DNA from: Isurus oxyrinchus
Lineage: Eukaryota
DNA length: 64,000 nt
Direction: 5' to 3'
Assembly (NCBI GenBank): GCA_026770705.1
Contig: JANJGN010000646.1
Span: 62,001 to 126,000, forward strand
The notes below the pieces were generated by a model. The model did no database searches and was not told the origin of the DNA. It saw only the letters and a program-made list of their open reading frames with translations. A program made the translations under genes and the position numbers. Shown piece by piece: positions 1 through 64,000 of this stretch; position 1 is the stretch's first letter, and the number at the start of each line of letters is the position of its first letter.

Positions 1-59
1 TGTTCATCCAGCATCTTTTCTGCTAAACCCCTTTCCCAGTCCACTCCAGACAACCCTGT

Positions 60-235
60 CCTTATTCCTTTGTAATTACACTTATTTAAGTCCAGCACAG
101 TTGTTTCCGACCCAATTTTCTCAGTCTCAGAGGGAATGCTGAATTGTACCAGGTTATGGTCACTGTTTTCCAGGGGATCATTTATTCTGAGATACAGTTC
201 AGAGGAAAACCACCCATTAATATATCCCGTGTCAG
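60..235 (-). mobile_element. CR1-like LINE endonuclease fragment
   Basis: Minus-strand translation PLENSDHNLVQFSIP resembles the SDH motif at the end of the APE endonuclease domain. Confidence 0.45.
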
Positions 236-269
236 TCACACCGTAGCAATAGAGAATTCAGATGGAATA

Positions 270-975
270 GGGGCCTTTACCCCAAGGAAGTGGGAATACA
301 AAGAGGCTCGGAGAGATGCGTCAGGTTATAAATCTCTGCTCAGAGCCCACCTGCAGTTAGTGGCTTCAGTTGTGGGTCCCGCCCCTCAGGGAGGGTATAT
401 TGCCCTCCGAGGGGCTGCAGCCCAGAGTCACCAGAACGATCCCGGGGCTGAAAGGGTTAAATTCTGAGGACAGGTTGCACAGACCAGGCTTGTGTTCCCT
501 CGAGTCTTGAAGATTAAGGGGTGATCTAATCGAGGGGTTTAAGATGATTAAAGGATTTGATGGGGTCGATAGAGAGAAACTATTTCCCCTGGTGGTGGGG
601 GTGAGGTGAGGGGGTGGGGGTGAGGGTGGGGGTGGGGGTGGGGGTGGGGGTGGGGGTGAGGGTGGGGGTGGGGGGTGGGGGTGGGGGTGAGGTGAGGGGT
701 GGTCCAGAACAAGGGGGCAGAATCTTAAGATTGGAGCCAGGCCGTTCAGGGGGTGATGTCAGGAAGCAATTCTTCACACAAAGCGGGGGTGGAAATCTGG
801 AACTCTCTCCCCCAGAAAAAGCTGTCGAGGCTGGGAGGGGTCAATTGTAAATTTCAAAACTGACATTGGGAGATTTCTGTTGGGTCGGGGGGTGTTTAAG
901 GTTTAAGGAACCGAGCTTGGTGGATGGGGTTAATATACAGACCAGCCGTGATCTGATTGAATGGGGGAACAGGCT
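270..975 (+). mobile_element. Degenerate CR1-like LINE 3' fragment interrupted by a G-rich repeat
   Basis: Contains typical CR1 ORF2 C-terminal sequence (agattaaggggtgatctaatcgag; RGDVRKQFFTQ). Confidence 0.65.
590..702 (+). repeat. (GGGGGT/GAGGGT)n hexamer tract with G-quadruplex potential
   Basis: About 110 bp of directly visible G-runs separated by T or TGA. Confidence 0.85.
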
Positions 976-1054
976 GATTATTGAATGACTGGGAATGTCA
1001 GCCCAGTGTATGGATCGCCAATCTCTAGAATGGGAGGATTCCTCTTCTATTGGA

Positions 1055-1340
1055 ATTCATTCAGTAATGTGGGCATCACTGGCAGGGCCAGTGTTTATTG
1101 CCCATCCCTAGTTGCCCCTTGAGAAGGCGGTGGTGAGCCGCCCGCTCGAATACAACTGAGTGGCATGCCCGGCCCATTCAGAGGGGCAGTTAAGATTCCC
1201 CCACATCGCTGTGGGTCAGGAGTCACATGTAGGCCAGACCGGGTAAGGATGGCAGAATTCCCTCCCTAAAGGAGATTACTGGCCCAGATGGGTTTTTACA
1301 ACAATCTGGTAGTTTCATGGTGACCATCACTGAGAATTGT
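1055..1340 (-). mobile_element. LINE 3' end fragment (same family as 21396-22475)
   Basis: Reverse complement of the gggatgggcaataaa / caccgccttctcaagggcaact 3' end seen near 22.4 kb. Confidence 0.55.
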
Positions 1341-1567
1341 GAACAAACTGTGGAGAAATGTCGACTTGCCAGCCAATCAGCACGCCCTCTTCCCCCACAT
1401 CAGAAATGGCTGTTCCCTTTGAGATTGGGTTTTCTCGTGACTCTGTCCTGACGAGGATTGAAACCTTCGACAGCATGTTTTCAGCAACACCCAAGGGGAG
1501 ATTTGGTTCACCTCGGAGTTTGGACAAGATGTGGAATTGTTTAAAAGTCAGGATTGAAATTACTCAC

Positions 1568-1825
1568 ATTCAGTGGGAATTCTAATGGGCAGAGACTGGG
1601 AACTGCCCAGGATACTTGTTGCTTCACAGTAGTAGGAGATTTCCTCATCGAATCCATAAGGAACTGTAATAGTTTGACCAGCGAGCGCCAGATTCATCAC
1701 CTTTCCTTGGGAGATCTTAAACCAGGTGAAATTGTGGACTGCTGGATTCCCGTCACTGGAACAACTTAGAGAAATCACCTTTCCTTTTTCCAGTATCATC
1801 CTGACAGACGTGTTGTGAGGAGAAT
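1568..1825 (-). CDS. Gene A, Siglec-like receptor: second C2-set Ig exon (gene continues left of the window)
   Basis: AG/GT bounded, 258 nt, phase 1-1. YSPHNTSVRMILEKGKVISLSCSSDGNPAVHNFTWFK...YYCEATSILG shows the C..NP..W..YYC pattern of CD22/MAG C2 domains. Confidence 0.85.
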
Positions 1826-2333
1826 CTTTCAAATACAAAATTATCAACACATTAAACACTGAGTGTGATGGAATTCTCTCCAGTTGCCGGGATGAGTGCG
1901 GCTCCAACAACACTCAAGAAGCTCGACACCATCCAGGACAAAGCAGCCCGATTGATTGGCATCCCACCCACCATCTTCAACATTCACTCCCTCCACCATG
2001 AACGCACATTGTTAGCAGTGTGCACCATTTTATTAGTGATGATCTTATATTGATGGCCCCTAACTCTTCGTCACTCCGACAAGTGGAGACATCTTCTCCA
2101 CATCTACCCTATCGAAACCCTTTCACCATTTTAAGGACCTCGATGAGGTCACCCCCTCAGCCTTCTCTTTTCTAGAGAAAAGAATCCCAGCTTGTTCAGT
2201 CTTTCCTGATAGCTATAACTTCTCAGTTCTGGAATCATCCTTGTCAATCCCACTTGCGCCTTCTCCAATGCCTGATTTAATAGGAGACCGACTCCCCCTC
2301 CATCACAAGCATGATGTTCTAATCAATACTTAC

Positions 2334-2621
2334 ACTTTACACTCAGAGTAACGGAGCTGACCACTCGATGGCTGGTTTGAGGGTAGTCGCACGTACAGCG
2401 GAGAGTTCGTCCATGATGCTTGAACGAAGGGTTAAAGGTCAGTAGAGCGGAAACCTCACCACCGTTCTCTGTAATGTTGCTGACCGATGAAGTCAGCAAT
2501 TCACTCCAGGTTAGATTGGGGTGGTTATCAGGGCAGGTGTAGAGGCATTTACAGATGATATGTGCAGGAGTCCCCTCCTGTAAATCCTTCAGGAGCACAA
2601 TAACTGGCTTATCTGGAGCAT
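2334..2621 (-). CDS. Gene A: first C2-set Ig exon (Siglec domain 2)
   Basis: ctattacag|...|gtaagt, 288 nt, phase 1-1. DAPDKPVI...HIICKCLYTCPDNHPNLTW...LTFNPSFKHHGRTLRC has the extra B-C loop Cys and the 'LTF.P...HHG..L.C' signature of Siglec domain 2. Confidence 0.9.
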
Positions 2622-2704
2622 CTGTAATAGAAAGTTCCAGATGTTAACTGACAAGCAGAAAACAATTTGTATTTGTCCTCTGATTTTTCAATAGGGTCAC
2701 AGAC

Positions 2705-3165
2705 ACTCAGAACACAGAAGGAGGCCATTGGCCCATCCAGTTCATGCTGTCTCTCTGTAGAGCAATCCAATCAGTCCCATTCCCCCCGCTCTGTCCTCGT
2801 ATCCCTGTGAGTTTATTTCCAATTGTCCGTCCAATTTCCTTTTGAAATTGTTCATCGTCTCCACTTCCACCATCCTCGTAGGCAGCGAGTTCCAGCTCAT
2901 TACCACTCGCTGTGTAAAAAAGTTCCTCCTCACATCGCCCCCCACCCACAACCTTCAATCTGTGTCCCCCGGTCCTTGTACCATCAGCTAATGGCAACAT
3001 CTTCTCTTCGTCTACCTTATCTAAACCCATCATCATCTTGTACACCTCGATCAGATCCCCCCTCAATCTCCTTTGTTCCAAGGAGAACAACCCCAGCTCC
3101 TCCAACCCAACCTTGTAGCTAAAAGCCCTCATCCCTGGACCCATTCTGCTCAATCTCCTCTCCAC
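2705..3165 (-). mobile_element. CR1-like LINE 3' end
   Basis: LGLFSLEQRRLRGDLIEVYKMM and RRNFFTQRVV..WNSLP motifs, followed by the 3' UTR. Confidence 0.85.
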
Positions 3166-3179
3166 CCAGAAGCAAAAAA

Positions 3180-3595
3180 TCAGTTCAGATCAGTACTCTT
3201 ATCTCGCAGTTTTACTGGTGTTCTATATTATTTTATACAAGACCAGTTTGGACCAGGACTCTTATCTCGCAGTTTCACTGGTGTTCTATATTATTCTATA
3301 CAAGACCAGTTTGGACCAGTACTCTTATTTCCCAGTTTAACTGGTGTTCTATATTAAGCTATGCAAGACCAGTTTGGACCAGTACTCTTATTTCCCAGTT
3401 TAACTGGTGTTCTATATTAAGCTATACAAGACCAGTTTGGACCAGTACTCTTATTTCCCAGTTTTACTGGTGTTCTATATTAAGCTATACAAGACCAGTT
3501 TGGAGCAGGACTCTTATTTCCCAGTTTTACCACTGTTATATGTTAAGCTATACAAGACCAGTTTGGAGCAGGACTCTTATGTCCCAGTTTTTACA
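3180..3595. repeat. 63-bp tandem repeat, about 6.5 copies
   Basis: caagaccagtttggaccagtactcttatttcccagtt... recurs at 3238, 3301, 3364 and onward. Confidence 0.85.
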
Positions 3596-4244
3596 GTTTT
3601 GTCCTCTTGGACACCCTTTCTGAAGCTCTTACATCTTTCCTGAAGTGTGGAGGCCCAGCGTTCTGAACAACATTCCAGCTGAGTTCTAACCAGTGATTTA
3701 TAAAGTTCCCGCATGATCTCTTTGCTTTTAACTGGGTTCCTCAGTCTGTTAACACAAGGAAGACATTTTCTTTCTTCATCACCTCAGCAAGTTGTCCTTT
3801 AATCTTTCAGAATGAGTGCAGAGAGACGCCCAGGTCTCTGCTCACCTACACCTGTCCAAATCATTACTGTCCAATATCTGTCTGTATTCATCCTGACAAA
3901 GTGCGTCACTTCACACGACACTGCGCTGAACTGCATCAGCCATGTGTCTGCCCACCTCACCCTGATCCTGCCCCTCTCATGCCCAATCTCTCCTTATCAC
4001 TACCCACGGCTTTGCCAAGTTTCATTCCATCAGAAAACATCATCACTGAGGGACACTTAGCGATTGCCAGCTTCAATGTGTGAGAGCAGATTCTGCTCTG
4101 CAATTCCACGTAACTCCAGGCTGACATGCTCCAGTTAACACATGGGGATGTGTAGCAGTTGCAGCTGAAGTGGGAACAACAGTAAAGTTAAAAACGTTTT
4201 GATACAAGTGATGATTTTCAGACAGAGCAGCACTCACTCGGCAA

Positions 4245-4740
4245 AGACCCCCCCAATGGTGCAGCACTCCCTCAATACTGACCCCCCAAAGGTGCAGCAC
4301 CCCCTCGGTACTCACCCTCCGACAGTGCAGAACTCCCCCTGTACTGACCCTCTGACAGTACAGCACTCCATCAGTACTGACCCTCCGACAGTGCAGCACT
4401 CCCTCAGTACTGACCCTCCGACAGTACAGCACTCCATCAGTACTGACCCGGTGACAGTGCAGCACTCCCTCAGTACTCACCCTCCGACAGTGTAGCACTC
4501 CCTCAGTACTGACCGTCCGACAGTGCAGCACTCCCGCAGTACTGATGCTCTGACAGTGTGGCACTCGCTCAGTACTGACCCTCCAACAGTGCAGCACTCC
4601 CTCAGTACTGACCCTCTGACAGTGTGGAACTCCCTCAGTACTGCACCAGATCACATACTGGACTTTGTTCTGACATCTCCTGGAGCAGGAATTCAACCCA
4701 TGACTGCCTGGCTCTGAGATGAGAACATGACCCCCTTGTG
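4245..4740 (-). repeat. 33-bp minisatellite embedded in a DeuSINE-like element
   Basis: About 12 units, followed (4645-4740) by reverse-strand SINE head-like sequence. Confidence 0.75.
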
Positions 4741-4775
4741 CTGATAGACTGAGTGTGAAAGGAACTGGGACTTAC

Positions 4776-5132
4776 CAAGAACCTGGAGTTGGACTGGTTG
4801 TGTAAAAGTGTGATCTGTGTAGCCCTCCGCATCCACGTAGAAGTAATACACATCACTGTCTTCAGCTCTGAGACTCTCAATCCTCACCGAACAATTCTTC
4901 CCTTCCAAGTCGCCGATTATTTTAGCACGTCCCACGAATGTGGCCATCGCATAGTTGGGATCTTTGGTGTATGTGATGGTATATTTCCATCTATACCAAT
5001 ATTTATACCAAGCTCCGTGCAGTGCTGTGTAAGAGTGGGAAGGAAAGTCAAAGCTACACGGAATAACCACACAAGAGCTGCTGATGGCCCTCCGAGACAG
5101 CGCCTTCATAGACCATCCCTCTGACGTCACTC
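4776..5132 (-). CDS. Gene A: Siglec-type V-set Ig exon lacking the essential Arg
   Basis: ctttcag|...|gtaagt, 357 nt, phase 1-1. CVVIPCSFDFP...W...GDLEGKNCSVRI...EDSDVYYFYVD shows the Siglec cysteine pattern (B-E disulfide, no F-strand Cys). YYFYVD replaces the canonical YFFRVE. Confidence 0.92.
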
Positions 5133-5164
5133 CTGAAAGGCAACAAGGGAAGAGACAGGACATC

Positions 5165-5640
5165 AAAAAGCAGAATATTACTTCAATGGAGAGAGGCAGC
5201 AGAATGCGGTACAGAGGGATCTGGGTGTCCTTGTACATGAATCACAGAAAGTCAGCATTCAGGAACAGCACGGAATGAGGAAGGCAAGTGGAATGTTGGC
5301 CTTTATTGCAAAGGGATGGAGTATAAAAGGAGGGAAGTCTTGCAACAGCTGCACAGGGCGTTGGTGAGATTGTATCAGGAGCAGTGTGTACAGTTCTGGT
5401 CTCCTTACTTAGGGAGGGATAGACTCTGCATTGGAGGCAGCTCAGAGGAGGATCACTGGGCTGATTCCTGGGATGAAGGGGGTTTGTCTTATGAGGAAAT
5501 GTTGAGCAGGTTGGGACTGTATCCATTGGAGTTTAGAAGAATGAGAGGTGATCTTATTGAAACATATAAGATTCTGAGGTGGTGGGGGGTTTGACAGGGT
5601 GGATGCTGAGGGGATGTTACCCCTTGGGGGGGAATCCTGT
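5165..5640 (+). mobile_element. CR1-like LINE RT C-terminal fragment
   Basis: MEYKRREVLQQLHRALVR..QCVQFWSPY and LGLYPLEFRRMRGDLIETYKIL. Confidence 0.85.
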
Positions 5641-5951
5641 GAAGCAATAAGGATGTTTTACTGCATTAAAGGTGCTATATAAATGCACTGTCATTCCTAT
5701 TGAAACAAGCTCTCTGATGCACAAACAGAAAATGCTGGAAAAACTCAGCAGGTCTGACAGCATCTGTGGAGAGAGAAACAGAGTTGGTGTTTCGAGTCCG
5801 TATGAGGCTTTTTCTTTTGCTATATTCTCTGACTCGCTATTCGCTCACTCTCTGTGTGATCACTAACCCTGTTCTCTAAAATTAAATGTTCACTTCCTCA
5901 CTCCAGGAAAGAATCCAATTCCCTGAGTTCCGATCAGTAATGAATTTGTAC

Positions 5952-5997
5952 CTTGCAGCAAGCTGATGAAGATCAATATCAGACCGACCTCTCCCAT
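5952..5997 (-). CDS. Gene A: signal-peptide exon (whole exon 5952-6011)
   Basis: Acceptor tttccatttag, ATG at 5997, MGEVGLILIFISLLQ+G, donor gtacaa. Phase 1 matches the V exon. Confidence 0.85.
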
Positions 5998-6854
5998 CTT
6001 CAGTTCCTCATCTAAATGGAAAATGATAAAGACAGAGACTTTTTCAGAAATTGTCCCCAGCGTTTCTTCCTCAAACAACAACAACTTGTGTTTAAATGGC
6101 ACCTTTCAGGGAATTAAACAGCCCCAGGGAATAAACTAACGTCAAGACAAGGAAGGAGAGTTTGAGAAGGGACATCGCAAACTGATTCACCAAAGACGGC
6201 AAAAATTCATTGTTCCCTCACTCCCTGTGCTGGGTGTCCAGCTTTATCTCTCAGTGAGTTTAGCCCTCACAATCTGTCTCTATCACACTCTTCTGCTCTA
6301 TCTCTCTCTCTCAAACACACTCATTCTCTCTCTGACACACACATTCTCTCTCTCTCAAACTTTCACCATTTCTCTCTATCTCGCTCTTCTGCTGTCTCCC
6401 TCTTTCTCTCTCTCACACACAAGTACCCTCTCTCTCTCTCGCACATTCTCTCTCACACACAAGCACCCTCTCTCTCTCACACACACTCTCTCTCACACAC
6501 GCACACTCTCTCTCACACACAAGTACCCTCTCTCTCTCACACACACTCTCTCTCACACACACTCTCTCTCACACACACTCTCTCTCACACGCACATTCTC
6601 TCCCTCACACACACTCTCTCACACACACACTCTCTCTCAAACACACTCTCTCTCACATGCACACTCTCTCCCTCATACACACACACTCTCCCTCACACAT
6701 GCACACACTCTCTCTATCTCTTTTTCTCTCTCACACTGTCTCTCTCTCCCTCTCTTTCTCTCTCTCTCTCACACTCTCTCCCTCTTCTCTCTGATACGGA
6801 AGGATTTAAGACTTGCTCATGATTTCAGCTCAAAACCCAGGCAGATTCTCCCCA

Positions 6855-7482
6855 GTGAGGGAGTGCTCAGGGGGTGCTGCACTGTCAGAGGGTCAGTGCT
6901 GAGGGAGTGCTGCACTGTCAGAGGGTCAGGGCTGAGGGAGTGCTGCACTGTCAGAGGGTCAGTACTGAGGGAGTGCTGTACAGTCAGAGGGTCAGTCCTG
7001 AGGGAGTGCTGCACTGTCGGAGGGTCAGTACTGAGGGAGTGCTGTACAGTCAGAGGGTCAGTACTGAGGGAGTGCTGTACTGTCAATGGGTCAGTACTAA
7101 GGGAGTGCTGCACTGTCAGAGTGTCAGTACTGAGGGAGTGCTGCACTGTCAGAGGGTCAGTACTGAGGGAGTGCTGCACTGTCAGAGGGTCAGTACTGAG
7201 GGAGTGCTGCACGGTCAGAGGATCAGTACTGAGGGAGTGCTGCACTGTCGGAGGGTCAGTGCTGAGGGAGTGCTGCACTGTCAGAGGGTCAGTACTGAGG
7301 GAGTGCTGCACTGTCAGAGTGTCAGTACTGAGGGAGTGCTGCACTGTCAGAGGGTCAGTACTGAGGGAGTGCTGCACTGTCGGAGGGTCAGTACTGAGGG
7401 AGTGCTGCACTGTCAGAGGGTCAGTACTGAGGGAGTGCTGCACTGTCAAAGGGTCAGTACTGAGGGAGTGCTGCACTGTCAG
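6855..7482 (+). repeat. 33-bp minisatellite (cagtactgagggagtgctgcactgtcagagggt)n, about 19 copies
   Basis: Direct tandem units, preceded by a (CT/CA)n low-complexity tract at 6280-6790. Confidence 0.95.
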
Positions 7483-8257
7483 AACTACCGTAATTCAGAT
7501 GATGTTTGAAATTAGCAACATGCCTCATCTAAAATTCTATATCATCAGCTCAATATAAATAGATTAGTCCTGTACGTTTCACTTTACTGCAAATTGTTCA
7601 TGGTTTCATTTCCTTGTTAACCAGGCTCATGTGATGACTATTTTTAAATAATGTTTGTTATTTGGAACAAGGGGCCATGCCTGAACAGATAACTGTCGGA
7701 TCAAGCAGCTGGGTTTTTTCTTGTACCTTGCTTCATTCAGATGTTTGCTGCTGGACATGAGATCATTAATGTGTGAATGTAGAATCGGAGTCACCTCAGT
7801 GAACAGCAGCATTGGTTGAACAGCCTGATCTGCAATAAGAACTGCTGAACACAATGTCCGTTCAGAACAGCTCGGTCCCCGATCAGAGAAACAGCCTCAG
7901 ACAGAACCAACTGACGCTGGAATCCATACAATTCATCAACGTGTTGGGAGTTAGTTTGATGTCGGAGATGGAGTGTTACTGGGAAGGAGGGAACCCGTCA
8001 GGATGAACAGCTCGATGTACGACAAGGAAAGGATGAGCTAAGAGGGGTTGGTCACGGACAGACGGAGCGTGTGAAGACTCAACAAGCTAATGGCAGGTGA
8101 AGAGCTGGAAAGGTGTCTTTTCAACACAAGGTTTAGACACAGAACTCGATGTTTGATCGGGTATTTCAAACCAGAGAAACTCTTTACAGGGTGAATGGAC
8201 CTTGTCAATAATCCATCCAGCCAACCTCGCCTGGAGATTAGTCCAATATTAGACACT

Positions 8258-8525
8258 AAACCGAGTCCCCCGTCTGCCCTCTCGGGCGGGTGTGAAAGAT
8301 CCCACAGCCACTATTTGGAGGAAGAGCAGGGGGGAGATCTCCCCGGTGTCCTGGGACCAGTATTTATCCCTCAACCAACATCACCAAAAACAGATGATCA
8401 CATTGCTGTTTGTGGGAGCTTGCTGTGCGCTAATTGGCTGCTGCGTTTCCTACATTACAACAGTAACCACACTTCGAAAAAAGGGTGAACTCACTTGTAA
8501 AGTGTTCTGGGACATCCAGAGACCA
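8258..8525 (+). mobile_element. DeuSINE (SacSINE/AmnSINE-like) 3' half
   Basis: aaaccgag..ccgtctgccctctc..aaagatccca..gaagagcagggg..ccggtgtcctgg..cattgctgtttgtgggagcttgctgtgcgc..ttggctgc matches the Deu-domain SINE body as I recall it. An inverted copy lies at about 27220-27490. Confidence 0.65.
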
Positions 8526-8571
8526 TGCTGTACAGAAGAGATTTGACAGGAGCAGCAAGTGTTTTACTTAC

Positions 8572-8720
8572 AGGAGAATGAGTCCCCAGGGTTGTAGAGT
8601 CAATCCTGTCAGATGAATGTCTAACTGGAGACACTTCAGGGAGCTGATCTAATTCTGGAAATGTTCAGTTTACCAGGATCGGAGGAGAGATGATCTTCCT
8701 CTCCTGACTGCATCGGACAC
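8572..8720 (-). other. Putative non-coding first exon / promoter region of gene A
   Basis: Strong donor CT|GTAAGT at 8572/8571 in unique sequence upstream of a leader exon that begins with an acceptor. The 5' boundary is a guess. Confidence 0.35.
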
Positions 8721-9549
8721 GAGGTGAACTGGCTCTGGGAGGAGGGTCAGTGTTAACCCAGTTTTTCTGTGTTTGAGGGAGATGTGAAACTGGGGATGTC
8801 ACGTGGTTTTTTGGTGTGGTCACTCCATGTCTTTATTTGGTGCAGCACTCATTTAGTTCATGTCATTGTTTCAATGCTACAAAACCACAGCGCATTCTGG
8901 ACTATTCCTGCCTGACCTGCTGTCAGATACACGCAGTCTGACAGAGAGGCAGAAAAGTGGTCCCTAGCAACGTGTGAAACTGTAAACTCGGCTCAGTCAG
9001 AATGCACACGCAGACACACACACACACACACACATTTTCTCTTGTTCATTCTTTTAAACACACACACTCCCTCTCAAATACACACACCCTCTCTCGCACA
9101 CTCCTTCTCTCAAACACATACACCCTCTCTCTCAAACACACACACACACACGCTCTCACGCACACGCTCTCTCACATACACACTCTCTCTTTCACACACA
9201 CACTATCTAACACCCACAGATTCTCTCTCTTTCTTTCTCTCTCTCACACATAAGCTCTCTCTCTAACACAGACATTCCCTTTCTCTCACACACACTCTCT
9301 CTCTCACACAATTCAGCTACCTCACTCTCTCATGCGTACACACTCTACCTCTCTTTTGCTCTCTCACACATTTTCTCTTTCTCTCTATCCTTCTCTCTCA
9401 CACACATACGCACTGTCACTCTCTCACACACACATTGTCTCTCTTTCTCACACACGCACTCACTCTCTCTCTCTCTCTCTCCAAGACAGCAGGTTGGGGT
9501 TTTCAAACCGTCTCAAGGTTTCAGCTCAAAACCCAGATGGACTCTCCCC

Positions 9550-9917
9550 AGTGAGGGAGTGCTGAGGGAGTGCTGCACTGTTGGAGGGTCAATATTGAGG
9601 GAGTGCTGCACTGTCAGAGGGTCAGTACTGAGGGAGTGCTGCACTGTCAGGAGGTCAGTACTGAGGGAAACCCTGCTCTATCAAAGGGTCAGTACTGAGG
9701 CAGTGCTGAACTGTCAGAGGGTCAGTACTTAGGGAGTGCTGCACTGTCAGAGGGTCAGTACTGAGGGAGTGCTGCACTGTTGGAGGGTTAGCACTGAGGG
9801 AGTGCTGCACTTCCAGAGGGTCAATACTGAAGGAGTGCTGCACTCTCAAAGCGTCAATGCTGAGGGAGTGCTGCACTGTCAGAGGGTGGACACTGAGGGA
9901 ATGCTGCTCTGTCAGAC
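9550..9917 (+). repeat. 33-bp minisatellite, about 11 diverged copies
   Basis: Same unit as above. Its flanks (9495-9570, 9905-10090) duplicate those of the 6855-7482 array. Confidence 0.9.
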
Positions 9918-10863
9918 CTGCCATATTTCAGATGATGTTTGAAATTAGCAACATGCCTCATGTATAATTATATATCATCAACTCAAATTAAATAGATTAT
10001 TCCTGTACATTTCACTTTACTGTAAATTGTTTGCAGTTTCATCTCCTTAGAAGCCAGGCTTGTGTGATCACTATTTTTAAATAACGTTAATAATAAAGAT
10101 GTGACAATCCACATGCACACATGTACACACACACACACACACATACACACACACACACTCATGTGTAGGCACATACATGCACATTTACACACAGTCATAC
10201 ACGTGCAAAAACCTACACAGAAACATACACACACTCAACTCACACACACACACTCACACGTGCACACACATACACATACACATGTACACACATTCACTTA
10301 TGCACAGAAATATACACAAAGACACACGCACATTTGCGCAAACACATACACACATGCACACACAGACACATGCATGCATACTCACACAAACATACTCACA
10401 TATGTAGAAACACAAACACATACACATAAACACGCGTGAGGTCCCTCTTCTCTCTCAGGGCTGCACTGGAGTCTCGGTGTCAGCTCCGATTCTGTGTTGA
10501 AGGAAGGTAAACTCCAGATCAACAAGACCCTGAACTGGATGAGCAACCTCCTGAACAGAGAATTGTAGATTTATCCCTCAGTGCTCCATCGATCAAATAC
10601 AATTCATTCCCGTAAATCCCTTGGCAAAATCCTGAGGATGTGAAAGTTTCTTTCATTCTAGGTGGACAGCACCTCTACTGGTGGGAGAATGTAACTGCAG
10701 TTTGACTGTTTACATAGGCAGTGTCCATTATAAATTTGACAGTGGAAGTTATATGGAGGGAAGGTATCTGGAAATGCATACAGACATCAGATACCGAGAG
10801 ATGATGCATGGAGTCTTGCTGTGCACGCTGCTTGCTCACATTAAACACTTGATTTGTTCTTAG

Positions 10864-11145
10864 ATGCTCCACAGAATCTCACATTTACTTCTCTTGAAAT
10901 GATTAATGCTTCATCGATCAATATAATTGAGGGGAATTCTGCAGTGATATTCTGCTCTGTCGAGAGCTTCCCAGCTTCTAACCTGACGTGGCGACATCTT
11001 AATGTCCCAATGAACAGAACAAGTTCCAACAATGAGCTGTGGTTGGTGATTCCTCACGTTACATCCAGGGACACTGGAGACTATCAGTGTGTGGCAGAGA
11101 ATGAACATGGAGCAGTGGAGGGATTCATCACCATCACTGTGGAAT
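10864..11145 (+). CDS. Gene B: C2-set Ig exon, copy 1
   Basis: ttcttag|ATGCTCCA...GAAT|gtgagt, 282 nt, phase 1-1. APQNLTF...CSVESFPASNLTW...DTGDYQCVAENEHG. Confidence 0.88.
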
Positions 11146-11899
11146 GTGAGTGTACACAGACTTCAACATCTCTCACACACACACTCACACATGCAAAAAC
11201 ACTCATGTGTAGACACAAACATGCACGCTTACACACAAACATACGTTCAAACACATACACAGAAACACACACAAACTCAACTCACACATACAAACATTCA
11301 TGCGCACACAAAGACACACACATGCACACACACTCCCTCAAGCACAGACATACAGACATACACACACAGACACACACACACACACACACACACACGCGTC
11401 AACACATGTGCTGACAGACACGCGCATACACACAAATACAAACTCACGTGCAGAAGTACACACACAAGTGTGAGCTCCCTCTCCTCTCTCAGTTCTGCAC
11501 TGGAGTCATGGTATCAGCTCCCATTCTGTGCTGAAGGAAGGTAAACTCCAGATCAGCAAGACCCTGAATTGGATGAGCAACCTCCTGAACAGAGAAATGT
11601 AGATTTAGCCCTCAGTGCTCCATTGATCAAATACAATTCATTGCCTATCAAGCCCTTGGGGACATCTTGAGAGTGTTAAGGGATGTTTCTTTCATTCTAG
11701 AGGGTTAGCAACTCTACTGGTGGGAGGAAGCAACTGCAGTGTGACAGTTTACATAGGAAGTGTCCATTATAAATATGACAGTAATTTTTCATGAGGGAAG
11801 GTACCTGGAAAAGCATTCCAACATCAGATACAGAGAGATGATGCATGGAGTCTTGCTGTGCACTATGCTTGCTCACATTAAAATCTTTATTTCTTTTAG

Positions 11900-12180
11900 A
11901 CGCACCCAGAATCTCTCAATTAATTCTCTTGATATGATTAACGCTTCATCGATCAATATAATTGAGCGGAATTCTGCAGTGATAATCTGCTCTGTCGAGA
12001 GCTTCCCAGCTTCTAACCTGACGTGGCGACATCTTAATGTCCCAATGAACAGAACAAGTTCCAACAATGAGCTGTGGTTGGTGTTTCCTCACGTTACATC
12101 CAGGGACACTGGAGACTATCAGTGTGTGGCAGAGAATGAACATGGAGCAGTGGAGGGGTTCATAACCATCACTGTGGAAC
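11900..12180 (+). pseudogene. Gene B: C2-set Ig exon, copy 2, with a 1-bp deletion (frameshifted pseudoexon or sequence error)
   Basis: 281 nt between the homologous AG and GT. It starts acgcacc-cagaat where copy 3 has atgcaccacagg and gene D has atgcaccacagaat. Confidence 0.75.
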
Positions 12181-12206
12181 GTGAGTTACTGCAAACTCCA
12201 ACATCA

Positions 12207-12272
<66 letters not shown>

Positions 12273-12989
12273 CACACAGACACACACACACACAGACAGA
12301 AACCTGTAGGCACACACATGCATAATTATACACACACAGTCATACACATACAAGCACATACACAGGAAAATACACACCCAACTCAAACACACACACACAT
12401 TCATGCCCACACATAGACACACACATGCACATACTCTCACTCATGGACAGACCTAGACACACAGACACATGCGCATGCGCACACACAGACACATGTGTGC
12501 ATACACACACAAACACACTCACATGTGCAGAAACACAAACACACAGATACACACACGTGAGTTCCCTCTCCTCTCTCAGTGCTGCACTGGAGTCTTGGTA
12601 TCAGCTCCGATTCTGTGTTGAAGGAAGGTAAACTCCAGATCAACAAGACCCTGAATTGGATGAGCAACCTCCTGAACAGAGAATTGTAGATTTACCCCTC
12701 AGTGCTCCATCAATCAAATACAATTCATTGCCTGTCCAGCCCTTTGCGAAATCCTGAGGATGTGAAAGCAAGCTTCTTTCATTCTAGATGGACAACACCT
12801 CTACTGGTGGGAGAATGCAACTGCAGTGTGACAGTTTACATAGGCAGTGTCCATTAAAAATGTGGCATAAGACGTTATCCTGAGGGAAGTTACCTGGAAA
12901 TGCATTCAGACATCAGATACAGAGAGATGATGCATGGAGTCTTGCTGTGCAATAGGTTTGCTCACATTAAACACTTGATTTGTTTTTAG

Positions 12990-13271
12990 ATGCACCACAG
13001 GATCTCTCATATACTTCGCTTAATATGATTTACGCTTCATCAATCAATATAATTGAGGGGAATTCTGCAGTGATAATCTGCTCTGTCGAGAGCTTCCCAG
13101 CTTCTAACCTGACGTGGCGACATCTTAATGTCCCAATGAACAGAACAAGTTCCAACAATGAGCTGTGGTTGGTGATTCCTCACGTTACATCCAGGGACAC
13201 TGGAGACTATCAGTGTGTGGCAGAGAATGAACATGGAGCAGTGGAGGGGTTCATAACCATCACTGTGGAAT
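12990..13271 (+). CDS. Gene B: C2-set Ig exon, copy 3
   Basis: tttttag|...|gtgagt, 282 nt, open, near-identical to copy 1. Confidence 0.88.
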
Positions 13272-14088
13272 GTGAGTGTGGAGATACATTTGTTTGTTTG
13301 CTGTCTCCGTGGTCTCCGTGGAGCCATTGGGATCGTGTTGTTTTTAATCCAGTTTTCTTCAATCCTCGCTCAGTCCACGTTATCCACACATCCAATTTTT
13401 CCTCTCCCTTTCTGTTTTTGCTCTCAGTTTCTCCTTCAATGGTTGTGAGGACAAGGCTGTCAGGTCTTCGTTTCCAATCTCCGTACTTGACGACCTTTCT
13501 CTCTCTAACTGTCCTGAACAACCCTTTTAATTGCTGAACTTCTCATTCTTTAATTGATAAATATTATATATAAATGTTACATGGATTACTTTGAAATGCA
13601 ACACCTGTATTCATAAATTGCTTAGAAATTATTAAACATTCAACAGCCAGTGAAGCATTATCGAAGTGAGCTCACTGTTGTAATGTAGGAAACACAGGTA
13701 CTAATTTGTGCACAGCAAGATCCCGCAAACCACCGTGTGATAATGACCTGATAGTTGATTATTTCAGTGAGGTTGGTTGTTACATGTGTAGAGACTACAT
13801 ACCCTTTAGGGAGGGAAGCATGTCTCGATGTGGATGTGACTCCAGTCTCAGACACCAACATGGTTAACTCACACCTGCCCTCTGAACTGGTCTCCCAGTT
13901 TGGGACAAACCAGTGGTTCAGGAGGAAGACCCCCCACCACCTTCTCAAGGGGAAACTAGGGATGGACAATAAATGTCAGCATTGCCCGAGAATGAGTATT
14001 TAAACACTGAGTGAGTGTATCGCTTCTCGAGATACATCGGAGCATCATTGTAAACCTGTAGTGCAGTAATTAATGGCTGTTTTTACAG

Positions 14089-14185
14089 GTAGAGACTCCA
14101 GTAAATGGACAGTAGGATTGTTCACGGCTGGGATCATGTTGAGTGTTTTCCTGGCTGGAATCTTCATCTTCATCTGTGTGAGAAA
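14089..14185 (+). CDS. Gene B: transmembrane exon
   Basis: ttttacag|...|gtaagt, 97 nt, phase 1-2. RDSSKWTVGLFTAGIMLSVFLAGIFIFICVRK. Confidence 0.88.
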
Positions 14186-15062
14186 GTAAGTCTGAAGATT
14201 TAACTTGATTTTAATATAAACATTTGCTTCAATGTTCTTTCCTGAAGTCGGTGATTGTTTCCCTTGGGATCAGCACCAGATCCCTCTCCGTAACTGGTCC
14301 CTGTGTCCACTCTGATCCGGAGAGAACCTTTCATTGTCCTGTATCCAGGTAAACGATCACGAGACCCAGAGATTCCTCACTCTGCACGATTACTCCGGGA
14401 TAAACATTTGCTTCAATGTTCTTTCCTGAAGTCGGTGATTGTTTCCCTTGTGTTAAGCGCCAGATGCCTCTCCCTAACTGGTCTCTTTATCCGTTATGAT
14501 CCAGAGAGTGTTTTTCATTGCCCGTTATCCAGATGAATAATAATCAGTTGCTGTGATCTGGAAGGTGCTGCCTGAAAGGGCGGTGGAAGCAGATTCAATA
14601 GGATCTTTCAAAAGGGGAATTGGATAAATACTTGAAGGGGGAACATTTGAAGGGCTATGGGGGGAAGAGCAGGGGTGGAGGGGGGGTCAAAGATATGGCG
14701 TGTCATTATAATGATATTATACCTTGGGCTTATTTACTGTACAAGAAAGAAAGCACCAATCGCTCACAGGGTTTGGGCGAGAATGTTGTCGGTTTGTTTA
14801 TCAAGACTCGGCACGAGAACAGTTATACACACGGATAAAGATTGGAGGCATCAGAGCTGTGAGTGTGTGCTCTGCTCAAAGCAAAAGTGAAACTAAGATT
14901 GGATCACATGACACACTTCCATTATAGTGATGTCACGCTGATATCCCTTATTGGAACTAGAGACAGTCCAGTCGTTGGTGTAAGGTTACAGTGGGCTCTG
15001 TGTCTGTGCTGCACTGACTCTCTGCTATATGATAACCACAGTGTGTTATTGTGTTATTGCAG

Positions 15063-15144
15063 GAGAAAGACAGCGATGGAGGAGAGAGTTTCAGGGACCA
15101 GTGACATTGCATTGACCCAAAGGTCACTCTCTGTGAAGCACCAG
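15063..15144 (+). CDS. Gene B: membrane-proximal cytoplasmic exon
   Basis: ttgcag|...CAG|gtacag, 82 nt, phase 2-0. RKTAMEERVSGTSDIALTQRSLSVKHQ bridges the TM and last exons in frame. Confidence 0.75.
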
Positions 15145-15359
15145 GTACAGGAGCTGTTTACACTCACTCCAAAGCTTCAACCTCAGTGTGTAGACAACAC
15201 GTATACCAGATTCTCAGCCGGGTTACACACAGATATCTCCTTGTGAAGTCAGCAATGGCTCAGTGGTCAGCACTGTCTCTCGCTCCCAGCCTCCGTCTCC
15301 CTCCATCACTCGCTCTTTGACCAGAAACCTGAACACATTAATGACAAGGCACCTGATGT

Positions 15360-18300
15360 CAGAACTGAGGGAGTGCTGCACTGTCAGAGGGTCAGTACTG
15401 AGGGAGTGCTACACTGTCAGAGGGTCAGTACTGAGGGAGTGCTGCAATGTCAGAGTGTCAGTACTGAGGGAGTGCTGCACTGTCGGAGGGTCAGTACTGA
15501 GGGAGTGCTGCACTGTCAGAGTGTCAGTACTGAGGGAGTGCTGCACTGTCGGAGGGTCAGTACTGAGGGTGTGTTGCACTGTCAGAGGATCAGTACTGAG
15601 GGAGTGCTGCACTGTCGGAGGGTCAGTACTGAGGGAGTGTTGCACTGTCAGAGCGTCAGTACTGAGGGAGTGTTGCACTGTCGGAGGGTCAGCACTGAGG
15701 GAGTGCTGCACTGTCAGAGGGTCAGTACTGAGGGAGTGCGGGACTGTCAGATGGTCATTACTGAGGGAGTGCTGCACTGTCAGAGGGTCAGTACTGAGGC
15801 AGTACTGCACTGTCGGAGGGTCAGTAGTGAGGGAGTGCTGCACTGTCGGAGGGTCAGTACTGAGGGAGTTGTGCACTGTCAGAGTGTCATTACTGAGGGA
15901 GTGCTGCACTGTCGGATGATCAGTACTGAGGAAGTGCTGCACTGTCAGCGGGTCAGTACTGAGGGAGTGCTGGACTGTCAGAGAGTCAGTACTGAGGGAG
16001 TGCTGCACTGTCGGAGGGTCAGTAGTGAGGGAGTGCTGCACTGTCAGAGGGTCAGTATTCCGAGAGTGCTGCACTGTCAGAGGGTCAGTACTGAGGGAGT
16101 GCTGCACTGTCAGAGGGTCAGTACTGAGGGAGTGCTGCACTGTCGGAGGGTCAGTACTGAGGGAGTGCTGGACTGTCAGAGAGTCAGTACTGAGGGAGTG
16201 CAGCACTGTCGGAGGGTCAGTAGTGAGGGAGTGCTGCACTGTCAGGGGGTCAGTACTGAGGGAGTGCTGCACTGTCGGAGGGTCAGTAGTGAGGGAGTGC
16301 TGCACTGTCAGAGGGTCAGTATTGAGGGAGTGCTGCACTGTCAGAGGGTCAGTACTGAGGGAGTGCTGCACTGTCAGAGGGTCAGTATTGAGGGAGTGCT
16401 GCACTGTCAGAGGGTCAGTACTGAGGGAGTGCTGCACTGTCAGAGGGTCAGTATTGAGGGAGGGCTGCACTGTCAGAGGGTCAGTATTGAAGGGTGTGCT
16501 GCACTGTTGGAGGGTCAGTAGTGAGGGAGTGCTGTACTGTCAGAGGGTCAGTATTGAGGGAGTGCTGCACTGTCAGAGGGTCAGTATTGAGGGAGGGCTG
16601 CACTGTCAGAGGGTCAGTATTGAGGGAGTGCTGCAATGTTGGAGGGTCAGTAGTGAGGGAGTGCTGCACTGTCAGAGGGTCAGTATTGAGGGAGTGCTGC
16701 ACTGTCAGAGGGTCAGTATTCCGGGAGTGCTGCACTGTCAGAGGGTCAGTAGTGAGGGTGTGCTGCACTGTCAGAGGGTCAGTATTGAGGGAGTGCTGCA
16801 CTGTCAAAGGATCAGTATTGAGGGAGTGCTGCACAGTCAGAGGGTCAGTACTGAGGGAGTGCTGCACTGTCAGAGGGTCAGTATTGAGGGAGTGCTGCAC
16901 TGTCAGAGGGTCAGTATTGAGGGAGGGCTGCACTGAAGGAGGGTCAGTAGTGAGGGAGTGCTGCACTGTCAGAGGGTCAGTATTGAGGGAGTGCTGCACT
17001 GTCAGAGGGTCAGTATTCCGGGAGTGCTGCACTGTCAGAGGGTCAGTAGTGAGGGAGTGCTGCACTGTCAGAGGGTCAGTACTGAGGGAGTGCTGCACTG
17101 TCAGAGGGTCAGTACTGATGGAGTGCTGCACTGTCAGAGGGTCAGTATTGAGGGAGTGCTGCACTGTCAGAGGGTCAGTATTGAGGGAGTGCTGCACTGT
17201 CAGAGGGTCAGTATTGAGGGAGTGCTGCACTGTCAGAGGGTCAGTACTGAGGGAGTGCTGCGCTGTCGGAGGGTCGGTACTGAGGGAGTGCTGCACTGTC
17301 AGAGGGTCAGTACTGAGGGAGTGCTGCACTGTCAGAGGGTCAGTAGTGAGGGAGTGCTACACTGTCAGAGGGTCAGTGCTGAGGGAGTGCTGCACTGTCA
17401 GAGGGTCAGTACTGAGGGAGTGCTGCACTGTCAGAGGGTCAGTAGTGAGGGAGTGCTGTACAGTCAGAGGGTCAGTGCTGAGGGAGTGCTGCACTGTCAG
17501 AGGGTCAGTACTGAGGGAGTGCTGCAATGTCAGAGTGTCAGTACTGAGGGAGTGCTGCACTGTCGGAGGGTCCGTACTGAGGGAGTGCTGCACTGTCAGA
17601 GTGTCAGTACTGAGGGCATGCTGCACTGTCGGAGGGTCAGAACTGAGGGTGTTTTGCACTGTCAGAGGATCAGTACTGAGTGAGTGCTGCACTATCGGAT
17701 GGTCAGTACTGAGGGAGTGTTGCACTGTCAGAGCGTCAGTACTGAGGGAGTGTTGCACTGTCGGAGGTCAGCACTGAGGGAGTGCTGCACTGTCAGAGGG
17801 TCAGTACTGAGGGAGTGCGGGACTGTCAGATGGTCATTACTGAGGGAGTGCTGCACTGTCAGAGGGTCAGTACTGAGGGAGTACTGCACTGTCGGAGGGT
17901 CAGTAGTGAGGGAGTGCTGCACTTTTGGAGGGTCAGTACTGAGGGAGTAGTGCACTGTCAGAGTGTCATTACTGAGGGAGTGCTGCACTGTCGCAGGGTC
18001 AGTACTGAGGGAGTGCTGCACTGTCGGATGTTCAGTACTGAGGAAGTGCTGCACTGTCAGCGGGTCAGTACTGAGGGAGTGCTGGACTGTCAGAGAGTCA
18101 GTACTGAGGGAGTGCTGCACTGTCAGAGGGTCAGTACTGAGGGAGTGCTGCACTCTCAGAGGGTCAGTACTGAGGGAGTGCTGCACTGTCGGAGGGTCAG
18201 TACTGAGGGAGTGCTGGACTGTCAGAGAGTCAGTACTGAGGGAGTGCAGCACTGTCGGAGGGTCAGTAGTGAGGGAGTGCTGCACTGTCAGGGGGTCAGT

Positions 18301-19777
18301 ACTGAGGGAGTGCTGCACTGTCGGAGGGTCAGTAGTGAGGGAGTGCTGCACTGTCAGAGGGTCAGTAGTGAGGGAGTGCTGCACTGTCAGAGGGTCAGTA
18401 TTGAGGGAGGGCTGCACTGTCAGAGGGTCAGTATTGAGGGAGTGCTACACTGTTGGAGGGTCAGTAGTGAGGGAGTGCTGCACTGTCGGAGGGTCAGTAT
18501 TGAGGAAGTGCTGCACTGTCAGAGGGTCAGTATTCCGGGAGTGCTGCACTGTCAGAGGGTCAGTAGTGAGGGTGTGCTGCACTGTCAGAGGGTCAGTAAT
18601 GAGGGAGTGCTGCATTGTCAGAGGGTCAGTATTGAGGGAGTGCTGCACTGTCAGAGGGTCAGTACTGAGGGAGTGCTGCACTGTCAGAGGGTCAGTAGTG
18701 AGGGAGTGCTGCACTGTCAGAGGGTCAGTACTGAGGGAGTGCTGCACTGTCAGAGGGTCAGTACTGAGGGAGTGCTGCACTGTCAGAGTGTCAGTACTGA
18801 GGGAGTGCTGCACTGTCAGAGGGTCAGTATTGAGGGAATGCTGCACTGTCAGAGAGTCAGTACTGAGGGAGTGCTGCACTGTCAGAGGGTCAGTACTGAG
18901 GGAGTGCTGCACTGTCAGAGGGTCAGTACTGAGGGAGTGCTGCACTGTCAGAGGGTCAGTATTGAGGGAGGGCTGCACTGTCAGAGGGTCAGTATTGAGG
19001 GAATGCTGCACTGTTGGAGGGTCAGTAGTGAGGGAGTGCTGCACTGTCAGAGGGTCAGTATTGAGGGAGTGCTGCACTGTCAGAGGGTCAGTATTCCGGG
19101 AGTGCTGCACTGTCAGAGGGTCAGTACTGAGGGAGTGCTGCACTGACAGAGGTCAGTATTGAGGGAGTGTTGCACAGTCAGAGGGTCAGTATTGAGGGAG
19201 TGCTGCACTGTCAGATGGTCAGTACTGAGGGAGTGCTGCACTGTTGGAGGGTCAGTACTGAGGGAGTGCTGCACTGTCAGAGGGTCAGTACTGAGGGAGT
19301 GCTGCACTGTCAGAGGGTCAGTAGTGAGGGAGTGCTGCACTGTCAGAGGGTCAGTGCTGAGGGAGTGCTGCACTGTCAGAGAGTCAGTACTGAGGGAGTG
19401 CTGCACTGTCAGAGAGTCAGTACTGAGGGAGTGCTGCACTGTCAGAGAGTCAGTACTGAGGGAGTGCTGCACTGTCAGAGAGTCAGTACTGAGGGAGTGC
19501 TGCACTGTCAGAGGGTCAGTATTGAGGGAGTGCTGCAGTGTCAGAGGGTCAGTAGTGAGGGAGTGCTGCACTGTCGGAGGGTCAGTACTGAGGGAGTGCT
19601 GCACTGTTGGAGGGTCATTAGTGAGGGAGTGCTGCACTGTCAGAGTGTCAGTATTGAGGGAGTGCTGCACTGTCAGAGGGTCAGTACTGAGGGAGTGCCG
19701 CACTGTCAGAGGGTCAGTACTGAGGGAGTGCTGCACTGTCAGAGGGTCAGTACTGAGGGAGTGCTGCACTGTTGGAG
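15360..19777 (+). repeat. Large intronic 33-bp minisatellite array, roughly 130 copies
   Basis: Continuous tandem units; the source of the RECCTVRGSVL / EGVLHCQRVST ORFs. Confidence 0.97.
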
Positions 19778-19961
19778 TGCGATAGAGATTAAATTATACA
19801 GAGAGAGAGAAAGCGAGAGAGAAAGAGAGACAGAGAAAGAGAGTGAAAAAACGCTTAAACCCACTGAGACACGACTGACACTAACGAGGCTGCACAATAA
19901 TTTAACCCTATCAGTACCAGTAAATGATGTGAGGATGTCTTCTGTTTCCATTTCTCTGTAG

Positions 19962-20210
19962 GGTAAACAGAACGTGCTGATTACTGAGCCCCGGAACACA
20001 ACCAGAGACACAACTAGTGAGGGGGAGACCCCAGCTCCCCGGGGTCTCTCTGAAGGTCCAGTGGGAGGCGATGTTGGACATGGGAACCCCGACAATCCCG
20101 ACGAGCTTCTCTACGCCAACATCAACTTTTCAAAGCTGCCCGGCGGTGACAGGACTGTGCACAGGAGCGAGGACACGGAATACGCACAGATCAGGTTCCA
20201 GAAAAACTGA
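19962..20210 (+). CDS. Gene B: last exon with ITIM (LLYANI) and ITSM-like (TEYAQI) motifs
   Basis: tttctctgtag|GGT, phase 0, 83 codons to TGA. The proximal ITIM plus distal TxYxxI layout is that of CD33-related Siglecs. Confidence 0.9.
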   Translation, partial: GKQNVLITEPRNTTRDTTSEGETPAPRGLSEGPVGGDVGHGNPDNPDELLYANINFSKLPGGDRTVHRSEDTEYAQIRFQKN

Positions 20211-20405
20211 GTGTGAAACAGGGAGCGGGGCTGTGGGGTGTGTGCAGCCAACATGGCCAAATAGTAATGAACACAAATATGATGTTGCTGAACTTTTTTT
20301 TCAATCTGTTCTGAGTGAGCTTTCTGAATGCTGCACCCTTTTCCATGCTGTAAAAGATTGCGAGAAGCTTATGAATTATGTATAATTTTACATCTGTTAA
20401 TACAA

Positions 20406-22475
20406 GGTGAGGTGAGAGTGACTGCCTTTGACATTAAGGCTGCATTTGACCGAGTGTGGCATCTAGGAGCCCGAGCAAAACTGGAGTCAATGGGAATCAG
20501 GGGTGGTACGAAAGTATAATAATTTGCTTAATATTTTCCTGGTTTGTTGTAAACTAGGGTTATGGGTGTGAGTGTAGATGGGTCTGTCTGTGTAGTTTAA
20601 TTACATCTGGAGTCAGGTAGACTGCAAGTTTGAGATTATCAAAAGAAGCTAGATGTAGAAATGTACTTGAAATGCTAATGAGAACACATGGAGGCTGTGT
20701 TAGCATGTAAGGTGTGAAAGGGTTGTCTAGATTTCAAAGGGATGTTGGTCTGTTTAGGACAAGCCCAATAAGCAAAGCTAAGGAGTTTTTTTTTTAAATT
20801 TTACCCAAACTTCATTGACAATATTGGCAACATGAAAATTTATATTATGGGAAAGGTACAGTTCCAAAGAATTTACACATCAAAGAGAGAGAAACATGTA
20901 TAAAGGAGAATGAAAGGCTATGTTGGGGGCCATGTAAGATCTAACAGGAGTGTGTGAAACAGGCTTGAAGAAGCCTCCAGACATTTGTGCGTAAGTCTGT
21001 TATGTTCAGTAAATAAAGTTGGAGAAACCCGTTTAGATTTCCAGTGTCAAGTGTGTGCTGTGTTAACTCGCTGGATTTGTTTTTAATCTAAAATCTTATT
21101 TTGGACTGTTGCCTTAAACAGGCTCTGTAACTGGGAGTCAGGTTAATTAGGAATTTGAGAATTTATATTAGTTGTAACTATCCGTGGTATTATGTATGTA
21201 GTTGAAATCTTTTATTTTGTTAATAAATATCTTAATCCAATTTTTAAAATCTCTAAAGGTTGTGGTCATTTCATTACTCCTGAATTCAGTGCACGCTTCT
21301 TGTAATAAATACAAATTGCAAAACTATTGTGTTAGCATGACCAATTTTCCCTTGTGGATTTGGAGCACCAAGCACACATCATCTGCCATGTCACCGGGAA
21401 AACTCTCCACTCGTTGGATTCATACCAAGTACAAAGGAAGGTGGTTGTGGTTGTTGGAGGTCAGTCATCTCAGTTCCAGGATATCACTGCAGGAGTTGCT
21501 CAGGGTAGTGTCCTAGGCCCAACCATCTTCAGCTGCTTCATCAATGACATTCATTCTATCAGATGGTCAGAATTATGGATGGTCGCTGATGATTGCACAA
21601 CGTTCAACATCATTCATGACTCATCAGATGCTGAAGCAGTCCATGTCCAAATGCAGCAAGACCTTGACAATATCCAGGCTTGGCCTGACAAGTGGCAAGT
21701 AACATTCATGCCACACAAGTGCCAGGCAATGACCATCTCCAACCAGAGAGATTATATCCATCTCCCCTTAATGTCCAATGGCATCACCATTGCTGAATCC
21801 CCCACTATCAACACGCTGGGGGTTACCAATGACTAGAAACTGAACTGCACTAGCCATATAAAAACTGTGACTATAAGAGCAGGCCAGAGGCTGGGAATCC
21901 TGTGGTGAGTAAATCACCTCATGACTCCCCAAAGCCTGTCCACCAACCTCAAGGCACAGGTCAGGAGTGTGATGGAATACTCGCCACTTGCCTAGATGAG
22001 TCCAGCTCCAACAACACTCAAGAGGCTCGACACCGTCCAGGACAAAGCAGCCCCGCTTGATTTGCGCCCCATCCACAAACATTCTCTCCCTCTACAACTG
22101 ACGCACAGTGGCAGCAGTGTGTGTACCATCTACAAGATGCAATGCAGGGAGTCACCAAGCCTCCTTAGACAGCACCTTCCAAACACATGATCACTACCAT
22201 CTAGAAGGACAAGGGCAGCAGACACATGGGAACACCACCACCTGGAAGTTCCCCTCCAAGTCACTCACCATCCTGACTTGGAAATATATCACCGTTCCTT
22301 AACTGTCGCTGGGTCAGAATCCTGCAACTCCCTCCCAAACAGTTCTGTGGGTGTACATACACCACAGGGACTGCAGCAGCTCAAGAAGACAGCTCACCCC
22401 CATATTCTCAAGGACAATTAGGGATGGGCAATAAATTCTGGCCTAGCCAGTGTCAGTGAATGAATAAAAAAAAAG
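20406..22475 (+). mobile_element. CR1-clade LINE RT and 3' end, split by an insertion at about 20504-21395
   Basis: AFDIKAAFDRVWH..MGIRG | KTLH..GVAQGSVLGPTIF..VADD. Ends in gaatgaataaaaaaaaa. Confidence 0.88.
20504..21395 (+). mobile_element. ~890-bp solo-LTR-like insertion inside the LINE
   Basis: The LINE reading is colinear on both sides. The insert is non-coding and AT-rich with AATAAA signals. Confidence 0.55.
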
Positions 22476-23009
22476 CAATTAAAATGCTCTGACATTTCTG
22501 TACATTTTTATCAAAGTAAATACGTACTGTAGTGAATAATTCCTTATTTGATGCCGTGCATGTGGGGTTGGAAGATTTTTTTTAAAACCACAGGCAGTTC
22601 ACAGAAACCCACAGGAAACCCACAGAGAGACAGTCACTGAGAAAGTCACTCACTCCTTGTGGTTTCACCTGTTAACCACATCCTGTCTGTGTGGCTTAAA
22701 TGTTAAACACACCGGCCACACTCAGGGAGGTTTCACTCTGTGAAATGCTCTCTCTCTCACAAACACACACACAGACACACACACACACACACACACACAT
22801 ACACAAACACACATACACACGCTCATACACTTACAGACAGACACACACATACACACATACTCACACACACATACACAAACACACATACACACGCTCACAC
22901 ACTTACAGACAGACACACACATACACACATACTTACACACACACACTCGCTCACACACAGGCAAACACGCACACAAATATCCTGACAGCAAACTGCGATT
23001 AAGTGCTTC

Positions 23010-23631
23010 CTACAACTTAACTAACAGACCAAAGACATATTGAACTGTCTGAAAGTGACCTGTTTTTCAAAGAAATACAAGATTGTACACAGATGAAAAA
23101 TGGCTGACACAAGTCATCTGATTGCTGATACTGTGAAGTTGATCACTTCTCTGGAAAGGTTCAAATGAATTGCAGTGCAGACCTGTTGCATGGAAGTTCA
23201 TGCCTGGTGTGTGTCAGTGTTCACTTCAAACAGGGACACTCTTAAAAGGAAGGCATTAAAATGCAAAGTGCTGGACTTTGATCAGCTGTAGTTCTATCAA
23301 AACAGTAGGAACTGTTCACCAAGCGGATAATCATCAGCCATTCAAAACCCCCGGTAGAGGATACAATACCCCCATCTCCTGTTGATTTATATTTTGAAAT
23401 GCATCAAATGTTGCAGAGATGCAAAGATAAAAAATGGGAATACTTGGTCTATAACAATGAATGCAAAACATGCTGATTGAATCCCCTTCAGGAATATACA
23501 GACAGGAGTTAAACAAATGGTTCTGCCAAGCAGATATAAGAGAAAGGAGGAGGAAAAAGAAATAAGGCAGTCTTCCACAAACACTGCTGGAAAAGAGCAG
23601 AAATGATTTCTCCCTCCCTCTCTTTCTGTCC

Positions 23632-23666
<35 letters not shown>

Positions 23667-25145
23667 GTCTGAAGCTAACAGAGAGTCGTCAACAACGTGC
23701 AAGTCTGAGCCAGATGAAATACAGGAATCTGACGAAAACCAACTAATTTAAAACAGCTTCAAACTTCACAGCCGACGCTGCAGTTCAAGCAAATGACTCT
23801 TAATTTTTTATTGGACTCTATAATTATNNNNNNNNNNNNNNNNNNNNNNNNNNNNNNNNNNNNNNNNNNNNNNNNNNNNNNNNNNNNNNNNNNNNNNNNN
23901 NNNNNNNNNNNNNNNNNNNNNNNNNNNNNNNNNNNNNNNNNNNNNNNNNNNNNNNNNNNNNNNNNNNNNNNNNNNNNNNNNNNNNNNNCTGTGTGTGTGT
24001 CTGTGCACCTGTCTGTGTGAGTGTGTGTATGTGTGTGTAATTAAAAAATTAAAATGTGTCCCATTTTTATTATTTTTTCTCCAGTTAGGTAACTAATAAA
24101 CTGAATCTTTCTTTGACTCAACCAAACGTGGTTTAATTGGTTCATTCTTAACAACCAAAGACACATGTTTTGGAAATTGCTTTTGGGGGAAGATATATTT
24201 TCAACCCTTTTTTTCAACCAACCATAATTACCTGTTAAACCTCTTAACCTCATTACTACTGAATTCAAAGCCCACATCTCAAAACATACAAGTTGGAAAT
24301 TGGTTGCGACAGTTGTTTCAAGTTTCCCTCCAGGATTTGAACAGCTCAGCATTTACCATCTGTTATGTCATAACAGAGCTTGCTTCAACTTAACCAATGA
24401 GCTAAAAATGTATTGAACTGTTTAAAGGAGACCTGTTTTTTAAAAGTACAAGATTAGGCACTGATCAAAAATGGCTGTCACGAGTCACCTGATTGCTGAT
24501 ACTGCAAACTTGATCACTTCTCTGGAAAGCTTCAAATGAATTGCACTACAGACATGTTGCATGAAAGTTCTCACTGAGGGGTGTCAGGGTCCACTTGAAA
24601 CAGGGGTTCCCTTAAAAATGCAAAGCGCTGGACTCTGATCACTGTAGGTCTATCAAGGTAATGGGAACTGCTCACCATGCACTAATTCATCAATCATTCA
24701 AAACCCCTTGTGGAGGATGAAATGTCTCCATCTCCTGTAGATTTATATCTTGAAAAGCACCAAATGTTTCAGAGATGCAAAGATCAAAAAAGGGATTACT
24801 TGGTCTGCGACAATGAATGCAAGACATGCTGATCAAATTCCCTTTTGGGAATATACAGACTGGAGTTTAACAACAGGTTCTGTCAAGCAGAAATAAGAGA
24901 AAGTAGGAGGAAAAAGAAAGATGGTAGTCACTCAAATACACTGCTGGAAAAGAGCAGAAATTCTCCCTCTCTCTCTCTTTCTGAAGCTAACAGAGCATCT
25001 TCAACAAAGTGCAAATCTGAATCAAATCACCACCAGGATGCCACAGGAAACCAATTAACCTTGAACAGCTGCAAACGTCAACAATCTATTTCTCAAAGAC
25101 AAGCAATTGTATTAATCATATATTCTTTTACATTTTTATTGGACT
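23010..25145 (+). mobile_element. Two diverged copies (about 23010-23827 and 24385-25145) of an ~800-bp LTR-like element
   Basis: Colinear blocks (ttgatcacttctctggaaag; cattcaaaaccc; acactgctggaaaagagcagaaa). Both end in ttttattggact next to an N-gap. Confidence 0.6.
23828..23988. other. Assembly gap (161 N)
   Basis: Run of N. Confidence 0.99.
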
Positions 25146-25292
25146 NNNNNNNNNNNNNNNNNNNNNNNNNNNNNNNNNNNNNNNNNNNNNNNNNNNNNNN
25201 NNNNNNNNNNNNNNNNNNNNNNNNNNNNNNNNNNNNNNNNNNNNNNNNNNNNNNNNNNNNNNNNNNNNNNNNNNNNNNNNNNNNNNNNNNNN
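25146..25292. other. Assembly gap (147 N)
   Basis: Run of N. Confidence 0.99.
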
Positions 25293-26706
25293 GTGAGTGT
25301 GTGTCTGTCTATGTACCCTTGTGAGTGAGTGTGTGTGTGTGTGTACATGTGTGCATGTGGATTGTTGCATCTTTATTATAAATGTTATTTAAAAATAGTG
25401 ATCACACAAGCCTGGTTTCTAAGGAACTGAAACTGCAAATAATTTACAGCATAGTGAAACGTACAGGAATAATCTATTTTGAGCTGATGATATATAATTA
25501 TACATGAGGCATGTTGCTAATTTCAAACATCATCTGAAATATGGCAGGTCTGACAGAGCAGCATTCCCTCAGTGCCCACCCTCTGACAGTGCAGCACTCC
25601 CTCATCACTGACCATCTGACAGTGCAGCACTCCCTCAGCGCTCAACCTCCGACAGTGCAGCATTCCCTCATCACTGACCCTCTGACAGTGCAGCACTCTC
25701 TCAGTGCTCACCCTCTGACAGTGCAGCACTCCCTCATCACTGACCCTCTGACAGTGCAGCATTCCCTCAGCGCTCACCCTCTGACAGTGCAGCATTCCCT
25801 CAGTGCTCACCTTCTGACAGTGCAGCATGCCCTTAGCACTGACCGTCTGACAGTGCAGCAATTCTTCAACGCTCACCCTCCAACGGTGCAGCACTCCCTC
25901 AGCACTGACCCTTTGACAGTGTGGCACTCCCTCAGCATTGACCCTCTGGGAGTGCAGCACTCCCTCAGTACTGACCCTCTGGGAGTGCAGCACTCCCTCA
26001 GTACCGACCCACTGGGAGTGCAGCACTCCCTCAGTACTGACCCTCCGACAGTGCAGCACTCCCTCAGTACTGATCTTCCAACAGTGCAGTACTCCCTCAG
26101 CACTCCCTCAATGGGGCGAGTCCATCCGCATTTTGAGCTGAAAACTTGAGATGGTCTCAAAACCCCAACCTTCCATCTCAGAGAGAGAGAGTGCGTTTAT
26201 GTGAGAGAGAGAGACAATGTATGTGTGAGAGACTGAGAGTGTGTATGTGTGAGAGAGCAAAAGAGAGGTAGAGTGTGTGTGCATGAGAGAGGGAGGTAGC
26301 TTGTGTGTGTGAGAGAGAGAGTGTGTGTGAGAGAAAGAGAATGTCTATGAGAGTGAGAGAGAGTTTATCTGTGAGAGATAAAGATAATGAGAGAATGTAT
26401 GTGTGAGATAGTGTGTTTGTGAAAGAGCGTGTGTGAGTGTGTTTGTGTATGTGAGAGTGTGTGTGTGAGATCGTGTGTGTGTGTGTGTGTGTTTGAGAGA
26501 GAGGGTGTGTGTTTGAGAGGGAGTGTGCGAGAGAGAGATGGTATGCGTGTTTGAGAGAAAGGGAGATTGTGCGTTTGAGAGAGGGAGTAAGAGAGAACAT
26601 GTGTGTGAGAGAGAGAGTGTGTGTGTGTATGTGTGTGCGTGAAAGAGAAAGTGTTTGTGCAAAAGAGTGTGTGTTTGAGAGTATGTGTGCATGTGTGTGT
26701 GTGTGT

Positions 26707-26742
<36 letters not shown>

Positions 26743-27029
26743 ATTCTGACTGAGCCGAGTTCACAGTTACACACGTTGCTAGGGACCATTTTTCCGCCTC
26801 TCTGTCAGACGGTGTGTATCTGACAGCAGGTCAGGCAGAAATAGTCCAGAATGCACTGTGGTTTTGTAGCATTGAAACAACGACATGAACTAAATGAGTG
26901 CTGCACCAAATAAAGACATGGAGTGACCACACCAAAAAACCACGTGACTTCCCCAGTTTCACATCTCCCTCAAACACAGAAAAACTGGGTTAACACTGAC
27001 CCTCCTCCCAGAGCCAGTTCACCTCGTGT

Positions 27030-27174
27030 CCGATGCAGTCAGGAGAGGAAGATCATCTCTCCTCCGATCCTGCTAAACTGAACATTTCCAGAATTAGATC
27101 AGCTCCCTGAAGTGTCTCCAGTTAGACATTCATCTGACAGGATTGACTCTACAACCCTGGGGACTCATTCTCCT
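27030..27174 (+). other. Duplicated putative non-coding first exon (gene C)
   Basis: Inverted copy of 8572-8720 with donor tcct|gtaagt. Upstream gacttccccagtttca resembles an Ets/IRF-type site. Confidence 0.35.
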
Positions 27175-28799
27175 GTAAGTAAAACACTTGCTGCTCCTGT
27201 CAAATCTCTTCTGTACAGCATGGTCTCTGGATGTCCCAGAACACTTTACAAGTGAGTTCACCCTTTTTTCGAAGTGTGGTTACTGTTGTAATGTAGGAAA
27301 CGCAGCAGCCAATTAGCGCACAGCAAGCTCCCACAAACAGCAATGTGATCATCTGTTTTTAGTGATGTTGGTTGAGGGATAAATATTGGTGCCAGGACAC
27401 CGGGGAGATCTCCCCCCTGCTCTTCCTCCAAATAGTGGCTGTGGGATCTTTCACACCCGCCCGAGAGGGCAGACGGGGTTTCGGTTTAGTGTCTAATATT
27501 GGACTAATCTCCAGGCGAGGTTGGCTGGATGGATTATTGACAAGGTCCATTCACCCTGTAAAGAGTTTCTCTGGTTTGAAATACCCGATCAAACATCGAG
27601 TTCTGTGTCTAAACCTTGTGTTGAAAAGACACCTTTCCAGCTCTTCACCTGCCATTAGCTTGTTGAGTCTTCACATGCTCCGTCTGTCCGTGACCAACCC
27701 CTCTTAGCTCATCCTTTCCTTGTCGTACATCGAGCTGTTCATCCTGACGGGTTCCCTCCTTCCCAGTAACACTCCAACTCCGACATCAAACTAACTCCCA
27801 ACACGTTGATGAATTGTATGGATTCCAGCGTCAGTTGGTTCTGTCTGAGGCTGTTTCTCTGATCGGGGACCGAGCTGTTCTGAACGGACATTGTGTTCAG
27901 CAGTTCTTATTGCAGATCAGGCTGTTCAACCAATGCTGCTGTTCACTGAGGTGACTCCGATTCTACATTCACACATTAATGATCTCATGTCCAGCAGCAA
28001 ACATCTGAATGAAGCAAGGTTCAAGAAAAATCCCAGCTGCTTGATCCGACAGTTATCTGTTCAGGCATGGCCCCTTGTTCCAAATAACAAACATTATTTA
28101 AAAATAGTCATCACATGAGCCTGGTTAACAAGGAAATGAAACCATGAACAATTTGCAGTAAAGTGAAACATACAGGACAATCTATTTATATTGAGCTGAT
28201 GATATAGAATGTTACACGAGGCATGTTGCTAATTTCAAACATCATGTGAATTACGGCAGTTCTGACAGTGCAGCACTCCCTCAGTACTGACCCTCTGACA
28301 GTGCAGCACTCCCTCAATGCTGACCCTCCGACAGTGCAGCACTCCCTCAGTACCGACCCTCTGACAGTGCAGCACTCCCTCAGTACTGACCCTCTGACAG
28401 TGCAGCACTCCCTCAGTACCGACCCTCTTGACAGTGCAGCACTCCCTCAGTACTGACCATACTACAGTGCAGCACTCCCTCAGTACTGACCCTCTGACAG
28501 TGCAGCACCCCCTCAGTACTGACCCTCTGACAGTGCAGCACTCCCTCAGTACTGACCCCCAAATAGTGCAGCACTCCCTAAGTACTGATACTCTGACAGT
28601 GCAGCACTCCCTCAGTACTGACCGTACTACAGTGCAGCACCCCCTCAGTACTGCCCCTCTGACAGTGCAGCAGTCCCTCAGTACTGACCGTACGACAGTG
28701 CAGCACTCTCTCAGTACTGACCCAAGACAGTGCAGCAACCCCTCTGTACTGATCCTCTGGCAGTGCAGCACTCCCCCAGTACTGACCCACTGACAGTGC

Positions 28800-31700
28800 C
28801 CATTCAGTCCCTTGAGCCTTTTACTCAGGAACAGCAGGTGGCCCATTCAGGCGCTCGATCCTGTTATGCAGGAAGAGGAGGATGCCAATTCATCTCCATG
28901 TACCTGTTACATAGGAACAGGAGGAGGACCATTCAGCCCCTCGAGCCTGTTACACAGGAACAGGAGGAGGACCATTCAGCCCCTCGAGCCTGTTAACAGG
29001 AAAAGGAGGAGGCCCATTCAGCCCCTCGAGCCTGTTACACAGGAACAGGAGGCCCATTCAGCCCCTTGAGCCTGTTACACAGGAACAGGAGGAGGCCCAT
29101 TCAGCCACACAAACCGGTTACACGAGAACTGGAGGAGGCCTAGTTAGCCTCATGAGCCTGTTACACAGGAACAGGAAGAGACACATTCAGCCCCTCAAGT
29201 CTCTTAGATAGGAACCGGTGGAGGCCCATTCAGCTCCCTCGATCCTTTTACACAGAAACAGGAGGAGGCCCATTTTGTTCACTTGGGCCTGTTACACAGG
29301 AACACGAAACCCATTCAGTCCCATCAAGCTTGTTTCAAGCAAAGAGGAGGAAGCCCACTCAGCCCCTCGAGGCTTTTACACAAGAACAAGTGGAGGTCCA
29401 CTCAGCCCCTCAACCCTGTTACACAGGAACAGGAGAACCATTCATTCCCTCAAGCCTGTTATGCAGGAACAGGAGGAGGCCCTTTCAGTCCCAGGAGCCT
29501 GTTATACGGGAACAAGAGGAGGCCCATTCAGCCCCCTCGAGCCTGTTACACAGGAACAGGAGGAGGCCCATTCACCCCCTCAAGCCTGTTACACAGGAAC
29601 AGGAGGAGGCCCATTCTGTTCACTAAAGCCGGTAACAGGAACACGAGACCCATTCAGCCCCTCAACCCTGTTACACAGGAACAGGAGGAGGCCCACTCAG
29701 CCCCTCGAGACTTTTGCACAAGAACATGTGGAGGTCCACCCAGCCCTCAAACATGTTACACAGTAACAGGAGAACCATTCATTCCCTCGAGCCTGTTACA
29801 CAGGAACAGGAGGAGGCCCATTCAGCCCCTGAAGCCTGTTATAGAGAAAAGCCGGAGGCCCATTCGGCCCCTCGAGCATGTTACACAGGAACAGGAGGAA
29901 GTCCATTCAGCCCTCTCGATCCTTTCACGCAGGAACAGGAAGAGGCCCATTCTGTTCTTTGGGGCCTGTTACTCAGGAACATGAGACCCATTAAGTCTCA
30001 TCAAGCATGTTACACAGGAACTGGAGTAGGCCCCTTCAGCCCCTCAAGCTTGTTTCAAGAGAAGAGGAGGAGGCCCACTCAGCCCCTCGAGGCTTTTACA
30101 CAAGAACAAGTGGAGGTCCACTCAGCCACTCAACCCTGTTACACTGGAAAAGGAGGAGGTCCATTCAGCCACATGAGCCTGTTACTTGTGAACAGAAGCA
30201 GGCTCACCAAGATCCTCGAGCCAGTTTCACAGGAACAGGAGGAGGCCCATTCAGTCTCTTGAGCCTGTTACACAGGAACAAGACGAAGCCCATTCAGCCC
30301 CTCAAGCCTGTTACACAGGAACAGGAGGAGGCCCATTCATTCCCTCGAGCCTGTTACACAGGAACAGGAGGAGGCCCATTCAGTTCCTCAAGCTTGTTGT
30401 AATAGAAGAGGAGGAGGCCCATTCAGCCCCTCGAGCCTGTTACACAGGAACAGGAGGAGGCCCATTCAGTCCCTCGAACCTGTTACACAGGAACAGGAGG
30501 AGGCCCATTCAGCCACTCGAAGCTGTTACACAAGAACAGGAGGAGGCCCATTCAGCCCCGCAAGCCTGTTACACAGCAACAGGAGGAGGCCCATTCAGCC
30601 CCTCAAGCTTGTTTCAGGAGAAGAGGCGGAGTCCCACTCAGAGCCTCGAGGCCTTTACACAAGAACAACTGGAGGAACACTCAGCCTCTCAATCCTGTTA
30701 CACAGTAACAGGAGAACCATTCAGCCCCTCGAGCCTGTTTCAAAAGAACAGGAGGAGGCCCATTTGTCTCCATGAACCTGTTACTCAGGAAAAGGAGGAG
30801 GCCCATTTGCCTCATGAGCCTGTTACACAGGAACAAGTGGAGGTCCACTTAGCCCCTCAACCATGTTACACAGTAACAGGAGAACCATTCATTTCCTCGA
30901 GACTGTTACACAAGAACAGGAGGAGGCCCATTCAGCCCCTCGAGCCTGTTACACAGGAACAGCACAACCATTCATTCCCTCGAGACTGTTACACAGGAAC
31001 AGGAGGAGGCCCATTCAGTCCCTCGAGTCTGTTACACAGGAACAGGAAGAGGCCCATTCTGTCCCCTTGAACCTGTTACACAGGAACAGGAGGAGGCCAT
31101 TCAGCCCCTCAAGCCTGTTACACAGGAACAGGAGGAGGCCCATTCAGCTCCTCAAGCTTGTTGTAATAGAAGAGGAGGAGGCCTACTCATCCAAACGAGG
31201 CTTTTTCACAAGAACAAGTGGAGGTACATTCAGCCTCTCAGCCCTGTTATACAATAACAGGAGAACCATTCTTTCCCTCAAGCCTGATAAACAGGAACAG
31301 GAGGAGGCCCATTCAGCCCCTCGAGCCTGTTACACAGGAACAGGACAACCATTCATTTCCTCGAGACTGTTACACAGGAACAGGAGGAGGCCCATTCAGC
31401 CCGTCGAGCCTGTTACACAGGAACAGGACAACCATTCATTTCCTCGAGTCTGTTACACAGGAACAGGAGGAGACCCATTCAGCCCCTCGAGCCTGTTACA
31501 CAGGAACAGGAGGAGGCCCATTCAGTCCCCTTGAACCTGTTACACAGGAACAGGAGGAGGCCCATTCAGCCCCTCAAGCCTGTTACACAGGAACAGAAGG
31601 AGGCCCATTCAGCCCCCTCGAGCCTGTTACACAGGAACAGGAAGAGGCCCATTCAGTCCCCTTGACCCTGTTACACAGGAACAGGAGGAGGCCCATTCAG

Positions 31701-34700
31701 CCCCTCAAGCCTGTTACACAGGAACAGGAGGAGGCCCATTCAGCTCCTCAAGCTTGTTGTAATAGAAGAGGAGGAGGCCTACTCATCCAAATGAGGCTTT
31801 TACACAAGAACAAGTGGAGGACCACTCAGCCCCTCAACCCTGTTACACAATAACAGGAGAACCATTCATTCCCTCAAGCCTGATACACAGGAACAGGAAG
31901 AGGCCCATTCAGCCCCTCAAGCCTGTTACACTGGACCATGAGGAGTCTCATTCATTCCCTCGAGCCTGTTACACAGGAACAGGAGGAGGCCCATTCAGCC
32001 CCTCGACCCTGTTACACAGGAACATGAGGATTCACATTCATTCCCTCAAGCCTGTTACACAGGAACAGGAGGAGGCCCATTCAGCCCCTCAACCCTGTTA
32101 CACAGGAACAGGAAGAGGCCCATTCAGCCCCCTCGAGCCTGTTACACAGGAACAGGATGAGGTCCATTCAGCCCCTCGAGCCTGTTTCAAAAGAACAGGA
32201 GGAGGCCCATTCGTCTCCATGAACCTGTTACTCAGGAACAGGAGGAGGCCCATTTGCCTCATGAGCCTGTTACACAGGAACAAGTGGAGGTCCACTTAGC
32301 CCCTCAACCATGTTACACAGTAACAGGAGAACCATTCAGTCCCTCGAGTCTGTTACACAGGAACAGGAGGAGGCCCATTCAGTCCCCTTGACCCTGTTAC
32401 ACAGGAACAGGAGGAGGTCCATTCAGCCCCTCAAGCCTGTTACACAGGAACAGGAGGAGGCCCATTCAGCCCCTCAACCCTGTTACACAGGAACAGGAGG
32501 AGGCCCATTCAGCTCCTCAAGCTTGTTGTAATAGAAGAGGAGGAGGCCTACTCATCCAAACGAGGCTTTTACACAAGAACAAGTGGAGGCCCACTCAGCC
32601 CCTCAACCCTGTTACACAGTAACAGGAGAACCATTCATTCCCTCAAGCCTGTTATATAGGAACAGGAGAACCATTCATTCCCTCGAGCCTGATACACAGG
32701 AACAGGAGGAGGCCCATTTAGACCCCTCGAGCCTGTTACACAGGAACAGGAAGAGGCCATTCATCCCCTCGACCCTGTTACACAGGAACAGGAGGAGGCC
32801 CATTCAGCCCCTCGATCCTGTTACACAGGAACAGGAGGAGGCCCATTCAACCCCCTCGACCCTGTTACACAGGAACAAGAAGAGGCCCATTCAGCCCCCT
32901 CGAGCCTGTTACACAGGAAGAGGATGAGGTCCATTCAGCCCCTCGAGCCTGTTTCAAAAGAACAGGAGGAGGCCCATTCGTCTCCACGAACCTGTTACTC
33001 AGGAACAGGAGGAGGCCCATTTGCCTCATGAGCCTGTTACACAGGAACAAGTGGAGGTCCACTTAGCACCTCAAACATGTTACACAGTAACAGGAGAACC
33101 ATTCATTTCCTCGAGACTGTTACACAGGAACAGGAGGAGGCCCATTCAGCCCCTCGAGCCTGTTACACAGGAACAGCACAAACATTCATTCTCTCGAGAC
33201 AGTTACACAGGAACAGGAGGAAGCCCATTCAGTACCTCGAGTCTGTTACACAGGAACAGGAAGAGGCCCATTCAGTCTCTCGAACCTGTTACACAGGAAC
33301 ATGAGACCCATTCAATCCCATCAAGCTTGTTACACAGGAACTGGAGGAGGCCCATTCAGACCCTCAAGCTTGTTTCAGGAGAAGAGGCGGAGTCCCACTC
33401 AGCCCCTCGTGGCTTTTACACTGGAACAAGTGGAGGACCACTCAGCCCCTCAAACCTGTTACACAGGAACAGGAGAGCCATTCATTCCCGCGAGCCTGTT
33501 ACACAGGAACAGGAGGAGGCCCATTCAGTCCCTCGAGTCTGTTACACAGGAACAGGAGGAGACCCATTCAGCCCCTCAAGCATGTTACACAGGAACAGAA
33601 GGAGGCCCATTCAGCCCCCTCGAGCCTGTTACACAGGAACAGGAAGAGGCCCATTCAGTCCCCTTGACCCTGTTACACAGGAACAGGAGGAGGCCCATTC
33701 AGCCCCTCAAGCCTGTTACACAGGAACAGGAGGAGGCCCATTCAGCTCCTCAAGCTTGTTGTAATAGAAGAGGAGGAGGCGTACTCATCCAAATGAGGCT
33801 TTTACACAAGAACAAGTGGAGGACCACTCAGCCCCTCAACCCTGTTACACAATAACAGGAGAACCATTCATTCCCTCAAGCCTGATACACAGGAACAGGA
33901 GGAGGCCCATTCAGCCCCTCAAGCCTGTTACACTGGACCATGAGGAGTCTCATTCATTCCCTCAAGCCTGTTACACAGTAAAAGGAGAACCATTCATTCC
34001 CTCGAGCCTGTTACACAGGAACAGGAGGAGGCCCATTCAGCCCCTCGACCCTGTTACACAGGAACATGAGGAGTCTCATTCATTCCCTCAAGCCTGTTAC
34101 ACAGGAACAGGAGGAGGCCCATTTGCCTCATGAGCCTGTTACACAGGAACAAGTGGAGGTCCACTTAGCACCTCAACCATGTTACACAGTAACAGGAGAA
34201 CCATTCAGTCCCTCGAGTCTGTTACACAGGAACAGGAGGAGGCCCATTCAGTCCCCTTGACCCTGTTACACAGGAACAGGAGGAGGTCCATTCAGCCCCT
34301 CAAGCCTGTTACACAGGAACAGGAGGAGGCCCATTCAGCCCCTCAAGCCTGTTACACAGGAACAGGAGGAGGCCCATTCAGCTCCTCAAGCTTGTTGTAA
34401 TAGAAGAGGAGGAGGCCTACTCATCCAAACGAGGCTTTTACACAAGAACAAGTGGAGGCCCACTCAGCCCCTCAACCCTGTTACACAGTAACAGGAGAAC
34501 CATTCATTCCCTCAAGCCTGTTATACAGGAACAGGAGAACCATTCATCCCCTTGACCCTGTTACACAGGAACAGGAGGAGGCCCATTCAGCCCCTCGAGC
34601 CTGTTACACAGGAACAGGAGGAGGCCCATTCAACCCCCTCGACCCTGTTACACAGGAACAAGAAGAGGCCCATTCAGCCCCCTCGAGCCTGTTACACAGG

Positions 34701-37700
34701 AACAGGATGAGGTCCATTCAGCCCTTCGAGCCTGTTTCAAAAGAACAGGAGGAGGCCCATTCGTCTCCACGAACCTGTTACTTAGGAACAGGAGGAGGCC
34801 CATTTGCCTCATGAGCCTGTTACACAGGAACAAGTGGAGGTCCACTTAGCCCCTCAACCATGTTACACAGTAACAGGAGAACCATTCATTTCCTCGAGAC
34901 TGTTACACAGGAACAGGAGGAGGCCCATTCAGCCCCTCGAGCCTGTTACACAGGAACAGCACAAACATTCATTCCCTCGAGACTGTTACACAGGAACAGG
35001 AGGAAGCCCATTCAGTACCTCGAGTCTGTTACACAGGAACAGGAAGAGGCCCATTCAGTCCCTCGAACCTGTTACACAGGAACATGAGACCCATTCAATC
35101 CCATCAAGCTTGTTACACAGGAACTGGAGGAGGCCCATTCAGACCCTCAAGCTTGTTTCAGGAGAAGAGGCGGAGTCCCACTCAGCCCCTCGTGGCTTTT
35201 ACACTGGAACAAGTGGAGGACCACTCAGCCCCTCAAACCTGTTACACAGGAACAGGAGAGCCATTCATTCCCGCGAGCCTGTTACACAGGAACAGGAGGA
35301 GGCCCATTCAGTCCCTCAAGCCTGTTACACAGAAACAGGAGGAGGCCCATTCAGCCCCCTCGAGCTTGTTACACAGGAACAGGAGGAGGTCCATTCAGCC
35401 CCCCTGAGACTGTTACACAGGAACAGGAGGAGGCCATTCAGCCCCTCAAGCCTGTTACACAGGAACAGGAGGAGGCCCATTCAGCTCCTCAAGCTTGTTG
35501 TAATAGAAGAGGAGGAGGCCTACTCATCCAAACGAGGCTTTTACACAAGAACAAGTGGAGGTCCATTCAGCCCCTCAGCCCTGTTACACAATAACAGGAG
35601 AACCATTCTTTCCCTCAAGCCTGATACACAGGAACAGGAGGAGGCCCATTCAGCCCCTCGAGCCTGTTACACAGGAACAGGACAACCATTCATTCCCTCG
35701 AGCCTGTTACACAGGAACAGGAGGAGGCCCATTCAGCCCCTCGAGCCTGTTACACAGGAACAGGAGGAGGCCCGTTCAGTCCCTCGAGCCTGTTACACAG
35801 GAACAGGAGGAGGCCCATTCAGCCCCCTTGAACCTGTTACACAGGAACAGGAAGAGGCCCATTCAGTCCCCTTGACCCTGTTACACAGGAACAGGAGGAG
35901 GCCCATTCAGCCCCTCAAGCCTGTTACACAGGAACAGGAGGAGGCCCATTGAGCCCCTCGAGCCTGTTACACAGGAACAGGAGGAGGCCCATTCAGTCCC
36001 TCGAACCTGTTACACAGGAACATGAGACCCATTCAATCCCATCAAGCTTGTTACACAGGAACTGGAGGAGGCCCATTCAGACCCTCAAGCTTGTTTCAGG
36101 AGAAGAGGCGGAGTCCCACTCAGCCCCTCGTGGCTTTTACACTGGAACAAGTGGAGGACCACTCAGCCCCTCAACCCTGTTACACAGGAACAGGAGAGCC
36201 ATTCATTCCCGCGAGCCTGTTACACAGGAACAGGAGGAGGTCCATTCAGTCCCTCAAGCCTGATACACAGAAACAGGAGGAGGCCCATTCACCCTCCTCG
36301 AGCTTGTTACACAGGAACAGGAGGAGGTCCATTCAGCCCCCCTGAGACTGTTACATAGGAACAGGAGAACCATTCTTTCCCTCAAGCCTGATACACAGGA
36401 ACAGGAGGAGGCCCATTCAGTCCCTCGAGCCTGTTACACAGGAACAGGAGGAGGCCCATTCAGCCCCTCGAGCCTGTTACACAGGAACAGGAGGAGGTCC
36501 ATTCAGTCCCTCAAGCCTGTTACACAGAAACAGGAGGAGGCCCATTCAGCCCCCCTGAGACTGTTACACAGGAACAGGAGAACCATTCAGTCCCTCGAGA
36601 CTGTTACACAGAAACAGGAGGAGGCCCATTCAGTCCCTCGAGCCTGTTACACAGGAACAGGAGGAGGCCCATTCAGCCCCTCGAGCCTGTTACACAGGAA
36701 CAGGAGGAGGTCCATTCAGCCCCCCTGAGACTGTTACACAGGAACAGGAGGAGGCCATTCAGCCCCTCGAGCCTGTTACACAGGAACAGGACAACCATTC
36801 ATTCCCTCGAGACTGTTACACAGGAACAGGAGGAGGCCCATTCAGCCCCTCGAGCCTGTTACACAGGAACAGGAGGAGGCCCATTCAGCCCCTCGAGACT
36901 GTTACACAGGAACAGGAGGAGGCCCATTCAGCCCCTCGAGCCTGTTACACAGGAACAGGTGGAGGCCCGTTCAGTCCCTCGAGCCTGTTACACAGGAACA
37001 GGAGGAGGCCCATTCAGCCCCCTTGAACCTGTTACACAGGAACAGGAAGAGGCCCATTCACTCCCCTTGACCCTGTTACACAGGAACAGGAGGAGGCCCA
37101 TTCAGCCCCTCAAGCCTGTTACACAGGAACAGGAGGAGGCCCATTCAGTCGCTCGAGCCTGTTACACAGGAACTGGTGGAGACCCATTCAGACCCTCAAG
37201 CTTGTTTCAGGAGAAGAGGCGGAGTCCCACTCAGCCCCTCGTGGCTTTTACACTGGAACAAGTGGAGGACCACTCAGCCCCTCAACCCTGTTACACAGGA
37301 ACAGGAGAGCCATTCATTCCCGCAATCCTGTTACACAGGAACAGGAGCAGGTCCATTCAGTCCCTCAAGCCTGTTACACAGAAACAGGAGGAGGCCCATT
37401 CAGCCCCCTCGAGCTTGTTACACAGGAACAGGAGGAGGTCCATTCAGCCCCCCTGAGACTGTTACACAGGAACAGGAGAACCATTCAGTCCCTTGAGACT
37501 GTTACACAGGAACAGGAGGAGGCCCATTCAGCCCCTCGAGCCTGTTACACAGGAACAGGAGGAAGCCCATTCAGCCCCTCGAGCCTGTTACACAGGAACA
37601 GGAGGAGGTCCGTTCAGTCCCTCGACCCTGTTACACAGGAACTTGTGGAGGCCCATTCTGTTCGTTGGGGCCTGTTACTCAGGAACATGAGACCCATTAA

Positions 37701-38345
37701 GTCTCATCAAGCATGTTACACAGGAACTGGAGTAGGCCCCTTCAGCCCATCAAGCTTGTTTCAAGAGAAGAGGTGGAAGCCCACTCAGCCCCTCGAGGCT
37801 TTTACACAAGAACAAGTGGAGGTCCACTCAGCCCCTCAACCCTGTTACACAGTAACAGGAGAACCATTTATTCCCTCAAGCCTGTTATATAGGAACAGGA
37901 GGAGGTCCATTCAGCCCCCTCGAGCCTGTTACACAGGAACAGGAGGAGGCCCATTCAGCCCCTCAAGCCTGTTACACAGGAACAGGAGGAGGCCCATTAA
38001 CCCCCTTTGAGCCTGTTACACAGGAACAGGAGGAGGCCATTCAGTCCCTCGAGCCTGTTACACAGGAACAGGAGGAGGTCCATTCAGCCCCCTCGAGCCT
38101 GTTACACAGGAACAGGAGGAGGCCCATTCAGTCCCAGGAGCCTGTTATACGGGAACAAGAGGAGGCCCATTCAGCCCCCTCGAGCCTGTTGCACAGGAAC
38201 AGGAGGAGGCCCATTCAGCCCCCTCGAGCCTGTTGCACAGGAACAGGAGGAGGCCCATTCATCTCCCTGAACATGTTACACAGGAACAGGAGGCCCATTC
38301 AGCCCCTTGCCCCTCTGACACAGGAACAGGAGGAGGCCCATTCAG
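28800..38345 (+). repeat. 43-bp minisatellite (acacaggaacaggaggaggcccattcagcccctcgagcctgtt)n, roughly 220 copies, with higher-order blocks
   Basis: Tandem units of 39-44 bp nested within a minus-strand 33-bp array (28260-28800 and 38345-38895). Confidence 0.97.
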
Positions 38346-39169
38346 CAGTCCCTCAGAACTGACACTCTGACAGTGCGGCACTCCCTCAGTACTGACAATC
38401 TGACAGTGCAGCACTCCCTCAGTACTGACCTTCCGACAGTGCAGCACTCCCTCAGTACTGACCCTCTGACAGTGCAGCACTCCCTCAGTACTGACCTTCC
38501 GACAGTGCAGCACTCCCTCAGTACTGACCGTCTGACAGTGCAGCACTCCCTCAGTACTGAACCTCTGACCGTGCAGCGCTTCCTCAGTACTGACCCTATG
38601 ACAGTGCAGCACTCACTCAGTACTGACCTTCTGACAGTGCAGCACTCCCTCAGTACTGACCCTCTGACAGTGCAGCACTCCCTCAGTACTGACCCTCTGA
38701 CAGTGCAGCCCTCTCTCAGTACTGACACTCTGACAGTACAGCCCTCTCTCAGTATTGACCATACGACAGTGCAGCATTCCCTCAGTACTGACCCTCTGAC
38801 AGTGCAGCACTGCCTCAGCACTGACCCTCTGACAGTGCAGCACTGCCTCAGTACTGACCCTCTGACAATGCAGCACTCCCTCAGCACTCCCTTACTGGGG
38901 AGAATCTGCCTGAGTTTTGAGCTGAAATCATGAGCAGGTCTTAAATCCTTCCGTATCAGAGAGAGAGAGAGTGTCTGAGAGAGAGAGAGAGTGAGAGACA
39001 GAGAGACTGTGTGAGAGAGAAAAAGAAATAGAGAGAGTGTGTGCGTGTATGAGGGAGAGTGTGTGTGTGTGTGAGAGAGAATGTGTGTGTGTGAGGGAGA
39101 GAGTGTGGGTGAGAGAGAGTGTGTGTGTGAGAGAGTGTGTGTGAGAGAGAATGTGTGTGTGAGAGAGAG

Positions 39170-40070
39170 AGAGATAGAGCAGAAGAGTGTGATAGAGAGA
39201 GATTGTGAGTGTTAGAGAGAGAATGTGTGTGTGTGAGAGAGAGAGAGAGCAGAAGAGTGCGATAGAGAGAGATTGTGAGTGTTAGAGAGAGAATGTGTGT
39301 GTGTGAGAGAGAGAGAGAGCAGAAGAGTGTGATCGAGAGAGATTGAGTGTTAGAGAGAGAATGTGTGTGTGTGTGAGAGAGAGAGAGATAGAGCAGAAGA
39401 GTGTGATAGAGAGATATTGTGAGTGTTAGAGAGAGAATGTGTGTGTGTGTGAGAGAGAGATAGAGCAGAAGAGTGTGATAGAGAGAGATTGTGAGTGATA
39501 GAGAGAGAATGTGTGTGTGTGAGAGAGAGAGAGATAGAGCAGAAGAGTGTGATCGAGAGAGATTGAGTGTTAGAGAGAGAATGTGTGTGTGTGTGAGAGA
39601 GAGAGAGATAGAGCAGAAGAGTGTGATAGAGAGAGATTGTGAGTGTTAGAGAGAGAATGTGTGTGTGTGAGAGAGAGAGAGAGATAGAGCAGAAGAGTGT
39701 GATAGAGAGAGATTGTGAGTGTTAGAGAGAAGGTGTGTGTGTGAGACAGAGAGATAGAGCAGAAGAGTGCGATAGAGAGAGATTGTGAGTGTTAGAGAGA
39801 GAATGTGTGTGTGAGAGAGAGAGATAGAGCAGAAGAGTGTGATAGAGAGAGATTGTGAGTGTTAGAGAGAGAATGTGTGTGTGTGAGAGAGAGAGAGATA
39901 GAGCAGGAGAGTGTGATAGAGAGAGATTGTGAGTGTTAGAGAGAGAATGTGTGTGTGTGAGAGAGAGAGAGAGAGAGCAGAAGAGTGCGATAGAGAGAGA
40001 TTGTGAGTGTTAGAGAGAGAATGTGTGTGTGAGAGAGAGAGAGATAGAGCAGAAGAGTGTGATAGAGATT
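39170..40070 (+). repeat. ~70-bp compound GA/GT tandem repeat
   Basis: gatagagcagaagagtgtgatagagagagattgtgagtgttagagagagaatgtgtg... repeated about 13 times; essentially single-copy in the left arm near 6270-6400. Confidence 0.85.
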
Positions 40071-40340
40071 GTGAGGACTAAACTCACTGAGAGAAAAAGC
40101 TGGACACCCAGCACAGAGAGTGAGGGAACAATGAATTTTTGCCGTGTTTGGTGAATCGATTTGCGATGTCCATTCTGAATCTCTCCTTCCTTGTCTTGAC
40201 ATTAGTTTATTCCCTGGGGCTGTTTAACTCCCTGAAAGGTGCCATTTAACCACAAGTTGTTGTTTGAGGAAGAAACGCTGGGGACAATTTATGAAAAAGT
40301 CTCTGTCTTTATCATTTTCCATTTAGATGAGGAACTGAAG

Positions 40341-40386
40341 ATGGGAGAGGTCGGTCTGATATTGATCTTCATCAGCTTGCTGCAAG
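40341..40386 (+). CDS. Gene C: signal-peptide exon (duplicate of gene A leader; whole exon 40327-40386)
   Basis: MGEVGLILIFISLLQ+G with intact acceptor and donor. No V exon follows it. Confidence 0.65.
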
Positions 40387-40689
40387 GTACAAATTCATTA
40401 CTGATCGGAACTCAGGGAATTGGATTCTTTCCTGGAGTGAGGAAGTGAGGATGTTTCAGAGATAGGGAAGGTTGTAGGGAGGGTTGTAGGAGATGGAGGA
40501 GGTTACAGAGTTAGGGAGTGTTGCAGGGGCTGGAGGAGGTTACAGAGAGAGGGAGGGGAGCACTGCCTCAGTACTGATACTCCGAACGTCCAGCACACCA
40601 TCAGTACTGACCATCAGACAGTGCAGCACTCCCTCATTACTGACCCACCGACAGTCCAGCACTCCCTCAGTACTGACCCTCTGACATTG

Positions 40690-41718
40690 CAGCACTCCCT
40701 CAGTACTGACCCTCCGACAGTGCAGCACTCCCTCAGTACTGATCTTCCAACAGTGCAGCACTCCCTCAGCACTCCCTCACTGGGGCGAGTCCATCCGCAT
40801 TTTGAGCTGAAACCTTGAGATGGTCTCAAAACCCCAACCTTCCATCTCGGAGAGAGAGAGTGCGTTTGTGTGAGAGAGAGAGACAATGTATGTGTGAGAG
40901 ACTGAGAGTGTGTATGTGTGAGAGAGCAAAAGAGAGTTAGAGTGTGTGTGCATGAGAGAGGGAGGTAGCTTGTGTGTGTGAGAGAGAGAGTGTGTGTGAG
41001 AGAAAGAGAACGTCTGTGAGAGTGAGAGAGAATTTATGTGTGAGAGAGAAAGATAGAGAGAATGTGCGTGTGAGATAGTGTGTGTGCAAAAGAGAGTGTG
41101 TGTCTGTGAGAGAGTGTTTGTGTATGTGAGAGTGTGTGTGTGAGATCGTGTGTGTGTGTGTGTGTTTGAGAAAGAGAATGTCTATGTGAGAGTGAGAGTG
41201 AGTTTATCTGTGAGAGATAAAGGGAATGAGAGAATGTGTGTGTGAGATAGTGTGTTTGTGAAAGAGCGTGTGTGTGATAGTGTGTTTGTGTATGTGAGAG
41301 TGTGTGTGTGAGATCGTGTGTGTGTGTGTTTGAGAGAGGGTGTGTGTGTTTGAGAGAGAGGGTGATTGTGCGTTTGAGAGGGAGTGAGAGAGAACATGTG
41401 TGTGAGAGAGAGTGTGTGCGTGAAAGAGAAAGTGTTTGTGCAAAAGAGTGTGTGTTTGAGAGTATGTGTGCATGTGTGAGTGTGCATGTGTGTGTGTGTG
41501 TGTGTGTGTGTGCATGTGTGAGTGTGCATCTGTGTGTGTGTGTGTGTGTGTGCATTCTGACTGAGCCGAGTTCACAGTTTCACACGTTGCTAGGGACCAC
41601 TTTTCCACCTCTCAGTCAGACTGTGTGTATCTGACAGCAGGTCAGGCAGAAATAGTCCAGAATGCGCTGTGGTTTTGTAGCATTGAAACAACAACATGAA
41701 CTAAATGAGTGCTGCACC
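40690..41718 (+). repeat. Direct duplicate of about 26010-26908 (third copy of the satellite/microsatellite cassette)
   Basis: Shared unique stretches such as ggggcgagtccatccgcattttgagctgaaa and cattctgactgagccgagttcacagtt. Confidence 0.85.
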
Positions 41719-41777
41719 ACTATCAGTGTGTGGCAGAGAATGAGCGTTGGAGGGATTTATAACCATCTCTGTAGAAC
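41719..41777 (+). pseudogene. 3' remnant of a gene B/D-type C2 exon
   Basis: actatcagtgtgtggcagagaatga..ggagggatttataaccatctctgtagaac|gtgagt. The 5' part and acceptor are replaced by the duplication, and there is a ~7-nt internal deletion. Confidence 0.85.
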
Positions 41778-41814
41778 GTGAGTTACACAGAATTGAACAT
41801 TCTCTTGTTGTTAG

Positions 41815-42850
41815 CTCATGGGATGTGGGCATTGTTGACAAGGCCAGAAATTATTGCCCATCTGTAACTGCCCCTTGAGAAGGTGGTGGTGTGTTGCCTT
41901 CTTTAAGCACTGCAGTCCATGTGTGTAGGTACACCCACAGTGCTGTTAGGGTGGGAGTTCCAGGATTTTGACCCAGAGACGGTGAAGGAACAGCCGATAT
42001 ATTTCCAAGTCCCAGGGCAGACCACCACCTCATGTTCACCTCCAAATCACACACCATACTGACTTGGAACTGTCTTGGTGGAAGAGGTTAAGGGTTTGGA
42101 AGGTGCTGTCGAAGGAGCCTTGGTGAGTTGTTGCAGCGCATCTTGTAGATGGTGCACACTGCTGCCATTGTGTGCCAGTGGTGGAGGGTATGAATGTTTA
42201 TGCTGGTGGATGGGCTGTCGATCAAACAAGCAGCTCCTGGATGGTGTCGAGCTTCTTGAGTGTTGTTGGAGCTGCACTTATCCAGCCAAGTGGAGATTAT
42301 TCCATCACACTCCTGACTTGTGCCTTGTCAATGGTGGACAGGCTTTGGGGGGTCAGGAGGTGAGTTACTCACCGCAGAGTTCCCAGCCTCTTACCCGCTC
42401 TTGTAGCCACATTATTTCCTGTTGCCGGGTTGTTGCCAGGGCCAATCGCCTTTGCTGTATCCAGTATCATCAGCTGATTCCTGATGTCACGTGGAGTCAA
42501 TCGAATTGTCTGAAAGCTGACATCTGTGATGCTGGGACCCTCTGGAGGAGGCCGAGATGGAGCATCCACTCAGCACTTCTGGCTGAACCTGGTTGCCAAT
42601 GCTTCAGCCTTGTCGTTTGCACTGATGTGCTGAGCTCCCCCATCATTAAGGATGGGGATATTTGTGGAGCATCCTCCTCCTGTTAGATCTTTAATTGTCC
42701 ATCACCATTCATGACTGGATGTGGCAGGACTGCAGAGCTTAGATCTGACCCGTTGGTTGTGGGATCGCTTTGCTCTGTCTATAGCATGTTGTTTCCGCTG
42801 TTTGGTGTGTATGTAGTCCTGTGTGTCACCTCAGCAGCTTGGCACCTCTG
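41815..42850 (-). mobile_element. CR1-clade LINE fragments
   Basis: Reverse complement of the family at 21.9-22.4 kb, plus an upstream ORF2 piece (LDTAKAIGPGNNPA). Confidence 0.75.
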
Positions 42851-43040
42851 TTATATGTGAATCCTCCTTATAGAAACCTGCATGTACATGGATATTATCA
42901 ATAAATATTACATAGATAAATGTTATTTGTATATACCTTTCATGCATAGACAATATCACTTCACAAGTTCAGAATTACTACATGTACATAGGGAACCATT
43001 CTCAAACTGTACCGGAGTCATTCATTGGCTGATTTTACAG

Positions 43041-43137
43041 GGCGAGATTCCAATGAATGGAAAGCAGGATTGCTTGGAGCTGGAATCTGTTTGAGTGTTG
43101 GACTGAGTGGATTCTTCATCTTCAAGTGTGTGAGAAA
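43041..43137 (+). CDS. Gene C: transmembrane exon (paralog of 14089-14185)
   Basis: ttttacag|...|gtcagt, 97 nt, phase 1-2. RDSNEWKAGLLGAGICLSVGLSGFFIFKCVRK. Confidence 0.8.
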
Positions 43138-43893
43138 GTCAGTGTGAAGGTTTAATTGGTTGTTTTTGAAAATGTTTTCTTCAACCTTCTCTCCTTATAG
43201 AAAGAATTTGCATTTCTATAGCACCTTTCACAACCCAAAACCCTTCACAGCCCCTGAAGAGCTTTGATGTTCAACCACTATTGAACATCTCATCCTACAC
43301 TCCCTGTTTGACAACTCAGTCCTGTAACTGGCAGTGTTGACCCGGACCATAAAATACCCTGTGACCCCTTGAGGATGTGAAAGGTGCTATATAAATGAAA
43401 ACCTTTCTTTCGTTAGTGCATGCAATCTCATTCCATTTTCCATGTTTCATTCACTCTCTCTTATCTCCACTAATGCTCTCCTCTCATTCTCTCTCTCATT
43501 CACTCTCTCTCTAATCTCCAATAATGCTCTCCTTCTCATTCTCTCTCTCATTCACTCTCTCTCAAATCTCCACTAATGCTCTCCTTCTCATTCTCTCTCT
43601 CGTCCTCTTACACATTGTTCAGTATCTCACATTTTTAAGGAGCGCTGAGCAACATCTGCTCCTTCAGAAGATCCACCTAAACATCTGGACTGAGCAGTGA
43701 ATTGAAACTCGCTCAACGACTGCTCAGCTTTACACAGGAATCACGTCACAGAGTCAGGACACAAAGGGTTAACAGTTTGTTTACAACACAACACTAAGGC
43801 CCTACATTTCAATGAAAGGGTTTTCACAATTGTTCCCCAATTCCTGATTTTGTCTCACAGAGACACATCAACCCTTTCTCATTAAATACACAG

Positions 43894-43978
43894 AGGCAGC
43901 AGCACAGGAAGAGGTCATTCAGCCCAAGCAGAGCGTGTGGGCAGTTCCTCCCCAGGCGAGCAGTCGGACAGGTCCTGG
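43894..43978 (+). CDS. Gene C: candidate phase 2-0 cytoplasmic exon (the same module is repeated at 48330 and 50542)
   Basis: acacag|A GGC...TGG|gtaagt, 85 nt, open. GSSTGRGHSAQAERVGSSSPGEQSDRSW. Confidence 0.5.
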
Positions 43979-44489
43979 GTAAGTAACGGAACGATTGGAA
44001 TTCACTTCCACCACCAACACCGTCCTTTGTTGATGTTGTGACTTTATAAAGACAGATTCCAATGATTGATGCCTTTGAAAGATTTCTACTGATTATTGAG
44101 ATCTGGGTGTGAGGCTCAAGTCTGTTGTACAGAACATCTTTCTGGTTAAATTATGCAGACAGGTTACACACAGTCTACGATTATATTCCCTCGGGTCTAG
44201 AAGATTAAGGAGTGATCTAACTGAGGGGTTCAAAATGATTAAACACTCGATAGGGTCGATAGAGAGAAGCTATTCCCTCGGGTGGGGGTGGGTGATGGGG
44301 GTCGGGCGAAGTCCAGAACAAGGGGGCTGGAACTTCAGATTGGAGCCAGGCCGTTCAGGGGTGATGTCAGGAAGCACTTCTTCACACAAAGGGGAGTGGA
44401 AATCTGGAACTCTCTCCCCAGTGATCAAACCCAACACCGAATACACATCATGTTGATAGTCACTCTGTCCATTTCCATCTCTATTACAG

Positions 44490-44594
44490 AAGAGAGGCGA
44501 GGGGAAAGCAGGAATCAAATCGAACCACCGTGTTGATGAATATCGAGGTCCTGTTTATGAAAACTGTGAGCGTGGTTGGGCTTTGAGGAATCAG
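44490..44594 (+). CDS. Gene C: cytoplasmic exon with a VYEN motif
   Basis: ctattacag|...CAG|gtgagt, 105 nt, phase 0-0. KRGEGKAGIKSNHRVDEYRGPVYENCERGWALRNQ. Confidence 0.6.
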
Positions 44595-44725
44595 GTGAGT
44601 CACACACCACAGGATCCCCAGCCTCTCAGCTGCTCCAGTAGCCTGGTTATTGATATGGCTGCTCCAGTCCTGTATCTGCAATGTTTTATACAGTCACTCC
44701 CAAACCCAACCAAACTCACACCCAA

Positions 44726-45897
44726 CCCCGTTCAGAATCAATAATCAAACCCCGATCAGAATCAATAATCAAACTCCGTTCAGTATCAATAATCAAACCC
44801 CGTTCAGTATCAATAATCAAACCCCGTTCAGTATCAATAATCAAACCCCGTTCAGAATCAATAATCAAACCCCGTTCAGAATCAATAATCACACCCCGTT
44901 CAGTATCAATAATCAAACACCGTTCAGAATCAACAATCAAACCCCATTCAGTATCAATAATCAAACCCTGTTCAGTATCAATAATCAAACCCCGTTCAGT
45001 ATCAATAATCAAACCCCGTTCAGTATCAATAATCAAACCACTTTCAGAATCAATAATCAAACCCCATTCAGTATCAATAATCAAACCCCGTTCAGTATCA
45101 ATAATCAAACCCCGTTCAGAATCAATAATCAAACCCCATTCAGAATCAATAATCAAACCCCGTTCAGTATCAATAATCAAACCCCGTTCAGAATCAATAT
45201 TCAAACCCCATTCAGTATCAATATTCAAACCCCGTTCAGTATCAATAATCAAACCCCGTTCAGAATCAATAATCAAACCCCGTTCAGAATTAATAATCAA
45301 ACCTCGTTCAGTATCAATAATCAAACCCCTTTCAGAATCAATAATCAAACCCCGTTCAGAATCAATAATCAAACCCCGTTCAGTATCAATAATCAAACCC
45401 CGTTCAGTATCAATAATCAAACCCTCTTCAGAATCAATTATCAAACCCCGTTCAGTATCAATAATCAAACCCCATTCACAATCAATAATCAAACCCCGTT
45501 CAGTATCAATAATCAAACCCTGTTCAGAATCAATAATCAAACCCCATTCAAAATCAATAATCAAACCCCATTCAGTATCAATAATCAAACCCCATTCAGA
45601 ATCAATAATCAAACCCCGTTCAGAATCAATAATCAAACCCCATTCACAATCAATAATCAAACCCCGTTCAGTATCAATAATCAAACCCTGTTCAGAATCA
45701 ATAATCAAACCCCATTCAGAATCAATAATCAAACCCCATTCAGTATCAATAATCAAACCCCGTTCAGAATCAATAATCAAACCCCATTCACAATCAATAA
45801 TCAAACCCCTTTCAGAATCAATAATCAAACCCCATTCACAATCAATAATCAAACCCCGTTCAGTATCAATAATCAAACCCTGTTCAGTATCAATAAT
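44726..45897 (+). repeat. 24-bp minisatellite (ccccgttcagaatcaataatcaaa)n, about 49 copies
   Basis: Highly homogeneous tandem array within an intron. Confidence 0.97.
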
Positions 45898-45995
45898 TAA
45901 TGTATCTACTGTGGGTGGAATTTTCGATTTGGATCAATAATACTAAACACTGATCACTCTGAATGTCACTCTGATCATTTCTGTTTCTATTACAG

Positions 45996-46112
45996 AAGAA
46001 AGATGAGAAGGATCTGGAAATGAAATCTAACCGCGGAGTCAATCCTGATACAGATGATGATCTTCACGCAAACTGTGATTTTGCCAAGGATTCTGTTTAT
46101 GGGAATTTATAA
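45996..46112 (+). CDS. Gene C: terminal exon ending SVYGNL*
   Basis: ctattacag|AAG, phase 0. KKDEKDLEMKSNRGVNPDTDDDLHANCDFAKDSVYGNL-stop; paralogous to 44490-44594. Confidence 0.65.
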   Translation, partial: KKDEKDLEMKSNRGVNPDTDDDLHANCDFAKDSVYGNL

Positions 46113-47159
46113 ACTGAGCAAGAATGAGACACACACAGTGTGGGGAGAATACAGAATGGGAGAATCATTCAAAACTCCAATTTACCTTCCTAATATCCAC
46201 AGGAACTCACTCCCAGGAAATAGATTTAAGCCTCTTGTTACAATCTGATGGAATTTCTTCGGAATGATCTATCCATGATGATTGTCTGTGGGTTTCAATT
46301 TGAACATCCTCCTTCAGAATTGTCCCTCCCTGTTGGAAACATCCTTCTCTCCATTCTGATTGTAAATGTCTTTAGATATCGTTCGATGATGTACCAGGAC
46401 AGAACGGACAAATTCAATCCCGTGTCCGTGATTATGAGTTAATTTTCATTATGTTATTCACCTTCCTGTCTGTCAGTGTTTACAGAATATTCATCAGCCA
46501 GTGCAGACTTCAGGAAATGCAGGATCGGTGGATAATTGGAGCAGAGGAGATTGGCAAAATTTACTCAGCATTTTGTAATCAAATGTATTTTCAGATATAT
46601 ATTTGGATTTTACACTTCATCGTTAAACCGCAAAACTAACAGCAATCCCAGAAACATGGAAACAATTTGTTTGGAGATTTGAGAAATTCTCTGCAGCTCA
46701 GAGGATAACAGATGTGCTACAGTGCCACCACTGGTGGCAGGACATCATTTCAGCGTGACATGTTTACATTGATGTTGCCAATGAACATTGGAAATTATGA
46801 TGTGAAAAATTGGTTGCAGGTTTACCTTCTTCAATATGTCATAGATGGATGAGACAGCTTTGATAACAGAATGAGATATAGCTGCAATAAACCAACATTT
46901 TAGTCTTTCACACTTGGAGAGTACAATTAGCATCCATTCTGAAGGCTGAGTGGATGGGTGGACTGTGCGATGTGTTACAGATTACAGAGACCAACATCCT
47001 TGATCCTGGTTCTGCTCTATGTCTGATGACATTCTTGGATAAAAGATTGGGAAAATAAATAATCCTCCTGCATTGATCTGTAACTGGTCTCTCCATCTGT
47101 CAATGTCCTGAGGACAGAATTGGGTTTGAGGTCCAAAATCAGATGCATACTTTGACTGC

Positions 47160-48200
47160 CCATTGAATAGGAACAGGAAGAGGCCATTCAGCCCCCTCGA
47201 ACCTGCTACACAGGAACAAGAGAGCACCTGATACAAAAACAGAAAATGCTGGAGAAACTGAGTAGGTCTGGCAGCATCTGTGCAGAGATAAACAGAATTA
47301 ACATTTCGAGTCCGTATGACCCTTCTTCAGAGTCTATAAGCAAAAACTCTGTTTCTCTCTCCACAGCTGCTGCCAGACCTGCTGAGTTAAGGCAGCATTT
47401 TCCATTTTTATTGAAGATTTACAACATCTGCAGTATTTATTTTTAATGAGAGGAGGACATTCAGCCCCTCGACCCTGTTACACAGGAACAGGAGGAGGCC
47501 ATTCAGCCCCCTCGAGCCTGTTACACAGGAACAGGAGGAGGCCATTCAGCCCCCTCGAGCCTGTTACACAGGAACAGGAGGAGGCCATTCAGCCCCATGA
47601 GCCTGTTATACAGGAAAAGGAGGAGGCCATTCAGCCCCTCAAGCCTGTTTCAGGAACAGGAGGAAGCCCATTCAGCCCCTCGAGCCTGTTACACAGGAAC
47701 AGGAGGAGGCCCATTCAGCCCCTCGAGCCTGTTACACAGGAATAGGAGGAGGCCCATTTAGAACTTCAAGCCTCTTACACCAGAACGTAAGGACGTCATT
47801 TCAGCCCCATGAGCTTGATGAACAGGAACAGGAGGAGGTCCATTAAGCCCCTCAAGTCAGTTACATAGGAACAGGAGAAGTCTCATTCAGCCACACGAGC
47901 ATCTTATATAAGAACATGAGGGGGCCCAAACAGCCCCTCAAGCCTCTTACACAAGAAGCGGAGGAGGAGGTTCATTCAGTCCCTCGAGGCAGTTATACAG
48001 GAACAGGAGGAGGCCCATTCAGCCACACAAGCCTCTTACACAAGAACAGGAGGAGGTCCATTCAGCCCCTCAAGCCTGTTACACAGGAACAGGAGGAGGT
48101 ACATTCAGCCCCTCAAGCCTGTTACACAGGAACAGGAGGAGGCCCGTTCAACCACCTCGAGCTTGTTGCATGTGAACAGTCGATGGCCCTTCAGCCACAT
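47160..48200 (+). repeat. Second 43-bp satellite array, interrupted by a fold-back element at about 47232-47410
   Basis: Same unit as 28800-38345. The insert has inverted arms aaaatgctggagaaactgagtaggtctggcagcatctg / cagctgctgccagacctgctgagtt..cagcatttt. Confidence 0.85.
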
Positions 48201-48270
48201 TCTTGGATTCGCAAAGGGTTAACAGTTTTCTAACTGTGAGAGGCAAAGTGTTGCTTTCTAACTTGGTACT

Positions 48271-48286
48271 AACCACTTCCTCATTT
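48271..48286 (-). promoter_or_regulatory. PU.1/Ets site (AAATGAGGAAGT) overlapping a Runx-like AACCAC, upstream of gene D unit 1
   Basis: aaccacttcctcattt about 45 bp upstream of the 48330 exon. The Ets part is conserved at 50487-50498. Confidence 0.5.
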
Positions 48287-48329
48287 TGTCTCACAGAGAC
48301 ACATCAACCCTTTCTAATTAAATACACAG

Positions 48330-48414
48330 AGGGAGCAGCACAGGAAGAGGTCATTCAGCCCAAGCAGAGCGTGTGGGCAGTTCCTCCCCAGGCGAGCAGT
48401 CGGACAGGTCCTGG
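48330..48414 (+). other. Gene D unit 1: putative 5' UTR exon
   Basis: Ends TGG|gtaagt, about 410 bp upstream of the leader acceptor. Confidence 0.5.
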
Positions 48415-48857
48415 GTAAGTAACGGAACGATTGGAATTCACTTCCACCACCAACACCGTCCTTTGTTGATGTTGTGACTTTATAAAGACAGATTCCAATG
48501 ATTGATGCCTTTGAAAGATTTCTACTGATTATTGAGATCTGGGTGTGAGGCTCAAGTCTGTTGTACAGAATATCTTTCTAGCTCAAGGGATGAGGGCAGA
48601 GCAGGGACATGAGCTTTGGGGTGTCCTGAGCAGGTGAAAGGCGATATAGAAATGCAGGTCCTTCATTGTTTTACTTTCTTAGAGCCTTGTAACTCACTGC
48701 AGAGCAACTATCATCCCACAGAGAATGAAATTAGTCTGTGAAGACATTGTCTAAAAGCAGTTCTGATCTCTCGAGAGGTGTCGGACAAGAGGTGAGGTCT
48801 CGTTAACTCATTTCTCTTTCACAGCTTGAGAACCAATGAAATACCTGGGAGTGGACA

Positions 48858-48897
48858 ATGATCAGGAAATCTTACTTCCTCCTGTCACTTCTCCAAG
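48858..48897 (+). CDS. Gene D: leader exon 1 (whole exon 48825-48897)
   Basis: tctttcacag acceptor, MIRKSYFLLSLLQ, AAG|gtaata, phase 1. Completes a signal peptide with VGLS-QEW from either V exon. Confidence 0.8.
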
Positions 48898-49685
48898 GTA
48901 ATATCATTGTCAGCTCGGACAGATTTATGGCTAATCATCTTTGTAAAACATAATTCTTATTGAGCTGTGATTGGGAACTGATTCAGCAGTGAACCAGTGT
49001 ACAACCTCACACCAAGTCCCATTCACCCATCACCCCTGTGCTCACTGATATACACTGACTCCCTGTCTGACAGCAGAATTGGAGGAGAGCAGAGGACTTT
49101 GAGGTTTGCATGGTTGGAGGAGAAAGTGATTGGAGAAGAGGAATGGAGGGAATGGAAATTGAGGATGAGCGTCTTAAACTCGAGGCTCTGCTGGTCTGGG
49201 AGCCAGTGCAGGTCAGCGAGTGGCGGAGGGTGTGAGGTGCTGAGTCGAGAAACAGTGATAAATACTGGGGGATGAAGTCTATCCTGATGCTTGGACGCCG
49301 ACAGCAAAGGAATGAAATTTGTGTCTTTTCCTGATTTTAATCAGAATTTCCCATGAAGACAACTCAGCAGCTCCTAGAATAGACAGGCTGTTCAGTGTCA
49401 CACTTCCTGTCCATTCTCACCATGCTAGATACTTCAATAAGGGAGCAAGATAACTGAAAGAGAGAAGGAAGGTAAAGCTGTCCGTGTGTAAAGGTGTCAA
49501 TATTCAAATTGTATATTTGTCTTTCTCTCGACACATGCAGAGCTCAGGCTAGAGGCACTTTGTTAGTGTGTTTCACAGTGTCTGCTGGAGTAGGGTCAGT
49601 GCTGAGCTTGGGGACAAGTCAGTCTACAATGCTGCATCGGAATCAACAATACAACAATATGGGGTTTGGATCAGAAATAATCCCT

Positions 49686-49893
49686 TAGACAATGAGGATC
49701 CAAAGAGATTCCTTGGACAATGAGGATCCAAAGAGATTCCTTAAACAATGAGGATCCAAAGAGATTCCTGAAACAATGAGGATCCAAAAAGATTCCTTAG
49801 ACAATGAGGATCCAAAGAGATTCCTCAGACAATGAGGATCCAAAGAGATTACTTAGACAATGAGGATCCAAAGAGATTCCTGAGACAATGAAC
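49686..49893 (+). repeat. 28-bp tandem repeat, about 7 copies
   Basis: agacaatgaggatccaaagagattcctt repeated. Confidence 0.92.
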
Positions 49894-50049
49894 ATACAAA
49901 GTGCACCAATCAGATTGAATCAGATTAGCCAATCAGCTGTGTTGAAGAGCAGACAGGAATGTTAGGCTAATTAGTGATTCATGACGGTGATAATGGGGGG
50001 AGTTCTGAGGGCTCCTAATCCATTGTCCTGTCTTGTAAATCAGCACCTT

Positions 50050-50362
50050 AATACTGACCCTCCAACAGTGCAGCACTCCCTCAGTACTGATCCTCCAACA
50101 TTGCAGCACTCCCTGATTAATGTCCCTCTGACAGTGCAGCACTCCCTCAGTACTGACCCTCAAACAGTGGAGATCTCCCTCAGTACTGACCTTACAATAG
50201 TGCAACACTCGCTCAGTAATGACCATCCGACAGTGCAGCACTTGCTCAGTACTGACACTGGGGAGTTTCAGTCTACTCTGTGGGGCAGACGTCCCCTGAA
50301 TGGGGTCTTGAATCCCACAACGTTCTGACCTCCTGAATTTGGCTGTGAAACCCACTGACCCA
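50050..50362 (-). mobile_element. DeuSINE-like 5' head plus about six 33-bp units
   Basis: The minus strand reads ggtcagtgggt..gtcagaacgttgtgggattcaagacccca (tRNA-like A/B boxes) and then runs into cagtactgag repeats. Confidence 0.65.
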
Positions 50363-50541
50363 CAGGAGAAATTCCTGGTCAATGACTGTCCACCTGTGAG
50401 CAGAAATATCACCACAGGGTCAGGACACAAAGGGTTAACAGTTCACCAACATCTCAAAACATGAGCTGCTCTGTCACTTTGATCCAACTTCCTCATTTTG
50501 TCTCAAAGTGTCACATCAACCCTTTCTAATTAAATACACAG

Positions 50542-50626
50542 AGGAAGCAGCACAGGAAGAGGTCATTCAGCCCAAGCAGAGCGCGTGGGCAGTTCCTCCC
50601 CAGGCGAGCAGTCGGACAGGTCCTGG
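50542..50626 (+). other. Gene D unit 2: putative 5' UTR exon
   Basis: Copy of 48330-48414 with the same donor. Confidence 0.5.
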
Positions 50627-51076
50627 GTAAGTAACGGAACGATTGGAATTCACTTCCACCACCAACACCGTCCTTTGTTGATGTTGTGACTTTATAAAGA
50701 CAGATTCCAATGATTGATGCCTTTGAAAGATTTCTACTGATTATTGAGATCTGGGTGTGAGGCTCAAGTCTGTTGTACAGAACATCTTTCTAGCTCAAGG
50801 GATGAGGGAAGTGCAGAGACATGAGCTTTGGGATATCCTGAGGTGGTGAAAGGCGATATAGAAATGCAAGTCCTTCATTGATTTATTTTTTTAAAGCTTT
50901 TTCACTCTCTGCAGAGCACCTATCATCCCACAGAGAACCGAATTAGTCTGTGAAGACATTGTCTAAAAGCAGTTCTGATCTCTCGACAGCTGTCGGACAA
51001 GAGGTGAGGTCTCATTAACTCCTTTCTCTTTCACAGTTTGAGAGTCAGAAGCTAAAGGAATATCTGGGAGTGGACA

Positions 51077-51116
51077 ATGATCGGGAAATCTTACTTCCTC
51101 CTGTCACTTCTCCAAG
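51077..51116 (+). CDS. Gene D: leader exon 2 (whole exon 51037-51116)
   Basis: MIGKSYFLLSLLQ, AAG|gtaatt, phase 1. Confidence 0.8.
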
Positions 51117-52189
51117 GTAATTTCATCGTCAACTTGGACAGACTTATGGCTAATAGAATTTGTAAAAGAACATTCTTATTGAGCTCTGATAGGGAACCGA
51201 TTCAGCAGTGAGCCAGTGTACAAACTCACACCAAGTCCCATTCACCCATCACCCCTGTGCTCACTGATATACACTGACTCCCTGTCTGACAGCAGAACTG
51301 CAGGACAGCAGAGACCTCAAAGGGTTTCAGGGCTGGAGGAGGTGACAGTGATAGGGAGTGGAGAGGGAGGATGGAGGGATAAGGAATCAATGAAGAGAAT
51401 TTGAAAATTGAGTCATTGCTGGACTGGGAGCCAGTGTAGGTCAGCGAGTGACAGGGGAGCGACCGGCTGAATAGAGAAGCAGGGATAAAAACTGGGGGAT
51501 GAAGTCTATCCTGATGCAAGCACTCCGATATCAATGCCCTGAAATTTTTCTCTCTTGCTGATTTTCATCAGAATTTCCCATGAAGACAACACAGAAGCTC
51601 TTAGATTAGACAGGCAGTTCAGCGTCACACTTCCTGTCCCTTCTCACCATGCTAAAAAATTCGATAAGATAGCAAGATAACTGATAGAGAGAAGGGAGGC
51701 AAAGCTGTCTGTGTGTAAAACTGTCAAATATTCTGAGTTATCATGATTGTTTCTGATCTGCTGCAGAGTTTATATTTCATTGAAACTTATCACTTTGCAG
51801 CTCAGAGAGAGACCATTGACTCACTGCCTGAAAGGGCGGTGGAAGCAGATTCAACAGGAACTTTCAGAAGGGGAACTGGATAAATACTTGAAGGGGACAT
51901 TTTGCAGGGCTGTGGAGGAGAGAGCAGAGGTGAGAGTGGGACTAACTGGACAGATCTTTCAAAGGCCCAGCACAGGCTCGATGGGCCAAATGGCTTCATT
52001 CTGTTCCGAATCATTCTACAATCCGATAAATTAAGTCCCTTTTCAATAACTCTTCAGGCTCCTGCTGCAGGAATGGATCTTTGAGAAGGGCAGGGAACAA
52101 GCGGTTTCTCATATCATGTTCATATTTATTGACAATTACATCAGTGAAAGGAACTGTTGAATATTTGAGTCTCTAAAGTGTGGATTTAA

Positions 52190-55100
52190 CCTTCTGGTAC
52201 ACCCAGATCTTGTGCTGGTTACCTTGTCTGGAGGTGTCTTTAACTGCTCACCGTGATCTGTGGGATTGTCACCCTTGGATGGTGATCCTGATTTCATGTG
52301 GGATCTGCTCCTCGATGGAATAGGAGCGGGAATGGATCTGAGTTATCCTCGGTTCCACCTCACCGCTGTGCCCTTGTGTGTTTGACTCCATAGGCCCTTG
52401 GTTCTGAACAAATCCTTGTCACCTCGGCTGGTGATCATGAACCTTCTGTGCGATCCTGGATGTGCACTTGTCCCAACTGTAAACTTGGCAACTCTGCACC
52501 TCCATTTTTATCATGAACATTCCTTATCTTCTCTTGTAGTTTTAAAAGTTGCCCTCTGGTTTCTGAGAGAGTAGAATGGGTAAGAGTAGCGAAATTGGTT
52601 ACTACTGGCACACCAAACATGATCTCTGTCAGTGATGGAATAAGGTGAGGTGATGGTGTAGTGGTATTGTTGCTGGACGAGTAATTCAGAGACCCAGGGT
52701 AATGTCCTGAGAATATGGGTTCAAATCCGGCCATAATAGATGATGGAATTTGAATTTAATAAAAATATGAAATTCAAAGTCTAGTGATGACCACAAAACC
52801 ATTGTTAGAAATCCCACCTGGCTCACCAGTGCCCTTTAGGGAACAAAATTATCTGGCAGACATGTGACTCCAGACTCCACGTCAATGTGGTTGACTCTTA
52901 CATTAGGGATGGGTAATAAATCCTGGCCTAGCCAGTGACTCCCACATCCCATGAATGAATTTAACAAAGTTGCAGTTGTAGGTGTTGATCTCAGATGTAA
53001 CATTGCAATGTGTGGATCTTGCTTGGCCTGTCTACATTTGAGAATTAGGGATTTCACTGTGTGAATCATTCATTCAGCTAGGCTGTTAGATCTGGGGTAA
53101 TGAGGAGAAGAAGTAGTGTGATTGATATTCCAGATTATCTGTAATCATGTCCCTAGGTTCACCAAAGAAACTGAAAATAGTGCTTCGAGTGTGTGCAGAA
53201 GTTGTGCTTGGTGTGTTGTGCTATTTTTGAATAACGGGATATCTGGTAAAGCTGTCAACAATGACGATGAAGTCAGTGACATGGACATGAAATGATTCAG
53301 ATTTTGGACTAAGAATGGGCAGGAATTTCCTGTGGAATCAGTGGTTCTTTGACAAGCCTCTTGACAAGCCTTGTACTTCCCTACAAATGATTTCAAGCTC
53401 ATTGTTCATACCCGGCCAGTGACTGTATCTCTTGTGAGTCTCCTTGTCTGATCTGTGTCCATGTGTGAGGGATGAAGTTGTTGAAGAATATAGGATCACA
53501 AATGTTCCGGTATGATGCCCTGCCTGCCTTTAAAAATGGTTCCCTGGGAGATGCCTCGCTTATGCCGATCAGGTCAAATTGAATCAGGCCACCCTTCAAT
53601 GATATTTCCACAGTTCCTGTAGAATTTTTCACTGTTCCCTCTTGTAGCTGCTGTCATTTCTGTTGTGCTAAATATACTGGATCAATTGACAGACTTGCAT
53701 TCTCCTGCAGGTGTAATGTTGCAGCTACCTTGAAACTGCCAATACTGTTGAAACTTTCTGCATATTTCAATGTTATGGCATGAACTGAGGTGATGGGGTA
53801 GTTTCTGAGGTTGACCCATGTGAGGTCTGACAGATTCCATGGATAGTCACTAGTGTGAGGTCACCGCATGCCGGTAGATTGTAATTGCTCAGCGTTTAGT
53901 CTCCACAATGTAGAACATCTGTGACACCCAGGAGGATTGATTGTACTTGCACTCCAGGACTATGGATTCTGCACATGGAGTTGGTGAAGTGTTGTACACA
54001 GCAGTAGGTTTCCCCATGGACTTCCATATCCTTGGATACATGTCTTTGAAAATTTGCTGGGGTGGGCTGGGGGAGGGGAATGTTGGCACTTGCCCCTGTG
54101 TCAATCTTGGCCAATAAAGGGGAGGTAGCAACTTTCTCAGGGCAGATAATTGGAATCTTGGCCAATAGTGCAGGTGATATGACGGCATCTGTTCTCCATG
54201 AGATTGATGGTGTAAAAGGTGTGAAATTGTTCAACAATTGCACAATACGTTGAGCACAAGTGCTGCACAAACTCCAGGCTGGGGTTTTCTGGCCTGGTCA
54301 TGGTAGGACCTGCCTTGGGAGATTGGGACAAATATAAATCCAATGGCTTTCGGCTGGTCCATACAATCCTGGCAGTGGGTGGGGCCAGAAAATTCCACCC
54401 CTATGGGACATTTTCAGTTTATTTGATGTGCTGAGAGATATCATTAAGGACAACAATCCACAATTTATTGGCAAGCCACGTCAGGATATGTGTGAGAGGT
54501 GGAATATTGATCACCGCTCCTCGTCTCATCGTGCACATCATCGCCATTTCCTGGTTTGCCAGTCACCACATGTATATGTTCCTGATGGGATAGCGGATGG
54601 TCATTCTTATTGCTTGAAGTTTCCCCACTGTGTAGGGTTATTTTGGATCAGCTCATGGCTCTTTGTAGCTGCATCAGCCTTTGCTCTAGTGCCCTGCCGC
54701 TGTCAATGGCCCTTTCTGCCACAAGCCTTGCAGGATTGGTGGAAAGCTGGGCATTTCCTTGGTGCCTGCAGAAGGCCACACCTTCCACACGTCTCACTAG
54801 GTTTGGATGTTCTAGTGAGTGTGTCAACAATTGATGTTGTACAGAGGACCTGTAATCTTCGTTGACCTGTGAGGATCCCTTCGTATTTATGTCCATCCTT
54901 GAGTAGCTCTTCAATGCTATAGGTTTTGGTGTTATCTAGCAGAGCTTTCTGGAAGGCATCCATGGGAGTGGATGCGATCACCAACTCAACAACTCTGTTT
55001 GCAGTCTCTGTGTTTGAAACCACAGTGCGTACCCTTTTCTCTACATCGGCTGATGAAGTGGTCTATGGATTTTGTAGGCTGATGAAATGACATAAACTCT

Positions 55101-56000
55101 AGTTGATGAATATGGAGTTTCACCTGATTCTGAACCTGTCTTCCAATATCGTCCATATCTATTGGGGATCCTTTCGCTCTTCTGCTGTTAATCCTGACGT
55201 GTTCAGCCTGTGTAGACCTTCATTCCCAATCACGAGGTGAATTTTTATGGCTTGCTCGTCTGGTTCAGTCACACCTGAATCAGGAAACCAGAGCTCTGTA
55301 CGCTGTTTAAACATTCTGAATTCAGATAGTCGGTCAGCTACATCCCAGTTCAAACTGGGGAATTTCGAGGACATTCTGACAATATTCCTTTGACCTTCCT
55401 TCTCCTACAGGACCTGGGATGAGTGTCGCTTTAGCCCCTTTCGTGTGCTTTTCCGAAGCTCTGCCCACGAAGACGGGTTGTGGCAGGAACACACCACGGA
55501 GTAATGGAGTCTTTGTTTTTTATTCAATTTGCTGTTCAGCCATCTCGAAGCCGCCCGTTATAATCACTAACTTCTCTGGGCTGATTTTTATAATGGTTTT
55601 TGTGTGTTTGACTCTCCCTCGCTCACTATCGATCCAGCCCACACCCTGGTCACTCGCCTTCCCTGACTGAGCTAACCCGCTGCTGGTCCTGGCGATACAC
55701 ACTGTCCCACTCACTGACCTACAGGCCGTCCGCTGTAATCTCACCACGAGGGATCCGTCTGCTCCCCAGCTCTTTACTTGAGCTCTTTCCCGTCACTGTG
55801 TCTTCAAAGGTTTCCTGAGCAGTCAGTACACTGCGATTTCAACCCTCTCTGATGCTGTGTCTCTGTTGTGGTCTGACCAAAGCGTCGAGGGTCGTCTCAT
55901 GTCATGTAGCTCGATCTAAGGCTGTTCACCACGTCATACCTGTACTGAATCTTGCTGCCAGAATGTTTGGCCACCGCTGATCACCATGTTGTGTTTTTAT
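52190..56000 (-). mobile_element. Degenerate Gypsy LTR retrotransposon (gag, protease, integrase; no RT recognisable)
   Basis: gag FRMFKQRTELWF, zinc knuckle CGRCG..CPAFHQSCKACGRKGH, protease KIDTGASAN, integrase HTTSSPHYPRSNSLAE..IHTVK. Many stops and frameshifts. Confidence 0.85.
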
Positions 56001-58088
56001 AATGATATAAAGGCACCAGCCACTGATACAGAATTGGGTAAATACATTGTGGGTTCATTTATTTAGAACAGGGACATGAGAACAGATATACAAGGATAGA
56101 AAGCTGGGAGACACCTGCAGCCAAACTGTGTGAGCTGTGTTCTGCTCACAGGCCAAAGTGAAACTTGGACTGGATGGTGTTACCATCCCAGCTGATGTTA
56201 CTACTGGGCAAGTCAGATCCCAGGGTGGAACTCAGCTTGATAGGTCCTAACTTTTATTTTTTATTTAGGAATGTGGAGTGCGGCTACTGAACAGAGTCAC
56301 AGGAGTCATCTGATGAACTTCTAACAAAAGAATAAAACATTTATTAAACTAGGAAAGACAAACTATATTATATTACTCCTTCACCCAGACCTATACATTT
56401 ACAGATTCATAAGTAGAACACAAGTTACGATAACTATCTTATACTCTCATGTTCACACTAAGTACACAGTCCATGTAAACCAATAGACGACCTGTGGTCA
56501 GGGACACCACATTCTGAAAGCAAGTGGCAGAGCCCACTTGAAACAAATTCTTTATCTCATCTGTCCCCAGATGCTTGTTACACTGTGAGCCAACCAGTCT
56601 CACTGAAAAGCTTCTTTCATATGAGAGTTTCCAATCTCCACTCTCCAAGAACTCTCTTTGGAATCTCCTCCAACATGACACTTTCACTCAGACACCTTCC
56701 ACAAGGGTCCACTTTCACTATTTCAAACTCTCCTTCCCATGTTCCTGCCCCCTGGATCGCCACGTGCATTCAGCCTTCCTTCCACGCCCTGTCTCTCCAA
56801 TGCTCAGCCGTGTCAATGGAACACCATGGCTTCACATGGCCGTAGTAATGAGTCACCAACCTGTGGTGTCTCCTAGGATCTTCTGGCTTCTCACAAGCCT
56901 ATTTTGCTTTAGGCCTGTGTCCTGCTGCTTCTTCCTTTATGTTTGGAGCCTTCTTCTGCTCCTCACTCTTAACTTCATTTTACAGGGCCTTTTCCAGATT
57001 TGACTAGAAGGTTTTCTTGGGCCCTTTCTCCTGTCAAACTCGATAGTTTTGGCTTCTTCTTTACTTTGGGACTGACTATCTGTCCCACTCCTTTGCTGCT
57101 TCTCCTGGCAACTCCTTTCAACAGAACTGAAAGTACTGTTTTTCTCGGTCTCTGTGAGTCCCTCCCTCTGCATCACTGTTGCTAGGCAACAGCACAGTTT
57201 CTTACGCCTTGTATTTGTTTTGACTTCCCTTCAACAGTCATAAAAGCTCAATGGAATGCTGGCTTCTTTTTAACTCAAGTTCCCCCTTTTCTCAACACCC
57301 AAATACAGAAATACAAACTAAACTTGAACTTAAAGATAGACCTTTTGCCTAACACACACAAATACACATAGAACTTACTTAAGCGAACACCAGTTCCTAA
57401 AAATAACATGACACACTTCCCCTCGAGTGATGTCATGCTGCTGTCCCTGAAAGGCATATTACAACAGTGTTATCACTTGGCAGGTGATGTGTGCCAGGCA
57501 GACCAAGTCCCTGAGAGAAACCTGGTCACACTATCATAATGATTTTGCAATTGGTATTTATTATGAGATGTGTGCACTTAATCCAGAAGCAATAACTCCA
57601 CCAATACCTTTAGAGATTTAAAACAATAAATTAACATATTTGTCATCAAAATAAAGGATTTCAAGCACATACGTAACTACAAGACTGCTATCATAACTCC
57701 TAAAATTCCTAATTAACCTGACTCCCAGTTACAGTCCCTTAAAGGCAACAGACCAAAAATAGATGTTAGATTTAAAACAAAATCAGCAAGTTAACCCAAT
57801 GCCCCGGACAGTGGAATTCCAAATGCATTGTCCCCAACTTCAGTTCTGTTGGAGAACAGGCTTCTGCACAAACAGGGTCCTGAGGACAATGAACCAATGT
57901 AGAATGAACTTTTCCGCTTTTGTGTCCAGGATTCTCTTCCATCTGGTGTGATACCTTGTGGAGTTCCATGTGTGTCCTGTAGATGGTCCACACTGCAGCC
58001 ACTGTGCCCCAGTGATGGAGGGGGTGGATATCGAGTCTAGTGGATCAACAAAACATCCAGAGTTAAATATTGATATTTCTCTCCCCAG

Positions 58089-58466
58089 TTGGATTGTCAC
58101 AAGAGTGGAAAGGTGATACTCCACGAGAGGTGACAGCGCAGGAAGGTTTGTGTGTACAGATTCCATGTCATTACAGTTATCCATCAGATTTGGTAAAGAA
58201 ACCACATGTCGGAATCTGGAAAATGAGAAGGTACATACGGAACAAATGGTCTAAATGGTCTATAGCCTTTCACTCCAAGGGACACAGTCACGAGTTACCA
58301 CGGTTCCGCCATCGGACCCGGCTGTCTGGAGACCTGAAAGATGGCGACTGTTCCCTGATTATAAACAACATCAGACGGGAAGATGCAGGACCTTATTTTT
58401 TCACGATAAAATTTGGCAATCGTCCGAGCCATAACGTTTCCCCTGTAACCCAGCTTCAGGTTTCTG
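58089..58466 (+). CDS. Gene D: V-set exon 1 (Siglec-type, essential Arg replaced by Thr)
   Basis: ctccccag|...|gtaagt, 378 nt, phase 1-1. LCVQIPCHYSYP...GDLKDGDCSLIINNIRREDAGPYFFTIK. Confidence 0.88.
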
Positions 58467-58734
58467 GTAAGTGCTGTGTTATAATTACTCACCAATTCAC
58501 ATCCAACACTCAATGGGAAATAATAGTGTTTGATTTGCTTGTTTTTTGGCCGTGTTAACCAGCGTCACTATTTTTAATGATTTGTCTATTTCTGCTCCCA
58601 GATCCATGAGCTTATTGTGTGTGATTGAATCCACATCATAGCTGTAATGTAAACCGAGCTGAGGGGTGATGACACCTCCCCCCTGAGTGAAGTATCTCCT
58701 CCCCACTACACCTTTCACCCCTCACACTGTCCGT

Positions 58735-59720
58735 GTAAACCCCCGTCCCATCTCCAGCCTCTCTTTCCCCTCCAAAGTCCTTGAACGTGTTTCCATCTCC
58801 CGAATCCGTTCCCATCTTTCCCGGATCTCCATGTTTGAATCCCTCCAATCAGGTTCCCACCCCAGCCACTGTGCTGAAACAGCTCTTATCAAGGTCACAA
58901 ATGGCATCCTGTGTGACTGTGACAAAGGTCAACTTTCCCTCCTCGTCCTTCTCGATCTGTCTGCAGCCTTTGACACGCTCGACCACACCATCCTCCTCCA
59001 ACACCTCTCCACTGTCGTCCAGCTGGGTGGGACTGCTCTCCCCTGGCTCCATTCTTATCCATCTCATCGTAGCCAGAGAATCACTTGCAATGGCTTTGCA
59101 GCATCATCTGAACAGTGTTAGTTTTCACCTGTCCACTGAGGATGCCCAGCTCTACCTCACCACCACCTCTCTCGACTCCTCCACTGCTGCTTATTTTCAG
59201 GCTGCTTATCCGACATCCAGTACTGGATGGGCAGAAATTCCCTCCAATTAAATATTGGAAAGACTGAAGCCATTGTCTTCATTCCCCGCTCCAAACTCTG
59301 TTCCCTCGCTACCAACTCCATTCCTCTCCCTGACAGCTCTCTGAGATTGAAGCCAATCTGTTCACAGCTTTGTTGTCCCATTTGATCCTGAGATGAGCTT
59401 CCGGCCTCATATCTGCGCCCTCACTAACACCGTCTATTTCCACCTCCGTAACATCGCACGACATCACCCTGTCTCAGCTCATCTGCTGCTGAAACCCTCA
59501 TCCACACCTTCATTACCTCCAGACTCGACTGTTCCAACACACGCTCTACACTCCATAAACTTGAGGCCATCCAAATCTGCTGACCACGTCCTTACTCACA
59601 CCAAGTCCCGTTCCCTTATCACCCGCTCTGCTCGATGACTGAGACTGGCTCCTGGTCAAGCAAAGTCTCAATGTCCAAATTTTCATCTTTGTTTCCTCAT
59701 TATCCCTGTAATCTCCTCGT
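58735..59720 (+). mobile_element. L2-clade LINE RT fragment
   Basis: RPISSLSFPSKVLER..ETALIKVTNGIL..LLVLLDLSAAFDTLDH. Confidence 0.85.
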
Positions 59721-60200
59721 CCTCCTCCAGTATCTACAATCATCCCATTCTCTGTAACCTCTTCAATTCTCTACCACTTCCCTATAGCTGTAAATTCATC
59801 CTGCCAAAACAAACCTACCAATCTCTGCAACCTCCTCCAGCCACTACAAACCTCCCTATTTCTGTAACTTCCTCCTGCCCCTAAAAGCTTCCATATCTCT
59901 GTAGCCTGCTCCAGTCCTGACAACTTTCCCTGCCCCTGTAACCTGCCCCAGTCACTACAACCCTCCCGACCTCTGCAAACTCCTCCAGACCCTACACTCT
60001 CCCAATCTCTCTTAACTTTTCCAGCCGCTACAACCCTCCCTATCTCTGTAACTCCTCCAATCACTACAACCCTCACTGTCTCTGTAATCTCCTCCAGACC
60101 CTACACTCTCCCAATCTCTCTTAACTTTTTCAGACCGTACAACACTTCCTATCTCTGTAACCTCCTCCAGTCACTCCAACCATATGAGGTCTCTGCGCTC
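59720..60200 (+). repeat. Diverged ~36-bp tandem repeat within the L2 3' region
   Basis: ctacaaccctccctatctctgtaacctcctccag-like units. Confidence 0.75.
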
Positions 60201-60339
60201 CTCCAATCCAAGCCTCTTGACCATCCCCCGATCCCAAAACTCCAACATCGGCAGTTGTGCCTTCAGCCTTGAGTCTTATTTTTGAGGGAATGTACAACAT
60301 CCTTAGATTTCTGACCAAAATGTAATTTGATTATTTTTA

Positions 60340-60760
60340 TTGAGCCAATGCCAAGCCCTGATACCGAGCGAGAGCCTCCTCATTTGCTGAGTTTAAGGTG
60401 ATGAGTCAGCCCCTTAGTCCGTAGAGGGGATTCTCCTCGGTAATGTGCAGCCTTGTTTGTGTCTCTCCACAAGCGCATGAGGGGTTTGTACAGAGGCTGC
60501 CGTGCTGGAGGGGGTCTGCACAGGGGTCCTGGCCTGTCCTGAGCCGGTTTTAGCAAGGACCATTCTGGCCATGGCAGCTGAAAGCCAGCCATTGGACAGA
60601 CGGGGCCTGTCACAAGGAGCCTGTTAGTCACTCCCCACCGTGTCTCCAGTGCTCGGATCCAGACCATGTTGGCTGGTGGATCTGGCTCAGGAAGGGTCCT
60701 CCCCATGGGACCCCCAGATGGAAGGTGGGTCGAGCGGGTCAGTCACTTGCATGTTTATTC
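60340..60760 (-). mobile_element. Ingi/Vingi-like LINE C-terminal fragment
   Basis: GFQLPWPEWSLL followed by a frameshifted NRLRTGQG-like segment. Confidence 0.4.
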
Positions 60761-60794
60761 TGCAGCTTTAATATTTTAAGAAGGTAAGAATGTA

Positions 60795-61520
60795 GGAACA
60801 TAAGAAATAGGGACAGGAGCAGGCCATTCGGCCCCTCCAGCCTGCTCTCACTGATCTGGTTGTGGCCTTAACTCCATTTTCCTGCCTGTCCCCCAAACCC
60901 TTGACTCCCTTGTCGATCAAAAACCTGCCTCACTCAGCCTTGAGTCTATTCAATGGCCCAGCCTCCACTGCTCTCTGGGGAAGAGAATTCCACAGGCTAG
61001 CGCCCCTCTGAGAGAGGAAATTCCTCCTCATCTCAGTCTTAAATGGGAGAGTCCTCATTCCGAAACTGTGCTCCCTGGTTCTAGATTCCCCCACGAGGGG
61101 GAAACATCCTCCCAGCATCCACCCTGTCAAGCCCCCTCGGAATCGGATATGTTTCAATAAGGTCACCCCTCATTCTTCTAAACTCCAATGGATACAGGCC
61201 CAACCTGCTCAACATTTCCTCACAGGATAAACCCTTTAATCCCAGGAATCAGCCCAGTGAAGCTTCTCTGAACTGCCTGTACACAATGATCCTGTTACAT
61301 TCTCACCAACGCCCTGTGCAGCTGTTGCAAGACTTCCCTCCTTTTATACTCCATCCCTTTGCAATAAAGGCCAACATTCCACTTGCCTTCCTCATTCCGT
61401 GGTGTTCCTGAATGCTGACTTTCTGTGATTCATGTACAAGGACACCCAGATCCCTCTGTACTGCATTCTGCAGCCTCTCTCCATTTAAATAATATTCTGT
61501 TTTTCTATTCATCCTGCCAA
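60795..61520 (-). mobile_element. CR1-like LINE 3' end
   Basis: QRDLGVLVHESQK and MRRNFLSQR..WNSLPQRAVEA. The 3' UTR reads acataagaaatagggacaggagcaggccattcggcccctccagcctg on the plus strand. Confidence 0.88.
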
Positions 61521-61641
61521 AATAATTTGTTGCCATTCTCCTCAGTATTAACCATCCTCCAAATTCTGTCTCATCTGTAAATATCGGGTTCAGTGGATCC
61601 ACAAAACATCCAGAGATAAATATTGAGATTTCTCTCCACAG

Positions 61642-62007
61642 TTGGACTGTCACAAGAGTGGAAAGGTGACACTCCACGAGAGGTGACAGCGCAGGAAGAT
61701 TCCTGTGTACAGATTCCATGTCATTACAGTTATCCATCGTGTCTGGAAAACCAACCACGAGTTGGAGTCTGGTTTAATAATGAGGAACGGAGAACATTGT
61801 CTATAGCCTTTCACTCCAAGGATCACAGTCACGAGTTACCACAGTTCCACCATCGGACCCGGCTGTCTGGAGACCTGAAAGATGGCGACTGTTCTCTGAT
61901 TATAAACAACATCAGACGGGAAGATGCAGGACCTTATTTTTTCAGAATAGAATTTGACAATGCTCCGAGCTATAACTATTACCCTGTAACCCAGCTTCAT
62001 GTTTCTG
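61642..62007 (+). CDS. Gene D: V-set exon 2 (canonical Siglec V with the essential Arg)
   Basis: ctccacag|...|gtaagt, 366 nt. SCVQIPC...GDCSL...DAGPYFFRIEFDNAPSYNYY has the F-strand Arg and G-strand aromatics. Confidence 0.93.
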
Positions 62008-62745
62008 GTAAGTGCTGTGTTATAATTACTCAACATTTCACATTCAACACTCAATGGGAAATAACACAAACTATGATGTTTACATATTAACACAAAACAC
62101 AGCTTATTATAACACACTGTCTGATTCTCAATAACCTGGTGATAGCTTCCAGTTCAGTCCTAAAGCAACCTCTAATACTCACTTTAATATCAATGATTAA
62201 ATATATTGACTGTGTCCATCAATGTTATCAGGTTATCCACTCCCATCGATCTCTCTAATCCTAATCTCTAATGTCTCGAAGCCTGACATATCGACAGAAG
62301 AAAGATTCACATTTCTATAGCACCTTTCACCACCTCAGAACGTACCAAATCACTTCACAGCCAATGAGCTGATTCCTGAATTGTAGTTACTGTTGTAATG
62401 TGAGAAACACAGCAGCCAATTTGCGCACAGCAAGCTCCCACAAATTGCAAAGTAATAAATGGCCCAGATCGCTGAGTGAATGATGGGGTAGTGCACTCCA
62501 AACTCTGGTCTGCTCCTCCACCCTCACCCACTATTATCAGTTCAAGTGTCTCGGAGTGAACGTGTGTTAAGCTGCGAGACAGAAACACCAAAGTGTCAAA
62601 GCAGGAAATGCTCTCCTGATCATTGTAACCTCTCAGTTCTGATATCATCCTTGTAAAAGTGCTTTCTCTTGTGGGACTGTGGTTTCTATTTGAACTGATG
62701 CTTCACGTTATATTTCTCTAAAAGGATCCATTCTCTGTCTGTTAG

Positions 62746-63042
62746 ATTTCACAGATAAACCCACGATATTCCCTGCTGAAATTATTGCAGGAAAGCGTGT
62801 GGATGTAAGCTGCACCTTCAACACAACGTGCAATGGAACAGCAGCACCTGTCTTAACCTGGGACACTCCCACTGACGTACCTGGATCAGTCTCAAACACT
62901 GTAACTCAGCATGGTGTCACTCTGACCTATACTTCTGTTCTGACCCTGATCCCATCACTCAAACACCACGGACACACTCTCAGCTGCAGAGTGAGATATC
63001 CATCTGTTTCATCGGAGCGGACCCTCGTACTAACTGTGCAAG
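62746..63042 (+). CDS. Gene D: Siglec domain-2 C2 exon
   Basis: ctgttag|...CAAG|gtaaga, 297 nt. DFTDKPTI...VSCTFNTTCNGTAAPVLTW...LTLIPSLKHHGHTLSC. Confidence 0.92.
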
Positions 63043-63164
63043 GTAAGAACGGACACCCTTCCATCTACATTAGCTAGAAAGCTCTACATAGTACACTGCA
63101 AGATCCCACAACTGCATTGTGTTTAGCAACAAATCAATAGTCTTTAACTGATACAAATTCGCCT

Positions 63165-63660
63165 CTGACACTGCAGCAGTCCCTAAATACTGAATCTCCA
63201 ACACTGCAGCACTCCCTCAGTTCTGAACCTTCGATAGTGCAGCACTCCCTCAGTACTGACTCTTCAACAGTGCAGTGCTCCCTCAGTACTGGCCCTCCCA
63301 CACTGCAGCACCCCCCGAGTTCTGACCCTCCAACAGTGCAGCACCCCCTCTGGACTGACCATCAGACAGTGCAGCTGTCCCTATGTACTGAACCTCTGAC
63401 AGTACAGCACTCCCTCAGTACTGACTCTCTGACAGTGCAGCACTCCCTCAGTACTTACCCACCAACAGTACAGCACTCCCTCAGTAATGACCCTCTGACA
63501 GTGCCGCACTCCCTCAGCACTGAACCTCTGACGGTGCAGTGCTCCCTCAGTACTGACTCTCTGACAGTGCAGCACTCCCTCAGTACTGACCCACTGACAG
63601 TGCAACACTCCCTCAGTACTGACCCTCTGACAGTGCAGCACTCCCTCAGTACTGAACTGA
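63165..63660 (-). repeat. 33-bp minisatellite, about 15 copies
   Basis: Same unit in reverse orientation. Confidence 0.9.
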
Positions 63661-63786
63661 AGTCTCTGCCTGGATTACGGGCTTTGTGAAAAAGAACCTA
63701 CATTGAGATCATACCTTTCACATTCTAAGTGTCTTTCAAAGTGCTTCACAGTCAGTGTAACTTAATTGATGTTTATTTGTTTATAG

Positions 63787-64000
63787 ATGCACCACAGAAT
63801 CTCTCAATTAATTTTCTTGATATGATTAACGCTTCATCGATCAATATAATTGAGGGGAATTCTGCAGTGATAATCTGCTCTGTCGAGAGCTTCCCAGCTT
63901 CTAACCTGACGTGGCGACATCTTAATGTCCCAATGAACAGAACAAGTTCCAACAATGAGCTGTGGTTGGTGATTCCTCACGTTACATCCAGGGACACTGG
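63787..64000 (+). CDS. Gene D: C2 exon of the gene-B type (cut by the window end)
   Basis: tttatag|ATGCACCACAG. DAPQNLSINFLDMINASSINIIEGNSAVIICSVESFPASNLTW, near-identical to the gene B exons. Confidence 0.9.

What the first reader, a model, noticed from the sequence alone, without database searches (positions are those of the whole stretch)
48210..63042. Gene D has an L1-L2-V1-V2-C2 layout: twin promoters/leaders and twin V exons with and without the sialic-acid Arg
Seen: two intact promoter/leader units (about 48210-49510 and 50420-51730), then two intact phase 1-1 V exons, then a single domain-2 exon. V1 has YFFTIK..SHNVS; V2 has YFFRIE..SYNYY. Any leader can join either V in frame, and V1, V2 or both can join C2. 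Inference: one locus could yield sialic-acid-binding, non-binding or tandem-V (Siglec-12-like) isoforms by promoter and splice choice, a small variable-exon cassette system for an innate receptor.
Basis: partly seen in the sequence, partly recalled or inferred. Interest (0 to 1): 0.75.

Follow-up and report, generated by a model that had tools for sequence, protein, structure and literature searches.

The report
Tandem-V shark Siglec-like receptor gene
This shark immune-receptor gene belongs to a cluster with hundreds of Siglec-like copies, and it likely strings its two variable domains together (an outer one lacking the sialic-acid arginine on an inner one that keeps it) instead of choosing between them, while its doubled leader is likely a duplication leftover.

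Summary
The anatomy is real: two leader units, two intact phase-1 V exons (V1 Thr, V2 Arg at the Siglec site), one domain-2 exon. The either-or cassette reading is weak. The gene sits in a shark cluster with at least 707 V exons and 475 domain-2 exons; genes carry 1-7 tandem V exons.

Position decides V type. All 43 intact non-first V exons keep the Arg and carry an extra B-C-loop Cys, where Siglec domain 2 has its inter-domain Cys. None of 28 first V exons has that Cys, and 20 of them lost the Arg. Models from other sharks and rays show the same Cys rule. Contigs from probable RNA runs of one sample show leader-V1 and Arg-less-V1-to-V2 junctions in paralogues, and no V1-to-C2 junction.

The two leaders differ by one residue, both lie upstream of both V exons, and 2 of 6 near-identical copies have only one. 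Best reading (about 0.68): a mostly tandem V1-V2-C2-C2-TM receptor with an ITIM-like tail, Siglec-12-like in layout. Minor V skipping is not excluded, and the V1-V2 disulfide is inferred. It is a new variant of a known kind; the scale and the position rule are the interesting part.

The parts
48275..48329 (+). Upstream region of leader unit 1 with an Ets/PU.1-like motif (ACTTCCTC at 48275) and the acceptor of exon E1a; promoter role inferred
   Evidence: motif meaning recalled
48330..48414 (+). E1a: 85-nt 5' exon with its own AG acceptor and GT donor; a copy of the same exon serves as a coding cytoplasmic exon behind the TM exon
   Evidence: RNA joints leader->E1 and E1->leader, TM->E1 loose end
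48825..48897 (+). Leader exon L1 (ATG 48858, MIRKSYFLLSLLQ, phase 1 donor); out-of-frame upstream ATG 22 nt before the main ATG
50487..50541 (+). Upstream region of leader unit 2 with the same Ets/PU.1-like motif
50542..50626 (+). E1b: second 85-nt 5' exon
   Evidence: joint 50626->51041 in X2 and X3
51037..51116 (+). Leader exon L2 (ATG 51077, MIGKSYFLLSLLQ, phase 1 donor)
   Evidence: joints to V1-type and V2-like starts
58089..58466 (+). V1 exon: V-set domain with a long basic/aromatic C-C' loop, Thr (ACG, 58403-58405) at the Siglec Arg site, first B-strand Cys at 58151-58153, no B-C-loop Cys
   Evidence: spliced in RNA contigs
61642..62007 (+). V2 exon: V-set domain with Arg (AGA, 61944-61946) and an extra B-C-loop Cys (TGT, 61740-61742)
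   Evidence: V2->C2a joint in all four runs
62746..63042 (+). C2a exon: Siglec domain 2 (C2-set) with the B-C-loop Cys of VSCTFNTTC, aligned to MAG VSCMVPDNC
63787..64000 (+). C2b exon, running past the window end (to 64068 in window numbering). TM (65333-65429), an E1 copy (66238-66322) and two tail exons (66834-66938; from 67908) follow in L001

Best explanation
Gene D is a shark Siglec-like receptor gene whose two V exons are likely spliced mostly in tandem, giving a predicted 588-aa leader-V1-V2-C2-C2-TM receptor with an ITIM-like tail, in which V1 lacks the sialic-acid Arg and V2 keeps it. Shown: the exons and frames; the position rule for the Arg and the extra Cys across paralogues; leader-V1 and V1-V2 junctions in RNA-run contigs of paralogues. 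Inferred: V2's extra B-C-loop Cys pairs with V1's first Cys in the way domain 2 pairs with V in known Siglecs, so V2 is built to sit under another V; V1 no longer binds sialic acid in the usual way and acts as an outer spacer or a binder of other ligands; V2 holds the remaining canonical site. The twin leader is likely the orphaned 5' end of an upstream paralogue and cannot change the mature protein.
For: (1) Extra Cys: 43 of 43 intact non-first V exons, 0 of 28 first, 3 of 13 single, in 1.254 Mb examined. In 600 kb at round-number offsets of three further cluster contigs: 2 of 2 later and 0 of 2 first. In database models of other sharks and rays: 37 of 45 later, 0 of 27 first, 1 of 76 single domains. 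(2) The Cys lies 7 residues after the B-strand Cys; domain 2 has its Cys 6 after (C2a VSCTFNTTC aligns to MAG VSCMVPDNC). MAG C37-C165 is the Ig1-Ig2 disulfide (PMC5150538, passages). (3) The Arg is lost only in first V exons (20 of 28: Thr 13, Ser 4, Met 2, Gly 1) and kept in 43 of 43 later and 13 of 13 single exons. (4) RNA: a 137-nt X6 contig joins 106 nt of Thr-type V1 (5 differences from gene D, none listed at the Thr codon) to an EP-type V start; two X3 contigs join a V end to an EP-type start. EP starts are non-first in 24 of 25 cases, and the junction word is absent from the genome. Leader->V1 junctions. (5) 32 of 115 database hits have 2-7 V domains. (6) Twin leaders occur in 10 of 49 units and 4 of 6 D-like copies. 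L1's intron matches single-V introns only to about +830-860, then breaks off. Splicing L1-E1b-L2 puts a stop before the L2 ATG, plus an overlapping upstream ORF.
Against: The V1->V2 junction of gene D itself (58466->61642) was not among the 15 of 94 joints shown; tandem splicing is shown only for paralogues with EP-type V2. All positive RNA is one sample; run X11 laid nothing and X15 is probably DNA. A white shark model (P0134, isoform X4) lacks the first V. Two of 12 intact leader-headed single-V genes in the second sample carry the extra Cys, and one long-loop, Arg-bearing V sits alone before C2a (C189:479130), so neither skipped form looks structurally barred. Eight of 45 later domains in database models lack the Cys. 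pN/pS of the Thr/Met V1 clade is 1.37 (framework 0.96) against 0.51 for later V exons, which fits relaxed selection as well as diversification. The counts are not independent: many exons are segmental duplicates, and the first blocks were chosen for D-like or multi-V genes.
Confidence: 0.68

Rival explanations
1. Regulated cassette: V1, V2 or both are included at meaningful levels in different cells, switching the outermost domain between Arg-less and Arg-bearing forms.
For: All joins are in frame and all 84 intact V donors are GTAAGT. Leader->V2-like junctions are present (X1 367, X6 44, X3 6). A white shark model lacks V1. Single-V genes with the extra Cys, or with a long-loop V, exist. 35 of 43 later V acceptors carry an extra upstream AG that first and single V exons lack, which could alter acceptor use.
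Against: V2's start is shared with 21 of 23 complete single-V exons, so leader->V2-like junctions cannot be assigned to gene D. For the diagnostic EP-type start only V->V junctions were seen, and no V1->C2 junction. Exon types are fixed by position.
Confidence: 0.2
2. V1 and L1 are decaying duplicates; only L2-V2 matters.
For: pN/pS is near or above 1 in the Thr/Met V1 clade. The L1 unit looks like a truncated gene end, and its read-through transcript carries upstream ORFs. One D-like V1 is broken (C1343:54447).
Against: 28 of 29 first V exons are intact, against 13 of 27 single ones. About 3.1 stop and 0.7 splice-site hits are expected without selection on the Thr/Met V1 tree, against 1 of 15 broken (modest, and gene conversion is ignored). 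V1-type exons are spliced to leaders and to V2; a 124-nt contig matches D's V1 exactly. For L1 alone this rival remains quite plausible.
Confidence: 0.08
3. The layout is an assembly artefact or a collapse of neighbouring genes.
For: The region is rich in repeats and segmental duplications; the assembly may hold both haplotypes, which would inflate counts.
Against: V1 and V2, and the two leader units, are only about 87% identical. The same layout is assembled on five contigs and modelled in other species, and V-V junctions exist in RNA-run contigs.
Confidence: 0.03

Closest known systems
Primate Siglec-12/XII
   Same: Two V-set domains before the C2-set domains; human Siglec-XII has lost the essential Arg (R122C) and cannot bind sialic acid (PMC6288428, passages).
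   Different: One gene in primates, against hundreds of units with 1-7 V exons here. Here the inner V keeps the Arg; in Siglec-12 the second V is recalled to lack it and to have its own signal sequence and a short splice form (not checked; search found no paper). Orthology was not tested, and convergence is more likely.
CD33-related Siglecs, MAG (Siglec-4), Siglec-1
   Same: Best PDB sequence hits for V2 are Siglec-5, -8, CD33, -10, sialoadhesin and MAG, with YFFR aligned to YFFR. C2a hits MAG and CD33 domain 2, although nectin-4 scores highest. Tyrosine-motif tail.
   Different: Known members have one N-terminal V bonded to domain 2 (PMC5150538, PMC10122656, passages). Here extra V domains carry a domain-2-like Cys and the outermost V often lacks the Arg.
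Variable-exon cassette loci (clustered protocadherins, UGT1A, Dscam)
   Same: Several related exons lie before shared downstream exons.
   Different: In protocadherins and UGT1A each variable exon has its own promoter, and Dscam exons are mutually exclusive (all recalled). Here no leader lies between V exons, and V-V junctions occur.
NCBI gene models of elasmobranch 'Siglec-12/13/10-like' proteins
   Same: Same family: 88-90% identity to V2 in white and basking shark models; 32 of 115 hits have several V domains.
   Different: These are automatic names only; I found no paper describing the expansion, the tandem V arrays or the position rule.

Membership tests
Siglec family | N-terminal V-set domain related to Siglec V domains | tested here: met
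   Pfam V-set and Ig_CD22 above cut-off for V1 and V2; PDB hits to Siglec-5, -8 and CD33 at E 3e-14 to 3e-12
Siglec family | Essential Arg on the F strand of the N-terminal V domain | tested here: not met
   In the tandem form the N-terminal V1 has Thr. V2 has the Arg, aligned to Siglec-5 YFFR, so the feature is met only by the inner domain or by a V1-skipped form
Siglec family | Cys pattern for the V intra-sheet bond and the V to domain-2 disulfide | tested here: met
   CxxxxC plus DCSL in both V exons; C2a B-C-loop Cys aligns with MAG domain 2. Sequence only; bonds not observed
Siglec family | Type I membrane protein with C2-set domains and tyrosine motifs in the tail | tested here: met
   Predicted 588-aa frame with TM and tail motifs VYENC, LYANC and SVYGNL; the last fits the recalled ITIM consensus SxYxxL
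Siglec family | Sialic-acid-dependent binding | not testable with these tools
   Needs a binding assay
CD33-related Siglecs / Siglec-12 orthologue | Orthology by tree or synteny with the mammalian cluster | not tested
   No mammalian sequences were placed in a tree; the names come from automatic annotation
Promoter-choice variable-exon cluster (protocadherin/UGT1A type) | Each variable exon has its own promoter and start | tested here: not met
   Both leader units lie upstream of both V exons; no E1 or leader lies between V1 and V2
Mutually exclusive exon array (Dscam type) | Alternative exons are never joined to each other | tested here: not met
   V-to-V junctions in X3 and X6 contigs of paralogues; not seen for gene D's own pair
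V(D)J-rearranging locus | Recombination signal sequences beside V segments | tested here: not met
   No heptamer-spacer-nonamer match in 57000-63100 on either strand; the V exons are complete spliced exons

The most novel reading that the evidence does not exclude
Sharks run a Siglec-like repertoire of hundreds of genes built as disulfide-linked V-domain stacks. The outermost V has repeatedly shed the sialic-acid Arg and diversified its loops to sense other, possibly pathogen, ligands, the inner V domains keep sialic-acid binding, and skipping the outer V switches one gene between the two modes.
Probability: 0.2. Interest if true: 0.8.

Novelty: new variant of a known kind. Interest (0 to 1): 0.55.

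Why it matters
Siglec biology rests on one N-terminal, Arg-bearing V domain bonded to domain 2, in families of about 15 genes (recalled). Here a shark genome holds at least 475 domain-2 exons and 707 V exons of one family. It has tandem V arrays whose inner members carry a domain-2-like Cys across sharks and rays, and repeated Arg loss (to Thr, Met, Ser, Gly) confined to the outer domain. That is a large, apparently undescribed innate-receptor expansion, and a natural test of whether a non-terminal V domain can bind sialic acid and what Arg-less outer domains do. Gene D itself is one ordinary member of it.

Tried and rejected
AlphaFold model of the white shark two-V homologue P0135: three Ig domains (mean pLDDT 69.5, pTM 0.47), V-V linker below 50, and no coordinates returned, so the V1-V2 disulfide could not be examined. 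Its fold search gave MAG, CD33 and Siglec-10 among general multi-Ig hits and adds little.

Leader->V2-like junctions were rejected as proof of V1 skipping, because the V2 start is shared with single-V genes. The leader->E1 joint that 'goes back' was read as L1->E1b splicing in twin-leader genes, but back-splicing was not excluded. Runs X11 and X15 gave no independent RNA support. The lack of X3 cover in V1's middle is not used, since contigs cannot show absence.

Leader-V coupling was rejected on layout and on near-identical signal peptides. The RSS scan was negative. Earlier scan notes held nothing for this genome. Literature searches found no paper on shark Siglec expansion or tandem V arrays; the library lacks most subscription journals, and no supplementary files were read (the whale shark paper's Supplementary file 9 may bear on family size).
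Full report
Observation. The layout is as reported. The two leader units (48275-49505, 50487-51733) are 87.7% identical. Each holds an 85-nt exon E1 with its own acceptor and a leader exon ending in phase 1. V1 (58089-58466) and V2 (61642-62007) are intact phase 1-1 exons, 74% identical as protein, followed by one domain-2 exon (62746-63042). V1 has Thr where V2 has Arg; V2's YFFR aligns with YFFR of Siglec-5, -8 and CD33. Beyond the window lie the rest of a second C2 exon, a TM exon and three tail exons. Joined in tandem they give a 588-aa frame ending in VYENC, LYANC and SVYGNL.

Setting. The closest named relatives are white and basking shark models at 88-90% identity, so this is a shark gene. 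Exact-pattern counts in the genome give 707 V-exon cores, 475 domain-2 starts and 57 Thr/Met-type V sites, two of the last on unrelated contigs and likely chance. These are lower bounds for the patterns, but include pseudogenes and possibly both haplotypes. In 1.254 Mb examined (the window plus fetched stretches, chosen partly for D-like or multi-V genes), V runs number 27 single, 22 double, 3 triple, one of 4, one of 5 and two of 7. In 600 kb taken at round-number offsets of three further cluster contigs, most genes were single-V: two clear double-V genes and three runs cut by block edges. Multi-V genes are therefore a sizeable minority. Among 115 database hits, 32 have 2-7 V domains (one is two fused V-C units), from lamniform, carcharhiniform and orectolobiform sharks, a sawshark and rays.

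Position rule. V exons are not interchangeable. Long-loop V1-type exons occur first in a run and were not found in later positions in this genome sample; a basking shark model does have them internally. The Arg is missing in 20 of 28 intact first exons (Thr 13, Ser 4, Met 2, Gly 1), and present in 43 of 43 later and 13 of 13 single exons. An extra Cys in the B-C loop (YSYPSC) is present in 43 of 43 later, 0 of 28 first and 3 of 13 single exons. In other species' models it is in 37 of 45 later, 0 of 27 first and 1 of 76 single domains; domains that did not match the pattern were left out. The second sample agrees for its two double-V genes, but 2 of 12 intact leader-headed single genes carry the Cys. 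Many exons are duplicates, so these are not independent events.

What the Cys suggests. In Siglecs the first Cys of V bonds to a Cys of domain 2: C37-C165 in MAG (PMC5150538, passages) and C46-C172 in a Siglec-6 model (PMC10122656, passages). Gene D's domain 2 has a Cys six residues after its B-strand Cys, aligned with MAG; V2's extra Cys is seven after. The simplest inference is that V2 supplies the partner for V1's first Cys, so V2 is built to sit beneath another V. This is not shown: the fold model returned no coordinates and placed the V-V linker with low confidence.

RNA. The runs are Logan contigs, only guessed by the tool to be RNA, and the four informative ones are one sample. On the whole gene, 15 of 94 joints were shown. 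They include GT..AG joints leader->V1 (X3, depth 300), leader->V2-like start (X1 367, X6 44, X3 6) and V2->C2a (all four runs), and also E1->leader and leader->E1. V1's start is diagnostic (16 of 16 such starts are first exons), while V2's is shared with 21 of 23 complete single exons, so the second joint says nothing about skipping. On V1 alone, an X6 contig joins 106 nt of V1-type sequence (5 differences, none listed at the Thr codon) to an EP-type V start, and two X3 contigs join a V end to the same start. No contig ran from the V1 end into C2a, and none joined a leader to an EP start. EP starts are non-first in 24 of 25 cases, and the junction word does not occur in the genome. The X6 contig matches no fetched exon exactly, so it is another paralogue or allele; a 124-nt X6 contig is identical to gene D's V1 and two of its copies. 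X11 laid nothing and X15 is probably DNA.

Is V1 alive? 28 of 29 first exons are intact, against 13 of 27 single ones. On the Thr/Met V1 tree about 3.8 stop or splice-site hits are expected without selection, and 1 of 15 is broken, which is modest support. pN/pS is 0.51 for later exons, 0.61 for single ones and 1.37 for Thr/Met first exons (loops 2.38, framework 0.96, on only 3% silent divergence). That cannot separate relaxed from positive selection.

Twin leaders. The two signal peptides differ at one residue and both precede both V exons, so leader choice cannot select a V or alter the mature protein. Twin leaders occur in 10 of 49 units (7 of 26 multi-V, 3 of 22 single-V) and in 4 of 6 D-like copies; one gene has four. 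L1's intron resembles single-V introns for about 830-860 bases and then breaks off, as expected for the leftover 5' end of a deleted upstream paralogue. If unit 1 splices through E1b to L2, its reading frame stops before the L2 ATG and a second upstream frame overlaps that ATG. Unit 1 would then yield protein mainly by splicing L1 straight to a V exon, which was not distinguishable in the data.

Mechanism. Most likely (0.68), transcription from unit 2, with unit 1 redundant, gives mainly L-V1-V2-C2a-C2b-TM-tail. The protein would be an inhibitory-type receptor with an Arg-less outer V, probably bonded to an Arg-bearing inner V. A regulated skipping cassette gets 0.2, a dead V1 0.08 and an artefact 0.03.

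Comparison. It works like a two-V Siglec. Primate Siglec-12 has two V-set domains, and the human protein lost its Arg (PMC6288428, passages; PMC13358205, passages). By strict definition the tandem form fails the N-terminal Arg test, so I file it as Siglec-like and not as a shown sialic-acid binder. It fails the defining tests of promoter-choice clusters, mutually exclusive arrays and V(D)J loci. Searches for shark or cartilaginous-fish Siglec expansions found only a passing mention in the whale shark genome paper (PMC8455134, passages; listings). Subscription literature and supplements were not seen, so absence from print is not established.

Verdict. It is a new variant of a known kind, interest 0.55, carried by the family's scale and the position rule, not by gene D alone.

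Noticed in passing
window 43894-43978 approx. and 66238-66322 (L001) versus 48330-48414: The 85-nt 5' exon E1 is also used as a coding cytoplasmic exon behind the TM exon (96-98% identical over 307 bases with flanks). It is needed to keep the tail's tyrosine motifs in frame, and a TM->E1 loose end is seen in X1 and in basking shark model P0009.
   Followed up: partly
G000:C52:1871359-1886648 and 3539123-3554416 (L041-L042, L073-L075): Genes with seven intact tandem V exons at about 2.3 kb spacing, several nearly identical; the first V has Ser at the Arg site.
   Followed up: partly
G000:C150:314400-320300 (L171-L172): A single-V gene preceded by four E1-leader units in tandem.
   Followed up: no
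window 5088-4780, 2637-2371 and 1793-1593, minus strand: A distant Siglec-like gene (about 30% identical to this family) whose V has Tyr at the Arg site (YYFYVD).
   Followed up: no
window 10866-20207 and 41700-46109, plus strand: Two 3' gene halves (three C2 exons, TM and tail; TM and tail) with no matching leader or V exon found in the window upstream, flanked by large tandem arrays (33-mer at 15358-19772, 43-mer at 28798-38346) and an inverted duplication 7484-9004/26742-28260.
   Followed up: no
acceptor region of later V exons, e.g. window 61617-61641: 35 of 43 later V acceptors read GAGAT where all 28 first and 13 single ones read GATAT or other, adding an AG about 16 bases upstream of the acceptor; a lineage marker or a splicing feature.
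   Followed up: no
cluster-wide, e.g. G000:C646 and C52: 14 of 27 single-V exons are broken or partial and many units stop after domain 2 without a TM exon, which points to rapid birth and death; at least three different TM/tail types are attached to the same ectodomain in related models.
   Followed up: partly
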